Shown here: positions 1-64,000 of the stretch, one piece after another
Layout: each line of letters starts with the position of its first letter
Position numbering within the stretch: the first letter of the stretch is position 1
NCBI GenBank assembly: GCA_021513695.1
Contig: CP084166.1
Span: 3,017,794-3,081,793 of the forward strand
Length of the DNA: 64,000 nucleotides
Origin: Candidatus Heimdallarchaeum aukensis
Lineage (GTDB): Archaea > Asgardarchaeota > Heimdallarchaeia > Heimdallarchaeales > Heimdallarchaeaceae
Direction of reading: 5' to 3'
Position numbers and translations under genes: made by a program
The notes under the pieces: generated by a model
Told to the model about the DNA's origin: nothing
The model's input: only the letters and a program-made list of their open reading frames with translations
Database searches by the model: none

Positions 1-1
1 A

Positions 2-181
2 TCAGGGATTGATCCAAAAGAAGTCGACTTGGGAAATTTAGCGAAAAAACTTAAGACCCAACTTGCTTGTGGAGGAACGTACAAAGATGGAAGAATTGAG
101 TTGCAAGGAGATCATAGATTTAAAATAAAAGATTTACTTGTAAACGCAGGTTTTCCCGCGGAAAATATAGAAGTGCAGTAA
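2..181 (+). CDS. translation initiation factor aIF1/SUI1, C-terminal fragment (5' end truncated by the window edge)
   Basis: Frame 2 reads SGIDPKEVDLGNLAKKLKTQLACGGTYKDGRIELQGDHRFKIKDLLVNAGFPAENIEVQ* and is open from the window start. This matches the conserved SUI1-family C-terminal core (ACxGT, IELQGD). Confidence 0.8.
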   Translation, partial: SGIDPKEVDLGNLAKKLKTQLACGGTYKDGRIELQGDHRFKIKDLLVNAGFPAENIEVQ

Positions 182-264
182 GAAAGCTTTTTCTATTTTT
201 TTATATCTTTATTAAAACTCTTAACCCATATTCTTAAATTAGTCTAAATTTTATTTTCTTAATA

Positions 265-516
265 ATGAAGAAAAAAAAGAAAGAGAAAAAAGAAAAGCCA
301 ATGCGAGATAGAGTGGAAGTTTGTCCGATTTGTTTTTCAATTGTAAAAAGATCTCCCCAAATCTTTGATGTCAACAGTACTTTTCACTGTACTAATAGTG
401 ATTGTGGATGGAGTGGTTCTTTTGCTGTGGAAGTAGATATTAACGAGTATAAGCAATTTGTTAAGGATAGACAAAACAAAAATGAAAGTGATAAGAATAG
501 TAGAGATGAACCATAA
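265..516 (+). CDS. small zinc-ribbon protein with polylysine N-terminus (hypothetical)
   Basis: 83-aa ORF with CPIC ... C..S.C cysteine pairs. The N-terminus is KKKKKEKKEK. No recognisable family. Confidence 0.35.
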   Translation: MKKKKKEKKEKPMRDRVEVCPICFSIVKRSPQIFDVNSTFHCTNSDCGWSGSFAVEVDINEYKQFVKDRQNKNESDKNSRDEP

Positions 517-558
517 ATTTATTTGATAATATTGTATAAAGAGAGTAGTGAGATAAAA

Positions 559-1395
559 ATGGAAATAGCAATTGTTACTGATACAAGTAGAGCACTACCT
601 TCCCAATTATATAAATTATACAATGTCTATCCTTTAGGTTATTATTTAGAGGATTCTAAAGGAACGATCTTTGCAGAAAGAGTTAGTGCTCAAGAAGTTC
701 AAACAGATAAACTTCTAACAATTGCTGAAAAAGATAAGAATGCCCAACTTTACTCTCCGACTGTAAAGGACTTTGTAGAGTTATACACCTTTTTAGAGGA
801 AGATTTTGATCATATAATTAGCTTTCATTCTTCGTTATTTACTCCAACTGTTTTTGAAAATGCTATACTTGCAAAAAAGGTAGTTTCTGATATAACAGTT
901 GATGTTCTGGATACTTATTCTTTTGAGTCTTCCTCAGGATTGATTTTAAATCAGCTAGCTAAAAAAATTCAAGATGCAGAATCAATCAATGAAATAAGAA
1001 AAGAAAGTTTTTCTCTTCATGGTAGAATACATAGTCAATTATTAACAAAAAATGACCAATTCAACAAAATAGGATTAAGAAGAGTTACATTCCTTTCAAA
1101 TATAAAATCAGCTTTTGTTCCTTGGAATCTTTATTTGTTTAAACAAAGTAACTGGGATCTAGTCAAAAATTCTCGTTCAATAAAGACTCTACAATCAGAA
1201 ATGGAAACAAGACTAATCTCTCTTGAAAAATCCAAAGATTTGAAATTTTGTTATTATTCATCTTCAAAAAGACTGAACAAAGAAGTAAAAGAACTTCTAG
1301 AAAAATTGGATAATTTATATGTTGAAGAAACTCCTCAAACTTTAGTCGCCTATTTTCTCACTTCAGAATACTCAATGAATATTTCTGTTCTTTAA
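559..1395 (+). CDS. DegV-family protein (divergent paralogue)
   Basis: N-terminus MEIAIVTDTSRAL resembles the DegV MKIAIVTDSx motif, and the length is about 280 aa. The GGR motif seen in the other three paralogues is missing. Start chosen at the internal Met that matches the family N-terminus. Confidence 0.45.
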   Translation: MEIAIVTDTSRALPSQLYKLYNVYPLGYYLEDSKGTIFAERVSAQEVQTDKLLTIAEKDKNAQLYSPTVKDFVELYTFLEEDFDHIISFHSSLFTPTVFENAILAKKVVSDITVDVLDTYSFESSSGLILNQLAKKIQDAESINEIRKESFSLHGRIHSQLLTKNDQFNKIGLRRVTFLSNIKSAFVPWNLYLFKQSNWDLVKNSRSIKTLQSEMETRLISLEKSKDLKFCYYSSSKRLNKEVKELLEKLDNLYVEETPQTLVAYFLTSEYSMNISVL

Positions 1396-2189
1396 CTCTC
1401 TTCTTTTACTGTTTTTATTCTATAAAAATTTGAAACATTTTCTGTTGTAATATCTGCCAGTTTTTTTACATCCACTTTAATTAATTCTGCAGCTTTTTTT
1501 GTTGATATTGCTATGGCAGAAGGTTCGTTTTTTTCTCCTTTTCTTAAGCTATGATATGGACTATCAGTTTCAAACATTAACTGAGTTTCCGGAATCAAAG
1601 ACAAGATTTTTTGGAAATTTTTTCTGTAAACTAAACTTGTTGGGACTGTAACAAACCAACCATTATCAACTACTCTTTCAATCTCATTTTCTGTTCCTGT
1701 AAAACAGTGCATTAAAACGTTTTCTAGATTATATGATTCAAGAATATTGATTGCATCTGTTTCTGCAGCTCTCGAATGGATTACAATTGGTTTGTTATTT
1801 TTATTTGCGAGTTCAATAAGACGTCTGAAGAAAACTTTCTGTTCTTTTCTTTTTTCTTCTTCTTTAACCCAATAGTAATCTAATCCAATTTCACCTATAG
1901 CTACTATAAATTCTGAATTTTTTAATAAAAATTCTTCAATTTTCTTGAAGTTTTCTTCTTCTACTTCTGTTGGTTGCATTCCAATGGTTAGATGAGTCCC
2001 ATAGTTTTTTGTTAAAAATACTCCGAATTCAAAGTGATGAGGGCTTAAAATACTATTTATAATTATTTCAACGTTATTTGATCTAGCTCTTTGAACAATT
2101 TCTGGTATACTTTTTTTTGAGAAAAAAGGAGGGTAAAGGTGACAATGAGCATCTGCAAAAATTATTTTCTGATTTGACATATAATTCAC
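1392..2189 (-). CDS. tatD: TatD-family metal-dependent hydrolase/DNase
   Basis: N-terminal IFADAHCHL motif, length 265 aa, and an IGEIGLD-like motif, all typical of TatD. Confidence 0.8.
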   Translation of the reverse strand: MNYMSNQKIIFADAHCHLYPPFFSKKSIPEIVQRARSNNVEIIINSILSPHHFEFGVFLTKNYGTHLTIGMQPTEVEEENFKKIEEFLLKNSEFIVAIGEIGLDYYWVKEEEKRKEQKVFFRRLIELANKNNKPIVIHSRAAETDAINILESYNLENVLMHCFTGTENEIERVVDNGWFVTVPTSLVYRKNFQKILSLIPETQLMFETDSPYHSLRKGEKNEPSAIAISTKKAAELIKVDVKKLADITTENVSNFYRIKTVKEES

Positions 2190-3166
2190 TATTTACAAAT
2201 TATATCTTTTAGCTTCTTGAGCATCTTTATTCCGCGAATTTCTTGGTTGAAAGCTTCAACAGTAGTTACATCATGGTTTGGAAAAGCTTGTTTGATGTAC
2301 TCTAAATTAGCTAAATGCTCTTTTCTTCTATTCATACAGTAAGGACAACTTTTATTTTCTGGATTAATTTGATTGACAACTATTTCTTTATTCGGAATAT
2401 AATGTTCTTTTAATTCTTCAAATAGTCGTTCTGACTCAAAAATAGACATAAGTGTAGGAATTCCAACAATTATAAATTGTGTCTTTTCATCATCCATTAG
2501 TGTTTCTCTGGCTATAAGTATCTTCTCTTTTAATTTTTCTAAGTTCTCTATTGTTCTATCTTTTTCTACATTTCCGCCAAAAAGAGATTTAATCATTGCC
2601 ATTGTATTAGAAATGAAGGTTTTCATTTTCAACATTCTACCAATAAAAGAATCTAAAAATTCTGGAATGTTGAGTAATCTCAATGTATGTCCTGTGGGCG
2701 CAGTGTCAAGTACAATCGTGTCGAATTCTTCATTATCCGCATACTCAAGGATTTTAGCAAAAGATAGAGCTTCATCCATTCCTGGTGGAGGGATTGATTT
2801 TAGATCTTGATCTATTCCCTTCATTGCTTCCATTCCTGGAATAGACATCAAACTAGAGAATTGATCTGCATCAAAGGAATCTCCTAATGCTTTTGTTAGT
2901 TCATCTCCTGATGATTCTGGGTTGATTTCTAAAGCGTACAATTCTCCTTTTACACCTTTAACTTTAGTTACAGTTCCAGATGAAAAATCCAAATCAAAAG
3001 AATCTGAAATGCTGTGTGCAGGGTCTGTTGAAACAAGTAAAGTTTTTTTACCTTTTTCAGCTAAAGCAATAGAAATTGCAGAAGCTATAGAAGTTTTCCC
3101 TACTCCTCCTTTTCCCCCTACCAAAATGAACTTTAGGTCCTTCTCTAATAAATCCTTGATAGTCAT
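2189..3166 (-). CDS. ArsA/Get3-family ATPase (TRC40/Get3 homologue)
   Basis: Deviant Walker A GGKGGVGKT, the signature TDPAHS motif, and a CPYC pair near the C-terminus as in Get3 zinc-linked dimers. Confidence 0.8.
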   Translation of the reverse strand: MTIKDLLEKDLKFILVGGKGGVGKTSIASAISIALAEKGKKTLLVSTDPAHSISDSFDLDFSSGTVTKVKGVKGELYALEINPESSGDELTKALGDSFDADQFSSLMSIPGMEAMKGIDQDLKSIPPPGMDEALSFAKILEYADNEEFDTIVLDTAPTGHTLRLLNIPEFLDSFIGRMLKMKTFISNTMAMIKSLFGGNVEKDRTIENLEKLKEKILIARETLMDDEKTQFIIVGIPTLMSIFESERLFEELKEHYIPNKEIVVNQINPENKSCPYCMNRRKEHLANLEYIKQAFPNHDVTTVEAFNQEIRGIKMLKKLKDIICK

Positions 3167-3280
3167 TAATATAGAAAAAAATCGACTCTTATTTAAAGAT
3201 AAATATTAGTGATTAATAGAACTTTTAAGTAAAATAAAAAAAACTCTCGAAAAATAAAAATAGATAAAGAAAACAAATTT

Positions 3281-4045
3281 TTACTTTCTACGTTTTCTTT
3301 TCTTAATTTTTCTTTTTTGTTCTTGTTTTGTTTTATGTGGTTTTTTAACCAATGGGGAAATCTTTCTTGAACTTCTTCTTCGTTTATGAACTTTCTGTAT
3401 AGCGAATAAATCTACAATGATTATAGTAGTGAATACTCCAACGATACCCAAGACAAAATAGAATAAGTTTAACCATTTTTCCGAGTCTATAACTTCTACA
3501 TTTTCAGGTAATACGACATTTAACGAGTATCTTTGAGAATAAGACTTGTACATAACACTATTTTCATCATAGTATTTTATCTCTGTGGCTTCTAAGGTAA
3601 AGTTTCCTTCAAGTAAAGGTTGGATGTAATAAGTATAAACGAAGCTAGCATTTATTTCAACTTGTATATACTTTTGCTCTGTCAAATTAAAAGTTGAAAC
3701 TGCCCACTCTTCAAAGCTTGGTTCTGTAATAGAAAGATTATACGCTGTTCTGTTTCCAATATTGGTTATATTTAGGTCAATTCTAATCCATTGCAAAGGC
3801 TCAAGTTCAGTAACGTTAATTACCTTCTTTATAGCTAAAAGTGGTCTGCTAGGTAATGTATCATTAGTGTCATTTAATGCTAAATATGGTCGATAGTAAT
3901 TTCTCTCTGGTTCCTGAATTTTTTGAATCTGGTCATTGTTGTTTATTACACTGTTGGAACCACTAATAAATGATGAATTTACAGCTAAAACTAACATCAC
4001 AACTAATACAAATCGTAAATACTTTCTTCCGGGCATATGTTTCAT
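3281..4045 (-). CDS. secreted/membrane-anchored protein rich in N-glycosylation sequons, with a C-terminal TM helix and polybasic tail (hypothetical)
   Basis: N-terminal hydrophobic signal-like segment. More than 10 N-x-S/T sequons. C-terminal hydrophobic helix followed by a tail that includes KRRRSSRK and KRKIKKRKRRK. Confidence 0.5.
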   Translation of the reverse strand: MKHMPGRKYLRFVLVVMLVLAVNSSFISGSNSVINNNDQIQKIQEPERNYYRPYLALNDTNDTLPSRPLLAIKKVINVTELEPLQWIRIDLNITNIGNRTAYNLSITEPSFEEWAVSTFNLTEQKYIQVEINASFVYTYYIQPLLEGNFTLEATEIKYYDENSVMYKSYSQRYSLNVVLPENVEVIDSEKWLNLFYFVLGIVGVFTTIIIVDLFAIQKVHKRRRSSRKISPLVKKPHKTKQEQKRKIKKRKRRK

Positions 4046-4243
4046 TATCCTTTTATTGCTTATGGAGCATGAAATAATCTCGTTTAAATATTTTGCTCTT
4101 GGAACTAGAAATAAGCTAGCGCTTTATTTACTTATCGCCTATTTTTTTCCTTATATTTAGATGTTATTTTAAGAATTCTAGGTAACAATATTTTATGGTA
4201 AAAGAACATAGTAACAATTATAAAAAGGTGGATTTGTTTTAAA

Positions 4244-5143
4244 TTGAGAGCAATGACTGTTAAAATTCTATGTGATACTAGTGCAGATTTGAATCTTCCC
4301 ACTGATCAAACAATCTATGACAAATATAACATTGGAACTTTTCCCATGCATGTTATTTTTGGAACGAATGATTATAGAGAATTAGTTGACATAAAAACTT
4401 CTGAATTCAGGAAAAAGATCTATGAAACAGATGTTCATCCCACCACTTCTCAACCAACACAATTTGATATCTTAACACAATTTGAGAAGTTTGGAAAAGA
4501 CTACGATGAAATCATATCATTTCATATCTCATCAAAATTAAGTGGGAGCTATGCTAATGCAAAAATAGCTAAAAAAATGTATGAGAAATCAAATAAAGAA
4601 CATGCTAAAGTGTATTTAGTTGATAGTTTATTAGCTAGTTCAGCTTTTGGACTTGTAGTTATTAAAGCCGCTAAGTTAGCAGAAGAAGGTCTGTCTGGAC
4701 AAGAAATAGTTGATAAAATAAACGATTGGAAAAAAAATAATATAGTTGTTTATTTCACTGTAGAGAACTTAGAGTGGCTTTATCGCGGAGGTAGATTAAG
4801 TAAAACTAAGTACTATTTAGGTAGCATGTTAAACAAAAAACCAGTTTTAACATTAGTTGATGGAGAAATTGTGAGTGCAAAGACTGTTACAGGAATAGAA
4901 AAAACTTTTGATACTATAATTGACCTTGCCTTTAAACGCTTTCCAGAAGTTGAGCAGGAGAGAATAATGTACAATATTATCGAATTTGATTACAAAGATG
5001 TAGTAGATGATGTAATTCAGAAAACGAAAAACAAGTATCCTAATGCTAAAGAAGGAAAAGTGTTTGAAATGGGAGGAACAATTGCAGCTCATACTGGTCC
5101 AAAAACTCTAGGGTTTATTGTTACCAAAGATTTTGAATTTTAA
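4244..5143 (+). CDS. DegV-family fatty-acid-binding protein
   Basis: MTVKILCDTSADL N-terminus and a YRGGRLSK motif, length about 300 aa. Paralogous to the next two ORFs. Confidence 0.75.
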   Translation: MRAMTVKILCDTSADLNLPTDQTIYDKYNIGTFPMHVIFGTNDYRELVDIKTSEFRKKIYETDVHPTTSQPTQFDILTQFEKFGKDYDEIISFHISSKLSGSYANAKIAKKMYEKSNKEHAKVYLVDSLLASSAFGLVVIKAAKLAEEGLSGQEIVDKINDWKKNNIVVYFTVENLEWLYRGGRLSKTKYYLGSMLNKKPVLTLVDGEIVSAKTVTGIEKTFDTIIDLAFKRFPEVEQERIMYNIIEFDYKDVVDDVIQKTKNKYPNAKEGKVFEMGGTIAAHTGPKTLGFIVTKDFEF

Positions 5144-5210
5144 TTTCTTTTTTTTCTTTTCTTTTTTGGAAAAAGATTTATTCAACACATTTTAAGTTAG
5201 TTTGAAATAG

Positions 5211-6119
5211 ATGACAATAAAGATTTTGTGTGATACTTCAGCTGATCTTGTCTTACATCCAAATAAGCCACTGTATGACTCGCTAGGTGTTGGAATTCTT
5301 CCCATGAAAGTTTTTTTTGATGAGAATGATGTTTTTTTAGAGCAAAAAAATATTAGTAACATACAGTTTTATGAGTTAATAAGACTCTCCCAGACCCAAC
5401 CTAAAACCTCTCCTCCTTCAGCAGATGATATATTTAAAGAATTTCAAAGATATGGAAGAGAATATGATGAACTAATTTCTTTACATATTTCTAAAGATTT
5501 AAGTCATACATATTTTAACGCTGTTGAAGCAAAGAAGAGATACTTGAAAACTGAATCAAATCCAGCCAAAATAAATATAATTCATAGTGGTGTTGCAAGT
5601 TTAGCTCTGGGAAAACTTGTATTGAAAGCTGTTGAACTTAAAAATAAAGGTTTTGAAACTTCTGAAATTATAAAACAACTTTATTCTTGGAAAGAAAATA
5701 ATGTTAAAGCAGCTTTTACTGTTAGAGATTTAAATTGGTTATATGAAGGAGGAAGACTTACAAGGTCACAGAAAACAATAGGTACAATATTAAATAAAAA
5801 ACCTGTTCTTACTTTTGATCATGGAAAAATCAATGTAATTGGTTATTCAACAGGATTGGAAAGAACATTGAGATTTATGGTTAAATATCTCTTATCACAG
5901 ATGGAGGAGGAGAAAATAAACAAACTTACCTTGTCTTTTATCACAGCACAGAATTTTGGTTTAATAGATGACTTCTCAAGAGTAATAAAGAAAGAATTTC
6001 CGAAAATTAATTTAGGTCCTAAATTTGAGCTAGGTGCAACAATTACTAGCCATACAGGAATGGAGACAATAGGTTTTGTAATTTCAAGTAATCTTAAAAT
6101 AGATCCTTTAATAAAATAA
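5211..6119 (+). CDS. DegV-family fatty-acid-binding protein
   Basis: MTIKILCDTSADL N-terminus and a YEGGRLTRSQK motif. Tandem paralogue. Confidence 0.75.
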   Translation: MTIKILCDTSADLVLHPNKPLYDSLGVGILPMKVFFDENDVFLEQKNISNIQFYELIRLSQTQPKTSPPSADDIFKEFQRYGREYDELISLHISKDLSHTYFNAVEAKKRYLKTESNPAKINIIHSGVASLALGKLVLKAVELKNKGFETSEIIKQLYSWKENNVKAAFTVRDLNWLYEGGRLTRSQKTIGTILNKKPVLTFDHGKINVIGYSTGLERTLRFMVKYLLSQMEEEKINKLTLSFITAQNFGLIDDFSRVIKKEFPKINLGPKFELGATITSHTGMETIGFVISSNLKIDPLIK

Positions 6120-6242
6120 TTAACTTAACTTTAATGTTTTCTTACGTGTTGGCTATATTTGCCACTATAAAACAAGAATCTTTAAAGATTTTTTTCTTAA
6201 AAAAGATTTAAAAAAAAGCGTTTTATATACAATTGAACACAA

Positions 6243-7133
6243 ATGACAGTAAAAATAATGACCGATAGTGCAGCAGATATTCCCGAATATCTCCTAAAGG
6301 AGTATGATATCTCTACAGTCCCCACAGTAATCAGATTTGGTGATGATGTCTATTATGAAAACAAAGATTTGACTTTGGATCAATACTATGAACTATTTCA
6401 TTCTCATCCAGAACCACCTCAAACAGCTAATCCTACTTTAGCTGATGACTTTGAATTATACAAAAAACTAGGAGAAGAAGCTGATGAAGTGATAAATATT
6501 GTTATTTCTAGCGGTATTTCTGGTTCATTCAACACTTCTAATGCTGCTTTGAAAATGTATGAAAAGAGAGTAAAAGATGGTGCAAAAGTATATGTCTTTG
6601 ATTCACATTTTGCTACAATGGGTATAGGTGTCCAAGCTTTAAAGGCTTCAGAGATGGCTAAAGAAGGACATAATGCAGCTGAAATATTGGCAATGTTAGA
6701 AGAATACAGAGACAAATTAGCTGTTGCTTTCACAGTAGATAATTTAAAGTATCTCCATAGAGGAGGAAGATTGTCAAAATCTAAATTTTGGATAGCCAAA
6801 CTAGCTGACTTACATCCTGTGATTACTTTTATTGATGGAAAAATGGAAGTTGAAAAGACTTCTAGAGGTTATGATAATGCAATGGAAAAAGCTTTTGATC
6901 TATCTTGGGAAAAAACGAATAAAGCTAAGAAATTCAATGCCTATATCTGTTATGGAGAAAATAAAGAACACGCTCTATACATGAGAGATTATATCCAAGA
7001 TAAAGTAGATGCAGAATTTAATATCGAGATATATCAAGTAGGAGCAACAATAATTACCCATACAGGTCCAGAAGTAAGTGGAATACTGCTTGATCCTTAT
7101 AATGAAAAACTCTATAAAGCATCAGAAAAATAG
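6243..7133 (+). CDS. DegV-family fatty-acid-binding protein
   Basis: MTVKIMTDSAADIP N-terminus and a HRGGRLSKSK motif. Tandem paralogue. Confidence 0.75.
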   Translation: MTVKIMTDSAADIPEYLLKEYDISTVPTVIRFGDDVYYENKDLTLDQYYELFHSHPEPPQTANPTLADDFELYKKLGEEADEVINIVISSGISGSFNTSNAALKMYEKRVKDGAKVYVFDSHFATMGIGVQALKASEMAKEGHNAAEILAMLEEYRDKLAVAFTVDNLKYLHRGGRLSKSKFWIAKLADLHPVITFIDGKMEVEKTSRGYDNAMEKAFDLSWEKTNKAKKFNAYICYGENKEHALYMRDYIQDKVDAEFNIEIYQVGATIITHTGPEVSGILLDPYNEKLYKASEK

Positions 7134-7134
7134 G

Positions 7135-7872
7135 ATGGATTGTATGATATCCTTTGATGCTTTTTTCTTTGACTTAGATGGGACTTTAATAGACTTTAAT
7201 CCCAATAATTTTGTAAAAATCTATTTAGGAGCTGCTGCAAAGTATTTTAAGGATTTGATACCTGATAGTGACTATTTTATTCAATCAATATTAGATTCAA
7301 CAAATGTAATGGAAATGGCTGAAACTCCAAAGAAACTAGCTTTATACGACTTTTTTGATGATTTTTGTCAAAAGTTCGATCCTGAATGTTCAACTATAAT
7401 TCAGAGATTTAGAAATTTCTATAATGAAGGTTTTAATGTAGTAGAGAAAATTATAAGACCTATTCCTTACGCTGAAACTGTTCTTTCATTTATTAGAGAC
7501 AATTATCCAAAAAGCAAAATTGTTCTAGCAACAAATCCGGTTTTTCCAGAAGTAGCTATTATTAAAAGATTGAACTGGGGGGGATTGTCAGAAAATCTTT
7601 TTGATTACATTACCCATGCTGAAAATAGCTATTATTGTAAAGGTTCTTTAAATTATTGGATAGACTTAGCAAAAAAACTTGATGTGAAACCTGAGAAAAC
7701 ATTGGTTGTAGGAAATGATGGAGAACGTGATATGATTGCCAAAAAAGCTGGTTTCAAGACATTCTTTTTGACACAAACTGCTGAAAATGAGCACTCCATA
7801 GAGAAATACAAACCGGACTACAAAGGGAGCTTGGAATCACTATTAAATTTATTAAATGAAAAGAAAGACTAA
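7135..7872 (+). CDS. HAD-superfamily hydrolase
   Basis: FFFDLDGTLIDF motif I lies close to the chosen start (MDCMISFDAFFFDLDG). The C-terminal VGNDGERDM resembles HAD motif IV. The gene follows immediately after the third tandem DegV. Confidence 0.7.
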   Translation: MDCMISFDAFFFDLDGTLIDFNPNNFVKIYLGAAAKYFKDLIPDSDYFIQSILDSTNVMEMAETPKKLALYDFFDDFCQKFDPECSTIIQRFRNFYNEGFNVVEKIIRPIPYAETVLSFIRDNYPKSKIVLATNPVFPEVAIIKRLNWGGLSENLFDYITHAENSYYCKGSLNYWIDLAKKLDVKPEKTLVVGNDGERDMIAKKAGFKTFFLTQTAENEHSIEKYKPDYKGSLESLLNLLNEKKD

Positions 7873-7918
7873 TAAGTTGTAAAAATAGCTTTTTCTTAGT
7901 TTATAAAATTATGATTGC

Positions 7919-7989
7919 ATTCGCCTATGATGATGCAACGGTCTGCGATTCGAAAGAAAATGAACGCTGATGGGCGGGCTGAGGCGAAT
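7919..7989 (+). ncRNA. candidate C/D box sRNA (2'-O-methylation guide)
   Basis: GC-rich 71-nt island in an AT-rich intergenic region. The 5' ATTCGCC pairs with the 3' GGCGAAT to form a 7-bp terminal stem. A C box ATGATGA lies directly after the 5' stem and a D box CTGA directly before the 3' stem. The C-to-D span is 56 nt, typical for archaeal C/D sRNAs. An internal TGATGG could be the C' box. The internal D' box is degenerate. Confidence 0.4.
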
Positions 7990-8046
7990 TAAATATTTTC
8001 TTTAATTAAAAAAAGAAAGTAAATTGATTTTGTAAAAGAAATTTTC

Positions 8047-9750
8047 TTATTCTTTTACTGCTTTAATAACTTCTTTGTATTTGTAGAAGGCTAGTCTTTT
8101 GTGGCCATTTTCTGCTACTAAACCGTTTAAATTAGCAGTAATAGTTCTATCCATCAAAGGATCACATATGAAACCAGTTATCTTCTGGTTATTTACCACT
8201 ATTTCCAGCTGTCTAGCTAGGGTTCCTGCTTGAATTCTTTCTCCATACATCATAGGTGAAAAACTTGTTGAACTAATCCACACAGTCTTATTAGCTTGTA
8301 CAGTTATATTCAGGTATTCATCGAAATTGAGGTCTCTATCTTGATAAACATAAATGTTGATTATTGCTAAATCAATAGTCGTAGAATTCCATAAATTATC
8401 GAACAATCCGCTATCAATATCATCTAAGGTTACAGAAACTGCAACTTTTGTTTTATTAGAAAGTGAATGAATTAAGTTAGCAGTATTATTTATTGCTTGT
8501 GTCCAATCGTTATTTGTTATAGTTTCTTCAGGATTCATGAAATAAGTTTGAAAAACAATTGGTTGAGGATAGATTACAAGATAATCTGGTTCATAATTTT
8601 CAACTATCATTTGAGCCTCCATTTCTATTGTATTACTGTAATTTGCAAATGACTCATAGGGATAGCTCCATGTAGCATTTCCATAGGCAAAAAGAGCAAT
8701 TTTCAATCCTTCTGATTTAAGAGCATTGAGCATATTACCAAAAGATGTTTGATTTGCTAGAATAATATCAGTTAACACATCAATAGATACTGTATCTACT
8801 CCTAATTCTCTTATAAGATCAAGTTCTAGTGAAAAAATTTCTTCATAGTTTGATGGTAAAAAGGTTTGAAAGCTTCCAGTTCTAAGTGAAACAGCAAAAC
8901 TAAAGTCTTCTCTTTGTATGTATGTTGGTTGATAATTTTTAGCAGTATATTGACTTAAAGATGATAGCACTCCCACTCCAATCATGCTAAATATTATTAA
9001 GAACAGGACAATAAAAACAAAAATACCTTTTACTCCATTACTAAGAAAAGTCCCTATTCCTCTTTTTTCTTTCTTTTCTTGTTCTTTTTCTATTCTTTCA
9101 AGAAAAACAGTACTTTTCTTTCTTGAAACTTTTTCTCCTTTTTTTTCTTGAGAAACAGCTTTTTTAGAAATTTGCTTCTTTTCTTCATCTACACTTTTTA
9201 TTTTTCCTTTTTCAAAAAGATCAATAGGTATTGCTATCGGAATCAATATAAATAGTGGATACCAATAAGCTGTTCCTCCTGTAAAGAACAGAGCTTGAAG
9301 TAATCCATATGAGATAGAAGGAATTGTTAATATCCAATTTAGAAAACGAGGAAGGTTTAATACGGTATAAGAAGCAATTACGTTTAATAATATTAGCGTT
9401 GAATATAAAGCCATAAAACTGAAAATTATTCCTCCCATACGCTTTAGAAAATCTGTTTCACTCTTGAAAATATAGACAGTAGCGATAATGTTGTTTACGC
9501 ACAAGAAAAGAAAGCCAAAAAATCCAAGAAAGCCTGTAGACGGTAAATATAATCTTATGAACCATATAAAAGAAGATAGAGTTCCGATTGAAATCAATGC
9601 AGATGAGATTAATGACCAAATAAACTGTTTATCTCTTTTCTTTCTTGAAAGATTCTTGTAAAGTGTTTTTACTACTATTACCATATTAAAAATAAATGCG
9701 AGAAATATTAATACTATCGCACCATTTGTCCCAAGTAAAGCTGCCATCAT
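8047..9750 (-). CDS. polytopic membrane protein with a large C-terminal extracytoplasmic domain (possible glycoside-hydrolase-like TIM barrel), hypothetical
   Basis: About 9 hydrophobic helices in the N-terminal 250 aa, then a lysine/glutamate-rich linker and a roughly 300-aa domain with many N-x-S/T sequons. No confident family assignment. Confidence 0.45.
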   Translation of the reverse strand: MMAALLGTNGAIVLIFLAFIFNMVIVVKTLYKNLSRKKRDKQFIWSLISSALISIGTLSSFIWFIRLYLPSTGFLGFFGFLFLCVNNIIATVYIFKSETDFLKRMGGIIFSFMALYSTLILLNVIASYTVLNLPRFLNWILTIPSISYGLLQALFFTGGTAYWYPLFILIPIAIPIDLFEKGKIKSVDEEKKQISKKAVSQEKKGEKVSRKKSTVFLERIEKEQEKKEKRGIGTFLSNGVKGIFVFIVLFLIIFSMIGVGVLSSLSQYTAKNYQPTYIQREDFSFAVSLRTGSFQTFLPSNYEEIFSLELDLIRELGVDTVSIDVLTDIILANQTSFGNMLNALKSEGLKIALFAYGNATWSYPYESFANYSNTIEMEAQMIVENYEPDYLVIYPQPIVFQTYFMNPEETITNNDWTQAINNTANLIHSLSNKTKVAVSVTLDDIDSGLFDNLWNSTTIDLAIINIYVYQDRDLNFDEYLNITVQANKTVWISSTSFSPMMYGERIQAGTLARQLEIVVNNQKITGFICDPLMDRTITANLNGLVAENGHKRLAFYKYKEVIKAVKE

Positions 9751-9854
9751 TTTGTTTTTTGGTGGATATCTATTAAAATGTTGGGTTTTGCTTCATATTT
9801 AGCTTTTCAGAAAATTTTGGTGTTTAAATAATATGGTGACAGAGTACACTGAAA

Positions 9855-10229
9855 GTGTTAACTATGTTCACTTATGAGCTAGAGGACGAATACTTAACAT
9901 TCATCAAAGAGAGCATAAAGGAGCATATATTTCAGTTACTCGATGAAAATAATGGAAAAATATCGTTAATGAAATTATTTGAAAAAATGATACACATAAA
10001 TAATCATTATTTGGCACAGAAATTAAGAATAGATGCGGCATTACATGAATTAGAATTGCAAGGGATAATTGAAATAAAAAATAAGCAAATAAGAAGGTTA
10101 TCAATGGGTGTATTTGATGAAACTGGCTTTAAAGAAGAATATGTAAAAAACTTTTACGAAAAGAGGAAAAAGGATGAAGAAATAAGGAGAATGATTAGAG
10201 CTCTTAGTCAAACTATACTTTCAGAATAA
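9855..10229 (+). CDS. hypothetical protein (possible winged-helix domain)
   Basis: 124-aa ORF with a typical codon pattern. A helix-rich region is followed by a basic C-terminus. First gene of a co-directional three-gene cluster. Confidence 0.4.
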   Translation: MLTMFTYELEDEYLTFIKESIKEHIFQLLDENNGKISLMKLFEKMIHINNHYLAQKLRIDAALHELELQGIIEIKNKQIRRLSMGVFDETGFKEEYVKNFYEKRKKDEEIRRMIRALSQTILSE

Positions 10230-10278
10230 TTTTTACTAAAAGTTTTTATTTTGAAATCAGTAATAGTTCTATGATACT

Positions 10279-11157
10279 ATGTCCGAAACAAATATACCTC
10301 GAATTGTTCTGGGTTCTGTATTGTATCCCTATTTTGAGCGCATCCCACAGGATCACATACTAAGAAACAAAGAAGAACTTGTTAAGTTGGTTGAGCGGTG
10401 TTATCATGCAGGAGCAAAAGCGTTTTTATTTTATCTTTATAACAAAGAAATTGTTGAAATAGCAAACAGTATTACTGAAAGTATTCCTGATATTTTGTCA
10501 ATGTTTCTCATAAAGTTTGACAACATGGATTACATATTAAACCTTCTTAAAGAACTCAAGAAAAAGCCCTATATTCTATTTTTGTCTTCTGAAATAAGTG
10601 ATCAGAGAGACTCAGAACTTATACAACGGTTTAGGAAAGCTTTGAGCAAACATGCTGAACATATAGGCATATATTCAAGAGAGCCAATAGGCACAGTTTC
10701 CCAGTTAATTACAAGTAATGGGGATATTGAGCATTTTCTAATACCTTTTAATTTGTTAGGTTATGGTGTCCAAAATAGAGCTTTACTTGAGATGATTGTT
10801 AACTCTTCTGAAAATATTTACTATAGCTCTAATCCCGTAGCTGATGGTAAACTAAAAGTAAGGCAGGCTTTAGAATATATTTCGAATCATAATGTCAGAG
10901 GAATTTTAGTAGAATTAGAAGACGAAGAAGACATGTTAGAAACAATAAAGTACGGGAGATATTTCTTAGAAACAAAAGATTTCTTACAAATAACGCTTGA
11001 ATTTGAAGATATTACAGATGTATGTGAGTATTGTGGAATAGGAATGGAAAGATATTATCCACCAAGCAAGAGTGGAGGAAGTTACTTCTACTGTCCTTCA
11101 TGTGGACATACAAAACAAATAACAGAAGTAACATACCAAGAGGAAACAGAAAAATAA
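10279..11157 (+). CDS. hypothetical protein with C-terminal zinc ribbon
   Basis: 292-aa ORF ending in CEYCG...(17)...CPSCGH, a 4-Cys zinc ribbon. Confidence 0.45.
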   Translation: MSETNIPRIVLGSVLYPYFERIPQDHILRNKEELVKLVERCYHAGAKAFLFYLYNKEIVEIANSITESIPDILSMFLIKFDNMDYILNLLKELKKKPYILFLSSEISDQRDSELIQRFRKALSKHAEHIGIYSREPIGTVSQLITSNGDIEHFLIPFNLLGYGVQNRALLEMIVNSSENIYYSSNPVADGKLKVRQALEYISNHNVRGILVELEDEEDMLETIKYGRYFLETKDFLQITLEFEDITDVCEYCGIGMERYYPPSKSGGSYFYCPSCGHTKQITEVTYQEETEK

Positions 11158-11399
11158 TTTCAATTGGAAAAAATAAAAACAAAGATAAAACTTGAGTTAA
11201 GAAATAGTAAAGTAACTTTTATTTAATTAGCAAAGATATCTATTCTTAAAGATAATATTACTGTTATCACTTTAAAATATATTTTTGTAATTTTCAAAAA
11301 AATAGAAACGATTATCTATGTTATTAGCTGAACTTCAATATCTGACTAATTGATTATATTAATAAAGTACAGTGTTTTCTCTTTGTTAGATAGGAAAGA

Positions 11400-11999
11400 G
11401 TGTTGATACGTATGGCTAGATGTAAATATTGTAACAAAATAATTCCCGATGAAGCTGAATTTTGTCCTTACTGCGGAAAAAAGAAGCCTATAAGAAAAAT
11501 TGTGGGTGAAATCGAAGACATAACAAAAAAAGTTAGAGAAAAAATCGAAAAAAGAATTCCCACTATAAGGAAACAAGCTTTAGAAATACTAGACAGATTG
11601 TCATCTAAAGCAAAACAAGCTTCTCTTCCAGATTTTGTGGATAGAACAAAGGTTATCTCAATTCTTAATGATTTGAAAGCTAAATTAGATACTGAAACTG
11701 ATCAATCCAAGATACAAGAATACTCTGAATGGGCTAATTTGATTGAGCAGACGATTAGTGGAGAAAATTGTATAATTTGTTATCAACCATTTGATATTCA
11801 TAAAGATGGTCATTTAGACGTCTCTCTCTGCCCTTCATGTCATTATGCCGCTCACGTTAATCATTTTGAAGCTTGGTTAGACAAAAAAGCTGTATGTCCA
11901 ATATGTAAGGCTTCAATATCTAAAAATCAACTAGTTCGAGGGTATATTCAACATAAAGAAGGTGAAATTGTTTTTACTTCTTCAGAAAAACAATTTTAA
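11400..11999 (+). CDS. zinc-ribbon plus RING-like (cross-brace) zinc-finger protein
   Basis: N-terminus CKYCN...(10)...CPYCG is a zinc ribbon. C-terminus CIICYQPFDIHKDGHLDVSLCPSCHYAAHVNHFEAWLDKKAVCPICK has the spacing C-x2-C-x13-C-x2-C-H-x3-H-x2-H-x10-C-x2-C, consistent with a RING-H2-like domain. Confidence 0.55.
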   Translation: MLIRMARCKYCNKIIPDEAEFCPYCGKKKPIRKIVGEIEDITKKVREKIEKRIPTIRKQALEILDRLSSKAKQASLPDFVDRTKVISILNDLKAKLDTETDQSKIQEYSEWANLIEQTISGENCIICYQPFDIHKDGHLDVSLCPSCHYAAHVNHFEAWLDKKAVCPICKASISKNQLVRGYIQHKEGEIVFTSSEKQF

Positions 12000-12022
12000 A
12001 TCCTCTTTTTTTTATAGTTTTA

Positions 12023-12628
12023 ATGATAGTTAATAAATCTGAACTTGCAAGGATTTTAGTTTCAAATAATATCCTCAAATTTGGCTCTTTTACATTAAAA
12101 TCTGGGGCAAAAAGCTGGTTCTATGTTGATTTAAGACTCATTCCTTCCATTCCTGAAGTATTCAACTATGTTATTGAATCATATATTAAAAAAATAAATG
12201 AATTAGACACAGTAGATGCTGTTGCAGGAATAGCTGTTGCAGGAATACCTTTTTCCTCTGTTATAGGTTATAAACTTAATTTGCCTTCTTTAATAGTAAG
12301 AAAACAATCAAAAGATTATGGATTACAGAAAATGGTCGAAGGGAGAGCTAAAGAGAAAGCAATTATTTTACTTATTGATGATGTAATTACCACTGGAGGA
12401 AGTAAAACCCCTGCTATTCTCGCTCTTCGAGAAAATAACTATGTGGTAAAGGATCTTTTAGTACTTATAGATAGAAGTGAAGGAAAAGCAGAAGAATTAA
12501 AGAAACAAGGGGTTACAGTCCATTCTGTAGCTAAGATAGAAGAAATTTTTGAAGAATGCTTGAATTTATCTGATGAAGACATATCTCCAAATATTAAAGA
12601 AATAATAAGAAATAATTTCAAAAACTAA
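12023..12628 (+). CDS. pyrE: orotate phosphoribosyltransferase
   Basis: PRPP-binding motif LLIDDVITTGGS, length 201 aa, located in a pyrimidine gene cluster. Confidence 0.85.
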   Translation: MIVNKSELARILVSNNILKFGSFTLKSGAKSWFYVDLRLIPSIPEVFNYVIESYIKKINELDTVDAVAGIAVAGIPFSSVIGYKLNLPSLIVRKQSKDYGLQKMVEGRAKEKAIILLIDDVITTGGSKTPAILALRENNYVVKDLLVLIDRSEGKAEELKKQGVTVHSVAKIEEIFEECLNLSDEDISPNIKEIIRNNFKN

Positions 12629-13428
12629 AATCTCACTCTTCTTCTTACTACTTCTTTCTGTTTTTCATTGAACATTTTTTGATACTTTTCAGCTTCTTTT
12701 TTAGGATCTGAAGAATAAATAATTGCTCTACCTACATTAACCATAGTCTTAGCTCCAAAGTGGAAAAAGAGAGAATCAGCACTTCCACCTTGTGCTCCTA
12801 CTCCAGGAACTAAAGCAATACATCTGTCACCTACCTTTTTTCTAATTAAAGCTACATCCTCTTTTGATACATGACCTGTAGCTCCAATCACACAACCATC
12901 AGAAGAAGCTTCTTTGATCTGATTGGCAATATAAAGATAAAGAGGATTGTTATCAATTGTTGCTTTTTTCTGGTATTCTGCTTCAGGATTAGACATAAGT
13001 GTAAGTACAATTATTCCTAATCCATGTTTATGGGCTGTCTTTGTTGCTTCTTTTGTGTTTCCAGCAAAAGGAGAAAAAGTAAAAGCATCAAATCCCTCTT
13101 CTTTAAACCAGTAAATAGCAGAATCATTAGTTGAACCTATATCTCCAAGTTTATGATCAATAATAGAAAGCATACCTAAAGAGTGAATAAGTTTGTTTAT
13201 TTCTTTAACCTCATCAATTGTCAATCCAATGATATATTGTCTATTAATTTTTATTACACTTGTATGTTTTTCTACTGCTTTGATTGTGTCTATCATAAAC
13301 TCTAGTTTTGTCATCCCTTTAGGAATAGTATTTTTTTCTCTTTGATTTGGTATTGCAGGATCTAAGCCTACACACAAATAGCTTTTCTTGATTTTAGAAT
13401 GTTCCAGATACTTATCTACAAAATTCAT
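12625..13428 (-). CDS. pyrF: orotidine 5'-phosphate decarboxylase
   Basis: LCVGLDP motif near the N-terminus. Adjacent to pyrC. Confidence 0.8.
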   Translation of the reverse strand: MNFVDKYLEHSKIKKSYLCVGLDPAIPNQREKNTIPKGMTKLEFMIDTIKAVEKHTSVIKINRQYIIGLTIDEVKEINKLIHSLGMLSIIDHKLGDIGSTNDSAIYWFKEEGFDAFTFSPFAGNTKEATKTAHKHGLGIIVLTLMSNPEAEYQKKATIDNNPLYLYIANQIKEASSDGCVIGATGHVSKEDVALIRKKVGDRCIALVPGVGAQGGSADSLFFHFGAKTMVNVGRAIIYSSDPKKEAEKYQKMFNEKQKEVVRRRVRF

Positions 13429-13441
13429 TCTTTTATTCCTC

Positions 13442-14635
13442 TTATCTCTTCAACATTATCTTTCCATCTTTTATAACGTATTTGATGTTAGCATATAGTG
13501 GAAGATTTTCGAAAGCTGACCATTTAACTTTTGATTTTACCCAGTCTTTATCGATAAAAATGGCTTCTTTAAGGTCAGCAATAATTATATTTCCATCTTC
13601 TATACTCGCATTGTTTATATTAAGTAATTTAGAAGGAAAACTATGATATGCTTCTATTCCTCTATCCCACGTAATTTCTCCTCTTTTTACTAAACTGAAA
13701 ACAGAAGGTAATAGCTCTTGCACTCCAGGCATACCACTTAACCTTTTTTCTTTCTTTTCTTCTATGGTGTGAGGAGAGTGATCAGAGCTTATCATCTCAA
13801 TTTCACCAGTAGAAAAGGCATCTTTTATTTCTATTCTATCTCCTTCTAACCTCAGCGGAGGATTGACTTTCTTTTTCCATTCTTCAATTTCACTCTTTTC
13901 ATCAAAAAAAATGTAACGAGGACAAGTGTCAACTGTTAGATTGTTTCTTTTTGTTACTCTAAGCACACGGAGGGCAAGATAGGATGAAAGGTGAGTAACG
14001 TGAAATTTTAGTTTTGGGTAAATAGAAGCCCAGATACTTATTTGTCTCACAGCTTCTCCTTCTGCTTCTGGAGGACGTTGTTCAAGATGACTTTTCTTGT
14101 TTTTGTTTTCATTTAGAATATCCGGGTCTTCAGCATGAAAAATAATCGGTTTGTCTGTTTCTATGTCTTCAAGAATTGAAAGAGCTTTTTCTATATTTTC
14201 TTTAGTTATTGAAAGGTTTCCAAAAGATTCAGACATAAAAACTTTGTAAGCATCACATACTTCATCTATTTCTCTTAACTGGTTAATATTTGAGTTAGTT
14301 ATTGCAGAGGCAACAAGTATATCGATTTGGCTTTTTTTCGCTAGTTCTTTCTTTAGAATGATATTCTTCACTGAATCAGTAATAGGATTAGTATTAGGCA
14401 TGTCTAAGACTTTAACTACTCCACCATTTAGTGCAGCAATTGACCCTGAAACGAAGTCCTCTTTATGTTCATAACCTGGTTGACGAAAATGAACATGAAT
14501 ATCAATTCCTACGGGTAGACCAATTAATCGTGTTCCATCAATCTTTATATCTTCTTTAGATTCAATTTCTAAATCTTGAATGTAGAAATCTTTTGTTAAA
14601 TTGTCCCAACTTTCTATATTTTCTATTTTTATCAA
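13442..14635 (-). CDS. pyrC: dihydroorotase
   Basis: GIDIHVHFRQPG metal-binding HxH motif, amidohydrolase fold, length 397 aa. Confidence 0.8.
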   Translation of the reverse strand: MIKIENIESWDNLTKDFYIQDLEIESKEDIKIDGTRLIGLPVGIDIHVHFRQPGYEHKEDFVSGSIAALNGGVVKVLDMPNTNPITDSVKNIILKKELAKKSQIDILVASAITNSNINQLREIDEVCDAYKVFMSESFGNLSITKENIEKALSILEDIETDKPIIFHAEDPDILNENKNKKSHLEQRPPEAEGEAVRQISIWASIYPKLKFHVTHLSSYLALRVLRVTKRNNLTVDTCPRYIFFDEKSEIEEWKKKVNPPLRLEGDRIEIKDAFSTGEIEMISSDHSPHTIEEKKEKRLSGMPGVQELLPSVFSLVKRGEITWDRGIEAYHSFPSKLLNINNASIEDGNIIIADLKEAIFIDKDWVKSKVKWSAFENLPLYANIKYVIKDGKIMLKR

Positions 14636-15490
14636 TCAAATCTCCTCTTTTTTTCCACTTGGTAAACGAGAATAATTACCAAAATCATCCATTTTTTCTA
14701 ATTGCTCTCTAGAAAAAACAGGACCGTCGACGCAGATTCTTAGTCCTTCTGGATCTACAACACAAGCACCACAAAGACCAAAGCCACAACGCATGTGTCT
14801 ATCAGCTAAACTCATTTGTATGTCAATAATATGGTTATAATTTTTACAGATATCAAACAATATTTTCATCATTTTTTCTGGTCCTGCAGAATATATAACA
14901 ACACTTTTCTCATTATCTTTATTTAAATACTCCTTTACCCCTTCAGTAGGAAAACCTTTTTTTCCATAACTTCCATCATCAGTAAATGGGAAAAAATCTA
15001 TTTTTTTCTCTTTTTTCCATTTTTCTAGAAGTTCAACATAAAGCAGTTTTTCTTTTGTTCTTGCTCCTTCAAAAACAAAGATTTCATCTTGTTCAGTTCT
15101 TCCTTTAATTATCTCTTCTATTAAGTACTTAAGAGGGGGCATGCCGTACCCTCCCCCAACAATAATATGTGTGATTGATTTTTTAATCCGGAAAGCTTTT
15201 CCAAAAAATCCTCTTATCCCTACAAGATCTCCTTGTTCAAGTTCAAACAATGCTTTTGTTCCTTCTCCAACTTTGGCAACGCAAAGTTCTAGTATCTGGT
15301 CCTTAATCCCTGCGACACCTATTGGAAATTCATCTATTCCAGGAACCCATAACATAACAAATTGTCCGGGTTTAGGTTTTTTTGGTGTAAAAGGAAGTTT
15401 AATAGAAAATGTTCGTGTATCTTCGTTTTCTTCCATTATTTTAATAATTTTACACATCTCTGGTTTAGAGTTGTGAAAATACTTAGTCAT
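14636..15490 (-). CDS. pyrK: dihydroorotate dehydrogenase electron-transfer subunit
   Basis: FAD/NAD-binding ferredoxin-reductase-like fold with a C-terminal Cys cluster (CGFGLCGACV). Immediately downstream of pyrD. Confidence 0.8.
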   Translation of the reverse strand: MTKYFHNSKPEMCKIIKIMEENEDTRTFSIKLPFTPKKPKPGQFVMLWVPGIDEFPIGVAGIKDQILELCVAKVGEGTKALFELEQGDLVGIRGFFGKAFRIKKSITHIIVGGGYGMPPLKYLIEEIIKGRTEQDEIFVFEGARTKEKLLYVELLEKWKKEKKIDFFPFTDDGSYGKKGFPTEGVKEYLNKDNEKSVVIYSAGPEKMMKILFDICKNYNHIIDIQMSLADRHMRCGFGLCGACVVDPEGLRICVDGPVFSREQLEKMDDFGNYSRLPSGKKEEI

Positions 15491-16415
15491 TATGGGCTCC
15501 TCCTATTAATTCAGAAATAGACTCTACCTTTTGTTCATGCATGTATTTCTTTATTTGTTGGATAAATAAGTTAGTTTTATTCTCTGGATATTTTATTCCT
15601 ATAGCTGTTCCAACTTCCACTGCAGATGCTCCAGCGAGTAAATATTCTATGACATCATATCCTGAATTTATTCCCCCCACACCTACAATGGGGATAGTTT
15701 CTCCAAAACGTTCGAATAAGTCATAAACAAACCTAATCCCAATTGGTTTAATCGCTGCTCCAGATAACCCTCCTCTCTTAAAACCCAAAATAGGTTTTTT
15801 TGAATATATATCAATAATCATGGCTTTTAAAGTGTTGATTGCTACTAAAGCCGAAGCACCTCCTTTTATTGCAGCTTCTGCAATTTCAAAAATATCTGTG
15901 ATGTTGGGAGTAAGTTTAACCCAAATTGGTTTAGAAGTTCTTTTTTGCATTTCTTTTGTAATTTCATAAACAAGTTGGGGGTCTGTTCCTACTGCTAGTC
16001 CTTCTTTTTCAGTATTGGGACAAGAAAGATTTAACTCGAAACAAAGAAAAGGTAAATCATCTAACCCTTCTAATACTTCACTAAATTCATCAATATTACC
16101 ACCAAATATAGAAACAATGGTAGGGACCTCTTTTTCGATGAGAATCTTTAATTCTTCTCTGTATAGTTTGTAACCAGGGTTAGCTAGTCCAACAGAGTTA
16201 ATTGCACTCTTGATCTCATGTAGAAAAAAAACACTAGGATTAGGGTTTCCTTTTCTCTCATCAATTCCAATACTTTTTGTTATAACTGCTCCAAAACCTG
16301 AATTGTAAATTCTGTTTAGTGAAGAATAGGAAGAACCTAGAACTCCTGAAGCTAGAATCAAAGGGTTACGTAGTGTTATTTTTCCTATTTTTGTTTCAAG
16401 GTTCATCAAAAACAT
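15483..16415 (-). CDS. pyrD: dihydroorotate dehydrogenase catalytic subunit (class 1B)
   Basis: TIM-barrel DHOD motifs (GGVLGSS-like N-terminus and NLSCPN in the active-site loop), length 310 aa. Confidence 0.85.
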   Translation of the reverse strand: MFLMNLETKIGKITLRNPLILASGVLGSSYSSLNRIYNSGFGAVITKSIGIDERKGNPNPSVFFLHEIKSAINSVGLANPGYKLYREELKILIEKEVPTIVSIFGGNIDEFSEVLEGLDDLPFLCFELNLSCPNTEKEGLAVGTDPQLVYEITKEMQKRTSKPIWVKLTPNITDIFEIAEAAIKGGASALVAINTLKAMIIDIYSKKPILGFKRGGLSGAAIKPIGIRFVYDLFERFGETIPIVGVGGINSGYDVIEYLLAGASAVEVGTAIGIKYPENKTNLFIQQIKKYMHEQKVESISELIGGAHND

Positions 16416-16601
16416 TTTGTTTAGCTATTATTAAAATTTTAGAAGAAACTATACAGATTTGAATTTTGTAAACTTTTTTAATAAAAGTTTAACTTTATTG
16501 TTTAACTTGACCTAAAGGAAGGAAAAAAGTATTTCTTATAATAATAAAACATTAATACTGAGATGTAAAAGTCCTTTATCTCTCAATTTATATTAAATCT
16601 G

Positions 16602-17312
16602 GTGAAACAGTTGACACGCATAGCAATTATCTCTGATATTCACGGTAATATCTTCGGTCTTAAAGCATTCTTTGAGGATATAAAAACAAAAAAAATCGAT
16701 GAAATTATCTGTTTAGGAGATGTTGTAGGTTACTATCCCTATCCAAATGAAGTAATAGACCTTGTCAGAGAAAAATGCTCAATAACCATCTTAGGAAATC
16801 ATGATGCTGGAGTGATAGGTGTTGAACCAGAATTCAATTTTAATAAGTATGCTTTAGAAGCTCTTAACTGGACAAAGGAACATATAAACGAAGAAAACCT
16901 TAACTGGTTAAAAACCCTAAAGAAAAGGGTTCAAATTGTAAGTGATAATAAAAATCTATATCTAGTTCATGGCTCACCTTATGATGTTTTTGATTATATT
17001 TATGTCTTTGATGAAAGAGATAAAAAGATGATTTTAGAAACTATAGAGTTTTTCAAAACTGATGTTTTGATGGTGGGACATACACATGTTCCAGTAAAAG
17101 TAGAATATGATAACGGAAAGCTTTTTCTTAATCCTGGTTCCATCGGTCAACCTAGAAATGGACATAAGGGCGCATATTATGCCATTTTAGATACTGAAAC
17201 TTTTACTACAGAGTTTTACAGGCTTTTATACGACTTTAGTGAATTACAAGAAAAAGTGATAGAAGAGGGTTTACCCGAAATTCTTGCAACAAGGTTAGAT
17301 GAAGGAAGATAA
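16602..17312 (+). CDS. metallophosphoesterase (YfcE/MJ0936-like)
   Basis: ISDIHGN, GDVVGY and GNHD motifs. Apparent GTG start. Confidence 0.75.
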   Translation: MKQLTRIAIISDIHGNIFGLKAFFEDIKTKKIDEIICLGDVVGYYPYPNEVIDLVREKCSITILGNHDAGVIGVEPEFNFNKYALEALNWTKEHINEENLNWLKTLKKRVQIVSDNKNLYLVHGSPYDVFDYIYVFDERDKKMILETIEFFKTDVLMVGHTHVPVKVEYDNGKLFLNPGSIGQPRNGHKGAYYAILDTETFTTEFYRLLYDFSELQEKVIEEGLPEILATRLDEGR

Positions 17313-17315
17313 TTT

Positions 17316-17717
17316 CTAATAATCATCAAAGTCGTAAGGTATTAAATCTTCTCCATACTCTTTTTCTAGTTCTCTAAGTTGTGCTTCTTCATTTTCGTGA
17401 TATAAATCATGAAGGATTACTAAAGCTACTCCTGGAGGAGCTCCAATTAAAACACTTAATTCTCTGTAATCTATTCCTGGATTTTCTGGAATAATATTAG
17501 TTTGAACATAACCTTTTAAATTTGCATAGTTAGCTATACTTCTTACAGCATCGATTAGATCGTTGATTTTTCCTTGAAAGCCTGGAAAATTTACATGGTT
17601 TAGTTTATATTGCTTTATTTTCTCTCTAAGTTTTCTTTTTTCTTCTTCTCTTCTTTTCCTAAGTTCTTTTATTTTTCTACCCCTATCTTCATCAATGAAA
17701 TGAGTTAAATCGACCAT
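17316..17717 (-). CDS. hypothetical protein
   Basis: 133-aa ORF with a charged N-terminal helix. No family recognised. Confidence 0.35.
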   Translation of the reverse strand: MVDLTHFIDEDRGRKIKELRKRREEEKRKLREKIKQYKLNHVNFPGFQGKINDLIDAVRSIANYANLKGYVQTNIIPENPGIDYRELSVLIGAPPGVALVILHDLYHENEEAQLRELEKEYGEDLIPYDFDDY

Positions 17718-17822
17718 TTTTTTACCCCAGCTATTTCCGACGCTCTAAGTTATAAATCGATAATAATAAAAAAAGTTATGTATTGAATTTTTTTCTGAAA
17801 GTGAAACTTTTTCAGAATGTAA

Positions 17823-19322
17823 TCACTTAATCCAACTTTTACTCCTTTTTACGGCCTCGTGCCATTTTTCTAGCATCTTGTCTTTTTTGTCGGCATCTAG
17901 GTGAGGAGTGAATTCAATATCAATACTAAAATTCTTTTCGATATCTGTTAAATTCTCCCAATATTCGACTGCTAATCCAGCTAGGTAAGCAGCTCCTAGG
18001 GCTGTAGTCTCCTTCACTAGTGGGCGTTGAACAACAGTTTGAGAAATATCAGATTGGAACTGGAGAAGAGGATCGCAATTTGTTACTCCTCCATCGACTC
18101 GAAGAACAGGAATATCTTTTCCAGAATCCTTCTTCATTGCGTCTATAACATCTTGAGATTGAAAAACAATTGATTCTAGTGCTGCACGTATAATGTGGTT
18201 GCTTGTAGTAGCTTGGGTTAAACCTATGATTATTCCTCTAGCAAATGAGTCCCAGTATGGAGCACCTAAACCAACAAAAGCAGGCACCAAATAAACTCCT
18301 TCAGTCGTCGGAGTTCGATTCATTACTTCTGTAGTTTGTTTTACATCTGGAAGAATACCTATTTTATTCTTTAACCAGTTTAATAGTGCACCAGTGATAA
18401 ATACACTCCCTTCAAGAGCATAAGTAATATTGTCATTATCCAACTTCCATGCGATAGTTGACAATAATCCATTTTTTGAGAAAACTATATCTTCTCCTGT
18501 ATTTTGTAGGAGAAAGTTACCTGTTCCATAAGTATTTTTAACAGAACCTGGTTGAAAACATGTTTGTCCAAAAAGTGCAGCTTGTTGGTCTCCAGCAGCA
18601 CCAGAAACAGGAATAGAAACAGAAAAAAGATCTTTTTTTGTTTCACCATAGGTATTCTTATCACTTGAAGGTTTAATATCTGGAAGAGCATAAATTATGT
18701 CTTCTGGTAAACCAATTGTTTCTATAAGCTCATCGTCCCAAGTCCCTTTGTGAATATTCATAAGTAAAGTTCTTGATGCATTAGAATAGTCTGTAACGTG
18801 ATTTCCTGTTAGGTTATAAATTAACCAAGAGTCAATAGTTCCAATTTGTAGTTTTCCGCTGTTTAACTTATCTCTTACTTTAGGAACATTTTCAATCAAC
18901 CATTTTATTTTTGTTCCAGAGAAATATGGGTCTAGAACCAATCCAGTCTTCTCTTTAAACAATTCAGAATAGTCCTTCCTTAGGTCTTCACAAAAGTTAG
19001 CTGTTCTCCTACACTGCCAAACAATAGCATTGTACAAAGGCTTACCGTTTTCTTTATCCCAAACAACAATAGTTTCTCTCTGATTTGTTATTCCAATTGC
19101 AGAAATTTGAGAGAAATCTATTTTTTCCTTGTTTACTGCGTCTATAATTACCTTTAAAGAATTTTTTAAAATTTCTTCCGGATTGTGTTCAACCCAACCT
19201 TCATTCGGAAAAATCTGTTGATGCTCTAAATAGGAGTTAGAAACCTCCAAACCTTTCTTATTAAATATTATTGCTCTAGTTCCCGTTGTTCCTTGATCGA
19301 TTGCTAAGATATAATTATTCAT
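17823..19322 (-). CDS. glpK: glycerol kinase
   Basis: ILAIDQGTTGTRAIIFN N-terminus and FGGY-family sugar kinase motifs, length 499 aa. Confidence 0.9.
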   Translation of the reverse strand: MNNYILAIDQGTTGTRAIIFNKKGLEVSNSYLEHQQIFPNEGWVEHNPEEILKNSLKVIIDAVNKEKIDFSQISAIGITNQRETIVVWDKENGKPLYNAIVWQCRRTANFCEDLRKDYSELFKEKTGLVLDPYFSGTKIKWLIENVPKVRDKLNSGKLQIGTIDSWLIYNLTGNHVTDYSNASRTLLMNIHKGTWDDELIETIGLPEDIIYALPDIKPSSDKNTYGETKKDLFSVSIPVSGAAGDQQAALFGQTCFQPGSVKNTYGTGNFLLQNTGEDIVFSKNGLLSTIAWKLDNDNITYALEGSVFITGALLNWLKNKIGILPDVKQTTEVMNRTPTTEGVYLVPAFVGLGAPYWDSFARGIIIGLTQATTSNHIIRAALESIVFQSQDVIDAMKKDSGKDIPVLRVDGGVTNCDPLLQFQSDISQTVVQRPLVKETTALGAAYLAGLAVEYWENLTDIEKNFSIDIEFTPHLDADKKDKMLEKWHEAVKRSKSWIK

Positions 19323-19361
19323 AGTTTTTTTTTTAAAAAAAGTATTAATATGTTTTTTGTG

Positions 19362-20594
19362 CTACTTTAAAACAACAACTACTTGTTCATCTATATCTTC
19401 ATTTATGTTCTCTTCGTTTTGTTCGATTCCATTTTTCTCTTGATTACCTTTTTGTGTGTTGATGTATTGTCTGTTTTTCCATTGGATAGGTTTTCCTAGA
19501 ATTCCTTGAACGATAGAAGTGATTATTATAAAAACTGTAATAGTCATTCCTAAAGGATGGAAAATGTAGAAAAATAAACTACCATCTCCTCTCTTGTGCC
19601 AATAACTGAAATAGCTTGCTGAAAAACCAAAGTACAATCCTAAATTGAATAAAAGATCTATTGACCAAGCTGGATTATCAACAATGGTTTGCACAACAAA
19701 ATATGCTGAAATAAAACTATACACTATCCATAATACAATAAAGAAAATTCTCCAAACAGGAAAGTTAAGTAAACCTTCAAAAATTACCTTCCTAAAACCC
19801 TTATAAAAAGACAAAAAACTATCAGGATACATTCTGGTTGAAACAAGTTTGTTAGGTTCTAGAAAATAGATTTTTTGACCGAACTCTTTCACTCTTTTAG
19901 CGAGAGCAATATCTTCAATTATTGAGCCTTTTACAGCTTCATGTCCTCCAATGCTTTCATAACCTTTTCTTGTAAAAAGAAGATATTGACCAATTGCCAT
20001 ATATGCACTTTTATTGTTTTTATCTATGATAGCCTTCATAGGCCCTCCAACAAAATAACTCAAAAAGAAGTAGTATCCCACCATATATTCATACCATTTT
20101 TTCGCCTTTTGGTAAGGGAGCATAGAAACAAGAGTAGATTCAGAACCTAAAAGTTGGAAAATATTTATTTTTAATGAGCGTTCTTCATGAAATGTATCAG
20201 CATCAGTGAATAATAAAATATCTCCTTTTGATTCTTTGTAACCTAAATAACATCCATAGCTTTTCCCTAACCACCCTCTGGGGACTTCAGAATCAACAAT
20301 AACTACATCTGCATACTCATTTGCAATTTGTACTGTGGCATCTTTTGATCCCCCATCAGATACAATAATTTCGATTTTTTCTTTTGGATAGTCCAAATTT
20401 TTTAAACTTTCTAAACAATTTTTGATGTTTCTTTCTTCATTTAGTGTGGGAATAATTATGCTTACTTTAGGAAGATTGGCATCTGTTACAGGTTTAAGTT
20501 GCCAACCTATAGCGCTTCCCTTTTGAATCCAGATTAGATAAAGAAAACAAATAAGAACTAATAATAAATACAGTCCATTGTACAACAATTTCAT
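19362..20594 (-). CDS. family 2 glycosyltransferase with a C-terminal multi-TM domain
   Basis: IIPTLNEE and DAD-like motifs of GT2. The C-terminal half is hydrophobic. Confidence 0.75.
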   Translation of the reverse strand: MKLLYNGLYLLLVLICFLYLIWIQKGSAIGWQLKPVTDANLPKVSIIIPTLNEERNIKNCLESLKNLDYPKEKIEIIVSDGGSKDATVQIANEYADVVIVDSEVPRGWLGKSYGCYLGYKESKGDILLFTDADTFHEERSLKINIFQLLGSESTLVSMLPYQKAKKWYEYMVGYYFFLSYFVGGPMKAIIDKNNKSAYMAIGQYLLFTRKGYESIGGHEAVKGSIIEDIALAKRVKEFGQKIYFLEPNKLVSTRMYPDSFLSFYKGFRKVIFEGLLNFPVWRIFFIVLWIVYSFISAYFVVQTIVDNPAWSIDLLFNLGLYFGFSASYFSYWHKRGDGSLFFYIFHPLGMTITVFIIITSIVQGILGKPIQWKNRQYINTQKGNQEKNGIEQNEENINEDIDEQVVVVLK

Positions 20595-20702
20595 TTATTA
20601 TCTTCCCGTTTCAAAGAAAATACAGTTGTATTTATTTTTTCCTACAAAATGCATAAGTGCAGATATAAAAAAATTCAAATTTTGTGTTTAATTTTGAACA
20701 TA

Positions 20703-21341
20703 ATGCTAATAATTTTTGATTTAGATGGAACATTAGTTCAGAGTAATATTCTTTACTCTACAATAAAAAGTGAACTTAAAGACTTGCTAAAAAGTATAAT
20801 TGGTGAAGAATTATATTCTGAATTTGTTTCAATTCCAAGGTCAATTTTAGAAATATTAACCTTTATCTCAAAACATGATAATTCTGGCTTTTACAGCAAA
20901 AAAGCATGGGAGATAGTAGAAAAATACGAGATTAAAGGATATGAACATGCTACGATTCATGATGATGTTCTACCTACATTGAAGATTCTTAAAGAAAAGG
21001 GAGCAACTATTGCTATTTTAACAAATAATTCAAAGAAATTAACAGACTTTGCGATGAAACAGTTTAATTTGAATAAGTACATTGATTATGTTGTAACTAG
21101 AGACGATGTTGAAAAGGTTAAACCTGATCCTGAGGGCATTTATAAAATAATGAAAAAATTCAACAAAGATAAAGAAGAAACTCTTTTTATAGGCGACTCA
21201 TGGTTAGATGCTGAGTCTGCTTTTAATGCAGGAGTAAAGTTTGCTTACTTTGGAAAAGCAAATGAGGAGACAAGAGAAAAAAAGATACCAGCTAAAATTG
21301 AAATAAACTCTATTAGTGAAGTCTTAAATTTAAGTTTTTGA
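20703..21341 (+). CDS. HAD-superfamily hydrolase
   Basis: MLIIFDLDGTL motif I right at the chosen internal start. The ORF is open from 20649. GDS..D motif IV. Confidence 0.7.
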   Translation: MLIIFDLDGTLVQSNILYSTIKSELKDLLKSIIGEELYSEFVSIPRSILEILTFISKHDNSGFYSKKAWEIVEKYEIKGYEHATIHDDVLPTLKILKEKGATIAILTNNSKKLTDFAMKQFNLNKYIDYVVTRDDVEKVKPDPEGIYKIMKKFNKDKEETLFIGDSWLDAESAFNAGVKFAYFGKANEETREKKIPAKIEINSISEVLNLSF

Positions 21342-21390
21342 ACTTTTGACTATCCTTTTAAAAACAAATAAATAGTACTTTGAGATTAGT

Positions 21391-23199
21391 TTGTTGATTG
21401 AAATGAAACTTAGATTAATGTTTAGAGGAATTCTAACACTTACATTTTTGTGGGGATTAGTATTCGGATTAGTTTTAGCTATTGAAGCAGTTGTATATCT
21501 TTCAACAGATGGTTCAGTTACAGCTGCAGTATTATTCACTTATCTCCCAGTTGTAATCACTCTAGGAATTGTTTTTCTGCAATTTTTACTTTCACCATTC
21601 TTTATGGATTTGAACCTTCGTTGGTTATATAAAATGACTTGGATTAAGCCACAACAGCTTCCTCCCCATTTGGCCAAATTCATTGCTGAACAAGAAGCAA
21701 AACACGGTATATCAATCAAAAAGGTTGGAATGATTCATGACCAAAATCCCCAAGCTTTTACATATGGCCATTTCAAAAAGAATGCTCGTATAGTTCTTTC
21801 TGATGGAATACTAAATCTTCTTACTCCAGAAGAACAAGTTGCAGTAGTTGGGCATGAACTTGGACATATTGCTCACATGGATTTCTTATTCATGACAATA
21901 GCTGCTGCTGCTCCTGTTATTCTCTACACTTTTTATGCTTTTTCAAGAGGAGTTCTAAGAACAATGCGATATACTTCTAAAAGTGGAGGAAAAGATTCAG
22001 GAAAAACTGCTGCAGCTATAGGTCTCACAGCTTTTGTTTTTATGATTATAAGCTATTTGTTTTATATCATTAGTCAATTCTTAGTTCTCTTTTTAAGCAG
22101 AATACGTGAATACTATGCAGATAGTTTTTCCGCTGAAAACACTGAGAATCCTAAAGGTTTGTCGACAGCTTTAGTTAAAATAGCTTATGGAATGGTTCAA
22201 AGTCAAGCTGCCTATGCAGCACAAATGAATGACAAATCTGCTTCAATGAAGGGTAGAGTTAAAGCTTCTCAACGTTTTGGTTTTACAAACGCTGTTCGCA
22301 GTATGAATATCTTTGATGTCAAAGCAGCTCAAGGTTTAGTCATGTCTGCTTATGCTCAAACAGCTACTGCTGAAATAGAACCTGAGATGGTTGTTCGTGC
22401 TGCAGCTTGGGATTTAGAAAGTCCATGGGCTACTTTTCTTGAACTTCAAAGTACACATCCACTTGCAGCTAAAAGGTTACTGGCATTGGACGACATTGCT
22501 GAAGAAATGGGATTAAAACGCGCTTATCCAACTTTAGGAACTGATAAGATTCATGAAACTCTCTGGGATGAATTCTTAGTAGATGTATTTGTTTATTATG
22601 TTGTTCCTTCTTTATTGTTTATTCTTCCAGCATTAGGTTATCTAGTTATTATTGCTGAGATTAATCCACTTATTGGTGTAGGAGGAGGATTAGCTTTAGC
22701 TGCATTGTTGTGGTTATGGAGAATTAAAATTCGATATCCAAGAATCTCTCCTGATCTACTTCCAATTAACATTATGGATGCTGTTACAGATGTTTCCGAT
22801 AATGGATATGCCGAGGCATCACCCGTCAGAGGAAAACCAATTAAACTTGAAGGTTTAATAATCGGAAGAGGACAAGCAGGTTACTACTTCAGTGAAGATA
22901 TGGTTCTACAAGATTCAACAGGAATTATTACTTTAGATTACAATCCGGTCTTCAATTTCATGAGATGGATAACAGCTTTGTTCCGTGTTGAAAAGTTGAT
23001 TGGAACTAGAGTAGTAGTTTTAGGTTGGTACAGACGTTCACCAAAGCCATATGTGATGATAAAAAAGATGATCAAACCTGATGGAAGATCGATAGGTAGC
23101 AATTGGGATATAGCTAACTGGATGCTTGTTTTTGCTCTCCTTATAGGTGCAGTAATTTTTGCAGTTTTTGGTTTTGGAATGCCAGTTTTAGGTTTATGA
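21391..23199 (+). CDS. M48-family zinc metallopeptidase (HtpX-like) with a long C-terminal extension
   Basis: HELGHIAHMD (HExxH) flanked by TM helices, length 602 aa. Confidence 0.75.
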   Translation: MLIEMKLRLMFRGILTLTFLWGLVFGLVLAIEAVVYLSTDGSVTAAVLFTYLPVVITLGIVFLQFLLSPFFMDLNLRWLYKMTWIKPQQLPPHLAKFIAEQEAKHGISIKKVGMIHDQNPQAFTYGHFKKNARIVLSDGILNLLTPEEQVAVVGHELGHIAHMDFLFMTIAAAAPVILYTFYAFSRGVLRTMRYTSKSGGKDSGKTAAAIGLTAFVFMIISYLFYIISQFLVLFLSRIREYYADSFSAENTENPKGLSTALVKIAYGMVQSQAAYAAQMNDKSASMKGRVKASQRFGFTNAVRSMNIFDVKAAQGLVMSAYAQTATAEIEPEMVVRAAAWDLESPWATFLELQSTHPLAAKRLLALDDIAEEMGLKRAYPTLGTDKIHETLWDEFLVDVFVYYVVPSLLFILPALGYLVIIAEINPLIGVGGGLALAALLWLWRIKIRYPRISPDLLPINIMDAVTDVSDNGYAEASPVRGKPIKLEGLIIGRGQAGYYFSEDMVLQDSTGIITLDYNPVFNFMRWITALFRVEKLIGTRVVVLGWYRRSPKPYVMIKKMIKPDGRSIGSNWDIANWMLVFALLIGAVIFAVFGFGMPVLGL

Positions 23200-23329
23200 A
23201 TAATATAATCCTCTTTTTTTTTATTTTCTTTTTTTTGAAGTTTTTAAAGAATAATCAAATTAAGTTAGCACAAATAACAGCAAAGTTAAATATGACTACC
23301 TTTGAGAATAAAGTAAGATTGGTGAGATT

Positions 23330-24286
23330 ATGTCTGAGGATGAACAAAAAACTCAAGTTGAAGAAGAGAAAACTGAGGTAAAAGAAGAAAAAGAAGAAAC
23401 TCCCTTGGAAATGTACCAAAAAGCTGGAAAAGTAGCTCACGAAATTCTTCAAACACTTAAAGATATGGCTAAACCCGGAGTTAAAGCTCTAGATTTAAGT
23501 GAAAAAGCAGATGCAATGATAGCTGAAGCAGGAATGAAACCTGCATTTCCTCTAAATATAGCAATAAACAATCATGCTGCTCATTACACTTGTCCTTGGG
23601 AAGATGATTTGATTCTTCAAGAGGGAGATGTAGTAAAAATTGATGTTGGTGTTCATTATAAAGGTTTTATTGCAGATACAGCTTTAACTGTTGCTTTTGA
23701 TGATGTCCATAATGATTTAATTAAAGCAAGTAAAGAAGCAACTGAAACAGCCGTAAAAGTTATACGTGTAGGAAATTATACTGGTAAATTAGGAGATCTA
23801 ATTGAAAATATTATTGAAGGATACGGCTTCTCAACAGTAAAAGACTTGTCAGGCCATTTGCTTATGCCTTATCTTGTTCATGGTCCAAAAACTATTCCAA
23901 ATGTAAGTGGAAGAAAAGGTAACTTGATTTTACAAGATGAAGCTTATGCTATTGAAACCTTCGCAACAACAGGTGCAGGAGAATCAAAACCAGATAAAAC
24001 AAAGTTATATATTGTAAGGTTAGCAGAAGGAAGATTTCCACTAAGAACAAGAGCTGCAAAAGATGTTAGAAATCTTCTAGATAGAGAATATCATAGAATG
24101 CCTGTAGCAACAAGATGGATATATAAGGCCCTTGGTCCTGCTAAGGCAAAAATGGGTATTAGAGAATTAATTAATGTGGGAGCTTTATATCAATATCATG
24201 TGCTTTCTGATACTTCTGGATCTTTTGTATCACAGCATGAGCATACAGTTTACATGACAGAAGAAGGGCCAGTACAAACTACATAA
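23330..24286 (+). CDS. map: methionine aminopeptidase type 2-like protein (copy 1)
   Basis: Pita-bread fold motifs carrying the MetAP2 metal ligands: KIDVGVH, ADTALT, GHLL, AIETF. The acidic/lysine-rich N-terminal extension is reminiscent of eukaryotic MetAP2 and PA2G4. A GGTGA ribosome-binding site lies 5 nt upstream. Confidence 0.7.
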   Translation: MSEDEQKTQVEEEKTEVKEEKEETPLEMYQKAGKVAHEILQTLKDMAKPGVKALDLSEKADAMIAEAGMKPAFPLNIAINNHAAHYTCPWEDDLILQEGDVVKIDVGVHYKGFIADTALTVAFDDVHNDLIKASKEATETAVKVIRVGNYTGKLGDLIENIIEGYGFSTVKDLSGHLLMPYLVHGPKTIPNVSGRKGNLILQDEAYAIETFATTGAGESKPDKTKLYIVRLAEGRFPLRTRAAKDVRNLLDREYHRMPVATRWIYKALGPAKAKMGIRELINVGALYQYHVLSDTSGSFVSQHEHTVYMTEEGPVQTT

Positions 24287-24416
24287 TCCTTTTTTTATTT
24301 TACTGTTTATTTTTTGTTTTGAGAATAGTAATTTTGTATTTTCATTTAAAAAAATCATTTTTTAAGAACAATAAATCTTTAATATTGAAAAGTTGTAAAT
24401 GAATGTGTTGATATAA

Positions 24417-25639
24417 TTGACTTTACAGACAAGTGAATTCAAATTTATAATGTATGAACCATGTTTTAATAATTACGATATTGTGTATAACGAATATATG
24501 CTGGCTTATGAAGAATTTAAGAAACTAGGAGAAGAGATGTCAATTTTCGCGTTCTCTCTTACTTCTATGAAGGAATGCTCTATCTTATTAATGGTGACAA
24601 ATTCTTTTCTCAGAAGGAATACAAAAAAGCAAATGAAAACTATGAAGAAGCACAAAAATTAATTACTCGCTCTAGAGCATCAAGAGGAATTGAAAAAGAT
24701 ACTATCTGGCAAGAAATGGTTAAATGGATAGCATATTGCGAATCTTATACTAATCTTTCCAAGAGTTATTTAGTCAAAGATTTCTCAGAAAAAATTGAAC
24801 TATTAAAGAAAAGCAAGGCAGCAATTAAAGATTTTGTAGAAAAAAGGAAATATGATGAAAACATCATCTTGGATATCTATGCAAAAGCTAAAGAAAATTA
24901 TATCAAGTACATTTATTACATAAATTTAGCTCAAAAATATGAGAAAAACACAAGAATGCAGAAAAAAATACTCCTTAAAGCGAGAAGAAAGCTACTTTTA
25001 GCTCACTTTATTCTTAATCACTATGAAGAAGAAATAGATGATTTAGACTTTAAAATTGATGAGCTAACAAAGACACACATAGTTGAAAGAGCAGAAATGT
25101 ACTGGAACAAGGGAACTTTACTAATTTCTCAAAGTGACTTTATGAGTGCACACAAATATCTTCTTCTAGCTTCTCAGTACTATGAACGAGCAAGCAAAAT
25201 ATGTTCAGAATTTATTGAATTAAGATTATATTTAGCTCTTAGTAAAATAACAGAAAGTAGCGGTCTTGAAGCAAAAGCTAATGAACTTTACAGAAGGCAG
25301 GACAAGCCCCTAGAAGCCAGTAAACTGTTTGAAGAAGCATATGAAGTTGTAGACGAATCCCTCGGTTTACTAGCTACAATTCACAATGAAGTGTTAATAA
25401 ACAATATGACTGCACAAAGATCTTATTATGAAGCTTTAGCACTCGAAGCAAAAGGTATATCCCTCTTTGACGAAGAGAAATATAAAGAATCTATAGAAAT
25501 TTTTGAACAATCAATGCAAAAATTAGAAGAAACAGAACGCTTAGTAGTCGAAGGTAGTTCAGAGCATTTACAAGAGTACATTCGCTTAGCTAAGAATGAG
25601 ATTGAAGGTTATTTATCTATGGCAAAAACTATGCTTTAG
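24417..25639 (+). pseudogene. TPR-like helical-repeat protein gene, frameshifted (copy 1)
   Basis: Two overlapping ORFs (24417..24662 and 24575..25639) together equal the intact 407-aa ORF of copy 2. Copy 1 lacks one A in the GAGAA run near 24537. Confidence 0.6.
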
Positions 25640-25697
25640 TATCAAATTTTTCTTCAATCAATAATCTTTATTTATCACAATATAAACAATAAATGCA

Positions 25698-26393
25698 ATG
25701 CTGTTTGACGATTTTGAAATAAAGGAGTACTTGGAAAATTTTTTCTCAAAGAATCTATCTGCCAAAGATTATCCTGAACCCGACACTGATCTCGATCATA
25801 AATTAGTTTGGAATTACAGTGAAAATGGAGATGCTTTTTCAGTACTTCTTGATCCAATAAATGATGCTTACGAATACTTTGGAGTTACTGTAGGTGAGAT
25901 ATTTGCTCACCATCGATTCAAACCAATTGTTTGGCACTTGTATCTTTTTGGCAATAAAATAAAGAGCTTTGAATGGATTAAATTAAAAGATGGAACTGAT
26001 TATCTTATTAATGTTGGGACTTACTCTTTTATTTCTTATATCTACGATTTTAAAAGTGGGAAAAGGTTATACAGAAACCCAATAGAAGAGATAAAATCTC
26101 AAATATATTCACTTAACCTCAAGTATGATATATCTGTAAATGATGTAAATGAATTTGTAGAATATTCTTTTATTGAAGACTACAGGTGGGGAGAAGTTTC
26201 GAGAAACGCTATAATAGCTCTTATACTAGATAATTTCAATAAAGATAAAATAAATGTTAATGTTCTAGGATTAATTAATCGTGTTTTACACGAATATTCT
26301 AATTACGAATCAGACAAACAACTACTAGAAAGAGTGAAAAAAGGAGAATCACCTTTTGAACTAGGGACTATCTTTTATAACGATTTTATATAA
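25698..26393 (+). CDS. hypothetical protein (copy 1)
   Basis: 231-aa ORF, duplicated identically at 30554..31249. Confidence 0.4.
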   Translation: MLFDDFEIKEYLENFFSKNLSAKDYPEPDTDLDHKLVWNYSENGDAFSVLLDPINDAYEYFGVTVGEIFAHHRFKPIVWHLYLFGNKIKSFEWIKLKDGTDYLINVGTYSFISYIYDFKSGKRLYRNPIEEIKSQIYSLNLKYDISVNDVNEFVEYSFIEDYRWGEVSRNAIIALILDNFNKDKINVNVLGLINRVLHEYSNYESDKQLLERVKKGESPFELGTIFYNDFI

Positions 26394-26406
26394 AAAGAGA
26401 AAAAAT

Positions 26407-26706
26407 TTAACTCATTTTAAATTCTACACCGAATCCTCCATGAGGATAGTGCCAATCAACACTTCCGTGAGGACAAACAAGCCTACATGTTCCACATTCA
26501 ACACAAGGTGCATAATCAAACGTTACAGGTACATCTCCATCTTCAACTAGTTTATAACATTCTGCAGGGCAACCATATACACAGTCATATGTCTTACATT
26601 TAGTTTTGCATATCTCCTCGTTTATGGTAATGTGAGCAAAATTTTTGTCTGTAACATACTTTGTTAATGCAAGTTTTTCTTCAATTTTTATTGGATTTTC
26701 TACCAT
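26407..26706 (-). CDS. fixX: ferredoxin-like protein FixX (copy 1)
   Basis: 99 aa. A CVECGTCRLVCP cluster. Immediately downstream of fixC. Confidence 0.75.
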   Translation of the reverse strand: MVENPIKIEEKLALTKYVTDKNFAHITINEEICKTKCKTYDCVYGCPAECYKLVEDGDVPVTFDYAPCVECGTCRLVCPHGSVDWHYPHGGFGVEFKMS

Positions 26707-26718
26707 TCTTTTCTCCTC

Positions 26719-28032
26719 CTAAATAGATCTTAAAGCAGCAAAAGCATCTCCCATGAGCTTAAACAGCTTACCTTTCTTTAGGAAGTGCTTAATAGCTGTA
26801 GGAACAATTCTTTTTCTAGGCTCTCCAGTGTTGTGTAAAAGTTGATACATCAAAGAATTAAGCAGTTCTGGATAAACATTGAAAATTCTCTCTCTCTCCA
26901 AGAACTTTGCAGCTCGTTTAAATCTCTTCAAATCTTGCAAAACAAAACTATCTCGCAATAATTTCAAATAAATCTTTGTTCCTTCTGCAGAATAATCATT
27001 TGTTGTTAAAGCTTCTTTTGCTGCTAACCCTGCTAGTCTTCCAGACTCTAAAGCAAAATTCATACCTTCTATGTACAAACCTGCGTTAAGAACCATACCA
27101 GCAGCATCACCAGCAATCATCACACCGTTCCCATATAACTTAGGCATGTGTTTGTATCCCCCTTCAGGAATAGCGTGAGCAGAGTATTCAACCATTTTAG
27201 CATCTTTAAGGAGCTTTTGGATGTAGGGGTGTTTCTTAAAATCTTCAAAAGCATCAATCGCTCTGATCTTTTTTTGTATAAGTTTTTTCATGTTTAAGAT
27301 CAATCCAAAAGAAAGTGTTTCTTTATTTGTATAGAAGAATCCTCCTCCTGGAATTCCATGAGTATAACCTAGAAACTCGTTACTTATTCCTTCATTTCCA
27401 TTAAGATGAAATCTCTCTTCAATTATTTCTTTCTTTAATTCATATGTTTCTTTCATTCCTACAGCGTAGTGTGAAGGTGAAGGCTTTTTAGCAAGTTTAG
27501 CTTTTTCTGCTAATAAAGTAACAGCTCCTTCAGCAATTATAGTGAGTTTAGCTTTTAATTCATCTTCTCCAGATTCTATTCCTATAATTTGATTATCCTT
27601 CCAAATGAAATCTTCAGCTACAGTGTTGTCGAGAATAAAAGCTCCTGCTTCTTCTGCTTTTTGGGCCAACCATCTGTCAAATTTTGGACGAATAACAGTT
27701 ACACCATTGTAAGGTGGTTCGGCAAAATCTTGTAAATCAATATCAATAGTCATTGCTCGCTTTTCAGACAAAAGAGTAATCTTTTTAGTTGTTAAATATC
27801 TCTCAATAGCATCTTCTTCCCAATAGTTAGGAACGATTTTATTTAGTACTGGGCCGTAAAGAGCTCCTCCACTTACATTTTTTGCACCAGGATACTGTCC
27901 TCTTTCAATAATAGCAACCTCTTTTCCTTCCTTTGCTAAAGTTAATGCTGCAGAAGAACCAGCTAGTCCAGCTCCAACTATAATTACATCAAAATCGTAT
28001 TCTACAGTCATAAAAAAATGTTTGATTTTCAA
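26719..28032 (-). CDS. fixC: FAD-dependent oxidoreductase FixC (ETF-quinone oxidoreductase-like), copy 1
   Basis: DVIIVGAGLAGSSAAL Rossmann motif, length 437 aa, adjacent to fixX. Confidence 0.8.
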   Translation of the reverse strand: MKIKHFFMTVEYDFDVIIVGAGLAGSSAALTLAKEGKEVAIIERGQYPGAKNVSGGALYGPVLNKIVPNYWEEDAIERYLTTKKITLLSEKRAMTIDIDLQDFAEPPYNGVTVIRPKFDRWLAQKAEEAGAFILDNTVAEDFIWKDNQIIGIESGEDELKAKLTIIAEGAVTLLAEKAKLAKKPSPSHYAVGMKETYELKKEIIEERFHLNGNEGISNEFLGYTHGIPGGGFFYTNKETLSFGLILNMKKLIQKKIRAIDAFEDFKKHPYIQKLLKDAKMVEYSAHAIPEGGYKHMPKLYGNGVMIAGDAAGMVLNAGLYIEGMNFALESGRLAGLAAKEALTTNDYSAEGTKIYLKLLRDSFVLQDLKRFKRAAKFLERERIFNVYPELLNSLMYQLLHNTGEPRKRIVPTAIKHFLKKGKLFKLMGDAFAALRSI

Positions 28033-28184
28033 TATAAAATGTTTATGTGAAAATATAAAAAAGAAAATAGAAAAGAATGAAAAATTATTTTATCTTTTTT
28101 AAAGAATAATCAAATTAAGTTAGCACAAATAACAGCAAAGTTAAATATGACTACCTTTGAGAATAAAGTAAGATTGGTGAGATT

Positions 28185-29141
28185 ATGTCTGAGGATGAAC
28201 AAAAAACTCAAGTTGAAGAAGAGAAAACTGAGGTAAAAGAAGAAAAAGAAGAAACTCCCTTGGAAATGTACCAAAAAGCTGGAAAAGTAGCTCACGAAAT
28301 TCTTCAAACACTTAAAGATATGGCTAAACCCGGAGTTAAAGCTCTAGATTTAAGTGAAAAAGCAGATGCAATGATAGCTGAAGCAGGAATGAAACCTGCA
28401 TTTCCTCTAAATATAGCAATAAACAATCATGCTGCTCATTACACTTGTCCTTGGGAAGATGATTTGATTCTTCAAGAGGGAGATGTAGTAAAAATTGATG
28501 TTGGTGTTCATTATAAAGGTTTTATTGCAGATACAGCTTTAACTGTTGCTTTTGATGATGTCCATAATGATTTAATTAAAGCAAGTAAAGAAGCAACTGA
28601 AACAGCCGTAAAAGTTATACGTGTAGGAAATTATACTGGTAAATTAGGAGATCTAATTGAAAATATTATTGAAGGATACGGCTTCTCAACAGTAAAAGAC
28701 TTGTCAGGCCATTTGCTTATGCCTTATCTTGTTCATGGTCCAAAAACTATTCCAAATGTAAGTGGAAGAAAAGGTAACTTGATTTTACAAGATGAAGCTT
28801 ATGCTATTGAAACCTTCGCAACAACAGGTGCAGGAGAATCAAAACCAGATAAAACAAAGTTATATATTGTAAGGTTAGCAGAAGGAAGATTTCCACTAAG
28901 AACAAGAGCTGCAAAAGATGTTAGAAATCTTCTAGATAGAGAATATCATAGAATGCCTGTAGCAACAAGATGGATATATAAGGCCCTTGGTCCTGCTAAG
29001 GCAAAAATGGGTATTAGAGAATTAATTAATGTGGGAGCTTTATATCAATATCATGTGCTTTCTGATACTTCTGGATCTTTTGTATCACAGCATGAGCATA
29101 CAGTTTACATGACAGAAGAAGGGCCAGTACAAACTACATAA
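28185..29141 (+). CDS. map: methionine aminopeptidase type 2-like protein (copy 2)
   Basis: Identical to 23330..24286. Confidence 0.7.
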   Translation: MSEDEQKTQVEEEKTEVKEEKEETPLEMYQKAGKVAHEILQTLKDMAKPGVKALDLSEKADAMIAEAGMKPAFPLNIAINNHAAHYTCPWEDDLILQEGDVVKIDVGVHYKGFIADTALTVAFDDVHNDLIKASKEATETAVKVIRVGNYTGKLGDLIENIIEGYGFSTVKDLSGHLLMPYLVHGPKTIPNVSGRKGNLILQDEAYAIETFATTGAGESKPDKTKLYIVRLAEGRFPLRTRAAKDVRNLLDREYHRMPVATRWIYKALGPAKAKMGIRELINVGALYQYHVLSDTSGSFVSQHEHTVYMTEEGPVQTT

Positions 29142-29271
29142 TCCTTTTTTTATTTTACTGTTTATTTTTTGTTTTGAGAATAGTAATTTTGTATTTTCAT
29201 TTAAAAAAATCATTTTTTAAGAACAATAAATCTTTAATATTGAAAAGTTGTAAATGAATGTGTTGATATAA

Positions 29272-30495
29272 TTGACTTTACAGACAAGTGAATTCAAATT
29301 TATAATGTATGAACCATGTTTTAATAATTACGATATTGTGTATAACGAATATATGCTGGCTTATGAAGAATTTAAGAAACTAGGAGAAGAGAATGTCAAT
29401 TTTCGCGTTCTCTCTTACTTCTATGAAGGAATGCTCTATCTTATTAATGGTGACAAATTCTTTTCTCAGAAGGAATACAAAAAAGCAAATGAAAACTATG
29501 AAGAAGCACAAAAATTAATTACTCGCTCTAGAGCATCAAGAGGAATTGAAAAAGATACTATCTGGCAAGAAATGGTTAAATGGATAGCATATTGCGAATC
29601 TTATACTAATCTTTCCAAGAGTTATTTAGTCAAAGATTTCTCAGAAAAAATTGAACTATTAAAGAAAAGCAAGGCAGCAATTAAAGATTTTGTAGAAAAA
29701 AGGAAATATGATGAAAACATCATCTTGGATATCTATGCAAAAGCTAAAGAAAATTATATCAAGTACATTTATTACATAAATTTAGCTCAAAAATATGAGA
29801 AAAACACAAGAATGCAGAAAAAAATACTCCTTAAAGCGAGAAGAAAGCTACTTTTAGCTCACTTTATTCTTAATCACTATGAAGAAGAAATAGATGATTT
29901 AGACTTTAAAATTGATGAGCTAACAAAGACACACATAGTTGAAAGAGCAGAAATGTACTGGAACAAGGGAACTTTACTAATTTCTCAAAGTGACTTTATG
30001 AGTGCACACAAATATCTTCTTCTAGCTTCTCAGTACTATGAACGAGCAAGCAAAATATGTTCAGAATTTATTGAATTAAGATTATATTTAGCTCTTAGTA
30101 AAATAACAGAAAGTAGCGGTCTTGAAGCAAAAGCTAATGAACTTTACAGAAGGCAGGACAAGCCCCTAGAAGCCAGTAAACTGTTTGAAGAAGCATATGA
30201 AGTTGTAGACGAATCCCTCGGTTTACTAGCTACAATTCACAATGAAGTGTTAATAAACAATATGACTGCACAAAGATCTTATTATGAAGCTTTAGCACTC
30301 GAAGCAAAAGGTATATCCCTCTTTGACGAAGAGAAATATAAAGAATCTATAGAAATTTTTGAACAATCAATGCAAAAATTAGAAGAAACAGAACGCTTAG
30401 TAGTCGAAGGTAGTTCAGAGCATTTACAAGAGTACATTCGCTTAGCTAAGAATGAGATTGAAGGTTATTTATCTATGGCAAAAACTATGCTTTAG
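29272..30495 (+). CDS. TPR-like helical-repeat protein (intact copy)
   Basis: 407-aa all-helical ORF with repeated hydrophobic/aromatic heptad-like patterns (e.g. YEEAQKLI, YERASKIC, YYEALALEAKG). Confidence 0.5.
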   Translation: MTLQTSEFKFIMYEPCFNNYDIVYNEYMLAYEEFKKLGEENVNFRVLSYFYEGMLYLINGDKFFSQKEYKKANENYEEAQKLITRSRASRGIEKDTIWQEMVKWIAYCESYTNLSKSYLVKDFSEKIELLKKSKAAIKDFVEKRKYDENIILDIYAKAKENYIKYIYYINLAQKYEKNTRMQKKILLKARRKLLLAHFILNHYEEEIDDLDFKIDELTKTHIVERAEMYWNKGTLLISQSDFMSAHKYLLLASQYYERASKICSEFIELRLYLALSKITESSGLEAKANELYRRQDKPLEASKLFEEAYEVVDESLGLLATIHNEVLINNMTAQRSYYEALALEAKGISLFDEEKYKESIEIFEQSMQKLEETERLVVEGSSEHLQEYIRLAKNEIEGYLSMAKTML

Positions 30496-30553
30496 TATCA
30501 AATTTTTCTTCAATCAATAATCTTTATTTATCACAATATAAACAATAAATGCA

Positions 30554-31249
30554 ATGCTGTTTGACGATTTTGAAATAAAGGAGTACTTGGAAAATTTTTT
30601 CTCAAAGAATCTATCTGCCAAAGATTATCCTGAACCCGACACTGATCTCGATCATAAATTAGTTTGGAATTACAGTGAAAATGGAGATGCTTTTTCAGTA
30701 CTTCTTGATCCAATAAATGATGCTTACGAATACTTTGGAGTTACTGTAGGTGAGATATTTGCTCACCATCGATTCAAACCAATTGTTTGGCACTTGTATC
30801 TTTTTGGCAATAAAATAAAGAGCTTTGAATGGATTAAATTAAAAGATGGAACTGATTATCTTATTAATGTTGGGACTTACTCTTTTATTTCTTATATCTA
30901 CGATTTTAAAAGTGGGAAAAGGTTATACAGAAACCCAATAGAAGAGATAAAATCTCAAATATATTCACTTAACCTCAAGTATGATATATCTGTAAATGAT
31001 GTAAATGAATTTGTAGAATATTCTTTTATTGAAGACTACAGGTGGGGAGAAGTTTCGAGAAACGCTATAATAGCTCTTATACTAGATAATTTCAATAAAG
31101 ATAAAATAAATGTTAATGTTCTAGGATTAATTAATCGTGTTTTACACGAATATTCTAATTACGAATCAGACAAACAACTACTAGAAAGAGTGAAAAAAGG
31201 AGAATCACCTTTTGAACTAGGGACTATCTTTTATAACGATTTTATATAA
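30554..31249 (+). CDS. hypothetical protein (copy 2)
   Basis: Identical to 25698..26393. Confidence 0.4.
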   Translation: MLFDDFEIKEYLENFFSKNLSAKDYPEPDTDLDHKLVWNYSENGDAFSVLLDPINDAYEYFGVTVGEIFAHHRFKPIVWHLYLFGNKIKSFEWIKLKDGTDYLINVGTYSFISYIYDFKSGKRLYRNPIEEIKSQIYSLNLKYDISVNDVNEFVEYSFIEDYRWGEVSRNAIIALILDNFNKDKINVNVLGLINRVLHEYSNYESDKQLLERVKKGESPFELGTIFYNDFI

Positions 31250-31262
31250 AAAGAGAAAAAAT

Positions 31263-31562
31263 TTAACTCATTTTAAATTCTACACCGAATCCTCCATGAG
31301 GATAGTGCCAATCAACACTTCCGTGAGGACAAACAAGCCTACATGTTCCACATTCAACACAAGGTGCATAATCAAACGTTACAGGTACATCTCCATCTTC
31401 AACTAGTTTATAACATTCTGCAGGGCAACCATATACACAGTCATATGTCTTACATTTAGTTTTGCATATCTCCTCGTTTATGGTAATGTGAGCAAAATTT
31501 TTGTCTGTAACATACTTTGTTAATGCAAGTTTTTCTTCAATTTTTATTGGATTTTCTACCAT
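31263..31562 (-). CDS. fixX: ferredoxin-like protein FixX (copy 2)
   Basis: Identical to copy 1. Confidence 0.75.
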   Translation of the reverse strand: MVENPIKIEEKLALTKYVTDKNFAHITINEEICKTKCKTYDCVYGCPAECYKLVEDGDVPVTFDYAPCVECGTCRLVCPHGSVDWHYPHGGFGVEFKMS

Positions 31563-31574
31563 TCTTTTCTCCTC

Positions 31575-32888
31575 CTAAATAGATCTTAAAGCAGCAAAAG
31601 CATCTCCCATGAGCTTAAACAGCTTACCTTTCTTTAGGAAGTGCTTAATAGCTGTAGGAACAATTCTTTTTCTAGGCTCTCCAGTGTTGTGTAAAAGTTG
31701 ATACATCAAAGAATTAAGCAGTTCTGGATAAACATTGAAAATTCTCTCTCTCTCCAAGAACTTTGCAGCTCGTTTAAATCTCTTCAAATCTTGCAAAACA
31801 AAACTATCTCGCAATAATTTCAAATAAATCTTTGTTCCTTCTGCAGAATAATCATTTGTTGTTAAAGCTTCTTTTGCTGCTAACCCTGCTAGTCTTCCAG
31901 ACTCTAAAGCAAAATTCATACCTTCTATGTACAAACCTGCGTTAAGAACCATACCAGCAGCATCACCAGCAATCATCACACCGTTCCCATATAACTTAGG
32001 CATGTGTTTGTATCCCCCTTCAGGAATAGCGTGAGCAGAGTATTCAACCATTTTAGCATCTTTAAGGAGCTTTTGGATGTAGGGGTGTTTCTTAAAATCT
32101 TCAAAAGCATCAATCGCTCTGATCTTTTTTTGTATAAGTTTTTTCATGTTTAAGATCAATCCAAAAGAAAGTGTTTCTTTATTTGTATAGAAGAATCCTC
32201 CTCCTGGAATTCCATGAGTATAACCTAGAAACTCGTTACTTATTCCTTCATTTCCATTAAGATGAAATCTCTCTTCAATTATTTCTTTCTTTAATTCATA
32301 TGTTTCTTTCATTCCTACAGCGTAGTGTGAAGGTGAAGGCTTTTTAGCAAGTTTAGCTTTTTCTGCTAATAAAGTAACAGCTCCTTCAGCAATTATAGTG
32401 AGTTTAGCTTTTAATTCATCTTCTCCAGATTCTATTCCTATAATTTGATTATCCTTCCAAATGAAATCTTCAGCTACAGTGTTGTCGAGAATAAAAGCTC
32501 CTGCTTCTTCTGCTTTTTGGGCCAACCATCTGTCAAATTTTGGACGAATAACAGTTACACCATTGTAAGGTGGTTCGGCAAAATCTTGTAAATCAATATC
32601 AATAGTCATTGCTCGCTTTTCAGACAAAAGAGTAATCTTTTTAGTTGTTAAATATCTCTCAATAGCATCTTCTTCCCAATAGTTAGGAACGATTTTATTT
32701 AGTACTGGGCCGTAAAGAGCTCCTCCACTTACATTTTTTGCACCAGGATACTGTCCTCTTTCAATAATAGCAACCTCTTTTCCTTCCTTTGCTAAAGTTA
32801 ATGCTGCAGAAGAACCAGCTAGTCCAGCTCCAACTATAATTACATCAAAATCGTATTCTACAGTCATAAAAAAATGTTTGATTTTCAA
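31575..32888 (-). CDS. fixC: FAD-dependent oxidoreductase FixC, copy 2 (contiguous with etfBA)
   Basis: Identical to copy 1. Directly downstream of etfA. Confidence 0.8.
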   Translation of the reverse strand: MKIKHFFMTVEYDFDVIIVGAGLAGSSAALTLAKEGKEVAIIERGQYPGAKNVSGGALYGPVLNKIVPNYWEEDAIERYLTTKKITLLSEKRAMTIDIDLQDFAEPPYNGVTVIRPKFDRWLAQKAEEAGAFILDNTVAEDFIWKDNQIIGIESGEDELKAKLTIIAEGAVTLLAEKAKLAKKPSPSHYAVGMKETYELKKEIIEERFHLNGNEGISNEFLGYTHGIPGGGFFYTNKETLSFGLILNMKKLIQKKIRAIDAFEDFKKHPYIQKLLKDAKMVEYSAHAIPEGGYKHMPKLYGNGVMIAGDAAGMVLNAGLYIEGMNFALESGRLAGLAAKEALTTNDYSAEGTKIYLKLLRDSFVLQDLKRFKRAAKFLERERIFNVYPELLNSLMYQLLHNTGEPRKRIVPTAIKHFLKKGKLFKLMGDAFAALRSI

Positions 32889-32940
32889 TATAAAATGTTT
32901 ATGTGAAAATATAAAAAAGAAAATAGAAAAGAATGAAAAA

Positions 32941-33915
32941 TTATTTTATCTTTTCTTTTAAAATAGGAAGAATTTGATGAAGATCTCCAACTATTCCATA
33001 ATCACAATATTTGAATATAGAAGCTCTTTCGTCAGTGTTTATTGCTATCAAGGTCTTGGCTTTAACTCCACAGATATGTTGAGGTGCACCACTAATTCCT
33101 GCGGCAATATACAAATCAGGGGAAACTGACTGACCAGTTTGGCCTATTTCATAAGTTTCTTCTATCCAATGTAGATCTGTGCAGGCTCTTGTTGCACCCA
33201 TTTCTCCTCCAAGCAAGTCAGCTAGTTCTTTAATAATAGCGAATTTGTCTTTTCCACCTACACCCCTTCCTCCAGCAACAATTATCTTTGCATCTTTAAG
33301 ATTAACTGTCTTCTTCGCTTTAAGAATCTCTACACTTTTAACAATTCTATCTTTTTCATCGAATGAAACAGTTAATTTTTCTATTTCTGGTTCTTGTCCT
33401 TCTGGATTCTCATCTATAAAGAAAGCTCCTGCACGAGTTGTGATGAATATTTTTTCTCCTTTAGATTTCATTTTTACCATAGCTTGGTCGTCTCTAACTG
33501 GAGTAATAGCTATAAGATCATCACCCTCTAAAATCAAGTCAGTTACTCTTTCAAGACAAGTAGTGTTATAATGAACAGCTAATCTGGGAATGAGGTCTTC
33601 TACATTAACTAGTCCTCCACCAATAACTACTTTAGGGTCAGCAGTTTTGATAATCTCTAACATAGCTTTTACATAAGCTCGAGAAAGGTAAGTGCTCAAT
33701 TCAGGAGCTTCTACTACAAAGACTTTTTTAGCTCCGTGCTTACCTAAAGTGGAAATCCATTCATCTTTAGCTTGTTCACAGAGGAGAGCAGCAGAAACAT
33801 CTCCTAAACTAGTAAAGTTTTTGACTTTATTTAGAACTCCTAAAACGTTTTCTTCTATTTCTCCATCTCTGATTAAAGCAAAAACAAGTATTCCAGTCAT
33901 TTTATGCACCCCCAA
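32941..33915 (-). CDS. etfA: electron transfer flavoprotein alpha subunit (FixB/EtfA)
   Basis: EtfA FAD-binding C-terminal motifs (IAINTDE, PQHICG-like), length 324 aa. Confidence 0.85.
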   Translation of the reverse strand: MGVHKMTGILVFALIRDGEIEENVLGVLNKVKNFTSLGDVSAALLCEQAKDEWISTLGKHGAKKVFVVEAPELSTYLSRAYVKAMLEIIKTADPKVVIGGGLVNVEDLIPRLAVHYNTTCLERVTDLILEGDDLIAITPVRDDQAMVKMKSKGEKIFITTRAGAFFIDENPEGQEPEIEKLTVSFDEKDRIVKSVEILKAKKTVNLKDAKIIVAGGRGVGGKDKFAIIKELADLLGGEMGATRACTDLHWIEETYEIGQTGQSVSPDLYIAAGISGAPQHICGVKAKTLIAINTDERASIFKYCDYGIVGDLHQILPILKEKIK

Positions 33916-34717
33916 GTTTAATACCGTCTTCTTTCATCTTCTCAAGAAGCTTGTCAACCATTTCCTCAGGTTCGCCTTCTGAAATAATGAAGCTTTCTTT
34001 CTCAATGACAATATTCTCCAATGAAAGAACCTCTAGATCAGAGATGTCTTGTCCTACATCATTAGCAGAAAGACCTAAATCTTCAAGTGTCCATGCAGGT
34101 ATTTGAGCTCTTTTCGACATCATAATTCCACGCATTGAGGTATAACGAGGAATAAAATACTCAGAGTCAGAAATACTGAACAAAGACTTACCTAAAGGAA
34201 CTTGAACAATCTCTTTTCCTCCTTCTAGCACTCTAGAAACAATAAAGGCATCATCCTTCTTTTCAAGTTTTTCAACATAAAGAACAGAAGGAATATCTAA
34301 AAGCTCTGCAAGTATAGGCGCTTCAGCGTAGGATGAAGTAGGCATTACTTGTCCACCAATCATAACTAAATCATACTCTCCAATTTTCTCAAGAACTTTA
34401 TGGTAAACTTTAGCCATAATAAGAGGGTCATGACTAAAAATGTCTTTAGAATTGACAACAATTCCAGAGTTACAACCCATGGCTATTGCTTCTCTAACTG
34501 CTTTCTCAGGCTTCAAATCTCCAACACAAACAGCAGTTACAGTTGCTCCTTCACTGTCTTTGAATTTTAAAGCTCCTTCAATGGCGTTCTTGTCAATAGG
34601 GTTGATTATAAGATCATCAGCATTAATTTTTGATTCATCAAAATAGTCTATTCCCTCAAGATTGACCTGAGGATCAAGAATCTGACGTATAAACACAACG
34701 ATATTCATATTAATCAA
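33902..34717 (-). CDS. etfB: electron transfer flavoprotein beta subunit (FixA/EtfB)
   Basis: MNIVVFIRQILDP N-terminus typical of EtfB, length 271 aa. Overlaps the etfA start. Confidence 0.85.
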   Translation of the reverse strand: MINMNIVVFIRQILDPQVNLEGIDYFDESKINADDLIINPIDKNAIEGALKFKDSEGATVTAVCVGDLKPEKAVREAIAMGCNSGIVVNSKDIFSHDPLIMAKVYHKVLEKIGEYDLVMIGGQVMPTSSYAEAPILAELLDIPSVLYVEKLEKKDDAFIVSRVLEGGKEIVQVPLGKSLFSISDSEYFIPRYTSMRGIMMSKRAQIPAWTLEDLGLSANDVGQDISDLEVLSLENIVIEKESFIISEGEPEEMVDKLLEKMKEDGIKLGGA

Positions 34718-34944
34718 AAAATGAACAAATAAGAATTACAAAAATCTTTCTCTCCGTTAATTTCAGCAAAAGTGAAAAAAGTACCTTTATAAGCTGAAAA
34801 ATCTTTTAAAACTAATAGAATAGAAGAGACAATAAATTTTCATTGTTTAAATTACAATTTTTTATAGCATTCTTTCTTTATTGTTCTTTGTTAAATATAT
34901 TTAGTAAATCTTTTTAAATTGAAAGAATAGTTCTCTTAGATTTT

Positions 34945-36000
34945 ATGAATATCGACAGAAATGAAATTATAAAGATGCAAGAAAAGCTAAGCAATCTTAT
35001 TGGTTGCCCAGGGCATGAAGAAGAAGTTGCAGAATTCATATTATCACAATTAAATGATTGTGTAGATCGAGCTTGGATTGACCCTCTTGGTAACGTATTA
35101 GCTATTAAAAAAGGAACAGTAGAAAATGGTATGAAAATTCTTTTAGATGCTCACATGGATGAAGTAGGATTTATGATTTCGCACATTGAAGAAAAAGGTT
35201 TTCTAAGAATTGCTCCACTTGGTGGAATAGATAAAAGAGTTATGCTTGGCTCTTTACTTCAATTTCAGACAGATAACAATGAAAAAATAGTTGGGATAGT
35301 TGGCTCTCATCCTCCTCATATAACAAAAAGTGAAGAAAGAGAAAGAGTTCCTGAAATATCAGAAATGTTTGTTGACATTGGTTACCAATCGCGAGAAGAA
35401 GTACTAGCAAAAGGATTACATGTAGGAAGTGTTGGAACTTTCTATACCAAATTTGAACAATTAGATGATGAAACTGTAATAGGTAAAGCATTTGATGATA
35501 GAACAGCTTGTAATGTCTTGTTACAAGTTTTAAAAGCTCTTAAAGATGTCGAGCATCCCCATACAATTTTAGCAGTATTTGCAGTGCAAGAAGAAGTAGG
35601 AGGAAGAGGAGCGACAGTAGGAGCTTTTGAACTTCAACCTACAATGGCTTTAGCTTTAGAAAATACTATCGCAAGTGACGTGGTAGGAGTCCCCACTAAC
35701 AAAGTAGTTACAAGTATTGGAAAGGGACCAGCAGTAACTGCTGCTGATAGATCACTAATAACACCAAAAAAAGTCCTAAATCGTATTAAACAAGCCGCAG
35801 AAAAAGATGACATTAAAACACAGTATAAAATGCCCATTTTTGGAGGATCAGATGGAGGAAGAATAGCTATCACTCGATCTGGAGTACCAACAGGTGTGGT
35901 TAGTGTTCCCTGTCGATATATTCACGGGCCTGTAGCTATGTTAAAAATAAAAGATATAGAAGAAACTATAAAACTAGTTTACAACTTTTGCACAATTTAA
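34945..36000 (+). CDS. M42-family aminopeptidase (TET/FrvX-like)
   Basis: HMDEVGFMISHIEEKGFLRIAPLGG and other M42 motifs, length 351 aa. Confidence 0.8.
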   Translation: MNIDRNEIIKMQEKLSNLIGCPGHEEEVAEFILSQLNDCVDRAWIDPLGNVLAIKKGTVENGMKILLDAHMDEVGFMISHIEEKGFLRIAPLGGIDKRVMLGSLLQFQTDNNEKIVGIVGSHPPHITKSEERERVPEISEMFVDIGYQSREEVLAKGLHVGSVGTFYTKFEQLDDETVIGKAFDDRTACNVLLQVLKALKDVEHPHTILAVFAVQEEVGGRGATVGAFELQPTMALALENTIASDVVGVPTNKVVTSIGKGPAVTAADRSLITPKKVLNRIKQAAEKDDIKTQYKMPIFGGSDGGRIAITRSGVPTGVVSVPCRYIHGPVAMLKIKDIEETIKLVYNFCTI

Positions 36001-36032
36001 AGAAAAAGTAAAAATTTCTTTTTCTTTTTTTC

Positions 36033-36599
36033 TTATTTATACAATTCTAAATATTCATCAAACAGGATATCCATTAGAATTATGTCATAGTATTTGCCTT
36101 CATGAAAGCGAGCCTTTCTTCTTCTACCAATGTGTTTGAAACCTAATTTCTCATAAACGTGGACAGCTCGTTTATTAAACTCAAAAACCTCGAGTTCTAT
36201 TCTGTTTAAGTTGAGAATAAGAAAACCAAATTTCAAAATACATTTTGTAGCATCAGAGCCATATCCTTTGTTATGATTAGCAGGATTGTGAATAGCTATT
36301 CCAAAAACACAAGTCCTATTTATCCAGTCAATATTCATTAAAGAAACGCTACCAAGAAATTCATTTTTTTCCTTCTCGACAATAGCAAATGTGAAGGATG
36401 AACGACGATTAGCATCACGATAAAGGCTTTGAATCCATTCTTCTTCTTGTGTTGAACTGTGTGGAATAGGATGACCAAGGTATTGCCTAGTTTCATAAGT
36501 ATTCCAATATTTCATTATGTCTTTAAGATCTGATTTTTCAACAGGTCGAAGTATAACTTTTTCACCTATGAATGGTGAACCAAAGTCTTTTGATGTCAT
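36033..36599 (-). CDS. GNAT-family N-acetyltransferase (RimJ/RimL-like)
   Basis: 188 aa. The acetyl-CoA binding region GYGSDATK follows the pattern of the GNAT R/Q-x-x-G-x-G/A motif. Confidence 0.7.
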   Translation of the reverse strand: MTSKDFGSPFIGEKVILRPVEKSDLKDIMKYWNTYETRQYLGHPIPHSSTQEEEWIQSLYRDANRRSSFTFAIVEKEKNEFLGSVSLMNIDWINRTCVFGIAIHNPANHNKGYGSDATKCILKFGFLILNLNRIELEVFEFNKRAVHVYEKLGFKHIGRRRKARFHEGKYYDIILMDILFDEYLELYK

Positions 36600-36759
36600 A
36601 ATAGTCTGAAATTCTTCAAAGTTTAAAAATTTGTCTAATCAAACCTTATTTATAAACAATTACAGTTTAAAAAAAGAAAAAAAGAAAAAAAGTTATTTGA
36701 TATGAGCTGGTCTATATCCAGCATGTGCAAGAATACTTGTTGCTTTACCTATGATTTAC

Positions 36760-37060
36760 TTTTTTACATAAAGTTTTTCGCACTCTGTCTTGCAAGAGAA
36801 AAAACTAAAGGAAGTTTAATCTCTTGAACTCAACCAAGCCATACAATGCCGTGAAGGGGTTGAGACAGACATCATACACGAATCGTGGGAATCATAAAGA
36901 AGAAAAGAGTTGTAAGTTCTTTTCTTCACTCCACGAGAGACAAAAAAGAAAGAATTACCCACTAAAAGAGAGAAGTAATTACTTTCCTTTTTGTCTACTG
37001 GGACTGCAACCAATGGCTGAGCCCTAGACAAACAGTGAAATGAGTGAGACTGTATTTCTG
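36760..37060 (-). ncRNA. candidate omega-RNA (reRNA) of TnpB, overlapping the tnpB 3' end and the right end of the IS
   Basis: This region is distinctly GC-richer than its surroundings and has overlapping ORFs on both strands (36816..37031), typical of a structured RNA. Its position relative to tnpB matches known omega-RNAs. Extent is not determined. Confidence 0.3.
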
Positions 37061-38452
37061 ACCAGTGAGGTAATCGGTGATAGTATTTCCTCGAGGACGG
37101 AAAAGTTCCCCAAGGAACTTACGCGCGATATTCATTGCTCCAGTGAGGTCAGAGTGGAAAGTGTAATTGCAAGAGGGACAATGGACTAAACCTCTAACGG
37201 GACGGATAACTTTCCTTCCGCAACGAGTACAGTGAGAGGATGTTCCTTTTTCCTCTATCGTTAATATTCGGTGAGGTTCAAAACCTCTTAATATCAATGC
37301 TCGATGAAGAAGAGCAAGAACAAGAGAAAAGTTCCACTGATGAAGTTTTCTACGAAACTTACGAGTAATTTTTCTCTTTCCTTTCTCCTCTCGAATGTGT
37401 TTAGGATAACCTACAACGACGAAAAGGTCATACCTTTGTGCATAAGTTTCTATCGTCTGCACGACATTGTTTATAAATTGGTGAATATAGACGCGTTTAA
37501 CGTTTTTATATCTTCTTCGGAGAAGGCCGAGAAAACGGTAAATTTGGTGTTTTTTACCAGATTGGTCGTTTAAAGCCGCTTTCCTCTGAAGACGGGAAAG
37601 TTTGAGTTTATATCGATGATTAACTCTATTCCACTGTTTGGTATACCAGAATTTTATCTCTTTGTTTGTTAATTTCTTTTTAGGGGTTAGAAGCACTCCT
37701 GCAGCAGGAATGTTTATACCTAGATCTATTCCCAGCACAGCTGGGGGAAGAGAAGAAGAATTCTCTTTTTCAGGAGAATAAAAAGAAGGAGGAGGAAGAA
37801 CTTTTAGTTGGAAATACACCCACCACTCACGTGTAGAACGTTTATATCTTAGTTCTAAACTTTTCACTCTCCCTTTCTTTAACTCTTTCTGGTGGAAAGT
37901 GCTCATCTCTAAAGGTAACCATAGTTTCTGATGATAAGGTGTGTTTCTTCTCCACGTATCTAACGAGTCTCTTATCCCCACCCACCAACGAGTAAGTGTA
38001 TTATTCTTCTCTTTTGGCAGATGCACGAGAACAAACCTCTTTGCATTAATTAGTTGTCTTCTTGCTCTCTTTATTGGAAGACGAGTAGGACTGGGTCTAT
38101 ACCCTTGCTCGTATAGTTGCACAGCTATATCTCTACATTCTTGGAATTCATTGTGAGAACAATAAGGGAACATTTTCTTGAAATCGTGAAGAACAGTCTC
38201 TCTCCTCTCTTCTACTCTCTTTAATCTTGATGTCGTTAGCGTCAGTTCATCTAGTTTTCCTCTGTGAACTCTTATTTTCCCATTTTTAGTTTTAGTACAT
38301 ATTTTTCTTCTGTTGTGATGTATAATTCTCACATACTTTTCTATTATCCTTGTGTCTCTCCCCGTTATTTTCCTTAACTTTTCCTTTTTTCTCGTCGTCA
38401 ATACCTCATTCTTTATCCTCACTTTCAAGGTTTTGACGACGTCCTCCACCAT
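36995..38452 (-). CDS. tnpB: TnpB (OrfB) RNA-guided endonuclease of an IS200/IS605-family element
   Basis: 485 aa with a C-terminal zinc finger (CTRCG ... CPSCN). An upstream DLGINIPA motif could carry the RuvC-I catalytic Asp; this assignment is uncertain. The N-terminus is a basic helix-rich region. Confidence 0.8.
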   Translation of the reverse strand: MVEDVVKTLKVRIKNEVLTTRKKEKLRKITGRDTRIIEKYVRIIHHNRRKICTKTKNGKIRVHRGKLDELTLTTSRLKRVEERRETVLHDFKKMFPYCSHNEFQECRDIAVQLYEQGYRPSPTRLPIKRARRQLINAKRFVLVHLPKEKNNTLTRWWVGIRDSLDTWRRNTPYHQKLWLPLEMSTFHQKELKKGRVKSLELRYKRSTREWWVYFQLKVLPPPSFYSPEKENSSSLPPAVLGIDLGINIPAAGVLLTPKKKLTNKEIKFWYTKQWNRVNHRYKLKLSRLQRKAALNDQSGKKHQIYRFLGLLRRRYKNVKRVYIHQFINNVVQTIETYAQRYDLFVVVGYPKHIREEKGKRKITRKFRRKLHQWNFSLVLALLHRALILRGFEPHRILTIEEKGTSSHCTRCGRKVIRPVRGLVHCPSCNYTFHSDLTGAMNIARKFLGELFRPRGNTITDYLTGQKYSLTHFTVCLGLSHWLQSQ

Positions 38453-38772
38453 TTTTTTCCTTCCTTCTTTTCTTTTTCTGTTTATTTTTTCTATTTTTTT
38501 TCTTCTTCTCTTTTTATTTTACTTTTTTTTCCTATAAAAACCCCTCTCCTTCCTCTCCTCTCTTCTCTTTCTTCCTCACTTTGCTGTCAACAACTGTAAA
38601 TTACGTAAAAAATAGACGCATGTGAATCGTCAATACTTAGTTTATATATTATTTAAATATTATTCCTCTTAAACTGCCATTATCCAGTAAAATATTTATA
38701 TATTTTTGAGAAAAACATATTTTCTTAAAATTATATTTTTTGAATAAGGAAAAAGATAGTCCAAGACCAAAT

Positions 38773-39279
38773 TTAAGTAGATTCGTTTTTATCTTTTTCA
38801 AAATTACTTATTATTTTTTCCAAAACTTGTTCTATCTCTGTTTTGGATTTAAGAGAAAGGAAATAATATTCAATATTGAATTTGTTTGCTATACTTGCCA
38901 CTTCTTCTTCACTTATTTCATGATATGCTTCTAAGTCTTTTTTAGACCCAATAAAAATGATGTTAGGTATGAATTTCAAAGCTTCTGCTACTTCTTTTAT
39001 CCACTTATGAACATCTATAAACGAGCTCCTTCTAGTGAGATCAAAGACAACAAAAATCACATTACTGCCAACATAATATGACTTCCTTATTTCAGTAAAT
39101 CTTTGTTGAGCTGGTAGGTCCCAAAGAGTTAAATTGTACTTTTCTCCTTTAATTTCGATAGAATAAGTAGCAATATTTTGGCCATATTCTTCTTTTCTTA
39201 CTTCTGTGGTTAGCGTTCTTAGTAACTCTGTTTTACCTACTCCTGCCTCACCGACGATACAAATCTTTAGATTATGCAT
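38773..39279 (-). CDS. Ras-superfamily small GTPase
   Basis: 168 aa. P-loop GEAGVGKT (G1), WDLPAQ (G3, a DxxG variant), and SKKD (G4, an NKxD variant). Confidence 0.7.
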   Translation of the reverse strand: MHNLKICIVGEAGVGKTELLRTLTTEVRKEEYGQNIATYSIEIKGEKYNLTLWDLPAQQRFTEIRKSYYVGSNVIFVVFDLTRRSSFIDVHKWIKEVAEALKFIPNIIFIGSKKDLEAYHEISEEEVASIANKFNIEYYFLSLKSKTEIEQVLEKIISNFEKDKNEST

Positions 39280-39360
39280 TAATAGATACTTCTTTTTACT
39301 ACAAAAAAAAGCTTTTGTATGAATTTTTGTTTTGTTAATTTATCACGTATTTGTTGTTTT

Positions 39361-39999
39361 TTACTTTCTTATTCCTTCAAATAGGATTGTAAGTATTTCT
39401 TTTATGTTTTCTTCAATTTCATTACTCTCAATTTTAAATCCTTCTTCTAAATAACCTGTCGCTCCTAAAGCTGGTCTAGAAGAAGATATGAAAAGAAAAG
39501 CTAGAGTTTTAGCTCTTACATCTTTTCTTATTTTTCCTTTTTCTTGACATTTTCTAAAAAACTCTGTAAGTTTCTCTAGGGCAATTGTAGATTGGGCAAG
39601 TTCTTCGAATATAGGTCTTAATTCAGGATTGTGAAATTCTTTATACAATATAAGTAAAATTTTCCTAAATTTCAAGGCAAAATTCCAAAATTCAAGACTA
39701 ACTCTATATAGAGTTTCATAGGGATTTTCTGATAATTCATCAATTTTTTCTCCAAATTGTTTCCACATCTTGTTGGATAGTTCTATTCCTCTTTTAATTA
39801 TGGTTTCAAAAATCTCTGTTTTATTTCTAAAATATTTGTAAACTAAAGCTTCTGAAACTCCTTCTTCTTCTGCTATATCTTTCATAGTTGTGTAGGCTAC
39901 TCCTTTTTTAGAAAATAGTTCTATAGCTGTACGTAGAATTCTCTCTTTTCTTTCTTCTTTCTTAAGCCATTTATGCTCTTCTTTTTTGTTTTCACGCAT
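39361..39999 (-). CDS. TetR/AcrR-family transcriptional regulator
   Basis: N-terminal HTH ILRTAIELFSKKGVAYTTMKDIAEEEGVSEALVYKYFRNK. Divergent from the ABC transporter operon. Confidence 0.8.
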   Translation of the reverse strand: MRENKKEEHKWLKKEERKERILRTAIELFSKKGVAYTTMKDIAEEEGVSEALVYKYFRNKTEIFETIIKRGIELSNKMWKQFGEKIDELSENPYETLYRVSLEFWNFALKFRKILLILYKEFHNPELRPIFEELAQSTIALEKLTEFFRKCQEKGKIRKDVRAKTLAFLFISSSRPALGATGYLEEGFKIESNEIEENIKEILTILFEGIRK

Positions 40000-40101
40000 T
40001 TGATCACAAAAGTGAGTATTTACTAACTTTTATATATTCTTTAATGAATATAAATTTAACTATAAATGAAATACAATTTTTGAATCAATAAAAGAGGAAT
40101 A

Positions 40102-43100
40102 ATGATGGATTACATTAATAGCTTACTAACAAAAACATTTAGGCGCAGAATAGGAAAAAATGTAGGAACAATGATAGGTATTGCTCTTTCTGTGAGTTTA
40201 ATGCTAGGAGTACAAATAACAATTACAAGTTTTTCAACAAAAGCTTTGGGCTTTTTTACTGAAGCTATTGGTGAAAATGATATCATTATTCAAAATTTTG
40301 GCTTTCCAATTGAAAATTACCAAGAGATAATAGAAAAAATAGATAATTCTTCGATTCCGTATGCCGCTATTAATTGGCGTGTTTCTCAAGATGTTGCTGT
40401 TTATAACCTTGAGAAAGGATATCTGGAAAAAGGGGTAAGCTTTATAGGAGTCGAGCTGGATGAAGATCAAACTTTTGGTAGATTTTATCATCCTGATAGT
40501 GAAACAGAATATAGTAAAGAAGAATTAGAACAGATTTTTGCAGATAACACCAGTGTTCTAGTTGGAAAGTATTTATTTGATGATATGGAATTAAAAGTTA
40601 ATCAAACTATTAAGATTAGAATTGGAGAGTTACAAGGATTACAATTTAATTATAAAACATATGACCTAAAAATTGCTGGATTTATTGCAGACAAAGAAAA
40701 AGGAAAAGAGAGTGGGGGAAGGGTTTTATGGACCTCTATAGACAATATTCGTTCAATTATTGGTGTAAGTAACAATTCAGTTACAGAGATAAACATCTCT
40801 TTGAGTCCCAATCATGATGAACAACCCGTATCAAACGATTATGCTTATGAAGTTGAAGAACAGTTAAAAGAAATACTAGATGTAGAAAACACAGGATTAC
40901 TTGTTATTGCTTTTAGAGCTTTAGTATTAGACACAGCAGATAAAATAATTAAAGATGTGCTTATAGCTTTTAACTTGTTTGGTGCTTTAATTATCTTTTC
41001 TGGAGTACTATTACTAGTAAATATCCAGTTAATTCAAGTAGAGGATAGAATGCAACAATTAGGAGTCTTAAGAGCTATAGGTTCAAAGAGAAAAGAAATT
41101 ATTCGAATGTTTCTCATGGAGTCAGCTATTTTAGGTTTTATAGGTTCACTCCTTGGTTTAGGCGGAGGATATGCGATGTCTATATTTCTAGTCTGGAGAA
41201 TAGGAATAACTTTCTTTAACACTACCGTCTTTCTCACTCCAATTGTAACAGGTTCTGCTGTGTTATACTCGTTTATTGTAGGTTTCACATTAGCTATCGG
41301 AGCAGGATTGTTACCAGCAATAAGGGCAAGTAGAGTTGATCCTATAGAAGTGATTAGAGGAATTAAAAAAGTGAAAGAAAGGAGAATGGGAACTGGTATT
41401 TTAGTTCTCGGAATCTCTCTGATTGTTATCGGAATAACCACTTTTGCTACTCAACTAGCTGTTGGCGATAGTTTCTTTTCTAATCAAGGGTGGAATACTG
41501 CAAATGAGCAATGGACTTTTATGGGTGCTGTAGGAGGAATATTATTAGGTTTAAGTGTTCTAACAGCTTATCTTGTTTCGAGGAAAGTAATGGGGAATGC
41601 CATAGGTTTTTCTCTTATCACAATTGCCATCTCAATGTTACTATTCGCTCTCCCTCAACTAAAAGATGTGACTGACAATAATAAAATACTCATAACTTGT
41701 GTAGTGATATTAGCTTTAGGAACAATTATCTTGGTTGGAGTAAATCTCAAATTTGTTACAAACTTGGTAAGAACGATTTTATATAAGACTAAAATAAAGA
41801 AAGGAGTATCACTAATTTCAGCTAAATACATGACCTCAAAAACAATGAGAAGTACATTGACTTTTGGAATATTTACATTAGTGCTTACAATGAACATTTT
41901 TGCTTCAATATACCAAGCAACTTTTTCGTATAACACCTTAGAATCAGTAGAATTTCTAAGTGGAGGAGCTTCAATATATGTTGAGTTAGATACTCCTATA
42001 CAGAATGATTCGTTAGTAGATGTAGAACGAGATTTACCTAAAATAGATCCCTCAATAGAATATGTAAAAGGAATAAACACGACAATTTCGCTCTTACAAG
42101 CAGATCCTTCTGCAAAATTGTCTATTCCCTCTGAAATATTTGCAGCTCAGATACAATTGATATATAATGATACATTCAAAAATGGTTCAGAATATGTCTT
42201 TGACTTTATGATCGAACAAAGTATAGGAAAGTTAAACGAAGAATATAAACCTGCAGCTTCAGAAGAATATCAACGTAGATACAGTCACAAGATTTGGGAC
42301 CTATTCTACAATAGAACGAGATTTAATAAAGATGGAGAAAAAGATCCTAATGGATTACCCACCGTTATTTCTACAAATCCTATTCTTAAACCTGGAGATG
42401 TTTTTAATATAACTGGTCTTTTCAAACCCCCAATTGAAGTTATTGTATTGGCAAATGTAAGGCAGTATCCTTTTTCTATAAGTTCAGGTTTTCCGATTCT
42501 GTTTGTTACTCCTGACCTTTTACCATTCTTGAGTTATAATTTCGCTATATTTCCCAAATACACTAATTTTCTAGTGAAGACAAGTGAAGACTTTAGAAAT
42601 GGTAGAAATTCGGAGATAGCAAATAAAATTGAAACATTCTTTAATGGAAATGAATCCATATTAATAAAAAATAACGATTTTGTTGCTGCTTCAGCATATA
42701 ATGTCTGGGAAGAAATGCTGGAACAAGTTGATTTTCAAGTTAGAACATTTGATTTTATGCAGATATTTGTAAGCTTTGGTTTAGTTGTCGGCGCGATAGG
42801 GATGATAATTATTGCCATTCGTAACGTTTCGGAACGTAAAAGAGAAATAGGAATGATGAGAGCAATAGGTTATAAGAAATCACAAATAATTCTTTCAATT
42901 TCTCTAGAACTCTTTATTTTAGCAGGATTAGGGTTGTTTATGGGTTTAATCAACAGTATTGTTCTAGGAGCTACTTTTGCGCGGTTATATGATTGGTATC
43001 TCATAATCCCAATAGGAAGAGTGTTGCTTTATACAGGTGTGATGATAGGGATTGCTTTTCTCGCTTCAATTATTCCAGGTATAAGATCTAGCAGGATTAC

Positions 43101-43131
43101 TCCTGCTGAAGCTTTAAGGTATGTGGGGTGA
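40102..43131 (+). CDS. ABC transporter permease with two FtsX-like domains (MacB-type)
   Basis: 1009 aa. Two repeats of four-TM FtsX-like modules, each preceded by a large extracytoplasmic domain. Followed by two ABC ATPase genes. Confidence 0.75.
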   Translation: MMDYINSLLTKTFRRRIGKNVGTMIGIALSVSLMLGVQITITSFSTKALGFFTEAIGENDIIIQNFGFPIENYQEIIEKIDNSSIPYAAINWRVSQDVAVYNLEKGYLEKGVSFIGVELDEDQTFGRFYHPDSETEYSKEELEQIFADNTSVLVGKYLFDDMELKVNQTIKIRIGELQGLQFNYKTYDLKIAGFIADKEKGKESGGRVLWTSIDNIRSIIGVSNNSVTEINISLSPNHDEQPVSNDYAYEVEEQLKEILDVENTGLLVIAFRALVLDTADKIIKDVLIAFNLFGALIIFSGVLLLVNIQLIQVEDRMQQLGVLRAIGSKRKEIIRMFLMESAILGFIGSLLGLGGGYAMSIFLVWRIGITFFNTTVFLTPIVTGSAVLYSFIVGFTLAIGAGLLPAIRASRVDPIEVIRGIKKVKERRMGTGILVLGISLIVIGITTFATQLAVGDSFFSNQGWNTANEQWTFMGAVGGILLGLSVLTAYLVSRKVMGNAIGFSLITIAISMLLFALPQLKDVTDNNKILITCVVILALGTIILVGVNLKFVTNLVRTILYKTKIKKGVSLISAKYMTSKTMRSTLTFGIFTLVLTMNIFASIYQATFSYNTLESVEFLSGGASIYVELDTPIQNDSLVDVERDLPKIDPSIEYVKGINTTISLLQADPSAKLSIPSEIFAAQIQLIYNDTFKNGSEYVFDFMIEQSIGKLNEEYKPAASEEYQRRYSHKIWDLFYNRTRFNKDGEKDPNGLPTVISTNPILKPGDVFNITGLFKPPIEVIVLANVRQYPFSISSGFPILFVTPDLLPFLSYNFAIFPKYTNFLVKTSEDFRNGRNSEIANKIETFFNGNESILIKNNDFVAASAYNVWEEMLEQVDFQVRTFDFMQIFVSFGLVVGAIGMIIIAIRNVSERKREIGMMRAIGYKKSQIILSISLELFILAGLGLFMGLINSIVLGATFARLYDWYLIIPIGRVLLYTGVMIGIAFLASIIPGIRSSRITPAEALRYVG

Positions 43132-43136
43132 TATGA

Positions 43137-43838
43137 ATGAGTGATGAAATAATATTAAAAACTGAAAATCTGGGCAAAATTTATGCTGGAGGGACACCAA
43201 TGGAAGTTCATGCTCTTCGAGGAATCAATCTAGAGATAAAGCGAGGAGAAATGGTAGCTATTATGGGTCCTTCAGGATGTGGAAAAACTACTCTGTTAAA
43301 CCTTATTGGAGGAATAGATAAACCCACATACGGAAAAATTATAATTGAAGGAAAAGATATTTCGACACTTACAGATGAAGAAATGACAGAATTTAGGCTA
43401 TTTAATATAGGTTATATCTTTCAGCTGTTTAATCTTTTCGATTTCTTAACAGCTTTAGAAAATACAGTTTTACCTTTATTGTTAACTAATACTAGTAGGT
43501 TTGAAGCTGAAGAAGAAGCAAAAATGATGTTAAGACAAATGGGTTTAGGGGATAAACTTAATCATCTTCCCTCTGAACTTAGTGGAGGAGAGCAACAGAG
43601 AGTTGCAGTATCAAGAGCACTACTCATGAATCCTGCAATTATTCTAGGAGATGAACCTACTGGAGATCTCGATGAAATGACTTCAAAAGACATCATGGAC
43701 CTCTTTAGAAGCATAAATGAAAATTTCAAACAGACTTTCATAGTGGTTACACATAGTAAATACATTGCTGAATTCTGTGATAGAACTATTCGTATAATAG
43801 ACGGTCAGATCGTAGATGACGGGTATGGTGGAAAATAA
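43137..43838 (+). CDS. ABC transporter ATP-binding protein (MacB/LolD-like)
   Basis: Walker A GPSGCGKTT, signature LSGGEQQRVAVSRAL, Walker B ILGDEPTGDLD. Confidence 0.85.
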   Translation: MSDEIILKTENLGKIYAGGTPMEVHALRGINLEIKRGEMVAIMGPSGCGKTTLLNLIGGIDKPTYGKIIIEGKDISTLTDEEMTEFRLFNIGYIFQLFNLFDFLTALENTVLPLLLTNTSRFEAEEEAKMMLRQMGLGDKLNHLPSELSGGEQQRVAVSRALLMNPAIILGDEPTGDLDEMTSKDIMDLFRSINENFKQTFIVVTHSKYIAEFCDRTIRIIDGQIVDDGYGGK

Positions 43839-45712
43839 TGAGTAAAGCAATAAACAAGCAAACTAATTCGATCTATGATGAAGAAGCCATATTCTCAGCA
43901 GGATTATTAATAAATAAACTCGATAGAGACTCACTTAAGGATTTAACAAGATCTTTGAGAAGATTCATAGTTAGGAAATGTAAAGCAAAAGCATTTGAAA
44001 TTAAAGAAGTTAATACATTCTTATTTGTTAATGCTTCTTTTCCTCCAAACTTAATTAGTGATACTGAAAGCCGTATTAAAATAGAAAATGGTGTCAAGAA
44101 TATAATTATTGATTATGCTTTAAAAGAAAATAACAAATTTTCCAAGCAAATTGCAAAAAATATTGAAATAAAAGACATTACACAAATTTTACTAGATCTG
44201 ATAAATAATTCTAATTCACCAAAAAAGAAACAACTGATTGAAACAGTAATAAGAAGAGGAAAAGAGATTCAACAACGTTCTATTGTTCATGTAACAAATG
44301 TCATTCTTAATTCATTCATTTTGTCATGGGATAAAGAAGATTATAGAATTATTTTCCCGGATGAACGTGTAGAAAGAAAAGAAAAAAGTGCAGATGCTTT
44401 TGGCACATTTCAAAGTTTATTAGAAAATCTTTCAGTAATACAATATGCTCATATTTCAATGGAAAATCTCAGCTGGATAATTGGTTCATATGAATACGCT
44501 TTAGACAATTTGTATGAGTTAATATCTAATCTTTCTAAAGAAATTAAGACTTCTCCTACAATCTCTAAATCTTTTTGGAGGGCTTTAAGAGTAATTTTTG
44601 GGTTGTTATCAACAACTCAGCAAATCCTATCTGATTTGTTGAAGCAACTAAACAAATTTGTTGAGATAAAAGAAGAATTTAAGAAACAATGTAAACAGTT
44701 GGATTTTCACTCTCTTACTGACGTTTTGAAAAGATACAATATTGAAAATGAAACCGCTGATTTTATTGTTTGGATTAGTCAGTTACTTCAAAATACTAAG
44801 ATGGCTTATAGTCTACTTTTAGACTTGATTAATTGCTGTAAGACTTCAGATAGGCTGGAAATGGAAAATATAGAACTCATTATCTCAAATTTCGGATGGG
44901 TTCTTTCAGATATTCAAACAATGAAATTCTTTGCAGAAAAATTTAGAGACATAACTTTCTTTCAATCTTTTCCACCAGAAATAGTTGTAGAAACAAAGAA
45001 AGAAATGCGTTTGCCTGAAGATGTAGTAATTAAAGGAGTTAGTTTGTTCAAGACATATCGATTATTTGGTTCTACTGTCTATGCTTTAAGGGGAATAGAT
45101 ATAGAAGTGTGTAAAGGAGAAATGGTTGCTATTTTAGGTCCTTCTGGTAGCGGTAAAACCACTTTGTTAAATCTTTTAGCTGGGCTTGATTCACCTGATA
45201 ATGGAGCAATTTTCTTTAAGGGCAAAAATATTCATTTATTGCCTGATTCTGTTTTCTCCATGTACAGAAGGAAAGATATGGGTTTTATCTTTCAGTACTA
45301 TAATCTTATTCCACAGTTAACAGTATTGGAAAATGTAATGTTGCCTGGATTGATGGTAGGAAGACCAGTGAAAGAGGTTAGACAAAAGGCCATTGAATTA
45401 CTTGAAATAGTAGGTATTGAGCGTTTTAAAAACCAGTTTCCAATCAAATTATCAGGGGGACAAATGCAAAGAGTAACTATAGCAAGATCAATGATAAATG
45501 ATCCTGTGCTTCTTTTTGCAGATGAGCCTACAGGAGATTTAGATAACGCTACAGGAAAAATAGTAGTTGATCTTATTCATCGTTTTTCTAAAGAAAAAGG
45601 GACAGCTGTGATCTTTGTTACTCATGATGAAGAAATGGCAAGAAAATGTGATAGAATAATAAGAATTAGAGATGGAAGAATTCATTCGGAAGAAATAATT
45701 AAAAAGAATTAA
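43838..45712 (+). CDS. ABC ATP-binding protein with about 390-aa N-terminal helical domain of unknown function
   Basis: C-terminal 230 aa: GPSGSGKTT, LSGGQMQRVTIARSM, LFADEPTGDLD. The N-terminal 390 aa have no recognisable motifs. Confidence 0.7.
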   Translation: MSKAINKQTNSIYDEEAIFSAGLLINKLDRDSLKDLTRSLRRFIVRKCKAKAFEIKEVNTFLFVNASFPPNLISDTESRIKIENGVKNIIIDYALKENNKFSKQIAKNIEIKDITQILLDLINNSNSPKKKQLIETVIRRGKEIQQRSIVHVTNVILNSFILSWDKEDYRIIFPDERVERKEKSADAFGTFQSLLENLSVIQYAHISMENLSWIIGSYEYALDNLYELISNLSKEIKTSPTISKSFWRALRVIFGLLSTTQQILSDLLKQLNKFVEIKEEFKKQCKQLDFHSLTDVLKRYNIENETADFIVWISQLLQNTKMAYSLLLDLINCCKTSDRLEMENIELIISNFGWVLSDIQTMKFFAEKFRDITFFQSFPPEIVVETKKEMRLPEDVVIKGVSLFKTYRLFGSTVYALRGIDIEVCKGEMVAILGPSGSGKTTLLNLLAGLDSPDNGAIFFKGKNIHLLPDSVFSMYRRKDMGFIFQYYNLIPQLTVLENVMLPGLMVGRPVKEVRQKAIELLEIVGIERFKNQFPIKLSGGQMQRVTIARSMINDPVLLFADEPTGDLDNATGKIVVDLIHRFSKEKGTAVIFVTHDEEMARKCDRIIRIRDGRIHSEEIIKKN

Positions 45713-45726
45713 GTAACTACTATGTT

Positions 45727-46197
45727 ATGTCTGACACAGAACTAAAAACATACGTTAAAATAATAGAGCAGAGTTACGCTTCTTTTAGAGATTACCTAGA
45801 ACATTTACCAGAAGATGCTTTAGATTGGAAAATAAATGAATTTTCAGGTTCTCCACGTTGGATAATAAGCCATGTAATAAAAGATCAATATTTATTTACA
45901 GATTTTATTGTAAAAGGAAAAACTTTCAGTTCTCAATTAGAAATAGAGGAAATAAAAGGAGATATAGACACTATTCTAAAAAAATTTGACAAAATGGTAA
46001 AAGAAACAGTTGGATCTATCCAAACTCTAAGAAATGAAGATTTAGAAAGAATCAGAGAAATGAAAAATTATAAGATGACAGTAGAAGAATTGTTGTTTGA
46101 ATTTATATACCACATTAATCATCATAGTGGTCAATTAGCAATGATTTTAAGTTCATGGAAAAGATCTAGAAAAGCAAAATCTGATAAAAAAGACTAA
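45727..46197 (+). CDS. DinB/YfiT-like four-helix-bundle protein
   Basis: 156 aa. Spaced His residues include HHSGQLAMI at the C-terminus, as in the DinB_2 family. Confidence 0.45.
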   Translation: MSDTELKTYVKIIEQSYASFRDYLEHLPEDALDWKINEFSGSPRWIISHVIKDQYLFTDFIVKGKTFSSQLEIEEIKGDIDTILKKFDKMVKETVGSIQTLRNEDLERIREMKNYKMTVEELLFEFIYHINHHSGQLAMILSSWKRSRKAKSDKKD

Positions 46198-46254
46198 AAA
46201 CAGTTTTCTGTTAACAAACTTTATCATTTTAATGTGTTTATCTAGAGTTATAGA

Positions 46255-47238
46255 ATGGATAACCATCAACTGATTAGGGATTGCATTAATAACATAAATG
46301 CATATGTTGTAATAGTTGGACTTGAAGGTAAAGTGATTTTTGCTAATGAGAGAACATTAAATCTTTTTTCTACAGATCAAGAATCAATTCGTGAAAAAAA
46401 GTTTTACAATATGTTAAAGGATAGTGATACAAGTCAAAAAAATATTGAATTTTTTATTTCTTTTAAGAGACTTATTCAATTTCCTCAAAATAATACATTT
46501 TTAGAAACAACTCATACAAAGAAACAAGGTTTTACAACAATATTATGGTCAGCTAAAAATGTTAATAATTATACTTACTTCACAGGATATGATGTTTCAA
46601 TATTTAAAGCAATAGAGGAAGAACTGAGAACTAGCTTTGAAAAATACAAAATAATATTTAACAACACTCTAGATGCGATGTATCTAATTAAAATTACGGA
46701 AGAGTACCCTGAAGGAATTTTTATTGATGTAAACAAGGCTGCCAGTGTGCAAACTGGTTATACTATTAGAGAACTTTTAGATTTTGATCCTAAGTTATTT
46801 TTCAAAGATTTCTATAGTCAAATTTTTTCAATTAATACTATTGGACCATATACTTTTGTAAATAAGCTACAAAACAAAGAAGGAAAATCCTTTCCTATAC
46901 GGGTTATTACAAGAAAATTAAGGATTCAAGGGGAGTTTTTCATATTAGTTGTAGTTAAAGATATTACAAAGGAAAAGGAAGAAATAGACTTAATGCATGC
47001 TTTGATGAACAAACTGGAAGAGGAAATTTATCATTATTTAGTTTTAATTGATAAAATAAGAAATCCACTAACAGTTATTTCAGCTCTCGCTGATTTAGAA
47101 AATACAAAATATTCAGAAAAAATAATTAGTAAAGTAAATGACATAAATGATATTTTATTAGAAATAGATGATTCATTGATAAATACTGAAAAGTTAAGAA
47201 ATAAGATACTAAAATATATTTCTAAATATCTTAAATAA
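46255..47238 (+). CDS. PAS-domain protein with a degenerate HisKA-like region (no kinase ATPase domain)
   Basis: PAS-like segment (YLIKITEEYPEGIFIDVNKAASVQTGYTIRELL). DKIRNPLTVISALADL resembles the H-box but lacks the His. The ORF ends without a HATPase_c domain. Confidence 0.45.
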   Translation: MDNHQLIRDCINNINAYVVIVGLEGKVIFANERTLNLFSTDQESIREKKFYNMLKDSDTSQKNIEFFISFKRLIQFPQNNTFLETTHTKKQGFTTILWSAKNVNNYTYFTGYDVSIFKAIEEELRTSFEKYKIIFNNTLDAMYLIKITEEYPEGIFIDVNKAASVQTGYTIRELLDFDPKLFFKDFYSQIFSINTIGPYTFVNKLQNKEGKSFPIRVITRKLRIQGEFFILVVVKDITKEKEEIDLMHALMNKLEEEIYHYLVLIDKIRNPLTVISALADLENTKYSEKIISKVNDINDILLEIDDSLINTEKLRNKILKYISKYLK

Positions 47239-47427
47239 AATTAACATCTTAAGGGAATAAAATCAATAAATTATATGGAAGTAATGTAATTAGCTAAATT
47301 TTGACCATTTTTACAAATTTTTCCATTTTTACAATTCTTGTGATTTAAGCTTTGTTAGAATTATTTCTCTTTCTATTCTTTTTCTTATAAATTCTGCATT
47401 ATCTGACATTTTTGCTTTTTAAAAACA

Positions 47428-48390
47428 TTAAATTTCTGTTATAAAATAGTTCTTTAAATCATTTACTGATTTGCATGCAATTAGTTCTCTTCTTATTTCT
47501 CTTCCTCCTGGCTCATTTTTGGTTAAATCTAAAGCAAATCTTTTTATTAGTTCTAAGTCGGTTGTTATTTCGTCGCAATCTTTGTACATCCTAATTGTAT
47601 ATTCTATAAATTTATCTAACAATTCTACTTTTTCTTCCCAAGAAGCATTTTCTTTTCCCATAAAAATATAAGGTCTTCCTTTGGCCCATCTCCCTATTGC
47701 TACAGCATAAGCTCCTCTTTTCATATACTCTTCTATGTCTTCAAAAGAGAAAACATCACCATTTGCAATTATTGGCAAATCTGTTTTGTTGGATATTTCA
47801 TTTATAACTTCTAGGTGTGCAGGAGTAGCAAAAGTTTCTGTTGCATATCTAGTATGAATAATAATCCAAGGATTACTGTATTCTTCAGCTATTTTGACTA
47901 TTTCAGGTAAAACATTTCTATTCCATCCTATTCTAACTTTGAGAGTTATAGGTAAATTAGTTCCTTTTGAAAGACTGTTTACTAATTTTTCTACCAATTC
48001 AGGATGTCTTAGGAGTGCAGCTCCCATGTTTTGTTGACTAATTTTCTTTTTAGAACAGCCTAAATTAATGTTGATGAATTTGAATTTAGTTTTATCTTCG
48101 ATTTCTGAACCAACTTCTTCAAATTCTTTTGGCTCATTACCAAAAATTTGTATTCCTACATTTTCTTCTTTTGAATCTGTATAAATCAATCTATATGTAT
48201 TAAGGTTAAATTTCTTGCTGAAATGTGCAAGAAAAGACTTTATACTTACCATTTCTGTAATTGTTACACTTGCACCATATTCAGTAGCTAATACTCTGAA
48301 AGGATATCGTGTATACTTAAAAAGAGGAGAAAGAATCAATGATCCTTTTTCAATCATTGACCAAACCATTCCTTTTTTATTTTCCGCCAC
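47428..48390 (-). CDS. dus: tRNA-dihydrouridine synthase
   Basis: SPLFKYTRYPFRVLATEYGASVTITEMVS matches the Dus N-terminal FMN-binding TIM-barrel pattern. Length 320 aa. Confidence 0.7.
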   Translation of the reverse strand: MAENKKGMVWSMIEKGSLILSPLFKYTRYPFRVLATEYGASVTITEMVSIKSFLAHFSKKFNLNTYRLIYTDSKEENVGIQIFGNEPKEFEEVGSEIEDKTKFKFININLGCSKKKISQQNMGAALLRHPELVEKLVNSLSKGTNLPITLKVRIGWNRNVLPEIVKIAEEYSNPWIIIHTRYATETFATPAHLEVINEISNKTDLPIIANGDVFSFEDIEEYMKRGAYAVAIGRWAKGRPYIFMGKENASWEEKVELLDKFIEYTIRMYKDCDEITTDLELIKRFALDLTKNEPGGREIRRELIACKSVNDLKNYFITEI

Positions 48391-49741
48391 TAACTTTGAG
48401 ATTTTCGATTAACATCCAAGGAGCTATTTGTCCTTTTCTGTTCTCTATTTCTTTTGAGAAATAAGTTATACTGTTCAGCAACTCAAAGATATTTCCGCCA
48501 ATTACTGCATTTTTTACAGGGTGGACAATTTCTCCATCTTTCACATAAAATCCTTGATTTATTTGAGAAGAAATTGTTGGGCTATCTCCACTTGGATGAA
48601 TACTTGAGCCTAGTAGGAAAATTCCCTCTTTCAACTCTTCGAGGAGAGAATCTTTACTTATCTCTCCTTCTTTTATTTGAAGGGCGTAAACTGAGGGAAC
48701 AGGTCTTGAAGAAAATGTTCCTCTTGATGCATGACCTGTATTTTCTAATCCTACGAGTGGAGCGGTGTAAGAGTCTGTAACATATGTTTGAAGTATTCCA
48801 TCTTTTACTAGAACTGTTTTTTCTTGAGGAACTACTCCTTCGTCATCGAATCTAGTAGAGTTTGTTCCTCCTGGATAGAAGGGGTCATCGATAATAGTCA
48901 ATTTTTCAGTGGCAATTTTGTCTCCTATTTTGTCTATGAAGAATGAGGTTTTATTAATAACATTGAAAGCATTTACTCCTTGAGCAATAATAGAACCTAA
49001 CGTTCCGTAAGTGCTTTCAGGGTCTAAAAGTATGGGTAAGCTTTTTGTTTCTATTTTCTTTGCACCTAACATCTTTTTTGCTCTAATGCCTGCTTCTTTA
49101 CCAATTTTTAGATAATCAAATTGCTTGAGAGTATTAGAGCTGTCATAATAATAAGCTACTCCTAAGTCATCTTCTTTCTCAATTTTTACTGAAAGATAAC
49201 CTGAGATGGATGTAGCTTTGCACCATCTTTCAATTCCTTGAGAGTTTAGAATCAATCTTTCTAATTTACCTAGTCCATAGTTTCCTCCAATAATAACATC
49301 TTTTTCTATTTTTCCTTCTTCTACAGATTGAAGCATCAAATCTGTAAATTCTTCAACTGATAGGTTTTCTACTGCTTCATCGTATAAATCTTTAATATCT
49401 GGTATTGGTCTATCATCTGAAGGGAGAGATTGAAATTTAGGGTCAGGTTGACTGATTTTTGATAAAGAAAAAGCGTTTTTAACAGTTTTTTCGATGTTTT
49501 CTTTTGTGAATATAGTTGTTGAACTCATACCTACTGCTTTGTTCTTAAAAATCCTAACACCTATTCCAGAACCAGAAGTTTCAGAAAATCGAGAAATGGC
49601 TGATTTCTCTAGTTGTACTGTTCTACTAAATCCCTTTACTGCATATATTTCAATCTCTTCTGCTCCTAAACTAAGTCCATAATCGAGAGCATGTTTTGCT
49701 AGATCAAAAAATTCGTTATTCATCTTACTTTCCTCCAACAA
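48377..49741 (-). CDS. pmbA: TldD/PmbA-family protein (PmbA/TldE-like partner)
   Basis: 454 aa. TldD/PmbA fold without an intact HExxxH. Overlaps the tldD stop. The start could instead be the downstream Met at 49723. Confidence 0.7.
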   Translation of the reverse strand: MLEESKMNNEFFDLAKHALDYGLSLGAEEIEIYAVKGFSRTVQLEKSAISRFSETSGSGIGVRIFKNKAVGMSSTTIFTKENIEKTVKNAFSLSKISQPDPKFQSLPSDDRPIPDIKDLYDEAVENLSVEEFTDLMLQSVEEGKIEKDVIIGGNYGLGKLERLILNSQGIERWCKATSISGYLSVKIEKEDDLGVAYYYDSSNTLKQFDYLKIGKEAGIRAKKMLGAKKIETKSLPILLDPESTYGTLGSIIAQGVNAFNVINKTSFFIDKIGDKIATEKLTIIDDPFYPGGTNSTRFDDEGVVPQEKTVLVKDGILQTYVTDSYTAPLVGLENTGHASRGTFSSRPVPSVYALQIKEGEISKDSLLEELKEGIFLLGSSIHPSGDSPTISSQINQGFYVKDGEIVHPVKNAVIGGNIFELLNSITYFSKEIENRKGQIAPWMLIENLKVSGGK

Positions 49742-51122
49742 CTAAATTAGAGACACCAATATTTGGTCCTCCTCCTGTAACAGGAACCCATTGTCCACCT
49801 TTTCCACAAGTTCCAAGAAAAGCAGGTTTCCATTCTTTACTTATTCCATACGCATTATTCAAAACTTCTAAAGTCATTCCTGACATACCTACATTGCCAA
49901 AAAGTTCTCCTATCTCTCCATTTTCTATAATGTATCCATATTGACAAGTAAAGTAAAATTGTCCTTTAGTTGGATGAACATATCCACCATAAGAGTTCTT
50001 GAGGTATACTCCTTCTTTAGTCATTTCAGCTATTTCTTCTAAAGAAAGATCTCCAGAATCAACATAGGTATTTGCCATTCTCGGAATTGGTATAGAGTTG
50101 AAATCTTGAGCTCTTCCTGCTCCATTGGGTTTCATCTCCATCATTGTAGCAGTTTCTAATGTTTGGAAATATTCCTTCAAAATCCCTTTTTCTACAATTG
50201 TCCTTTTTTCAGATTTTGTTCCTTCTGAATCAAATACAAATGATCCTCTTAACCCTGGAATTGTAGGGTCATCATAAACACTTATTCCCTCAACACCTAT
50301 TCTTTCGCCTATTTTACCTTCTAAAACAGAATTTTTGGCAAACACACCATCAGCTTCTGCTGCATGACCAAAAGCTTCGTGAATGAATACTCCTACTAGT
50401 GATTCATCCATAATGACATTCATTTTACCACTTGGGGGGCTACGGGCGTCAAGCAATTTTTCTGCTTGTTCTGCACTTTTTCTCCCTTCTTCTTCGGGGT
50501 CCCAAGTCTCAAGTAGTTCCCATCCTCCTGTTCCTCCTATACTATCAAAAACACTTTGCATCTTTTCTCCTCTACGTGCTACAACGTCTTTCATTAGCCT
50601 TATAACATGATACTCGTTTTCAACGTTGGTTCCTTTGTTATTAACAATATATTCTACCTTGTGCATCTCTTGATAGGTTGAAGAAGCTTGAGCTATGTTA
50701 TCTGAGAACTCTCTAGCCGATTTTTCTATAATCTTTATTTTTTCTAATTTCATCTCTTTATCAAGTTCTCGAGGGTCGATCTTAATTTCTGTTGCTCCTT
50801 TTCCCTCAAAAACCCATTCATCTGAAATTCTTCTTTCTTCCTTTGCATATTTAGAAGCTATCTTAGCCATACTAATGGCTTTTTTAACACTTTTCAGAAT
50901 ATCTTCAGTCTCTAATGATACAGTGGTAGTAAATCCCCAAGCGTTGTCAATTAGAGCTCGAACAGCAATTCCTCCAGAAGTACGATTTGAGATTGTATCG
51001 AATCTACCATTTCGTACTGAAAAAGTCTCACTTTCACTTTGTGCATATCTGATATCTACAAAATCCTTACTTGAAAGTTCGACTTTATTTATGATTGCGT
51101 TTAATTTATCTAACATAATCAT
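49725..51122 (-). CDS. tldD: TldD metalloprotease
   Basis: HEAFGHAAEAD (HExxxH) motif and a GxC glycine/cysteine-rich C-terminus. Start chosen at the internal MIMLDKL, which matches the family N-terminus. The ORF is open to 51236. Confidence 0.8.
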   Translation of the reverse strand: MIMLDKLNAIINKVELSSKDFVDIRYAQSESETFSVRNGRFDTISNRTSGGIAVRALIDNAWGFTTTVSLETEDILKSVKKAISMAKIASKYAKEERRISDEWVFEGKGATEIKIDPRELDKEMKLEKIKIIEKSAREFSDNIAQASSTYQEMHKVEYIVNNKGTNVENEYHVIRLMKDVVARRGEKMQSVFDSIGGTGGWELLETWDPEEEGRKSAEQAEKLLDARSPPSGKMNVIMDESLVGVFIHEAFGHAAEADGVFAKNSVLEGKIGERIGVEGISVYDDPTIPGLRGSFVFDSEGTKSEKRTIVEKGILKEYFQTLETATMMEMKPNGAGRAQDFNSIPIPRMANTYVDSGDLSLEEIAEMTKEGVYLKNSYGGYVHPTKGQFYFTCQYGYIIENGEIGELFGNVGMSGMTLEVLNNAYGISKEWKPAFLGTCGKGGQWVPVTGGGPNIGVSNLVVGGK

Positions 51123-51272
51123 AGTCCGAGAAAAAAAAAGAATTAAAAATGTATTCATATCTCTATTTTTAAATTGTTTAAATTCAATTGCGTCTAGAAC
51201 GGTTTTTTTGAAAGAAAAACTTCTTAGACTATCCAAAAAATAATAAAGAAAGAAGATTCTTGTTAATTAGGA

Positions 51273-52124
51273 ATGATTCATTTAGTAGCTTTTCAGAATC
51301 TTGACAGTGGTATAGGTTATCCTATTTACAGCGACGATACAATAAATGTCAGTTTAGAATTAATCTTTCCCATGATTAGTGCTTTGAACAACTTTGTAGA
51401 AGAATGTACAAATGATGAACGAGGATTAGTCAATGCTGCTCTAGAAGATGTAAAGATTTTTTTGTATGCCCCTGAAGGCGAAGAGAACCCACTGAGATAT
51501 GTTTTTTTTACAGATATATTCGATGATAATCTCTATTTAAGTTATAAGGCAGTAGAAATACACAAACATCTTTCTCCTTATATAAAATATGATTATTTTT
51601 CAATACCTGAGGAAAAAGCAAAGAAAATCACAGAAATTATCACCTTTACGCACGAATTCCCTAGAAAAGAATTATCCAATTATTTCTTGAGTGAGGTAGA
51701 GAATAAGATAAAGAGTTATGAGAAAAATAAAGAAGTCTTCTTTGGAGATCTCTTTATTGGAGATCTGGACCAAGGGATTGTTTTGTCTTTCTTTGAGAAT
51801 GATGAAATTAAAGAGAAACCGAGTAAAGAGTTGTTTTCAGAATTAATTCAAACTTTCACCTTTCTTGAAAACGATTTATGGGCAAATTCTTCTATTAACG
51901 AAATAGAAAAAGATAAGCTTTCTAAATATGTAGAAAACCCTGATAAATTCAGAGAAGGCTGGTTTCTTTCTCAACTTGCTAGTTATAATAAGAGTGACTT
52001 TTGGTTAGTAGGTTATTTTGTCTACAGGACTGATATGGAACAAGAAGTAAAGGAGTTCTTATATTCACTATCAGAAAAAATTACTTCTATTATTTCTCCT
52101 TTTATAACCAAAAGAAAATTCTAA
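51273..52124 (+). CDS. hypothetical protein
   Basis: 283-aa ORF immediately upstream of lonB. No family recognised. Confidence 0.35.
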   Translation: MIHLVAFQNLDSGIGYPIYSDDTINVSLELIFPMISALNNFVEECTNDERGLVNAALEDVKIFLYAPEGEENPLRYVFFTDIFDDNLYLSYKAVEIHKHLSPYIKYDYFSIPEEKAKKITEIITFTHEFPRKELSNYFLSEVENKIKSYEKNKEVFFGDLFIGDLDQGIVLSFFENDEIKEKPSKELFSELIQTFTFLENDLWANSSINEIEKDKLSKYVENPDKFREGWFLSQLASYNKSDFWLVGYFVYRTDMEQEVKEFLYSLSEKITSIISPFITKRKF

Positions 52125-52254
52125 ATGGATTTTTTTATTCCAATTATTTCATTTTTGTTCAAAAATAAAATGCTGTAAAACAATTATCTTTATTAATTCT
52201 TATATTTAGAGTGAATTATAGAGGTAAAGGTACTATTATTTTAAGTGAAGAATA

Positions 52255-55200
52255 ATGACTAAAGATAGAAAAGAGACCGACATTTCTAAATTCAATAATG
52301 ATGATACAAAAAATAAAAGTGGAAAGGAGCAAGTATTAGAAAAAGAAGAACCTCTTTTAGATATTTCATTCAATGATACTTCAGAAATATCTGTTCCTCC
52401 GAGACTAATTGATCAAGTGATAGGTCAAGATGAAGCTGTTGAAATAATAAAAAAGGCTGCTTTGCAAAAAAGGCATGTCATGCTCATTGGGGATCCTGGA
52501 ACAGGAAAGAGTATGTTAGGTCAAGCAATGGCAGAGCTTTTACCCAAAGAAGATCTTGTAGATATTCTTTGTTTACCTAATCCTAAATACCCAAATCAAC
52601 CTAGAATTGCTACTCTTCCAGCAGGGCATGGAACAAGAAAAGTTCAGATGGATACAGAGTTGGCTCGAAAGAAGGGTAATAAGAGATTTGTGGTTTCTTT
52701 ATTCATTTTAATTGCTATAATTGGTTACGCTATTATTGCTACATCCTCTAGACCTGATTTACAACCTCAAACTCTTTTAATGGCAATGTTTGTAGGGTTC
52801 TTCATATTCTTCATGCTCAATCAATCCAGATCAAGACCAGAAGCACTAATACCAAAATTATTAGTTGATAATAGTAATAGCAAAAGAGCACCATTCAATG
52901 ATGCAACAGGAAGCCACGCAGGAGCCTTACTTGGCGATGTACGTCACGATCCGTTTCAAAGCTTTTTAAGCGGAAATATTAAGATTTTTGAAGGAAATGG
53001 TCTGACTGAAGTCAACATTAAGGAATATGCAGATAAGCTATTTGAAAAGTATAGCAACAGGATTGTAAAAGACAAATCCAACAATTATGAAGCCATTTTT
53101 CTAGAAAAACCTATTAGAGTGATTGGTGAAGAAAAAGGACAATTAATTTCTGCTGATGTTTTATCTGTTAATAGGTATGAATATAGTGATTATGCAGTAG
53201 AAATAGAGATAGAAAATGGCAAAAAAGTAGCTGTTACACCTGAACATCGGATATTCGTACAAAATGAGAACGGATATATGATCGAAAAACCTGCAATGAA
53301 ATTAAAAAAAGGAGAAAGAATAGTGTCTATTGATAATGAGATTATTATTGATGGAGAAGATATTGCATCTACATTTGGCGAAAATGATCTAAAACAGTAT
53401 CTTCTCTATAAAAGATTTTTAGAAGTTAGAAAACTTCATCCTACGTGGGGATATAAGCGAATTTCCAAGTTTTTAGGAGAAAAAAGCAGTAAAACAAGAT
53501 GGTGGTATGAAGAAAAGCATATACCTAAAGCTCAAAGAACTATAAATTGGCTTGAAAATAAAGGATTACTTCCATTAAAAATTAGTAATTCTAAATTACT
53601 TTTGATTGCCAAAGTTTTGGGTGCTTTATTTGGTGATGGAGGAATATTTGAAAACTTAAATGGCATATTTTTATCAAGTTCAGAATTAGAATCTGTCAAG
53701 GAATTTCAATCCGACATTGAGAAAATTTTTGATTTAGATGAAAATGAGTTTGGAAGGATTATTGAAGGTGGTGAAAAAGGTCATTCTTGGTGCTACCAAA
53801 ACACTAACCGAGCCATAGTTAGATTTTTTTTGGCACTTGGTGCTCCAAAGGGTAAAAAAACTGAACAACCTTTGTATGTTCCAGCTTGGATTTATACTGA
53901 TGATGCAGTTGAAGAAGAGTTCTTTAGTTCATTTTTAGGAAGTGAGATAGGAGTACCCAAGGTACACATTTCTGGTATAAGGCTACAAACATTTGATCTA
54001 GCAATCACTGGAAAAAAAGAACTGTCTAAGAACAGACTAGAATTTTTGAATCAAGTTATACAATTCTTGGAAAAAAGGGGCGTAAAATGCAATAATGTAC
54101 GAGTCTACGATACTCCCAACAAGAGGTATTACAAATACAGATTATTCATATCTACACAATTTTCAAATGTGTATCAGTTTTCTAAAGAAATTAAATTAAA
54201 TTACTGTCGGTATAAAGGTGAAAAATTAAGCAAAACCATCAATGCTTTTGGAAAGATAAAAAAACAGCGTTATGAAGCGTTAATTGATAAAGGTTATAGT
54301 GCTGAAAAAGCGATGAACAAACTTAAATTAAGCCAGAGAGGATTATATATTATACTTTCGGAGGAATGGTAACTATGAGGTTTAAAACAGAAAAAATAGA
54401 GAACATTAAAATTAAAAAAGTTAAGGAAAAGGCTTACAATTTTACAACTACTACAGGTAATCTTATAGTCTCTGATATTCTCTGTTCTAACTCTGGTGGG
54501 TTAGGAACTCCTCCTCATGAAAGAGTAGAAGCTGGATTAATTCATAAATCTCATAATGGTGTATTATATATTGATGAGATTGGTACTTTAAAGATACAAA
54601 CCCAACAAAAACTTCTTACAGCAATGCAAGATGGAAAGCTATCAATTACTGGTCAATCAGAGTTAAGTTCTGGTGCAATGGTTCGTTCTGAGCCTGTTCC
54701 TTGTAGATTTGTTTTAGTCGCTGCAGGAAATATTGAAACTACACGTAATATGCATCCAGCTCTTCGCTCTCGTATTCAAGGTTCTGGTTATGAAATTTAT
54801 ATGAAAGACACTATGCCAGACACAATTCAAAATAGACGTAAATTAGCACGTTTTGTAGCTCAAGAAGTATCTAAAGATAAAAAGATTCCTCATTTTAGTA
54901 AAGAAGCTGTAGAAGAAATCATTTATGAAGCACAGAGAAGAGCAGACAGAAAGGGTTACTTAACTCTTCGTCTTCGAGAACTTGGAGGATTAATTCGTGC
55001 TGCTGGAGATCTAGCTAAAGAGAGAAAAGAGGAAATAGTTTCTGCTGAAACTGTAAGATTAGCAAAAACCTTCGCTAGAACTTTAGAGAACCAAATAAGC
55101 GATAGTTACGCTGATCAAAGAAAACAATATAAGATAATAGAAATAGAGGGAGAGAGAGTGGGAAGAGTAAATGGACTGGCAGTAATTAACCAACGTTCTG

Positions 55201-55757
55201 GAATAGTAATGCCAATAGAAGCAGAAGTTGTTCCTGCATTTAGTCAAAGAGAAGGAAAAATTGTGGCAACAGGGCAACTAAGAATAATAGCTAGAGAAGC
55301 AGTTCAAAATGTTTCTGCTATTCTAAAGAAATTTATAGGAAAAGATATCTCAAACTTTGATTATCACATTCAATTTGTAGGTGCATATAGTGGAGTAGAA
55401 GGAGATTCTGCATCCATTTCGATAGCTACTGCAGTTATTTCAGCTTCTGAAAAAGTTCCCGTTAGACAAGATACAGCAATGACTGGAAGTCTAACAGTCA
55501 GAGGAGTCGTAATCCCAGTTGGTGGAGTAACAAGTAAAATTGAGGCCGCGGCAGAAGCTGGAATAAAAAGAGTGATTATACCCAAACAGAATTTGGGTGA
55601 CGTAAAAGTTGAGAAAAAATACGCAGATAAAGTCGAGATTATCCCCGTGGAACATTTTAGCGAAGTTCTTAGAGCTGCTTTTCCCCCAGAATATGAATAT
55701 GTCGCTAAAAAATATGAAACTTTGAATAAAGAAAAGCCAATCAATGGTTTAAATTAA
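52255..55757 (+). CDS. lonB: archaeal membrane-bound Lon protease (LonB) interrupted by an intein; the reading frame is broken by an apparent -1 frameshift inside the intein
   Basis: N-extein: Walker A GDPGTGKS, two TM helices, and ...[14 protein letters not shown]-extein: [15 protein letters not shown], Walker B VLYIDEI, and the protease Ser in GDSASIS. The two ORFs (52255..54372 and 54366..55757) overlap in different frames. Confidence 0.7.
52960..54491 (+). other. LonB intein with a LAGLIDADG homing-endonuclease domain (1532 nt, not a multiple of 3)
   Basis: Begins with Ser (SFLSGNIKI, block A-like). Block [18 protein letters not shown]-type motif [14 protein letters not shown]. The C-terminal splicing block [20 protein letters not shown] is followed by the extein SGG. 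The frame shifts between 54327 and 54372. Confidence 0.7.
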
Positions 55758-55760
55758 CCT

Positions 55761-56090
55761 GTGAGGAAAATGAGTTCTGCGGGTTACTTTTTTTATTTAT
55801 GTTCTATCACAGTAAAGCCAAATGATGAAGAACAGTATGAAGACTTTAATGAATTTGATATGCATTTACATTTGGTGCAAGAAGAGTTAGAAAAGAAAGA
55901 ACCCTCTCGAGACCCCTATTTAGAAACAACTTTTTTTCTCCCCGATTGGGTAGAGATGAATTTTAAGTTCAAAAGTTCTTACAAAGATGGTGATGAAGAC
56001 ATCTACATGTATATTGATCTAGTAAAAGAAGAGATTGAAAGTGACCTCAATGTTACAATTGTAGATTTTGGAATCGAAGGTGTTGTCTGA
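55761..56090 (+). CDS. hypothetical acidic protein
   Basis: 109-aa ORF directly after lonB. Confidence 0.3.
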   Translation: MRKMSSAGYFFYLCSITVKPNDEEQYEDFNEFDMHLHLVQEELEKKEPSRDPYLETTFFLPDWVEMNFKFKSSYKDGDEDIYMYIDLVKEEIESDLNVTIVDFGIEGVV

Positions 56091-56144
56091 GTTTTATTTT
56101 TATGTTCAAAAACAAGTAAAAATAAAGAAAACATAGTTTTTGAT

Positions 56145-57176
56145 TTATTTCATAACTATGTATATTTCAGTTTGGCAGTTGTTACATCTACCATCTAAAG
56201 AAATTCTTAATACCTCAGTAGAGGTTGAAGTACGTTTAATTAATAGTTGACCGCATTTTGGACAAGTAGTATTATCTTCAGGATGATCAGGAATTCCATG
56301 GATATAGCAGAAGTTTATTCCTGCTTCTTTCGCCATTTTGAAGGCTTCTTCCATTAACTCTTTGGAAGTGGGTTGTAAATCTTTTACCTTATATGCTGGT
56401 TTTAATCTTACTAGATGTAATGGGATGTCAGGAGAAATTTCAGTAGCAAGAAAATGAGCTAGAGCTCCTGCACTAATATCATCATTTAGGATTTTTTCGT
56501 GGATAACTAGACTGACTTCTAAATGAGTTCCATGTTCATAAATTAGCTTCATAATTTTCTTTATATGTTCGAAATCTCCTCCTCCACAGTTTTTTAAGTA
56601 GTCTTCATCGTTCAATCCTTTAACTTCAATAGCTACAGCATCAACATATTGAAGTATTTCTTTAAAAGGCTCCTCATTGAAATATCCATTTGTTCGGAGT
56701 AAAATCTTCATTTTTTTCTCTTTTGCTATTTTTGCTGTATCCCTGACCCATTCGAAAGATACCAATGGTTCTGAATCACCGAAGACCATAACTCTAGAAC
56801 CTGAAGCAAGACCAAACATAGCTGCTTGTTGTGGAGGATATTTCTTTCCAGAAATCGTCTCTGGTTCTATTTGGGAAAGTTCAGATACAGGGCAGAATGA
56901 ACAATCTAAATTGCAATTATAGGTCATAAATGTTTGAGCTCTTGCACTAGGAAAGAAATGAAGAACATGCTGTTTTTCAATTCTGTCAATCTGCATTTTG
57001 GTAAAACCATAAGTTAGAGAATAAAGTTTTCCTGAAATATTCATTCTTGCTTTACATTTACCTTTTTCTTTATGGGCGAGCTCACATCCAAAAGGACATA
57101 AATCACATTTTACAATTTGTTGCTCTTCATCAACCACATGATAATATTCTGCTTCATGAAGTAATTCAGCGTTCAT
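56145..57176 (-). CDS. AmmeMemoRadiSam-system-type radical SAM enzyme (PFL-activase-like)
   Basis: N-terminal HEAEYY ... C.LCPFGC ... GKCKAR region followed by CNLDCSFC (CxxxCxxC). Paralogue of 62046..63071. Confidence 0.6.
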   Translation of the reverse strand: MNAELLHEAEYYHVVDEEQQIVKCDLCPFGCELAHKEKGKCKARMNISGKLYSLTYGFTKMQIDRIEKQHVLHFFPSARAQTFMTYNCNLDCSFCPVSELSQIEPETISGKKYPPQQAAMFGLASGSRVMVFGDSEPLVSFEWVRDTAKIAKEKKMKILLRTNGYFNEEPFKEILQYVDAVAIEVKGLNDEDYLKNCGGGDFEHIKKIMKLIYEHGTHLEVSLVIHEKILNDDISAGALAHFLATEISPDIPLHLVRLKPAYKVKDLQPTSKELMEEAFKMAKEAGINFCYIHGIPDHPEDNTTCPKCGQLLIKRTSTSTEVLRISLDGRCNNCQTEIYIVMK

Positions 57177-57305
57177 TAAAATCAACAATATTGTTTAATT
57201 TGTTTTGTTTTTTAAATTTTTATATAGATTCGATTGTTGAATTAAGTAATAAGATAAAGAAAAATAAATTTAAAATTTACAAATACTAAGTTATAAAGAA
57301 GTAAA

Positions 57306-58436
57306 GTGTTTCTACGAAAAGATGCAGTTGAAGTTTGGTCACATACAGAACTAGACGAACGTCTGATAAAGTATCAACAAGTTTTCAAGAAAAGAATATT
57401 GCCAAGGTACATTCTGGCAAAAAATTTCAAAGTAGAGTTTGATGTTAATAGCTCAATTACTGAGTTACTTGAACTTCACAACGAAAAAGGTGAAGAATTT
57501 AGACTCTTTGTTTCTGAAAACCAAGAAAAAACTCCAGAAGAGTTCTATAGTTCTAATAAAAACAAACAAGTAGAGAAATCAGGACAGAACTACTTAAGAT
57601 TAAAAATTGAAATATTGAAAAAAATAATAAAAAACTGTGAATTTTGCGAAAATAAATGCCACGTAGATAGAACGAAAGGAGAGTTGGGAAGGTGCAAGGT
57701 AGATGACAAAGCTTATGTTGCAAGCGCTTTCACTCATTTAGGGGAAGAATCTCCGATTGTTCCTTCTGGGACTATTTTCTTTTATGGTTGTACAATGAAA
57801 TGCGTTTTTTGTCAAAATTACGATATAAGTCAAGAATATTCTCTTAATAGTTTCAGAGGAAGAGAAACATCTCCATATGGTCTCTCACTAATAATTAGTG
57901 ATATGGTAAAACAAAAAGTTCGAAATATTAATTTTGTAGGTGGAGAACCAACTCCAAATCTCCATATTATTTTAGAAGCAATGGAATTGTCTACAGAGAT
58001 AATACCAATGTTATGGAACAGTAATATGTATTTAAGTGAAAAAGTGATGAAGATAATCGTAGATATCTTTGATATATGGTTACCAGACATGAAGTATGGT
58101 AATAACAAATGCGCAGAGAAATATTCTAAAGTTCAAAATTATTGGCCAACTCTTAAAAGAAATATGAAAATGATTGAAAGTTTAGGAAGTGGAGAATACA
58201 TAATCAGACATCTTGTTATGCCTAACCATTTAGAATGTTGCTCTTTTCCAATACTTCAATGGATTAAAGAAAACTTGAAAACATCGCTTGTAAATATTAT
58301 GGGACAATATCGACCAATGTACAAAGTGGGTATAGGTAAGTATGAAGAAATAAACAGAAGACCTGTTTCAGTAGAGATGAGACAAGTTAAGGATTATGCA
58401 GATAATCTTGGTTTAAGATGGAGATCAGTATCTTAA
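57306..58436 (+). CDS. radical SAM protein, PflX-like (COG1313-type)
   Basis: An N-terminal Cys cluster (CEFCENKCH, CK) is followed by CTMKCVFC (CxxxCxxC). Length 376 aa. Confidence 0.55.
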   Translation: MFLRKDAVEVWSHTELDERLIKYQQVFKKRILPRYILAKNFKVEFDVNSSITELLELHNEKGEEFRLFVSENQEKTPEEFYSSNKNKQVEKSGQNYLRLKIEILKKIIKNCEFCENKCHVDRTKGELGRCKVDDKAYVASAFTHLGEESPIVPSGTIFFYGCTMKCVFCQNYDISQEYSLNSFRGRETSPYGLSLIISDMVKQKVRNINFVGGEPTPNLHIILEAMELSTEIIPMLWNSNMYLSEKVMKIIVDIFDIWLPDMKYGNNKCAEKYSKVQNYWPTLKRNMKMIESLGSGEYIIRHLVMPNHLECCSFPILQWIKENLKTSLVNIMGQYRPMYKVGIGKYEEINRRPVSVEMRQVKDYADNLGLRWRSVS

Positions 58437-58463
58437 AAACTATAAAAAAAGAGATAATTTAGA

Positions 58464-59213
58464 TTATTCAAGTTTTTTCGAAGCCTTTCTCCACAAGTGT
58501 TTTGTAAAAGCCTCTGCATACTCTGCATCACATAATCTTCCAAATAATTTCATTGAGGATATTTTATAATCTCTTACAGCCCAGACACCGTACGCTCCTT
58601 CATAAAAATCAAAGAATTTCATTATTTTATCATATTGCTTTGTGACATCAACGAACCAAGTTGAAGGTAAAACTACATTATCAGCGTGAAAAGGTGTGTA
58701 TAGACTTATCCTTCTTCTATAAGGAGGATATTGGTCTTCTTCGTTTCTATATCTTGCATAAGAAATCGCATCTAAAACAATGGAATGAGTGTATCTATGA
58801 TCAGGGTGTCCAACACCAATTTGTACAGATTGTCCCCATGTGATAATGACGTCAGGTTGGTGTTTTTTTATGAAGTTTGCAACTTTTTTAGCATTCTCAA
58901 TACTAGGAAAAACAGAAGAATCTGGTATATCAAAAAAATGATATTTTAGCCCAAGTTCATTTTCGATTTTTTTAGCTTGTTTTTCTCTGATTTTAGCAAT
59001 TTCTTCTTTAGTCCCACTAAAACTAGAAGCATTTTCTCCACGAGTTAGAAGTAAAATATCAACATTGTCACCCTCTTCAATGTGATTAAGAAGAGTACCT
59101 ATTGCTCCAACTTCGTCATCAGGGTGAGCAAAAATTGCTAACACATTGAGTTTATTAATATCTTCCATATGAAAACAAAAGAAACTCTTAATATAAAATG
59201 TATGTTCTTTCAA
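58464..59213 (-). CDS. PIG-L/LmbE-family N-acetylglucosaminyl deacetylase
   Basis: LAIFAHPDDEVGAIGTLL motif, length 249 aa. Confidence 0.75.
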   Translation of the reverse strand: MKEHTFYIKSFFCFHMEDINKLNVLAIFAHPDDEVGAIGTLLNHIEEGDNVDILLLTRGENASSFSGTKEEIAKIREKQAKKIENELGLKYHFFDIPDSSVFPSIENAKKVANFIKKHQPDVIITWGQSVQIGVGHPDHRYTHSIVLDAISYARYRNEEDQYPPYRRRISLYTPFHADNVVLPSTWFVDVTKQYDKIMKFFDFYEGAYGVWAVRDYKISSMKLFGRLCDAEYAEAFTKHLWRKASKKLE

Positions 59214-59309
59214 AAATAGCTATAAAGTTCCTAAACTATCTTTTACCTATTTTCTCTCTATTTTTACATAAAGAAAAATTTATATATGAACAATTGAACA
59301 ATCGTTCAT

Positions 59310-59687
59310 ATGAACGAAACTCCCATTTGTGAAATAGAATCTGTGAATCAGGAAGCAATTGAATATGTAACGAAACAACTCTGTTCTGATGAGGAAATCT
59401 ATAGATTTACTGAACTGTTTAAAGTTTTATCTACACCTAGTAGACTGAAAATCCTTTTTGCTCTTCAACATCATGAGCTCTGTGTATGTGATTTAGCTAT
59501 TGTTCTAAATACTACAACTTCTGCTGTTTCACACCAACTAAGAATCTTAAGACAAAATGATCTTGTTAAATTTAGGAAAGACGGAAAAAATGTCTATTAT
59601 TCTTTGGTCAATAAGAGCTTTGTTGAATCTATACTGAATAACCATGAATGGTTTGGTTTAGAACATTCTTTTTGTACAGGTGAATAA
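59310..59687 (+). CDS. ArsR/SmtB-family metalloregulatory repressor
   Basis: HTH LCVCDLAIVLNTTTSAVSHQLRILRQNDLV with a CVC metal site. Overlaps the start of the downstream P-type ATPase. Confidence 0.8.
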   Translation: MNETPICEIESVNQEAIEYVTKQLCSDEEIYRFTELFKVLSTPSRLKILFALQHHELCVCDLAIVLNTTTSAVSHQLRILRQNDLVKFRKDGKNVYYSLVNKSFVESILNNHEWFGLEHSFCTGE

Positions 59688-61827
59688 AATGGTAAAAATC
59701 GAAGGTAGAGTAAAAGGTATGGATTGTGCTTCATGTGTAGCCAAAATAACAAAGAATTTAGAAGCTTTAGAAGGTGTTTCTAAAGTAAACTTAAATCTAG
59801 TTAGTACAAAGTTAGAAATTGAAGCTGATGAGAATCTAGTAACAGAAAAAGATATAATAAAAGTAGTAAAAAATTTAGGTTATTCTTTTAAGAAGGAACT
59901 AGAATTTACTTCTTTTTTTAACCCATTAGAAAATAAGGAATTAGCTTTTACTGCCACTGGTTTAATTTTCTTAGTAGTTGGATTGTTACTTGAATTTTTC
60001 AATGTTCCTCATCCCCATCCTTTCTTTTTAGCTGTATCTATTCTAGTTGGTGGAATTCCAGTATTCGTTAATGGTTATAAATCCTTAAAGGCAAAAACAA
60101 TAGATATAGATCTGTTAATGGTAATTGCTATTATTGGCGCTTCAGTGATTGGAGAGTGGGAAGAAGCAGCAGAAATAGTTATCCTCTTTTCTATTGCAGA
60201 GCTGTTAGAAGGCTATTCAATGGATAAGGCGAGAGGAGCTATTAAAGAATTAATGGATCTCACTCCTCCTACTGCCATAAAATTGATAGAAGGTAAAAAA
60301 CATGAAGTTGTTCCAGTAGATGAATTAGTAGTAGGAGATAGAATTAGCATTAAACCTGGAGCGACAATTCCTATAGATGGAAAAATTGAGTGGGGAAGTT
60401 CACTGGTTGATCAAAGCGCTATTACAGGAGAGTCAAAACCTGTGAAAAAAGAAGTTGGGGATAATGTGTATGGAGGTTCAATAAATCTTCATGGTTATCT
60501 GGTTGTTCGTGTCGTGAGTATGCCCAATGAAAGTACGATAGCAAGAATTATTCATATGATAGAAGAAGCTGAAAACAATAAAGCAAAGGCTGAACAATTC
60601 GTACAAAAGTTTGCTAAATATTATACACCAATCATGGTTAGCATTGCGGTTCTAGTAACTGTCATTCCACTAATCGTCTTTCTGATACAAACAGGTTCAT
60701 TTGTGGGCATGCTTCCAATTCTTAAACTCTGGTTTTATAGAAGTTTGGTTATTCTAGTTGTTTCATGCCCATGTGCTTTGGTTTTATCTACACCAGTTAC
60801 AGTTGTAACAGCTATTACAAGAGCAACAAAGAAAGGAGTATTAATAAAAGGAGGAAGGTATTTAGAGGCTTTATCCTCAATAAACACTATAGCTATTGAT
60901 AAAACTGGTACATTAACATTAGGAAAAATAAAAGTTTACAAAGTAGAATTATATAATGGCTATACAGAAGAAAAGGTTTTAGAAATAGTTTCAGGCCTTG
61001 AATCTCATTCAGAACATCTAATTGCCAAAGCAATTACAGAATATGCAAACGAAAAAAATGTAGAGAGTCTCTCCTTTGATGAAGTAGAAATAATTCCAGG
61101 AAAAGGAATTAAAGGTAAAAAAGATGGAATAACATATTCTATAGGTAATGATGCTTTAGTTAATGAAATTTCAGGTAATTCTGCATATTTAGCTTGTGAT
61201 GAAACAGAAAGTGTTGTTAGTTACGTTCTAGAAGACAAAAAAATAATTGCTCATATTCATATGAGTGATGAATTACGTCCTGAAACAAAAAGTGTTATCC
61301 AAGAAATAAAAGAACTAGGGATAAAGAACATAATTATGTTAACTGGAGACAATGAGAGAGTAGCGAGTTCAATTGCTAAAGAGTTATCTATTGATTATGA
61401 TGCAGAATTGCTTCCAGAAGATAAGGTTAAAGCAGTAAAAGAACTAAGGGAGAAATATGGAAATGTAGCAATGATAGGAGACGGTATAAATGATGCTCCT
61501 GCATTAGCTTTAGCCGATGTGAGTATATCAATGGGTTCTGCAGGAACTGCTGTGGCGATAGAAACTTCTGATATTGTACTCTCTTCAGACAATCTCAAAA
61601 ACTTGCCTTATTTAATAAAATTAAGCAAGAAAACGAAAAAAATAATTCAAATAAATATCACTTTTGCATTAACAATTAAGCTTTTGTTCTTCATCTTGGT
61701 ATTTTTCGGAATAGCAATACTATGGTTGGCAGTTTTATTAGGCGATGTTGGAGCTTCTCTAATTGTTATAGGTTTAGCTATGACAGTTGGACTTGAAAAG
61801 AAGTTAAAAAGAAAAAAGAACAAATAA
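59680..61827 (+). CDS. heavy-metal (Cd/Zn/Pb-type) translocating P1B-type ATPase
   Basis: N-terminal HMA domain with GMDCASC. CPC in TM6 (VSCPCAL). DKTGTLT phosphorylation site. GDGINDAP hinge. Confidence 0.85.
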   Translation: MNKMVKIEGRVKGMDCASCVAKITKNLEALEGVSKVNLNLVSTKLEIEADENLVTEKDIIKVVKNLGYSFKKELEFTSFFNPLENKELAFTATGLIFLVVGLLLEFFNVPHPHPFFLAVSILVGGIPVFVNGYKSLKAKTIDIDLLMVIAIIGASVIGEWEEAAEIVILFSIAELLEGYSMDKARGAIKELMDLTPPTAIKLIEGKKHEVVPVDELVVGDRISIKPGATIPIDGKIEWGSSLVDQSAITGESKPVKKEVGDNVYGGSINLHGYLVVRVVSMPNESTIARIIHMIEEAENNKAKAEQFVQKFAKYYTPIMVSIAVLVTVIPLIVFLIQTGSFVGMLPILKLWFYRSLVILVVSCPCALVLSTPVTVVTAITRATKKGVLIKGGRYLEALSSINTIAIDKTGTLTLGKIKVYKVELYNGYTEEKVLEIVSGLESHSEHLIAKAITEYANEKNVESLSFDEVEIIPGKGIKGKKDGITYSIGNDALVNEISGNSAYLACDETESVVSYVLEDKKIIAHIHMSDELRPETKSVIQEIKELGIKNIIMLTGDNERVASSIAKELSIDYDAELLPEDKVKAVKELREKYGNVAMIGDGINDAPALALADVSISMGSAGTAVAIETSDIVLSSDNLKNLPYLIKLSKKTKKIIQINITFALTIKLLFFILVFFGIAILWLAVLLGDVGASLIVIGLAMTVGLEKKLKRKKNK

Positions 61828-62045
61828 ACTTTTTTTCTTCTTTCTTCTATTATTCATTTTTAAGCTTTAAATAAACAAAAGATCTTCTTTTGAACTATTT
61901 AAAACAAAGTAAACTAACTTCAGAAATTTCTTGAATTAGAAAAATCCTTAATGCAAATAATACAAAGAATTTTTCTATTTAAATACAAATGAACACTTCC
62001 TTAAGAAAGTATAAAAAGAAAAAAGAGATTATTTATATGAAAAAA

Positions 62046-63071
62046 ATGAAACAAAAACAGTTTCATGAAGCAGAATACTATGAGAAATTAGAAGATAATT
62101 TAGTTCGTTGCTGTTTGTGTCCCCGAAATTGTATAATTAAAATGAATGATTTAGGCGATTGTAAGGCTAGACAAAATATTAACGGAAAACTATACGCATT
62201 AGGTTACAATCGTTTTACTTCTGTTCATGCAGATCCTATAGAAAAAAAACCTCTTTATCATTACAAGCCTGGAACAAGAACAATGAGTTTTGGTTCAGCA
62301 GGATGTAATCTTCATTGTGATTTTTGTCAAAATTGGACAATAAGTCAACTAGCTGCTACGAATAATTCATTGCACCATGTTTCTTCTCAAGAAGCTATAA
62401 GCTATACTATCAAGAACCGTTGTGAAACAATAGCTTTTACCTATAATGAACCACTAATAAATTTTGAGTGGATCAAAGAAACTTCTGAACTTGCACATGA
62501 AAAAAATTTGGGAACAATATTGGTTTCAAATGGGTTAATTAATGAAGAACCTCTGAAAGAACTTATTCCATTGATAGACGCAGCAAATATAGACATTAAA
62601 TCTTTTGAAATAGATTTCTATAAAGATATTTGTCATTTTCCAGGACTTGAAAGAATAAAAAAGAATGTAAAGATGATGGTTGAAGGAGGAATGCACGTAG
62701 AATTAACTATGCTTATAATTCCAGGATTTAATGACAATGAAGAATCTATCTCTGAATTCGCTTTATGGGTGAAAAATGAACTAAATGATCGCGTTCCTGT
62801 TCATTTTAGCCGATTCTATCCTCACTTTAGAATGCAACATGTTTCTCCTACCCCTCCAGAAACAATATATAAAGCAAGAGAAATAGCTCTTGAAAAAGGC
62901 TTAAAGTATGTTTTTGTGGGAAATTTACCAGCAGAAGAGTATAATCATACCCTATGTCCAAATTGTAAAGCAATTTTAGTTAGTAGATACTTTTATAGTA
63001 CTTCTATTGATGCCCTAGAAAAAGACGGAACATGTGGGAAATGCAAAGTTAAAACGGATATTGTAATATAA
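62046..63071 (+). CDS. AmmeMemoRadiSam-system-type radical SAM enzyme (second paralogue)
   Basis: HEAEYY ... CCLCPRNC ... GDCKAR followed by CNLHCDFC. Start chosen so that the M-to-HEAEYY spacing equals that of the paralogue. The ORF is open from 61989. Confidence 0.6.
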   Translation: MKQKQFHEAEYYEKLEDNLVRCCLCPRNCIIKMNDLGDCKARQNINGKLYALGYNRFTSVHADPIEKKPLYHYKPGTRTMSFGSAGCNLHCDFCQNWTISQLAATNNSLHHVSSQEAISYTIKNRCETIAFTYNEPLINFEWIKETSELAHEKNLGTILVSNGLINEEPLKELIPLIDAANIDIKSFEIDFYKDICHFPGLERIKKNVKMMVEGGMHVELTMLIIPGFNDNEESISEFALWVKNELNDRVPVHFSRFYPHFRMQHVSPTPPETIYKAREIALEKGLKYVFVGNLPAEEYNHTLCPNCKAILVSRYFYSTSIDALEKDGTCGKCKVKTDIVI

Positions 63072-63171
63072 GAAAAAAAATAGTTCAAAAGCAAATAAAA
63101 AGAAAATTTATGTAGAAAATAATTTAAAAAAGACTTAAAAATGAGTAGTAAAGAGTGTTAAGTGGAAAAAA

Positions 63172-63879
63172 ATGAGTGAAGAAAAGGATAACAAAGAGAA
63201 AAAAGACATTAACATCATTAAACTAGAGAAAGGAGAAACAGTTGATCTAAGTAAAGCTCTAGGTTCAAGCAAAAGGTTAAACATACTAAAGTATACAGCA
63301 GAAGAAGAGCTAAACCTCTCTGAAATCGCAGAAAAAATAAATAGTACACCTCAAGCAGTTTATCATCATCTACAAATTTTAGAAAAATCCAAACTCATTA
63401 GGGTAGTGAGAGAAGAAAAGATAAAAAATATGGATAAAACAATAAAATATTACAGAAGTAATTTCCACCCAGAAGCAATTAATCTTATTTTATGGGCTCC
63501 TCTGGAAAATCTTGATTTCGAACAATTGCAAGAAAGAGTACCACTCACTAAATTGCCAATTGAAAGAATAGCAAGAAAAATATCAAATGTCATGTTTCAA
63601 GATAAAACAGAATATAAAACAGACATACTAACAAAATTATTAGAAGGACTAATAGATGAAACACATCACAGTATGCAAGCACTAAAAGAAGAGTATGGAC
63701 TAGAACTAGATGAAAAACTATGGAACCTGATGCTCTTATTCTCACAATTATCAACCTTGAATGCTTTTAAGAAAACAATGGAAAACGAGAAATTAAAGAA
63801 AAACTTCGATGATTTAGTGGCACTACTAGCAGAGGAAATGTTCGAAGATGTATTGATAGAGAAAAAAGAAATAGAATAA
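63172..63879 (+). CDS. ArsR-like winged-helix transcriptional regulator with a C-terminal helical domain
   Basis: LSEIAEKINSTPQAVYHHLQILEKSKLIRVV HTH near the N-terminus. Length 235 aa. Confidence 0.5.
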   Translation: MSEEKDNKEKKDINIIKLEKGETVDLSKALGSSKRLNILKYTAEEELNLSEIAEKINSTPQAVYHHLQILEKSKLIRVVREEKIKNMDKTIKYYRSNFHPEAINLILWAPLENLDFEQLQERVPLTKLPIERIARKISNVMFQDKTEYKTDILTKLLEGLIDETHHSMQALKEEYGLELDEKLWNLMLLFSQLSTLNAFKKTMENEKLKKNFDDLVALLAEEMFEDVLIEKKEIE

Positions 63880-63926
63880 GAAAAAAATAATAACTAATCT
63901 CAAACTTTCATTTTCTCCAAAAATAG

Positions 63927-64000
63927 TGGTGCACGAGCCGGGAATTGAACCCGGATTTGTGGAATGGGAGTCCACGGTCCTACCATTAGACTACTCGTGC
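63927..64000 (-). tRNA. tRNA-Gly (anticodon CCC) with genomically encoded 3' CCA
   Basis: The reverse complement reads GCACGAG-TA-GTCT-AATGGTA-GGAC-C-GTGGA-CTCCCAT-TCCAC-AAATC-CGGGT-TCAATTC-CCGGC-TCGTGC-A-CCA. It has 7-bp acceptor, D, anticodon and T arms. The T-loop TTCAATTC is U-U-C-R-A-like. Confidence 0.8.

Follow-up and report, generated by a model that had tools for sequence, protein, structure and literature searches.

The DnaE split inteins (Ssp/Npu) and the PolB split intein of Nanoarchaeum equitans are mini-inteins that lack an endonuclease, have halves encoded far apart, and use Cys nucleophiles. LonB is a main membrane-bound protease of archaea. Split inteins are defined as split mini-inteins (PMC4760082). 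The "fractured genes" described by Dassa, London, Stoddard, Schueler-Furman, and Pietrokovski in 2009 have a GIY-YIG or Vsr-like endonuclease encoded by its own free-standing gene, and the loci are mainly phage-derived in appearance (PMC2677866). The same study suggested gene fracturing by LAGLIDADG endonucleases as a possibility, which it did not observe (PMC2677866). For LonB, the Pyrococcus abyssi Lon intein is a studied contiguous example, as cited in PMC4031507. Our search of full-text literature found no account of a LonB intein that is split, of any split intein with an endonuclease, or of Heimdallarchaeum inteins; subscription papers were mostly outside its scope, and a prior description is possible.

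We analyzed a lonB locus in a 64,000-nucleotide stretch of the Candidatus Heimdallarchaeum aukensis contig CP084166.1 (here called the window, at its full length). This lonB is very probably a naturally split gene, the products of which would be joined by a translationally coupled, trans-splicing split intein, a possibility absent from the earlier note on this DNA. ORF1 (52255..54372, + strand, 705 aa) begins with the LonB N-extein, continues through an intein N-part into a LAGLIDADG endonuclease, and reads ...GDVRHDPFQ|SFLSGN... across the splice site. ORF2 lies in the -1 frame relative to ORF1, ends at 55757 (+ strand), and encodes a 39-aa intein C-part followed by the LonB C-extein. Pfam detected Intein_splicing and AAA motifs in ORF1 and LonB_AAA-LID and Lon_C in ORF2. 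The N-extein (52255..52959, +, 235 codons) contains Walker A and two transmembrane helices up to its end at ...GDVRHDPFQ, and the C-extein with its stop (54492..55757, +) contains Walker B, the LID, and the Lon_C protease domain. When virtually spliced, the protein aligned with intein-free Heimdallarchaeaceae LonB proteins (638-667 aa) at 79-82% identity, with 95-97% of its length covered, and the predicted spliced product is a normal LonB of 656 aa. No second lonB was found elsewhere within the 64-kb window. ORFs, Pfam, motifs, and fold agree with the earlier note that lonB carries a LAGLIDADG-type intein between HDPFQ and SGGLG and extends over two reading frames, and its statement that LonB is unobtainable by ordinary cis-splicing of a single translation product holds.

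The division into two polypeptides is conserved in relatives. The best 120 matches to an intein-only query were all proteins made of N-extein and N-part (∼675-760 aa when complete) that covered ∼83-93% of the query, except for one fragment at 75%, and no contiguous form was found among them. All 115 full-length relatives, which are 43-52% identical, end at the same place, 3-15 residues past a ...SLY..LN motif, so that the ORF1 stop TAA (54370..54372, +) is a conserved end of the first polypeptide. The downstream ORF consists of C-part and C-extein in L001-L004. A census of 88 loci, 80 of them from GTDB species representatives, yielded 59 two-ORF, 16 three-ORF, 2 contiguous, and 11 incomplete loci. 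In 71 of the 73 distinct related loci, a stop codon stands just upstream of the C-part, showing that what had been taken for an internal frameshift is a conserved gene boundary instead. The C-part is exactly 39 aa long in 66 of the 73 distinct relatives and starts with its own ATG in 71. In the 16 three-gene relatives (e.g., L078 and L059), the first ORF ends after ∼100 aa of N-part and a free-standing endonuclease ORF lies between the intein halves; some relatives have unrelated whole genes inserted between the parts. Split-intein lonB genes were found in Heimdallarchaeaceae as well as in Woesearchaeota, Nanoarchaeota, and other DPANN groups; the name "uncultured Methanosarcinales" on many loci is the submitters' label and carries no weight here. 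Only 27 family representatives were obtained at E ≤ 1e-30 from a 50%-identity library, a count that underestimates the family because its members cluster together in that library.

The splicing lobe of the N-part (52960..53334, +, ∼125 codons) starts with Ser1 (52960-62) and contains the block B Thr-x-x-His as TPEH at 53236-47, with Thr93 at 53236-38 and His96 at 53245-47. The C-part (54375..54491, +, 39 codons, with an alternative start at ATG 54366) comprises blocks F and G and closes with S-N, the terminal Asn (54489-91) being followed by Ser at +1 (...CSN|S). Of the features of a class 1 intein, this one has a nucleophile at residue 1, block B Thr/His, and a terminal Asn with Ser+1. A profile built from this N-part region hit the Mja KlbA intein 2jmz (E 6e-12) and PI-PkoII, and both profile and fold comparisons relate the N-lobe to solved inteins; a complete Hint fold would need the C-part in trans. 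Among the 115 relatives, residue 1 is Cys in 52, Ser in 35, and Thr in 28. No variation was seen at Thr93 or His96 in the sampled alignments (18 and 45 sequences), nor at the terminal Asn or the +1 Ser in 73/73 distinct C-parts. A penultimate His is absent from all 65 split C-parts of 39 aa, where position G:6 is occupied by Lys (50), Ser (12), Ala (2), or Arg (1). Block F of the split C-parts reads YN where YD is usual, without an obvious F:13 His; the contiguous, canonical LonB intein P0160 likewise has YN in this block. Ser at residue 1 and Ser in place of the penultimate His can be read directly in the window, as the earlier note had done. Its description of the ends as noncanonical stands in that respect, but they are family traits and not damage. 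The missing penultimate His is not disqualifying, because inteins that splice without one are documented in work listed among the references of PMC4031507. Many C-parts of relatives contain a noncatalytic Cys. Several natural split inteins typically have halves of complementary charge, which was considered as support here and rejected: the C-part is basic (mean charge, +4.6), the N-part is approximately neutral over its first 125 aa (mean, about -0.8), and complementarity is absent.

We propose that ORF1 and ORF2 are probably carried on one mRNA and translationally coupled, and that the 39-aa C-part would dock on the N-part, giving a full Hint fold. Splicing by the class 1 route would then proceed through an N-O acyl shift at Ser1, attack by Ser+1, and cyclization of the terminal Asn, yielding the normal LonB together with a released, endonuclease-bearing intein. 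Several observations count against the split-intein explanation: three common assisting residues (penultimate His, block F Asp, and F:13 His) are lacking, the halves show no charge complementarity, and an N-part of 470 aa with an endonuclease is unlike characterized natural split inteins. The lack of these residues is also in line with a different proposal, which we hold to be unlikely, that the two LonB halves form a noncovalent, two-subunit protease and that the intein halves merely dock, their splicing having been lost. Broken DPANN genes with simply associating products are known from work cited in PMC2677866, and we infer trans-splicing itself only from conservation. However, residue 1 varies among relatives and yet stays within the nucleophiles Cys, Ser, and Thr in 115/115, the terminal Asn is invariant, and so are Thr and His of block B in the sampled alignments. 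None of these residues would be required for docking by itself, so their conservation counts against an association without splicing. Moreover, the gene is broken within the conserved AAA+ core, at HDPFQ|SGGLGTP, where an unspliced complex would hold a 509-aa insert.

The intein DNA (52960..54491) measures 1,532 nt, that is, 511 codons minus 1 nt; our recomputation agrees with the earlier note that it is one short of a multiple of 3. Since the ORF2 frame is closed upstream by TAA 54324-26 and the ORF1 frame by TAA 54370-72, any frame change is confined to 54327-54372. Direct reading of this interval showed TTT as its longest homopolymer, in line with the earlier note's statement that no homopolymer run lies there, and no X XXY YYZ slippery heptamer. 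The junction has the form of a stop/start, which the earlier note had missed, with ATG 54366 overlapping the ORF1 stop (ATGGTAA) and a second in-frame ATG at 54375, 2 bases past that stop. A start at ATG 54375 gives the C-part length common to most relatives and is also used by other gene callers, in P0148 (460 aa) and L006. A Shine-Dalgarno-like GGAGG (54360..54364, +; direct reading) is located in the tail of ORF1 and precedes ATG 54375 by 10 nt. We propose coupling because of the stop/start abutment and this motif, and such coupling, like the endonuclease activity discussed below, is something that we infer from the sequence. Of 71 loci, 37 have a motif of this kind ahead of the ORF2 start, compared with a frequency of 17% at random positions of the same loci, and with only 37 loci so equipped the mechanism of coupling is uncertain.

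It is very improbable that a single cis-splicing precursor is made from ORF1 and ORF2 by programmed -1 frameshifting or by some other form of recoding, which the earlier note had allowed. The location of ORF2 in the -1 frame, overlapping or abutting ORF1 in the window and in most relatives, would suit such a mechanism. Besides the missing slippery heptamer and homopolymer, the varied spacing among relatives argues against it: ORF2 may overlap ORF1 by as much as 20 nt or follow it at up to 434 nt (-20 to +434 nt, including gaps of 21-434 nt), and each of the three relative frames is used; the genes inserted between the parts in some relatives also argue against recoding, as does the conserved C-part ATG at a fixed distance of 39 aa from the splice site.

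Pseudogenes are usually recognized by a frame break within the gene, and the relative L048 looks decayed, with a truncated C-part and the start of the C-extein missing. A recent inactivation of lonB with a decaying intein, another suggestion of the earlier note, nevertheless has very little chance of being correct. Both ORFs are intact in the window, as in the vast majority of related loci, and the break is kept at the same position across lineages that are only 43-52% identical. The dN/dS values, 0.04-0.35 across intein modules and 0.02-0.13 in exteins (for L023 versus L027, 0.145 in the N-part, 0.085 in the endonuclease, and 0.036 in the C-part), indicate that intein modules and exteins are under purifying selection, and all modules argue against a pseudogene. 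A one-base sequencing or assembly error in a contiguous 511-codon intein, for which the length of the intein DNA and the existence of contiguous relatives (L082, L085, and P0247) might speak, is extremely unlikely given that the junction is common to three independent assemblies (the window and JGI L006 and L007), that the break is conserved across different species, and that the window's intein shares only 35-42% identity with those contiguous relatives.

The endonuclease continues the reading frame of the intein N-part and, together with a C-terminal helical tail, occupies positions 53335..54369 (+; 345 aa). Its motif 1 reads ...LGALFGDGG (Asp 53635-37) and its motif 2 ...FLGSEIG (Glu 53944-46), and the motif Asp and Glu are both invariant in the sampled alignments of 18 and 45 sequences. 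No Pfam LAGLIDADG family matched the endonuclease region even at E up to 10; the domain is thus divergent, and its assignment rests on motifs and fold. An AlphaFold model of N-part plus endonuclease reached a pLDDT of 87.8, and Foldseek matched it to TliVMA 7qsu, PI-PfuI 1dq3, and PI-PkoII 2cw7 (E 1e-9 to 1e-11), as well as to I-DmoI (target-normalized TM, 0.68-0.72) and I-Tsp061I.

Because the two halves and the endonuclease are encoded next to each other, the cassette could still home into intein-free lonB alleles, and such alleles exist in close relatives. The window and L004 share ∼90% nucleotide identity up to exactly 52959 and 89% again from 54442; inside the intein, identity drops to only 67%, in one 631-column alignment (53342-53960). 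L004 and L002 show the opposite pattern, with 77-80% nucleotide identity in the exteins (dS, 1.9-3.6) and 87-88% in the intein (dS, 0.39-0.60). In addition, the window's intein clusters with P0003-5 (96% bootstrap), and its extein is closest to P0047. The conflict between intein and host-gene divergence, together with the intein-free close relatives, suggests that the element moved recently. We regard these patterns as signs of recent lateral movement among Heimdall-type lineages, the support for homing being indirect. A recent exchange from DPANN to Heimdall lineages was considered and rejected: six Heimdall-type inteins form one clade in a neighbor-joining tree (76% bootstrap) and are only ∼45-50% identical to DPANN inteins. 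Exchange is supported only within the Heimdall group, and the inter-phylum transfer looks old.

On balance, we lean toward a broader interpretation, in which these loci would represent a large split-intein family of uncultured archaea (at least 75 of the 88 loci split, most of them from GTDB species representatives) that is still an active homing element and has kept every stage of gene breaking at one insertion site. The stages meant are a contiguous form; a form with the endonuclease fused to the N-part and one break; a form with a free-standing LAGLIDADG endonuclease and two breaks; and a form with halves separated by unrelated genes. The contiguous, two-ORF, three-ORF, and dispersed forms at one site correspond to the intermediates postulated by the 2009 model of fractured genes. 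If the family is an active split one, the origin of split inteins would become directly testable, and natural split inteins with Ser or Thr nucleophiles instead of Cys would exist. As efficient cysteine-less split inteins are reported to be rare (PMC11923092, PMC12707363), the combination of Ser1 or Thr1, Ser+1, and a 39-aa C-part is of engineering interest. For intein biology, the endonuclease stays on the N-part under purifying selection, in a cassette with signs of recent lateral replacement. The arrangement also matters for annotation. Pipelines call the two ORFs "ATP-binding protein," "hypothetical protein," or partial LonB, and the break can be mistaken for an error or a pseudogene, with the consequence that LonB would be wrongly scored as broken across DPANN groups and Heimdallarchaeaceae.

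Compared with contiguous inteins, the window's intein has the same insertion site, HDPFQ|SGGL, as P0160, whose C-terminal splicing region ..YLYNLTTTTSNYIVNNFLVHN resembles that of the window. Unlike the window's intein, P0160 is contained in a single ORF, begins with Cys1, and finishes with the canonical His-Asn; it also appears to differ in its LAGLIDADG region (motif ..LADILADGYIG). TliVMA, PI-PfuI, and PI-PkoII, the best structural matches to the model of N-part and endonuclease, are all contiguous, and sequence identity is no more than 16-19%. The resemblance to fractured genes is closer in layout: the host gene is broken at the intein, its halves remain in the original locus and orientation, the break falls in the endonuclease-insertion region, and the coding regions overlap, suggesting coupled expression. 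The three-ORF layout of fractured genes is matched exactly by 16 relatives. In contrast, the endonuclease in the window is of the LAGLIDADG type and not free-standing, its in-frame fusion to the N-part leaving only one break; the host gene, an archaeal lonB, is cellular, and the family also has contiguous and inserted-gene forms. As in the Ssp/Npu DnaE and N. equitans PolB split inteins, two polypeptides are involved, and this separation is conserved in the family; an essential enzyme is rebuilt by trans-splicing, here proposed, with a short C-part (∼35-40 aa) and a break at the endonuclease-insertion site. Unlike those inteins, the halves are adjacent and the nucleophiles are Ser1 and Ser+1. 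The element also differs from a mini-intein without endonuclease, the usual form of split inteins (PMC4760082), in having kept a 345-aa LAGLIDADG domain; this endonuclease on the N-part is its main departure from known split inteins.

The lonB gene of the window is broken into two ORFs on the same strand. ORF1 (52255-54372, 705 aa) encodes the N-terminal part of LonB up to ...GDVRHDPFQ and then enters the intein. ORF2, in the -1 frame and ending at 55757, encodes the end of the intein followed by the LonB LID and Lon_C protease domains. An earlier note had described here a LonB LAGLIDADG intein with unusual ends, 1532 nt long (52960-54491) and spread over two frames without a homopolymer run; every one of these features is present, and Pfam recognized Intein_splicing in ORF1 and LonB_AAA-LID plus Lon_C in ORF2. 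Since a TAA at 54324-54326 shuts the ORF2 frame upstream and another at 54370-54372 ends ORF1, the frame change is possible only within 54327-54372, where we found no slippery heptamer and no homopolymer longer than TTT. The break coincides with a stop/start junction that the note had left unremarked: an ATG at 54366 overlaps the ORF1 stop (ATGGTAA), a second in-frame ATG lies at 54375, two bases after that stop, and a Shine-Dalgarno (SD)-like GGAGG (54360-54364) stands 10 nt before the second ATG. The last 3 to 15 residues of ORF1 (54300-54369 in the window, and in relatives) are variable and rich in Glu, Gly, and Ala (..SEEW, ..GPKEEATA, ..NEEEIA), a composition that fits a putative purine-rich ribosome-binding sequence for ORF2 inside the ORF1 coding tail.

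The intein by itself, its N-part and C-part joined, served as the query against 5.8 billion proteins. The best 120 matches were all proteins made of an N-extein and an N-part (the complete ones ∼675 to 760 aa, with a few fragments), which covered ∼83 to 93% of the query, or 75% in the case of one fragment. No contiguous intein was among the 120. Their named sources include Woesearchaeota, Nanoarchaeota, and Heimdallarchaeaceae, and their identity to the query was 99% for the top match, 79% for the second, a fragment, and 43 to 52% for the remainder. All full-length matches (115/115) stopped 3 to 15 residues past the motif ..GYGAExAMxxLNLTPxSLYxxLN. In every locus that we fetched, the next ORF encoded a short C-part fused to the LonB C-extein, and its start overlapped or abutted the ORF1 stop (ATGA in loci L001 to L003, TAATG in L004). 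Scanning a single genome from each GTDB species added 80 loci, with records titled Woesearchaeota, Nanoarchaeota or Nanoarchaeia, Iainarchaeum, Parvarchaeota, or Micrarchaeota, together with the complete genome of Ca. Heimdallarchaeum endolithica PR6.

The earlier note had offered a sequencing error, an inactivated lonB, or recoding as explanations. An error is contradicted because the identical junction recurs in two independently made JGI assemblies with 99% identity to the window. Recoding fares no better: besides the lack of a slippery heptamer, the gap from ORF1 stop to ORF2 start takes values of -20, -11, -10, -7, -4 (the commonest), -1, +1, +3, and +21 to +434 nt, and the junctions occupy all three relative frames. 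Among 73 distinct sequences, the C-part is exactly 39 aa long in 66, starts with ATG in 71, and is preceded by a stop codon at most 73 codons upstream in 71. Such varied gaps and frames, with an own ATG and a preceding stop, cannot stem from any single frameshift, error, or recoding signal. At the sequence level, the conserved feature is the existence of two predicted polypeptides, and we are nearly certain that the two-ORF arrangement is real and under selection. One locus, L048, looks decayed (4359-5100): a 165-aa ORF follows ORF1, the C-part is cut off after ..SSGNLIVNGI, and the first 20 or so C-extein residues are missing, with a frame change. A pseudogene or a faulty assembly may account for this.

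Both intein halves look functional. Residue 1 is Cys in 52, Ser in 35, and Thr in 28 of 115 relatives, a variation confined to nucleophiles; alignments of 18 and 45 sequences show no variation at the block B Thr and His, and the terminal Asn and the +1 Ser are likewise invariant in 73/73 C-parts. The penultimate position is occupied by Lys, Ser, Ala, or Arg and in no case by His, which makes the ...CSN end of the window a family trait. The dN/dS ratios of the moderately diverged pair L023 and L027 were 0.145 for the N-part, 0.085 for the endonuclease, and 0.036 for the C-part (0.08 to 0.34 for L004 versus L002). With these ratios, and both halves intact in most of the related loci, inactivation is the wrong explanation. 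The N-part profile matched solved inteins (Mja KlbA, 2jmz, E value of 6e-12; PI-PkoII), and the 470-aa N-part, modeled with AlphaFold (pLDDT 87.8), resembled the endonuclease-bearing inteins TliVMA, PI-PfuI, PI-PkoII, and PhoVMA (E values of 1e-9 to 1e-11) and the LAGLIDADG enzymes I-DmoI and I-Tsp061I. Pfam LAGLIDADG models did not match the endonuclease region; both acidic residues of the LAGLIDADG motifs are invariant in sampled alignments. Joined in silico, the exteins form a 656-aa protein, 79 to 82% identical to intein-free Heimdallarchaeaceae LonB (638 to 667 aa) over 95 to 97% of its length.

We propose that ORF1 and ORF2 would be translated from a single transcript, with the end of ORF1 translation coupled to the start of ORF2; in 37 of 71 loci, ORF2 is preceded by an SD-like motif, versus 17% at random positions. 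The 39-aa C-part would complete the Hint fold of the N-part, and Ser1, Ser+1, and the terminal Asn would perform class 1 splicing, yielding mature LonB and a released endonuclease-bearing intein. Among the weaknesses of the mechanism, the usual assisting residues are missing from the intein, and no charge complementarity was found between its halves. The chief rival is a LonB of two subunits that are not spliced, which leaves unexplained why residue 1 varies only among nucleophiles and why the terminal Asn is invariant. We regard trans-splicing of the split lonB as highly likely.

The cassette also bears marks of mobility. Aligned by blastn with the syntenic L004, the window showed ∼90% identity over 5.5 kb, stopping exactly at 52959, the last N-extein base, then 67% in a single 631-column alignment inside the intein (53342-53960), and 89% again from 54442 to the window end; the N-exteins are 97% identical as proteins and the inteins 46%. 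L004 and L002 showed the opposite pattern, with exteins of 77 to 80% nucleotide identity (dS of 1.9 to 3.6) and intein modules of 87 to 88% (dS of 0.39 to 0.60). The tendency was the same between L004 and L014, the PR6 locus (dS of 0.07 to 0.23 for exteins and 0.01 to 0.03 for inteins). In a neighbor-joining tree of inteins, that of the window clusters with P0003 to P0005 (96% bootstrap), although its extein is nearest to P0047. Close relatives have intein-free lonB alleles. This pattern of divergence, with the intein-free alleles, is the footprint expected if the whole two-ORF cassette underwent homing or allelic replacement. Replacement can occur because the two halves and the endonuclease form one uninterrupted stretch of DNA. 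With all six Heimdall-type inteins in a single clade (76% bootstrap), DPANN-Heimdall transfer appears to be old, not ongoing.

The lonB neighborhood is syntenic among Heimdall-type contigs (window 51273-52124 and 55761-56090 with flanks; L004, L005, L006) and includes radical-SAM genes; a 283-aa ORF upstream of lonB and a conserved ∼106-aa ORF downstream have no Pfam match on record. Elsewhere, the window holds a tandem direct duplication of ∼4.86 kb (23230-32940), with sampled 300-nt segments 98 to 100% identical (24537-24836 versus 29393-29692; 23230-23529 versus 28085-28384) and a repeated ORF set, the ORFs of 231 and 437 aa at 25698-28032 recurring at 30554-32888. The repeat may have arisen recently or may be an artifact of assembly.

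Relatives display a range of architectures at a single insertion site. Sorted by the frames and stops between modules, 88 loci, window included, comprised 59 with two ORFs, 16 with three, 2 contiguous, and 11 incomplete. In three-ORF loci, the first ORF stops after ∼100 aa of intein, the second is a free-standing LAGLIDADG endonuclease of ∼360 aa, and the third carries the C-part and C-extein; in L078, each overlaps the next (2374-3360, 3357-4436, 4427-5782). In five of these loci, unrelated genes separate the parts: ∼2 kb separates N-part from endonuclease in L065 (two genes, 1025-2960), L071, and L080, and C5-methyltransferase-like and Vsr-like genes lie between endonuclease and third ORF in L060 (4636-6810). 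An insertion of this kind was also seen in L063 (3134-4228). The halves of split genes with insertions are beginning to drift apart. The contiguous L082 and L085 are single ORFs of ∼1,100 aa whose inteins, 35 to 37% identical to that of the window (tblastn), start with Thr1 and end in ...NNVLAAN/SGGLGTP. An exhaustive search of 1.84 billion proteins returned further contiguous relatives (P0247, 1,159 aa, 42%; P0255; P0258; P0264) and many free-standing homologs of the endonuclease domain (∼330 to 400 aa). In P0160, another Heimdall-type LonB, the insertion site of the window is occupied by an intein that is contiguous and canonical (Cys1, end ..FLVHN/SGGLETP), with a C-terminal splicing region similar to the C-part of the window. 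In some relatives, namely L044 (865-3000), L062 (481-2900), L025 (1-2000), and L018/P0241, the LonB Walker A loop (GEPGTGK/CVGKD...VVHN/SMLG...) holds an additional intein, canonical and contiguous, that has Cys1, ends in His-Asn, and includes a LAGLIDADG domain of its own; it accompanies the split intein at HDPFQ/SGGLG, so that a single lonB houses one cis-splicing intein and one split intein.

What we describe here is a split intein of unusual architecture that is conserved and appears to be functional and mobile. Cyanobacterial DnaE and Nanoarchaeum PolB carry split mini-inteins whose halves are dispersed. The full-text literature, the coverage of which is incomplete, yielded no account of either a split LonB intein or a split intein that bears an endonuclease, and we therefore claim no strict priority; split inteins have been defined as split mini-inteins (PMC4760082). 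Of the arrangements described so far, the "fractured gene" of Dassa et al. 2009 comes closest: the two halves of a split intein occupy the same locus, separated by a free-standing endonuclease gene of the GIY-YIG or Vsr-like type, and the examples stem mainly from metagenomic DNA that is phage-like (PMC2677866). Those authors suggested, but did not observe, gene fracture driven by LAGLIDADG enzymes, and one step proposed in their model is that the endonuclease becomes fused into the intein (PMC2677866). In contrast to fractured genes (PMC2677866), the endonuclease of the window is a LAGLIDADG enzyme fused to the N-part, leaving only one break, the host gene is archaeal and cellular and encodes a protease, and the intein family covers many species.

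Follow-up and report, generated by a model that had tools for sequence, protein, structure and literature searches.

A diverged AmmeMemoRadiSam-like enzyme paired head-to-head with a PflX-like radical SAM enzyme, next to a probably incidental metal cassette, in Candidatus Heimdallarchaeum aukensis

The window analysed here comprises the last 64 kb (64,000 nucleotides) of the chromosome record of the Asgard archaeon Candidatus Heimdallarchaeum aukensis. ORF listing, HMM searches and ARAGORN located three radical SAM genes, a PIG-L/LmbE gene, an ArsR gene, a P1B ATPase gene and a tRNA-Gly(CCC) gene, all of them where a first-pass annotation of the sequence had placed them (Table 1). Two start codons differed between ORFs and gene callers: the 249-aa PIG-L ORF was called as 234 aa, and for rSAM2 the callers took an ATG at 61989, giving 360 instead of 341 aa. 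The ArsR ORF overlapped the start of the ATPase by 8 bp. Among the ORFs of at least 110 aa, the large ones of the window encoded LonB, the P1B ATPase, ABC transporter components and membrane proteins. GC content was uniform across the window (0.28–0.37).

Table 1. Genes and features at the distal end of the window (scores in bits, model cutoffs in brackets)
Feature	Coordinates	Strand	Evidence
rSAM1, diverged AmmeMemoRadiSam-like radical SAM enzyme, 343 aa	56145..57176	-	TIGR04337 best match, full-length, sub-cutoff
rSAM1/rSAM3 shared divergent intergenic region, 129 bp	57177..57305	.	head-to-head starts
rSAM3, 'PflX-like' radical SAM enzyme, 376 aa	57306..58436	+	generic Radical_SAM and Fer4_12 models only (Pfam, NCBIfam)
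PIG-L/LmbE-family deacetylase, 249-aa ORF	58464..59213	-	PF02585, 92.4 (28.2)
ArsR/SmtB-family metalloregulator, 125 aa, ELCVCDL box	59310..59687	+	NF033788, 88.5 (55)
Heavy-metal P1B-type ATPase, Cd/Zn family, 715 aa	59680..61827	+	TIGR01525, 596.6 (346.25); TIGR01512 'cadmium family', 512.4 (313.5)
rSAM2, canonical AmmeMemoRadiSam-system radical SAM enzyme, 341 aa	62046..63071	+	TIGR04337 above cutoff
HTH235, HTH_20/ArsR-like winged-helix protein, 235 aa	63172..63879	+	PF12840, 43.3 (27)
tRNA-Gly(CCC), end of chromosome record	63927..64000	-	ARAGORN; Rfam RF00005, 68

Against TIGR04337, which has a curated cutoff of 220 bits, the whole rSAM2 protein scored 320.9 bits, and canonical orthologues from three other Heimdall loci (L010, L012 and L013; L numbers denote the loci and contigs compared) scored 314–349 bits. 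rSAM1 reached only 193.9 bits and thus stayed below the cutoff, although TIGR04337 was its best and full-length match. The earlier description of both paralogues as AmmeMemoRadiSam-type therefore holds insofar as this model is the best match for each of them, but only rSAM2 passes its cutoff. Both proteins share the motifs HEAEYY, C-x2-C-x3-C, G-x-CKAR and CxxxCxxC, and a full-length alignment of the two gives 33% identity (E 9e-76), in agreement with the old duplication that had been proposed. Models for PflA (TIGR02493), NrdG (TIGR02495/TIGR02491), YjjW (TIGR04041) and PFLE_PFLC (TIGR02494) gave 20–63 bits with rSAM1, rSAM2 and rSAM3, none reaching its cutoff (126–250). For the two paralogues, the activase scores lay far below threshold (35–63 bits vs 131–250), so that the placement among PflA/NrdG activases, which the first-pass annotation had itself considered, was discounted. 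In the literature we reached, the AmmeMemoRadiSam radical SAM family is still uncharacterised, as had been stated. In L010, L012 and L013, rSAM2 immediately precedes TldD/PmbA, and HTH235 is close by; the latter stays near rSAM2 in L010, L011, L012 and L013 with varying orientation. rSAM2 is the orthodox AmmeMemoRadiSam enzyme of this genome.

The absence of AMMECR1 and Memo genes from the window was borne out by a six-frame scan of the 64 kb, which was negative for the AMMECR1 motif [LV][RK]GC[IV]G, its looser form GC[IVL]G and the Memo motif HAG..[YFW]SG. Neither gene was found beside the radical SAM genes in any Heimdall locus examined. AMMECR1 or Memo was adjacent in 15–18 of 80 canonical loci, and AMMECR1 occurs in 429 of 524 archaeal genomes, a figure that serves as a prior only.

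Seven further members of the rSAM1 clade yielded 199.5–223.6 bits against TIGR04337, some of them exceeding the cutoff at 222–224 bits; together with the 193.9 bits of rSAM1, this means that the clade straddles the threshold. A consistent gap of ~100 bits separated these eight proteins (194–224) from four canonical Heimdall copies (314–349). Homologues of rSAM1 amounted to ~30 proteins at 53–73% identity, all from Heimdall where named, followed by a gap down to 35%, and an exhaustive HMMER search returned the clade as a single 50%-identity cluster with the next match at 37% identity and 231 bits. In the NJ tree, the rSAM1 clade and the canonical Heimdall clade each received 100% bootstrap support. 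The two were placed as sisters with a bootstrap of just 54%, an arrangement that could reflect long-branch or compositional attraction. Identity to outsiders was 31% for the rSAM1 clade vs 40% for the canonical Heimdall clade. rSAM1 thus appears to be a fast-evolving paralogue seen only in Heimdallarchaeia.

Residue conservation was compared between 30 divergent-clade and 76 canonical sequences, using rSAM2 numbering. The 11 metal-binding cysteines were present in 100% of the rSAM1-clade and in 86–100% of the canonical sequences; rSAM1 itself displays the cysteine architecture of the family, consisting of an N-terminal CX2CX3CX9C, the radical SAM motif CX3CX2C and a C-terminal CX2C...CX2C. The residues K68-P69, G86, Q95-N96-W97, Y133 and G292-N293 are found in rSAM2 and in 92–100% of the canonical sequences (Q95 and N96 in 100%). 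Throughout the rSAM1 clade, Q95-N96-W97, K68-P69, G86, H90, Y133 and G292 were replaced or variable; the family-invariant non-cysteine residues are thus carried by rSAM2, not by rSAM1. Compared with H. endolithica, dN/dS was 0.047 for rSAM1, 0.051 for rSAM2, 0.086 for rSAM3 and 0.017 for HTH235, and all three radical SAM genes are under purifying selection. These observations are consistent with the assumption that rSAM1 retained the SAM-cleaving core while its substrate pocket changed, Q-N-W, K-P, Y133 and G292 being replaced beside the cluster, and that the enzyme may have acquired a new substrate.

Homologues of rSAM3 numbered more than 6,800, and the name given to them by JGI is 'putative pyruvate formate lyase activating enzyme'. 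The motifs CX2CX3CX11C and CX3CX2C-QN were invariant. Full-length orthologues at 44–48% identity were present in Loki, Thor, Odin, Hel, Hermod, Baldr and Njord lineages, suggesting a pan-Asgard family, and no radical SAM neighbour was found for the orthologues outside Heimdall. rSAM1 and rSAM3 were adjacent and divergent in 12 of 13 informative contexts (the window, L004, L005, L006, L007/L008, L010, L011, L095, L100, L101, L102 and L104), which include many closely related MAGs and are thus not fully independent. The adjacency is not obligatory, since rSAM1 lies away from rSAM3 in L009, the source of a 73% identical rSAM1 orthologue. The pairing persisted down to 52–55% identity while the flanking genes reshuffled, and none of the other 79 loci had a PflX-like gene next to a canonical TIGR04337 gene. 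Intergenic spacing was 123–187 bp in 11 loci, and in most genomes an AT-rich box of the type TTTAATAAnATTTAATAA was located ~30–45 nt 5' of the rSAM1 start codon, marking a putative promoter region. Diverging over this shared intergenic region, rSAM1 and rSAM3 might act in one pathway; divergent adjacency by itself is no proof of co-function. We consider this pairing more interesting than the bracketing of the metal genes, and a modest new lead in an otherwise ordinary locus.

The predicted structures of rSAM1 (AlphaFold, pLDDT 94.6) and rSAM3 (pLDDT 91.6) both had PFL-AE as top Foldseek match (E 1e-13 and 1e-10, respectively; target-normalised TM 0.72–0.77), and PFL-AE was also the sole PDB sequence match of rSAM2. 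Both models exhibited the PFL-AE-like partial TIM-barrel radical SAM fold, which denotes resemblance and not family membership. As the best structural match of rSAM1 and rSAM3 and the only PDB sequence match of rSAM2, PFL-AE is a likely mechanistic analogue. In analogy to PFL-AE, each enzyme would then generate a 5'-deoxyadenosyl radical and take a hydrogen atom from a substrate that resembles a protein or peptide. No cognate glycyl-radical enzyme gene was evident in the window, either among the ORFs of at least 110 aa or in regional HMM scans. The three genes represent two uncharacterised families with predicted folds most like that of PFL-AE.

Concerning the genes in between, the best NCBIfam match of PIG-L was BshB1, yet with 80.7 bits against a cutoff of 182.5 the protein was not assigned as BshB1 proper. 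The N terminus of the ATPase carries an HMA domain, and the protein also has a CPC motif. An assignment as ZntA proper was rejected (NF033775, 508 bits vs a cutoff of 1240), and the cutoff of the CopA equivalog model was not reached either. About 45 ATPase matches showed 57–70% identity and were from Heimdall wherever named, the best bacterial and methanogen matches being 40–44% identical; one orthologue sits in an unrelated housekeeping context (L093/L094). Since the Heimdall orthologues span the divergence range of the radical SAM genes and one of them occurs in that unrelated context, the ATPase is not foreign, and it looks vertically inherited within Heimdall. In H. endolithica, a TnpB-type IS replaces the segment corresponding to window positions 58689–60770: just 225 bp of the 3' end of PIG-L are left, and the ArsR gene and the N-terminal half of the ATPase are deleted, while all three radical SAM genes are intact. 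In L003, a near-identical metagenome contig, the ATPase was called as two ORFs. In L005 and L006 no cassette separates rSAM3 from ARPC4, L007 likewise lacks it in the corresponding region, and PIG-L was undetected in any other Heimdall locus examined. More distant Heimdall genomes do not have the LmbE, ArsR and ATPase genes at this locus. The PIG-L, CadC-like ArsR and P1B ATPase genes are resident Heimdall genes that occupy this locus only in the genus Heimdallarchaeum. Since this position is restricted to the genus and half of the cassette has already gone in H. endolithica, an accident of local rearrangement explains the bracketing best.

The interpretation in the first-pass annotation is thus partly supported. 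We regard it as probable that the locus holds one canonical and one diverged paralogue, the latter forming a pair with rSAM3, and that the bracketed metal cassette is incidental rather than part of a functional unit or an integrated element. One rival reading, which we consider unlikely, keeps rSAM1 as an orthodox AmmeMemoRadiSam enzyme acting for a second AMMECR1/Memo pair specific to the lineage, or for a paralogous substrate, and takes its position beside rSAM3 as conserved synteny that implies no common function. TIGR04337 is the sole strong family match of rSAM1 and is passed by some members of its clade, all cluster cysteines are kept, and rSAM1 co-occurs with rSAM2 in all four genomes that could be checked for both; the broken pairing in L009 would fit as well. 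However, the loss of residues carried by 100% of the 76 canonical sequences, the gap in bit score to the canonical copies and a head-to-head arrangement that outlasts the reshuffling of its flanks all argue against this reading. Even less probable, and in our view very unlikely, is a single functional unit that joins the radical SAM genes to the metal cassette, for instance a metal-dependent maturation or repair process coupled to Cd/Zn efflux. In favour of it, the genes cluster in two species, that of the window and that of L011; the three radical SAM proteins are all rich in Fe–S or Zn-binding cysteines, and two ArsR-type regulators lie in the interval. Yet only the genus Heimdallarchaeum shows this clustering, and H. 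endolithica has lost the regulator, most of PIG-L and half of the ATPase while its radical SAM genes remain under purifying selection. The split ATPase of L003 points in the same direction, as does the lack of any heavy-metal-ATPase-size cluster among the 14 commonest neighbour clusters of the canonical loci tabulated.

The paralogues had further been suggested to flank an inserted island, and we find it improbable that a horizontally acquired element at tRNA-Gly, extending between the paralogues as its borders or from the PflX-like gene to the tRNA, explains the locus. Integration at this tRNA is documented: tRNA-Gly(CCC) is the attachment site of the provirus HeimV1 in H. endolithica (Wu et al. 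2022, PMC8813620), and both Heimdallarchaeum genome records were rotated by their authors to end at this gene (PMC8813620). As we read that paper, HeimV1 lies at the start of the H. endolithica record and thus on the far side of the tRNA from the cassette (PMC8813620); in H. aukensis, ARPC4 occupies the tRNA-Gly side where H. endolithica has HeimV1. Absence of PIG-L, ArsR and ATPase from the equivalent position in L005, L006, L007 and L010 and the TnpB-type IS filling part of the interval in H. endolithica would also suit an island. The same applies to an A-rich 20-mer near both block edges (58445 and 62019, 18/20 matching), but this is a low-complexity sequence, and the stretch 62013–62049 matches several further sites too. 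Flanking direct repeats of the tRNA-Gly 3' end, which the first-pass annotation had suggested as a check for an integrated element, did not appear: neither the window nor its downstream extension L001 contained a second copy of any tRNA-Gly k-mer of at least 11 nt. No integrase was detected among the eight ORFs scanned (55761–63879), seven of which were assigned otherwise, with a 109-aa ORF giving no match, and GC content does not shift. Together with the low mutual identity of the paralogues and with ATPase orthologues as diverged as the neighbouring genes, these results largely refute the island. The nearly symmetric arrangement, to which meaning had been attached, comes from shuffling of gene order within a neighbourhood of ~20–30 kb. 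HTH235 and TldD/PmbA/Dus are the neighbours of the canonical copy in L010, L012 and L013, so that rSAM2 and HTH235 share one conserved neighbourhood there, and the diverged copy is still paired with the PflX-like gene.

Among known systems, the HeimV1 attachment site is the same tRNA-Gly(CCC) gene, likewise at the end of the chromosome record (PMC8813620), but its provirus is described in H. endolithica and, by our reading, lies on the other side of the tRNA, and the cassette side of H. aukensis bears no element scar. CadC/CadA operons resemble the cassette in that an ELCVCDL-containing ArsR/SmtB gene overlaps the start of an HMA-CPC P1B ATPase that passes TIGR01512 and TIGR01525; they differ in that the window ATPase is an archaeal, Heimdall-lineage copy falling short of the ZntA-specific and other equivalog models. 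PFL-AE (PDB 3CB8, 3C8F and 8FO0) is the closest structure for the rSAM1 and rSAM3 models, but identity is 15–20%, the PflA, NrdG and YjjW cutoffs are not reached, and the proteins of the window add N-terminal four-cysteine and C-terminal Zn-ribbon-like modules. With regard to AmmeMemoRadiSam enzymes (TIGR04337), rSAM2 is a full member, and rSAM1 has equal length, the same architecture and its best match there. rSAM1 departs from the family by its sub-cutoff score, by lacking the invariant Q-N-W, K-P, G86, Y133 and G292, and by its pairing with a PflX-type radical SAM enzyme, in loci where Heimdall has no adjacent AMMECR1 or Memo. Finally, rSAM3 presumably belongs with the uncharacterised COG1313 'PflX' radical SAM proteins, with which it shares the N-terminal helical region, the CX2CX3CXnC motif and the radical SAM core, whereas its conserved head-to-head arrangement with an AmmeMemoRadiSam-like paralogue is seen only in Heimdallarchaeia.

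The ORFs claimed by the first-pass annotation were all found in an ORF listing where it had placed them. Two of the three radical SAM (rSAM) genes, rSAM1 and rSAM2, had been taken for AmmeMemoRadiSam-type paralogues, and the third, rSAM3, had been described as PflX-like. NCBIfam searches bore out the assignment of rSAM2, which reached 320.9 bits with TIGR04337 (cutoff 220). For rSAM1 the same model gave the best, full-length match, but at 193.9 bits it stayed under the cutoff of 220; the type thus stands, while rSAM1 is a sub-threshold, re-tooled variant. The NCBIfam models for PflA-, NrdG- and YjjW-type activases scored far under their cutoffs, so these ORFs are not PflA/NrdG activases proper, and rSAM3 had only generic Radical_SAM and Fer4_12 matches. 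Over their full length rSAM1 and rSAM2 show 33% identity, and both carry the common motifs noticed earlier. By exact-protein comparison rSAM2 is on record as a 360-aa form, and no record was found for the 341-aa start. AlphaFold models of rSAM1 (pLDDT 94.6) and rSAM3 (pLDDT 91.6) both had pyruvate formate-lyase activating enzyme (PFL-AE) as their best solved-structure match, with target-normalised TM scores of 0.72-0.77, and no structure closer than PFL-AE was among the matches listed.

Features of the window, with positions and strands
Feature	Position	Strand	Remarks
DegV-like paralogue	523..1395	+	~290-300 aa
DegV-like paralogue	4244..5143	+	~290-300 aa
DegV-like paralogue	5211..6119	+	~290-300 aa
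DegV-like paralogue	6243..7133	+	~290-300 aa
Tandem duplication, copy 1	23241..28098		4,859 bp
Tandem duplication, copy 2	28096..32954		4,859 bp
TnpB/Cas12f-like IS ORF	36995..38452	-	485 aa, PF07282
Small Ras-like GTPase ORF	38773..39279	-
TldD/PmbA/Dus	47.4-51.2 kb
LonB, N-terminal ORF	52255..54372	+
LonB, C-terminal ORF	54366..55757	+
Acidic ORF	55761..56090	+	106-109 aa
rSAM1	56145..57176	-
rSAM3	57306..58436	+	PflX-like
PIG-L/LmbE	58464..59213	-
ArsR	59310..59687	+
P1B ATPase	59680..61827	+
rSAM2	62046..63071	+
HTH235 (HTH gene)	63172..63879	+
tRNA-Gly(CCC)	63927..64000		window ends exactly there

rSAM1 belongs to a sharply delimited clade. About 30 relatives shared 53-73% identity with it, all from Heimdallarchaeia wherever named, followed by an abrupt fall to 35% or less, the range of ordinary AmmeMemoRadiSam enzymes. 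Likewise, an exhaustive HMMER search with rSAM1 against 1.84 billion representatives returned one representative at 50% identity (604 bits), the next following at 231 bits and 37% identity. Seven further members of this divergent clade scored 199.5-223.6 bits with TIGR04337, straddling the cutoff; canonical (rSAM2-type) Heimdall copies scored 314-349. A neighbour-joining phylogeny of the paralogues, as proposed in the first pass, recovered the divergent and canonical Heimdall clades as distinct (100% bootstrap each). They grouped as sisters, though with only 54% support, so that a duplication within Heimdallarchaeia is suggested as a possible origin of the rSAM1/rSAM2 split. The divergent clade shares 31% identity with outsiders, versus 40% for the canonical Heimdall clade, and has thus evolved faster. 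It keeps all 11 metal-ligand cysteines (CX2CX3CX9C, CX3CX2C, CX2C...CX2C), but residues that 76 canonical sequences conserve at 92-100% are gone, among others K68-P69, G86, Y133, G292 and a Q-N-W triad directly after the radical SAM cluster. The switched positions likely face the substrate, and the paralogue, with its probably altered pocket and its fixed partnership with the orphan rSAM3, offers a small comparative handle. Judged by dN/dS against H. endolithica (rSAM1 0.047, rSAM2 0.051, rSAM3 0.086, in a set that leaves out a mis-registered LonC pair), rSAM1 is not decaying.

Furthermore, rSAM1 and rSAM3 lie head-to-head with a spacer of 123-187 bp, an arrangement shared by 12 of 13 informative contexts, five independent metagenome contigs included; the Heimdall genome L009 is the sole exception. 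rSAM3 itself comes from a very large family, and Asgard lineages at large carry full-length orthologues of it; none of these had an rSAM neighbour in the loci examined outside Heimdallarchaeia. PflX-like genes as general companions of canonical TIGR04337 genes could be dismissed, since none occurred in the other 79 loci. A literature search for "PflX" turned up the string in unrelated uses only. We regard the Heimdall-specific rSAM1 clade together with its conserved divergent pairing with a pan-Asgard PflX-type rSAM as a new, if modest, lead. A speculative reading, to which we assign a low probability, is that rSAM1 and rSAM3 would form a two-enzyme module specific to Heimdallarchaeia, the archaeal lineage closest to eukaryotes: it would have arisen when an AmmeMemoRadiSam duplicate, re-tooled with new residues near its active site, was coupled to a pan-Asgard PflX-type enzyme, and would install an undescribed modification or cofactor. 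If true, the pairing would be the first contextual clue joining two large orphan rSAM families. What is said here of the mechanism of the rSAM enzymes is for the most part inferred. As a separate observation, rSAM3 of H. aukensis and H. endolithica (L011 5480..6607) differ by a dS of 0.29 at 93% nucleotide identity, its neighbours in the same species pair showing dS values of 0.64-1.0 and ~85-91% nucleotide identity. Recent interspecies recombination or an unusual codon constraint could account for this low value.

The interval between the paralogues does contain the genes assigned to it earlier, PIG-L/LmbE, ArsR/SmtB and a heavy-metal P1B ATPase (TIGR01525, TIGR01512) all scoring above cutoffs; this metal cassette is a standard efflux module. 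The suggestion that the paralogues surround an inserted island did not hold up: we found no tRNA-derived repeat, including the direct repeats of tRNA-Gly that such an element might have left, no integrase among the eight ORFs scanned between 55761 and 63879, no compositional shift (window GC ~32%) and no convincing flanking repeat. The repeat search for att sites yielded short AT-rich matches only. Two 20-mers were rejected as att sites, the one at 58445/62019 being low-complexity sequence and the inverted one at 57141/62062 being the stretch that codes for FHEAEYY in each paralogue. A recent bacterial import of the ATPase is ruled out as well, since ~45 orthologues from Heimdall share 57-70% identity with it, a range equal to that of the rSAM genes, versus 40-44% for the nearest bacterial and methanogen matches. 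The surroundings of one ATPase orthologue consist of unrelated housekeeping genes and lack ArsR, PIG-L and any AmmeMemo-type or PflX-like rSAM gene. In H. endolithica a TnpB-type insertion sequence (IS) stands in place of window positions 58689-60770, i.e., most of PIG-L, the whole ArsR gene and the first half of the ATPase gene; all three rSAM genes are intact despite the loss. This copy (L011 7022..8482) shares 85% protein identity with the IS of the window, and its position exactly where these genes are missing indicates that the TnpB IS family is actively remodelling these genomes. The metal cassette is thus resident, relocated and dispensable. On a near-identical metagenome contig (JGI 3300033141), gene calling splits the ATPase into two ORFs of 412 and 288 aa that overlap (L003 5412..7488), which points to a frameshift variant or to an error in the sequencing of that assembly.

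Gene order in other genomes likewise offered no evidence for reading the bracketed arrangement as an island or as a functional unit. Three more distant Heimdall genomes show LonB, a 106-aa ORF and rSAM1, then divergent rSAM3. ARPC4 follows rSAM3 directly in two of them; the third has an aminotransferase gene plus a small ORF between rSAM3 and ARPC4. PIG-L, ArsR, the ATPase, rSAM2, the HTH gene and tRNA-Gly are absent from this locus in all three. In the Heimdall genomes L010, L012 and L013, each rSAM2 orthologue has TldD/PmbA(/Dus) immediately downstream and HTH235 nearby; in H. aukensis TldD/PmbA/Dus are ~11 kb from rSAM2. Taken together, these gene orders place all these genes in a single neighbourhood of ~20-30 kb, within which rearrangements have occurred repeatedly. 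The symmetric bracket around the metal cassette is therefore a genus-specific accident of rearrangement, meaningful only as a sign of how freely gene order shuffles in Heimdallarchaeum.

Several features of this neighbourhood were observed in passing. The canonical rSAM gene lies 67-109 bp upstream of the TldD/PmbA protease pair and in the same direction (L010 513-3935, L012 1186-6088, L013 7262-14806), with Dus following in L013. From its layout this looks like an operon, and the linkage could hint at peptide processing. TldD/PmbA was rejected as a general TIGR04337 neighbour, as the linkage was seen in Heimdall loci only and did not occur in the non-Heimdall canonical loci examined. The acidic ORF between LonB and rSAM1, convergent with rSAM1, is conserved in almost every Heimdall genome, at 77-98% identity among close relatives and 50-58% in those further away (dN/dS 0.025). 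It had no match in Pfam or NCBIfam and is possibly a Lon- or rSAM-associated factor. The LonB protease is encoded in two ORFs, the break falling inside an intein between DPFQ and SGGLGTP. The break recurs at L011 415-3917 and L009 57-1424, hence in three species, with differing frames and spacing. Each C-terminal ORF has its own Met start, preceded by GGAGG in the window copy, and encodes an IntC-like peptide of ~42 aa ending ...LCSN|SGGLGTP; LonB of more distant Heimdall genomes is intein-less and in one piece (637-656 aa). The intein is a candidate for a naturally split, trans-splicing one whose N-terminal part is unusually large.

The chromosome records of both Heimdallarchaeum species had been rotated so that tRNA-Gly(CCC), which in H. 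endolithica also serves provirus HeimV1 as attachment site, forms their end (Wu et al. 2022, PMC8813620); the window, ending at this tRNA, thus represents the last 64 kb of its record. The tRNA was the sole match of an Rfam scan. A sigma-70 promoter scan returned fewer sites than in shuffles and is not applicable to an archaeon. A metagenome contig that outruns the window (L001) carries, directly past tRNA-Gly, a homologue of the Arp2/3 subunit ARPC4 (12213..12698), a gene that keeps synteny with the rSAM pair in most Heimdall genomes. Together with the small Ras-like GTPase ORF, assigned by reading its sequence only, this homologue would place eukaryote-signature-type genes at the flanks of the region. 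Elsewhere in the window, four paralogous ORFs, three of them in tandem, have a common N-terminal "KI(L/M)(C/T)D(T/S)(S/A)ADL"-type motif and, judged by eye, resemble DegV-family lipid-binding proteins. The two copies of the tandem duplication are 99.98% identical with one gap and contain a methionine-aminopeptidase-like gene, two hypothetical genes and a FixC-like flavoprotein gene; they represent either a very recent event or an assembly artefact of the scaffolded genome.

Apart from the rSAM1 paralogue and its partnership with rSAM3, the locus is ordinary. In agreement with the first-pass annotation, a scan of all six frames of the window turned up no AMMECR1 or Memo signature. Of 80 loci encoding canonical relatives, 15 have AMMECR1 and/or Memo genes, some of them as fusions, at a distance of 4 kb or less; when the loci were scanned for motifs over their whole length (up to 10 kb on either side), the number was 18. 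None of the Heimdall loci in this survey had either gene, so their absence beside rSAM2 is normal. No annotation of AMMECR1, Memo or radical SAM genes is given in the supplements to the paper on the Heimdallarchaeum genomes. In the HMMER match list (P0283-P0325), many distant relatives of the AmmeMemoRadiSam rSAM measure 590-1055 aa and carry the rSAM domain at one terminus; they probably represent fusions with AMMECR1 and/or Memo like those in L019 and L063. Literature searches for "AmmeMemoRadiSam" returned passing mentions only; Memo-AMMECR1 systems were reportedly described by Burroughs et al. in 2019. AMMECR1, found in 429 of 524 archaeal genomes and the strongest anaerobe-marker domain in bacteria, was on a 2019 list of top-priority archaeal unknowns. 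It was still termed uncharacterised in 2026, as was the AMMECR1/Memo/rSAM family. AMMECR1, Memo and their rSAM partner rank among the most widely conserved proteins without a known biochemical function.
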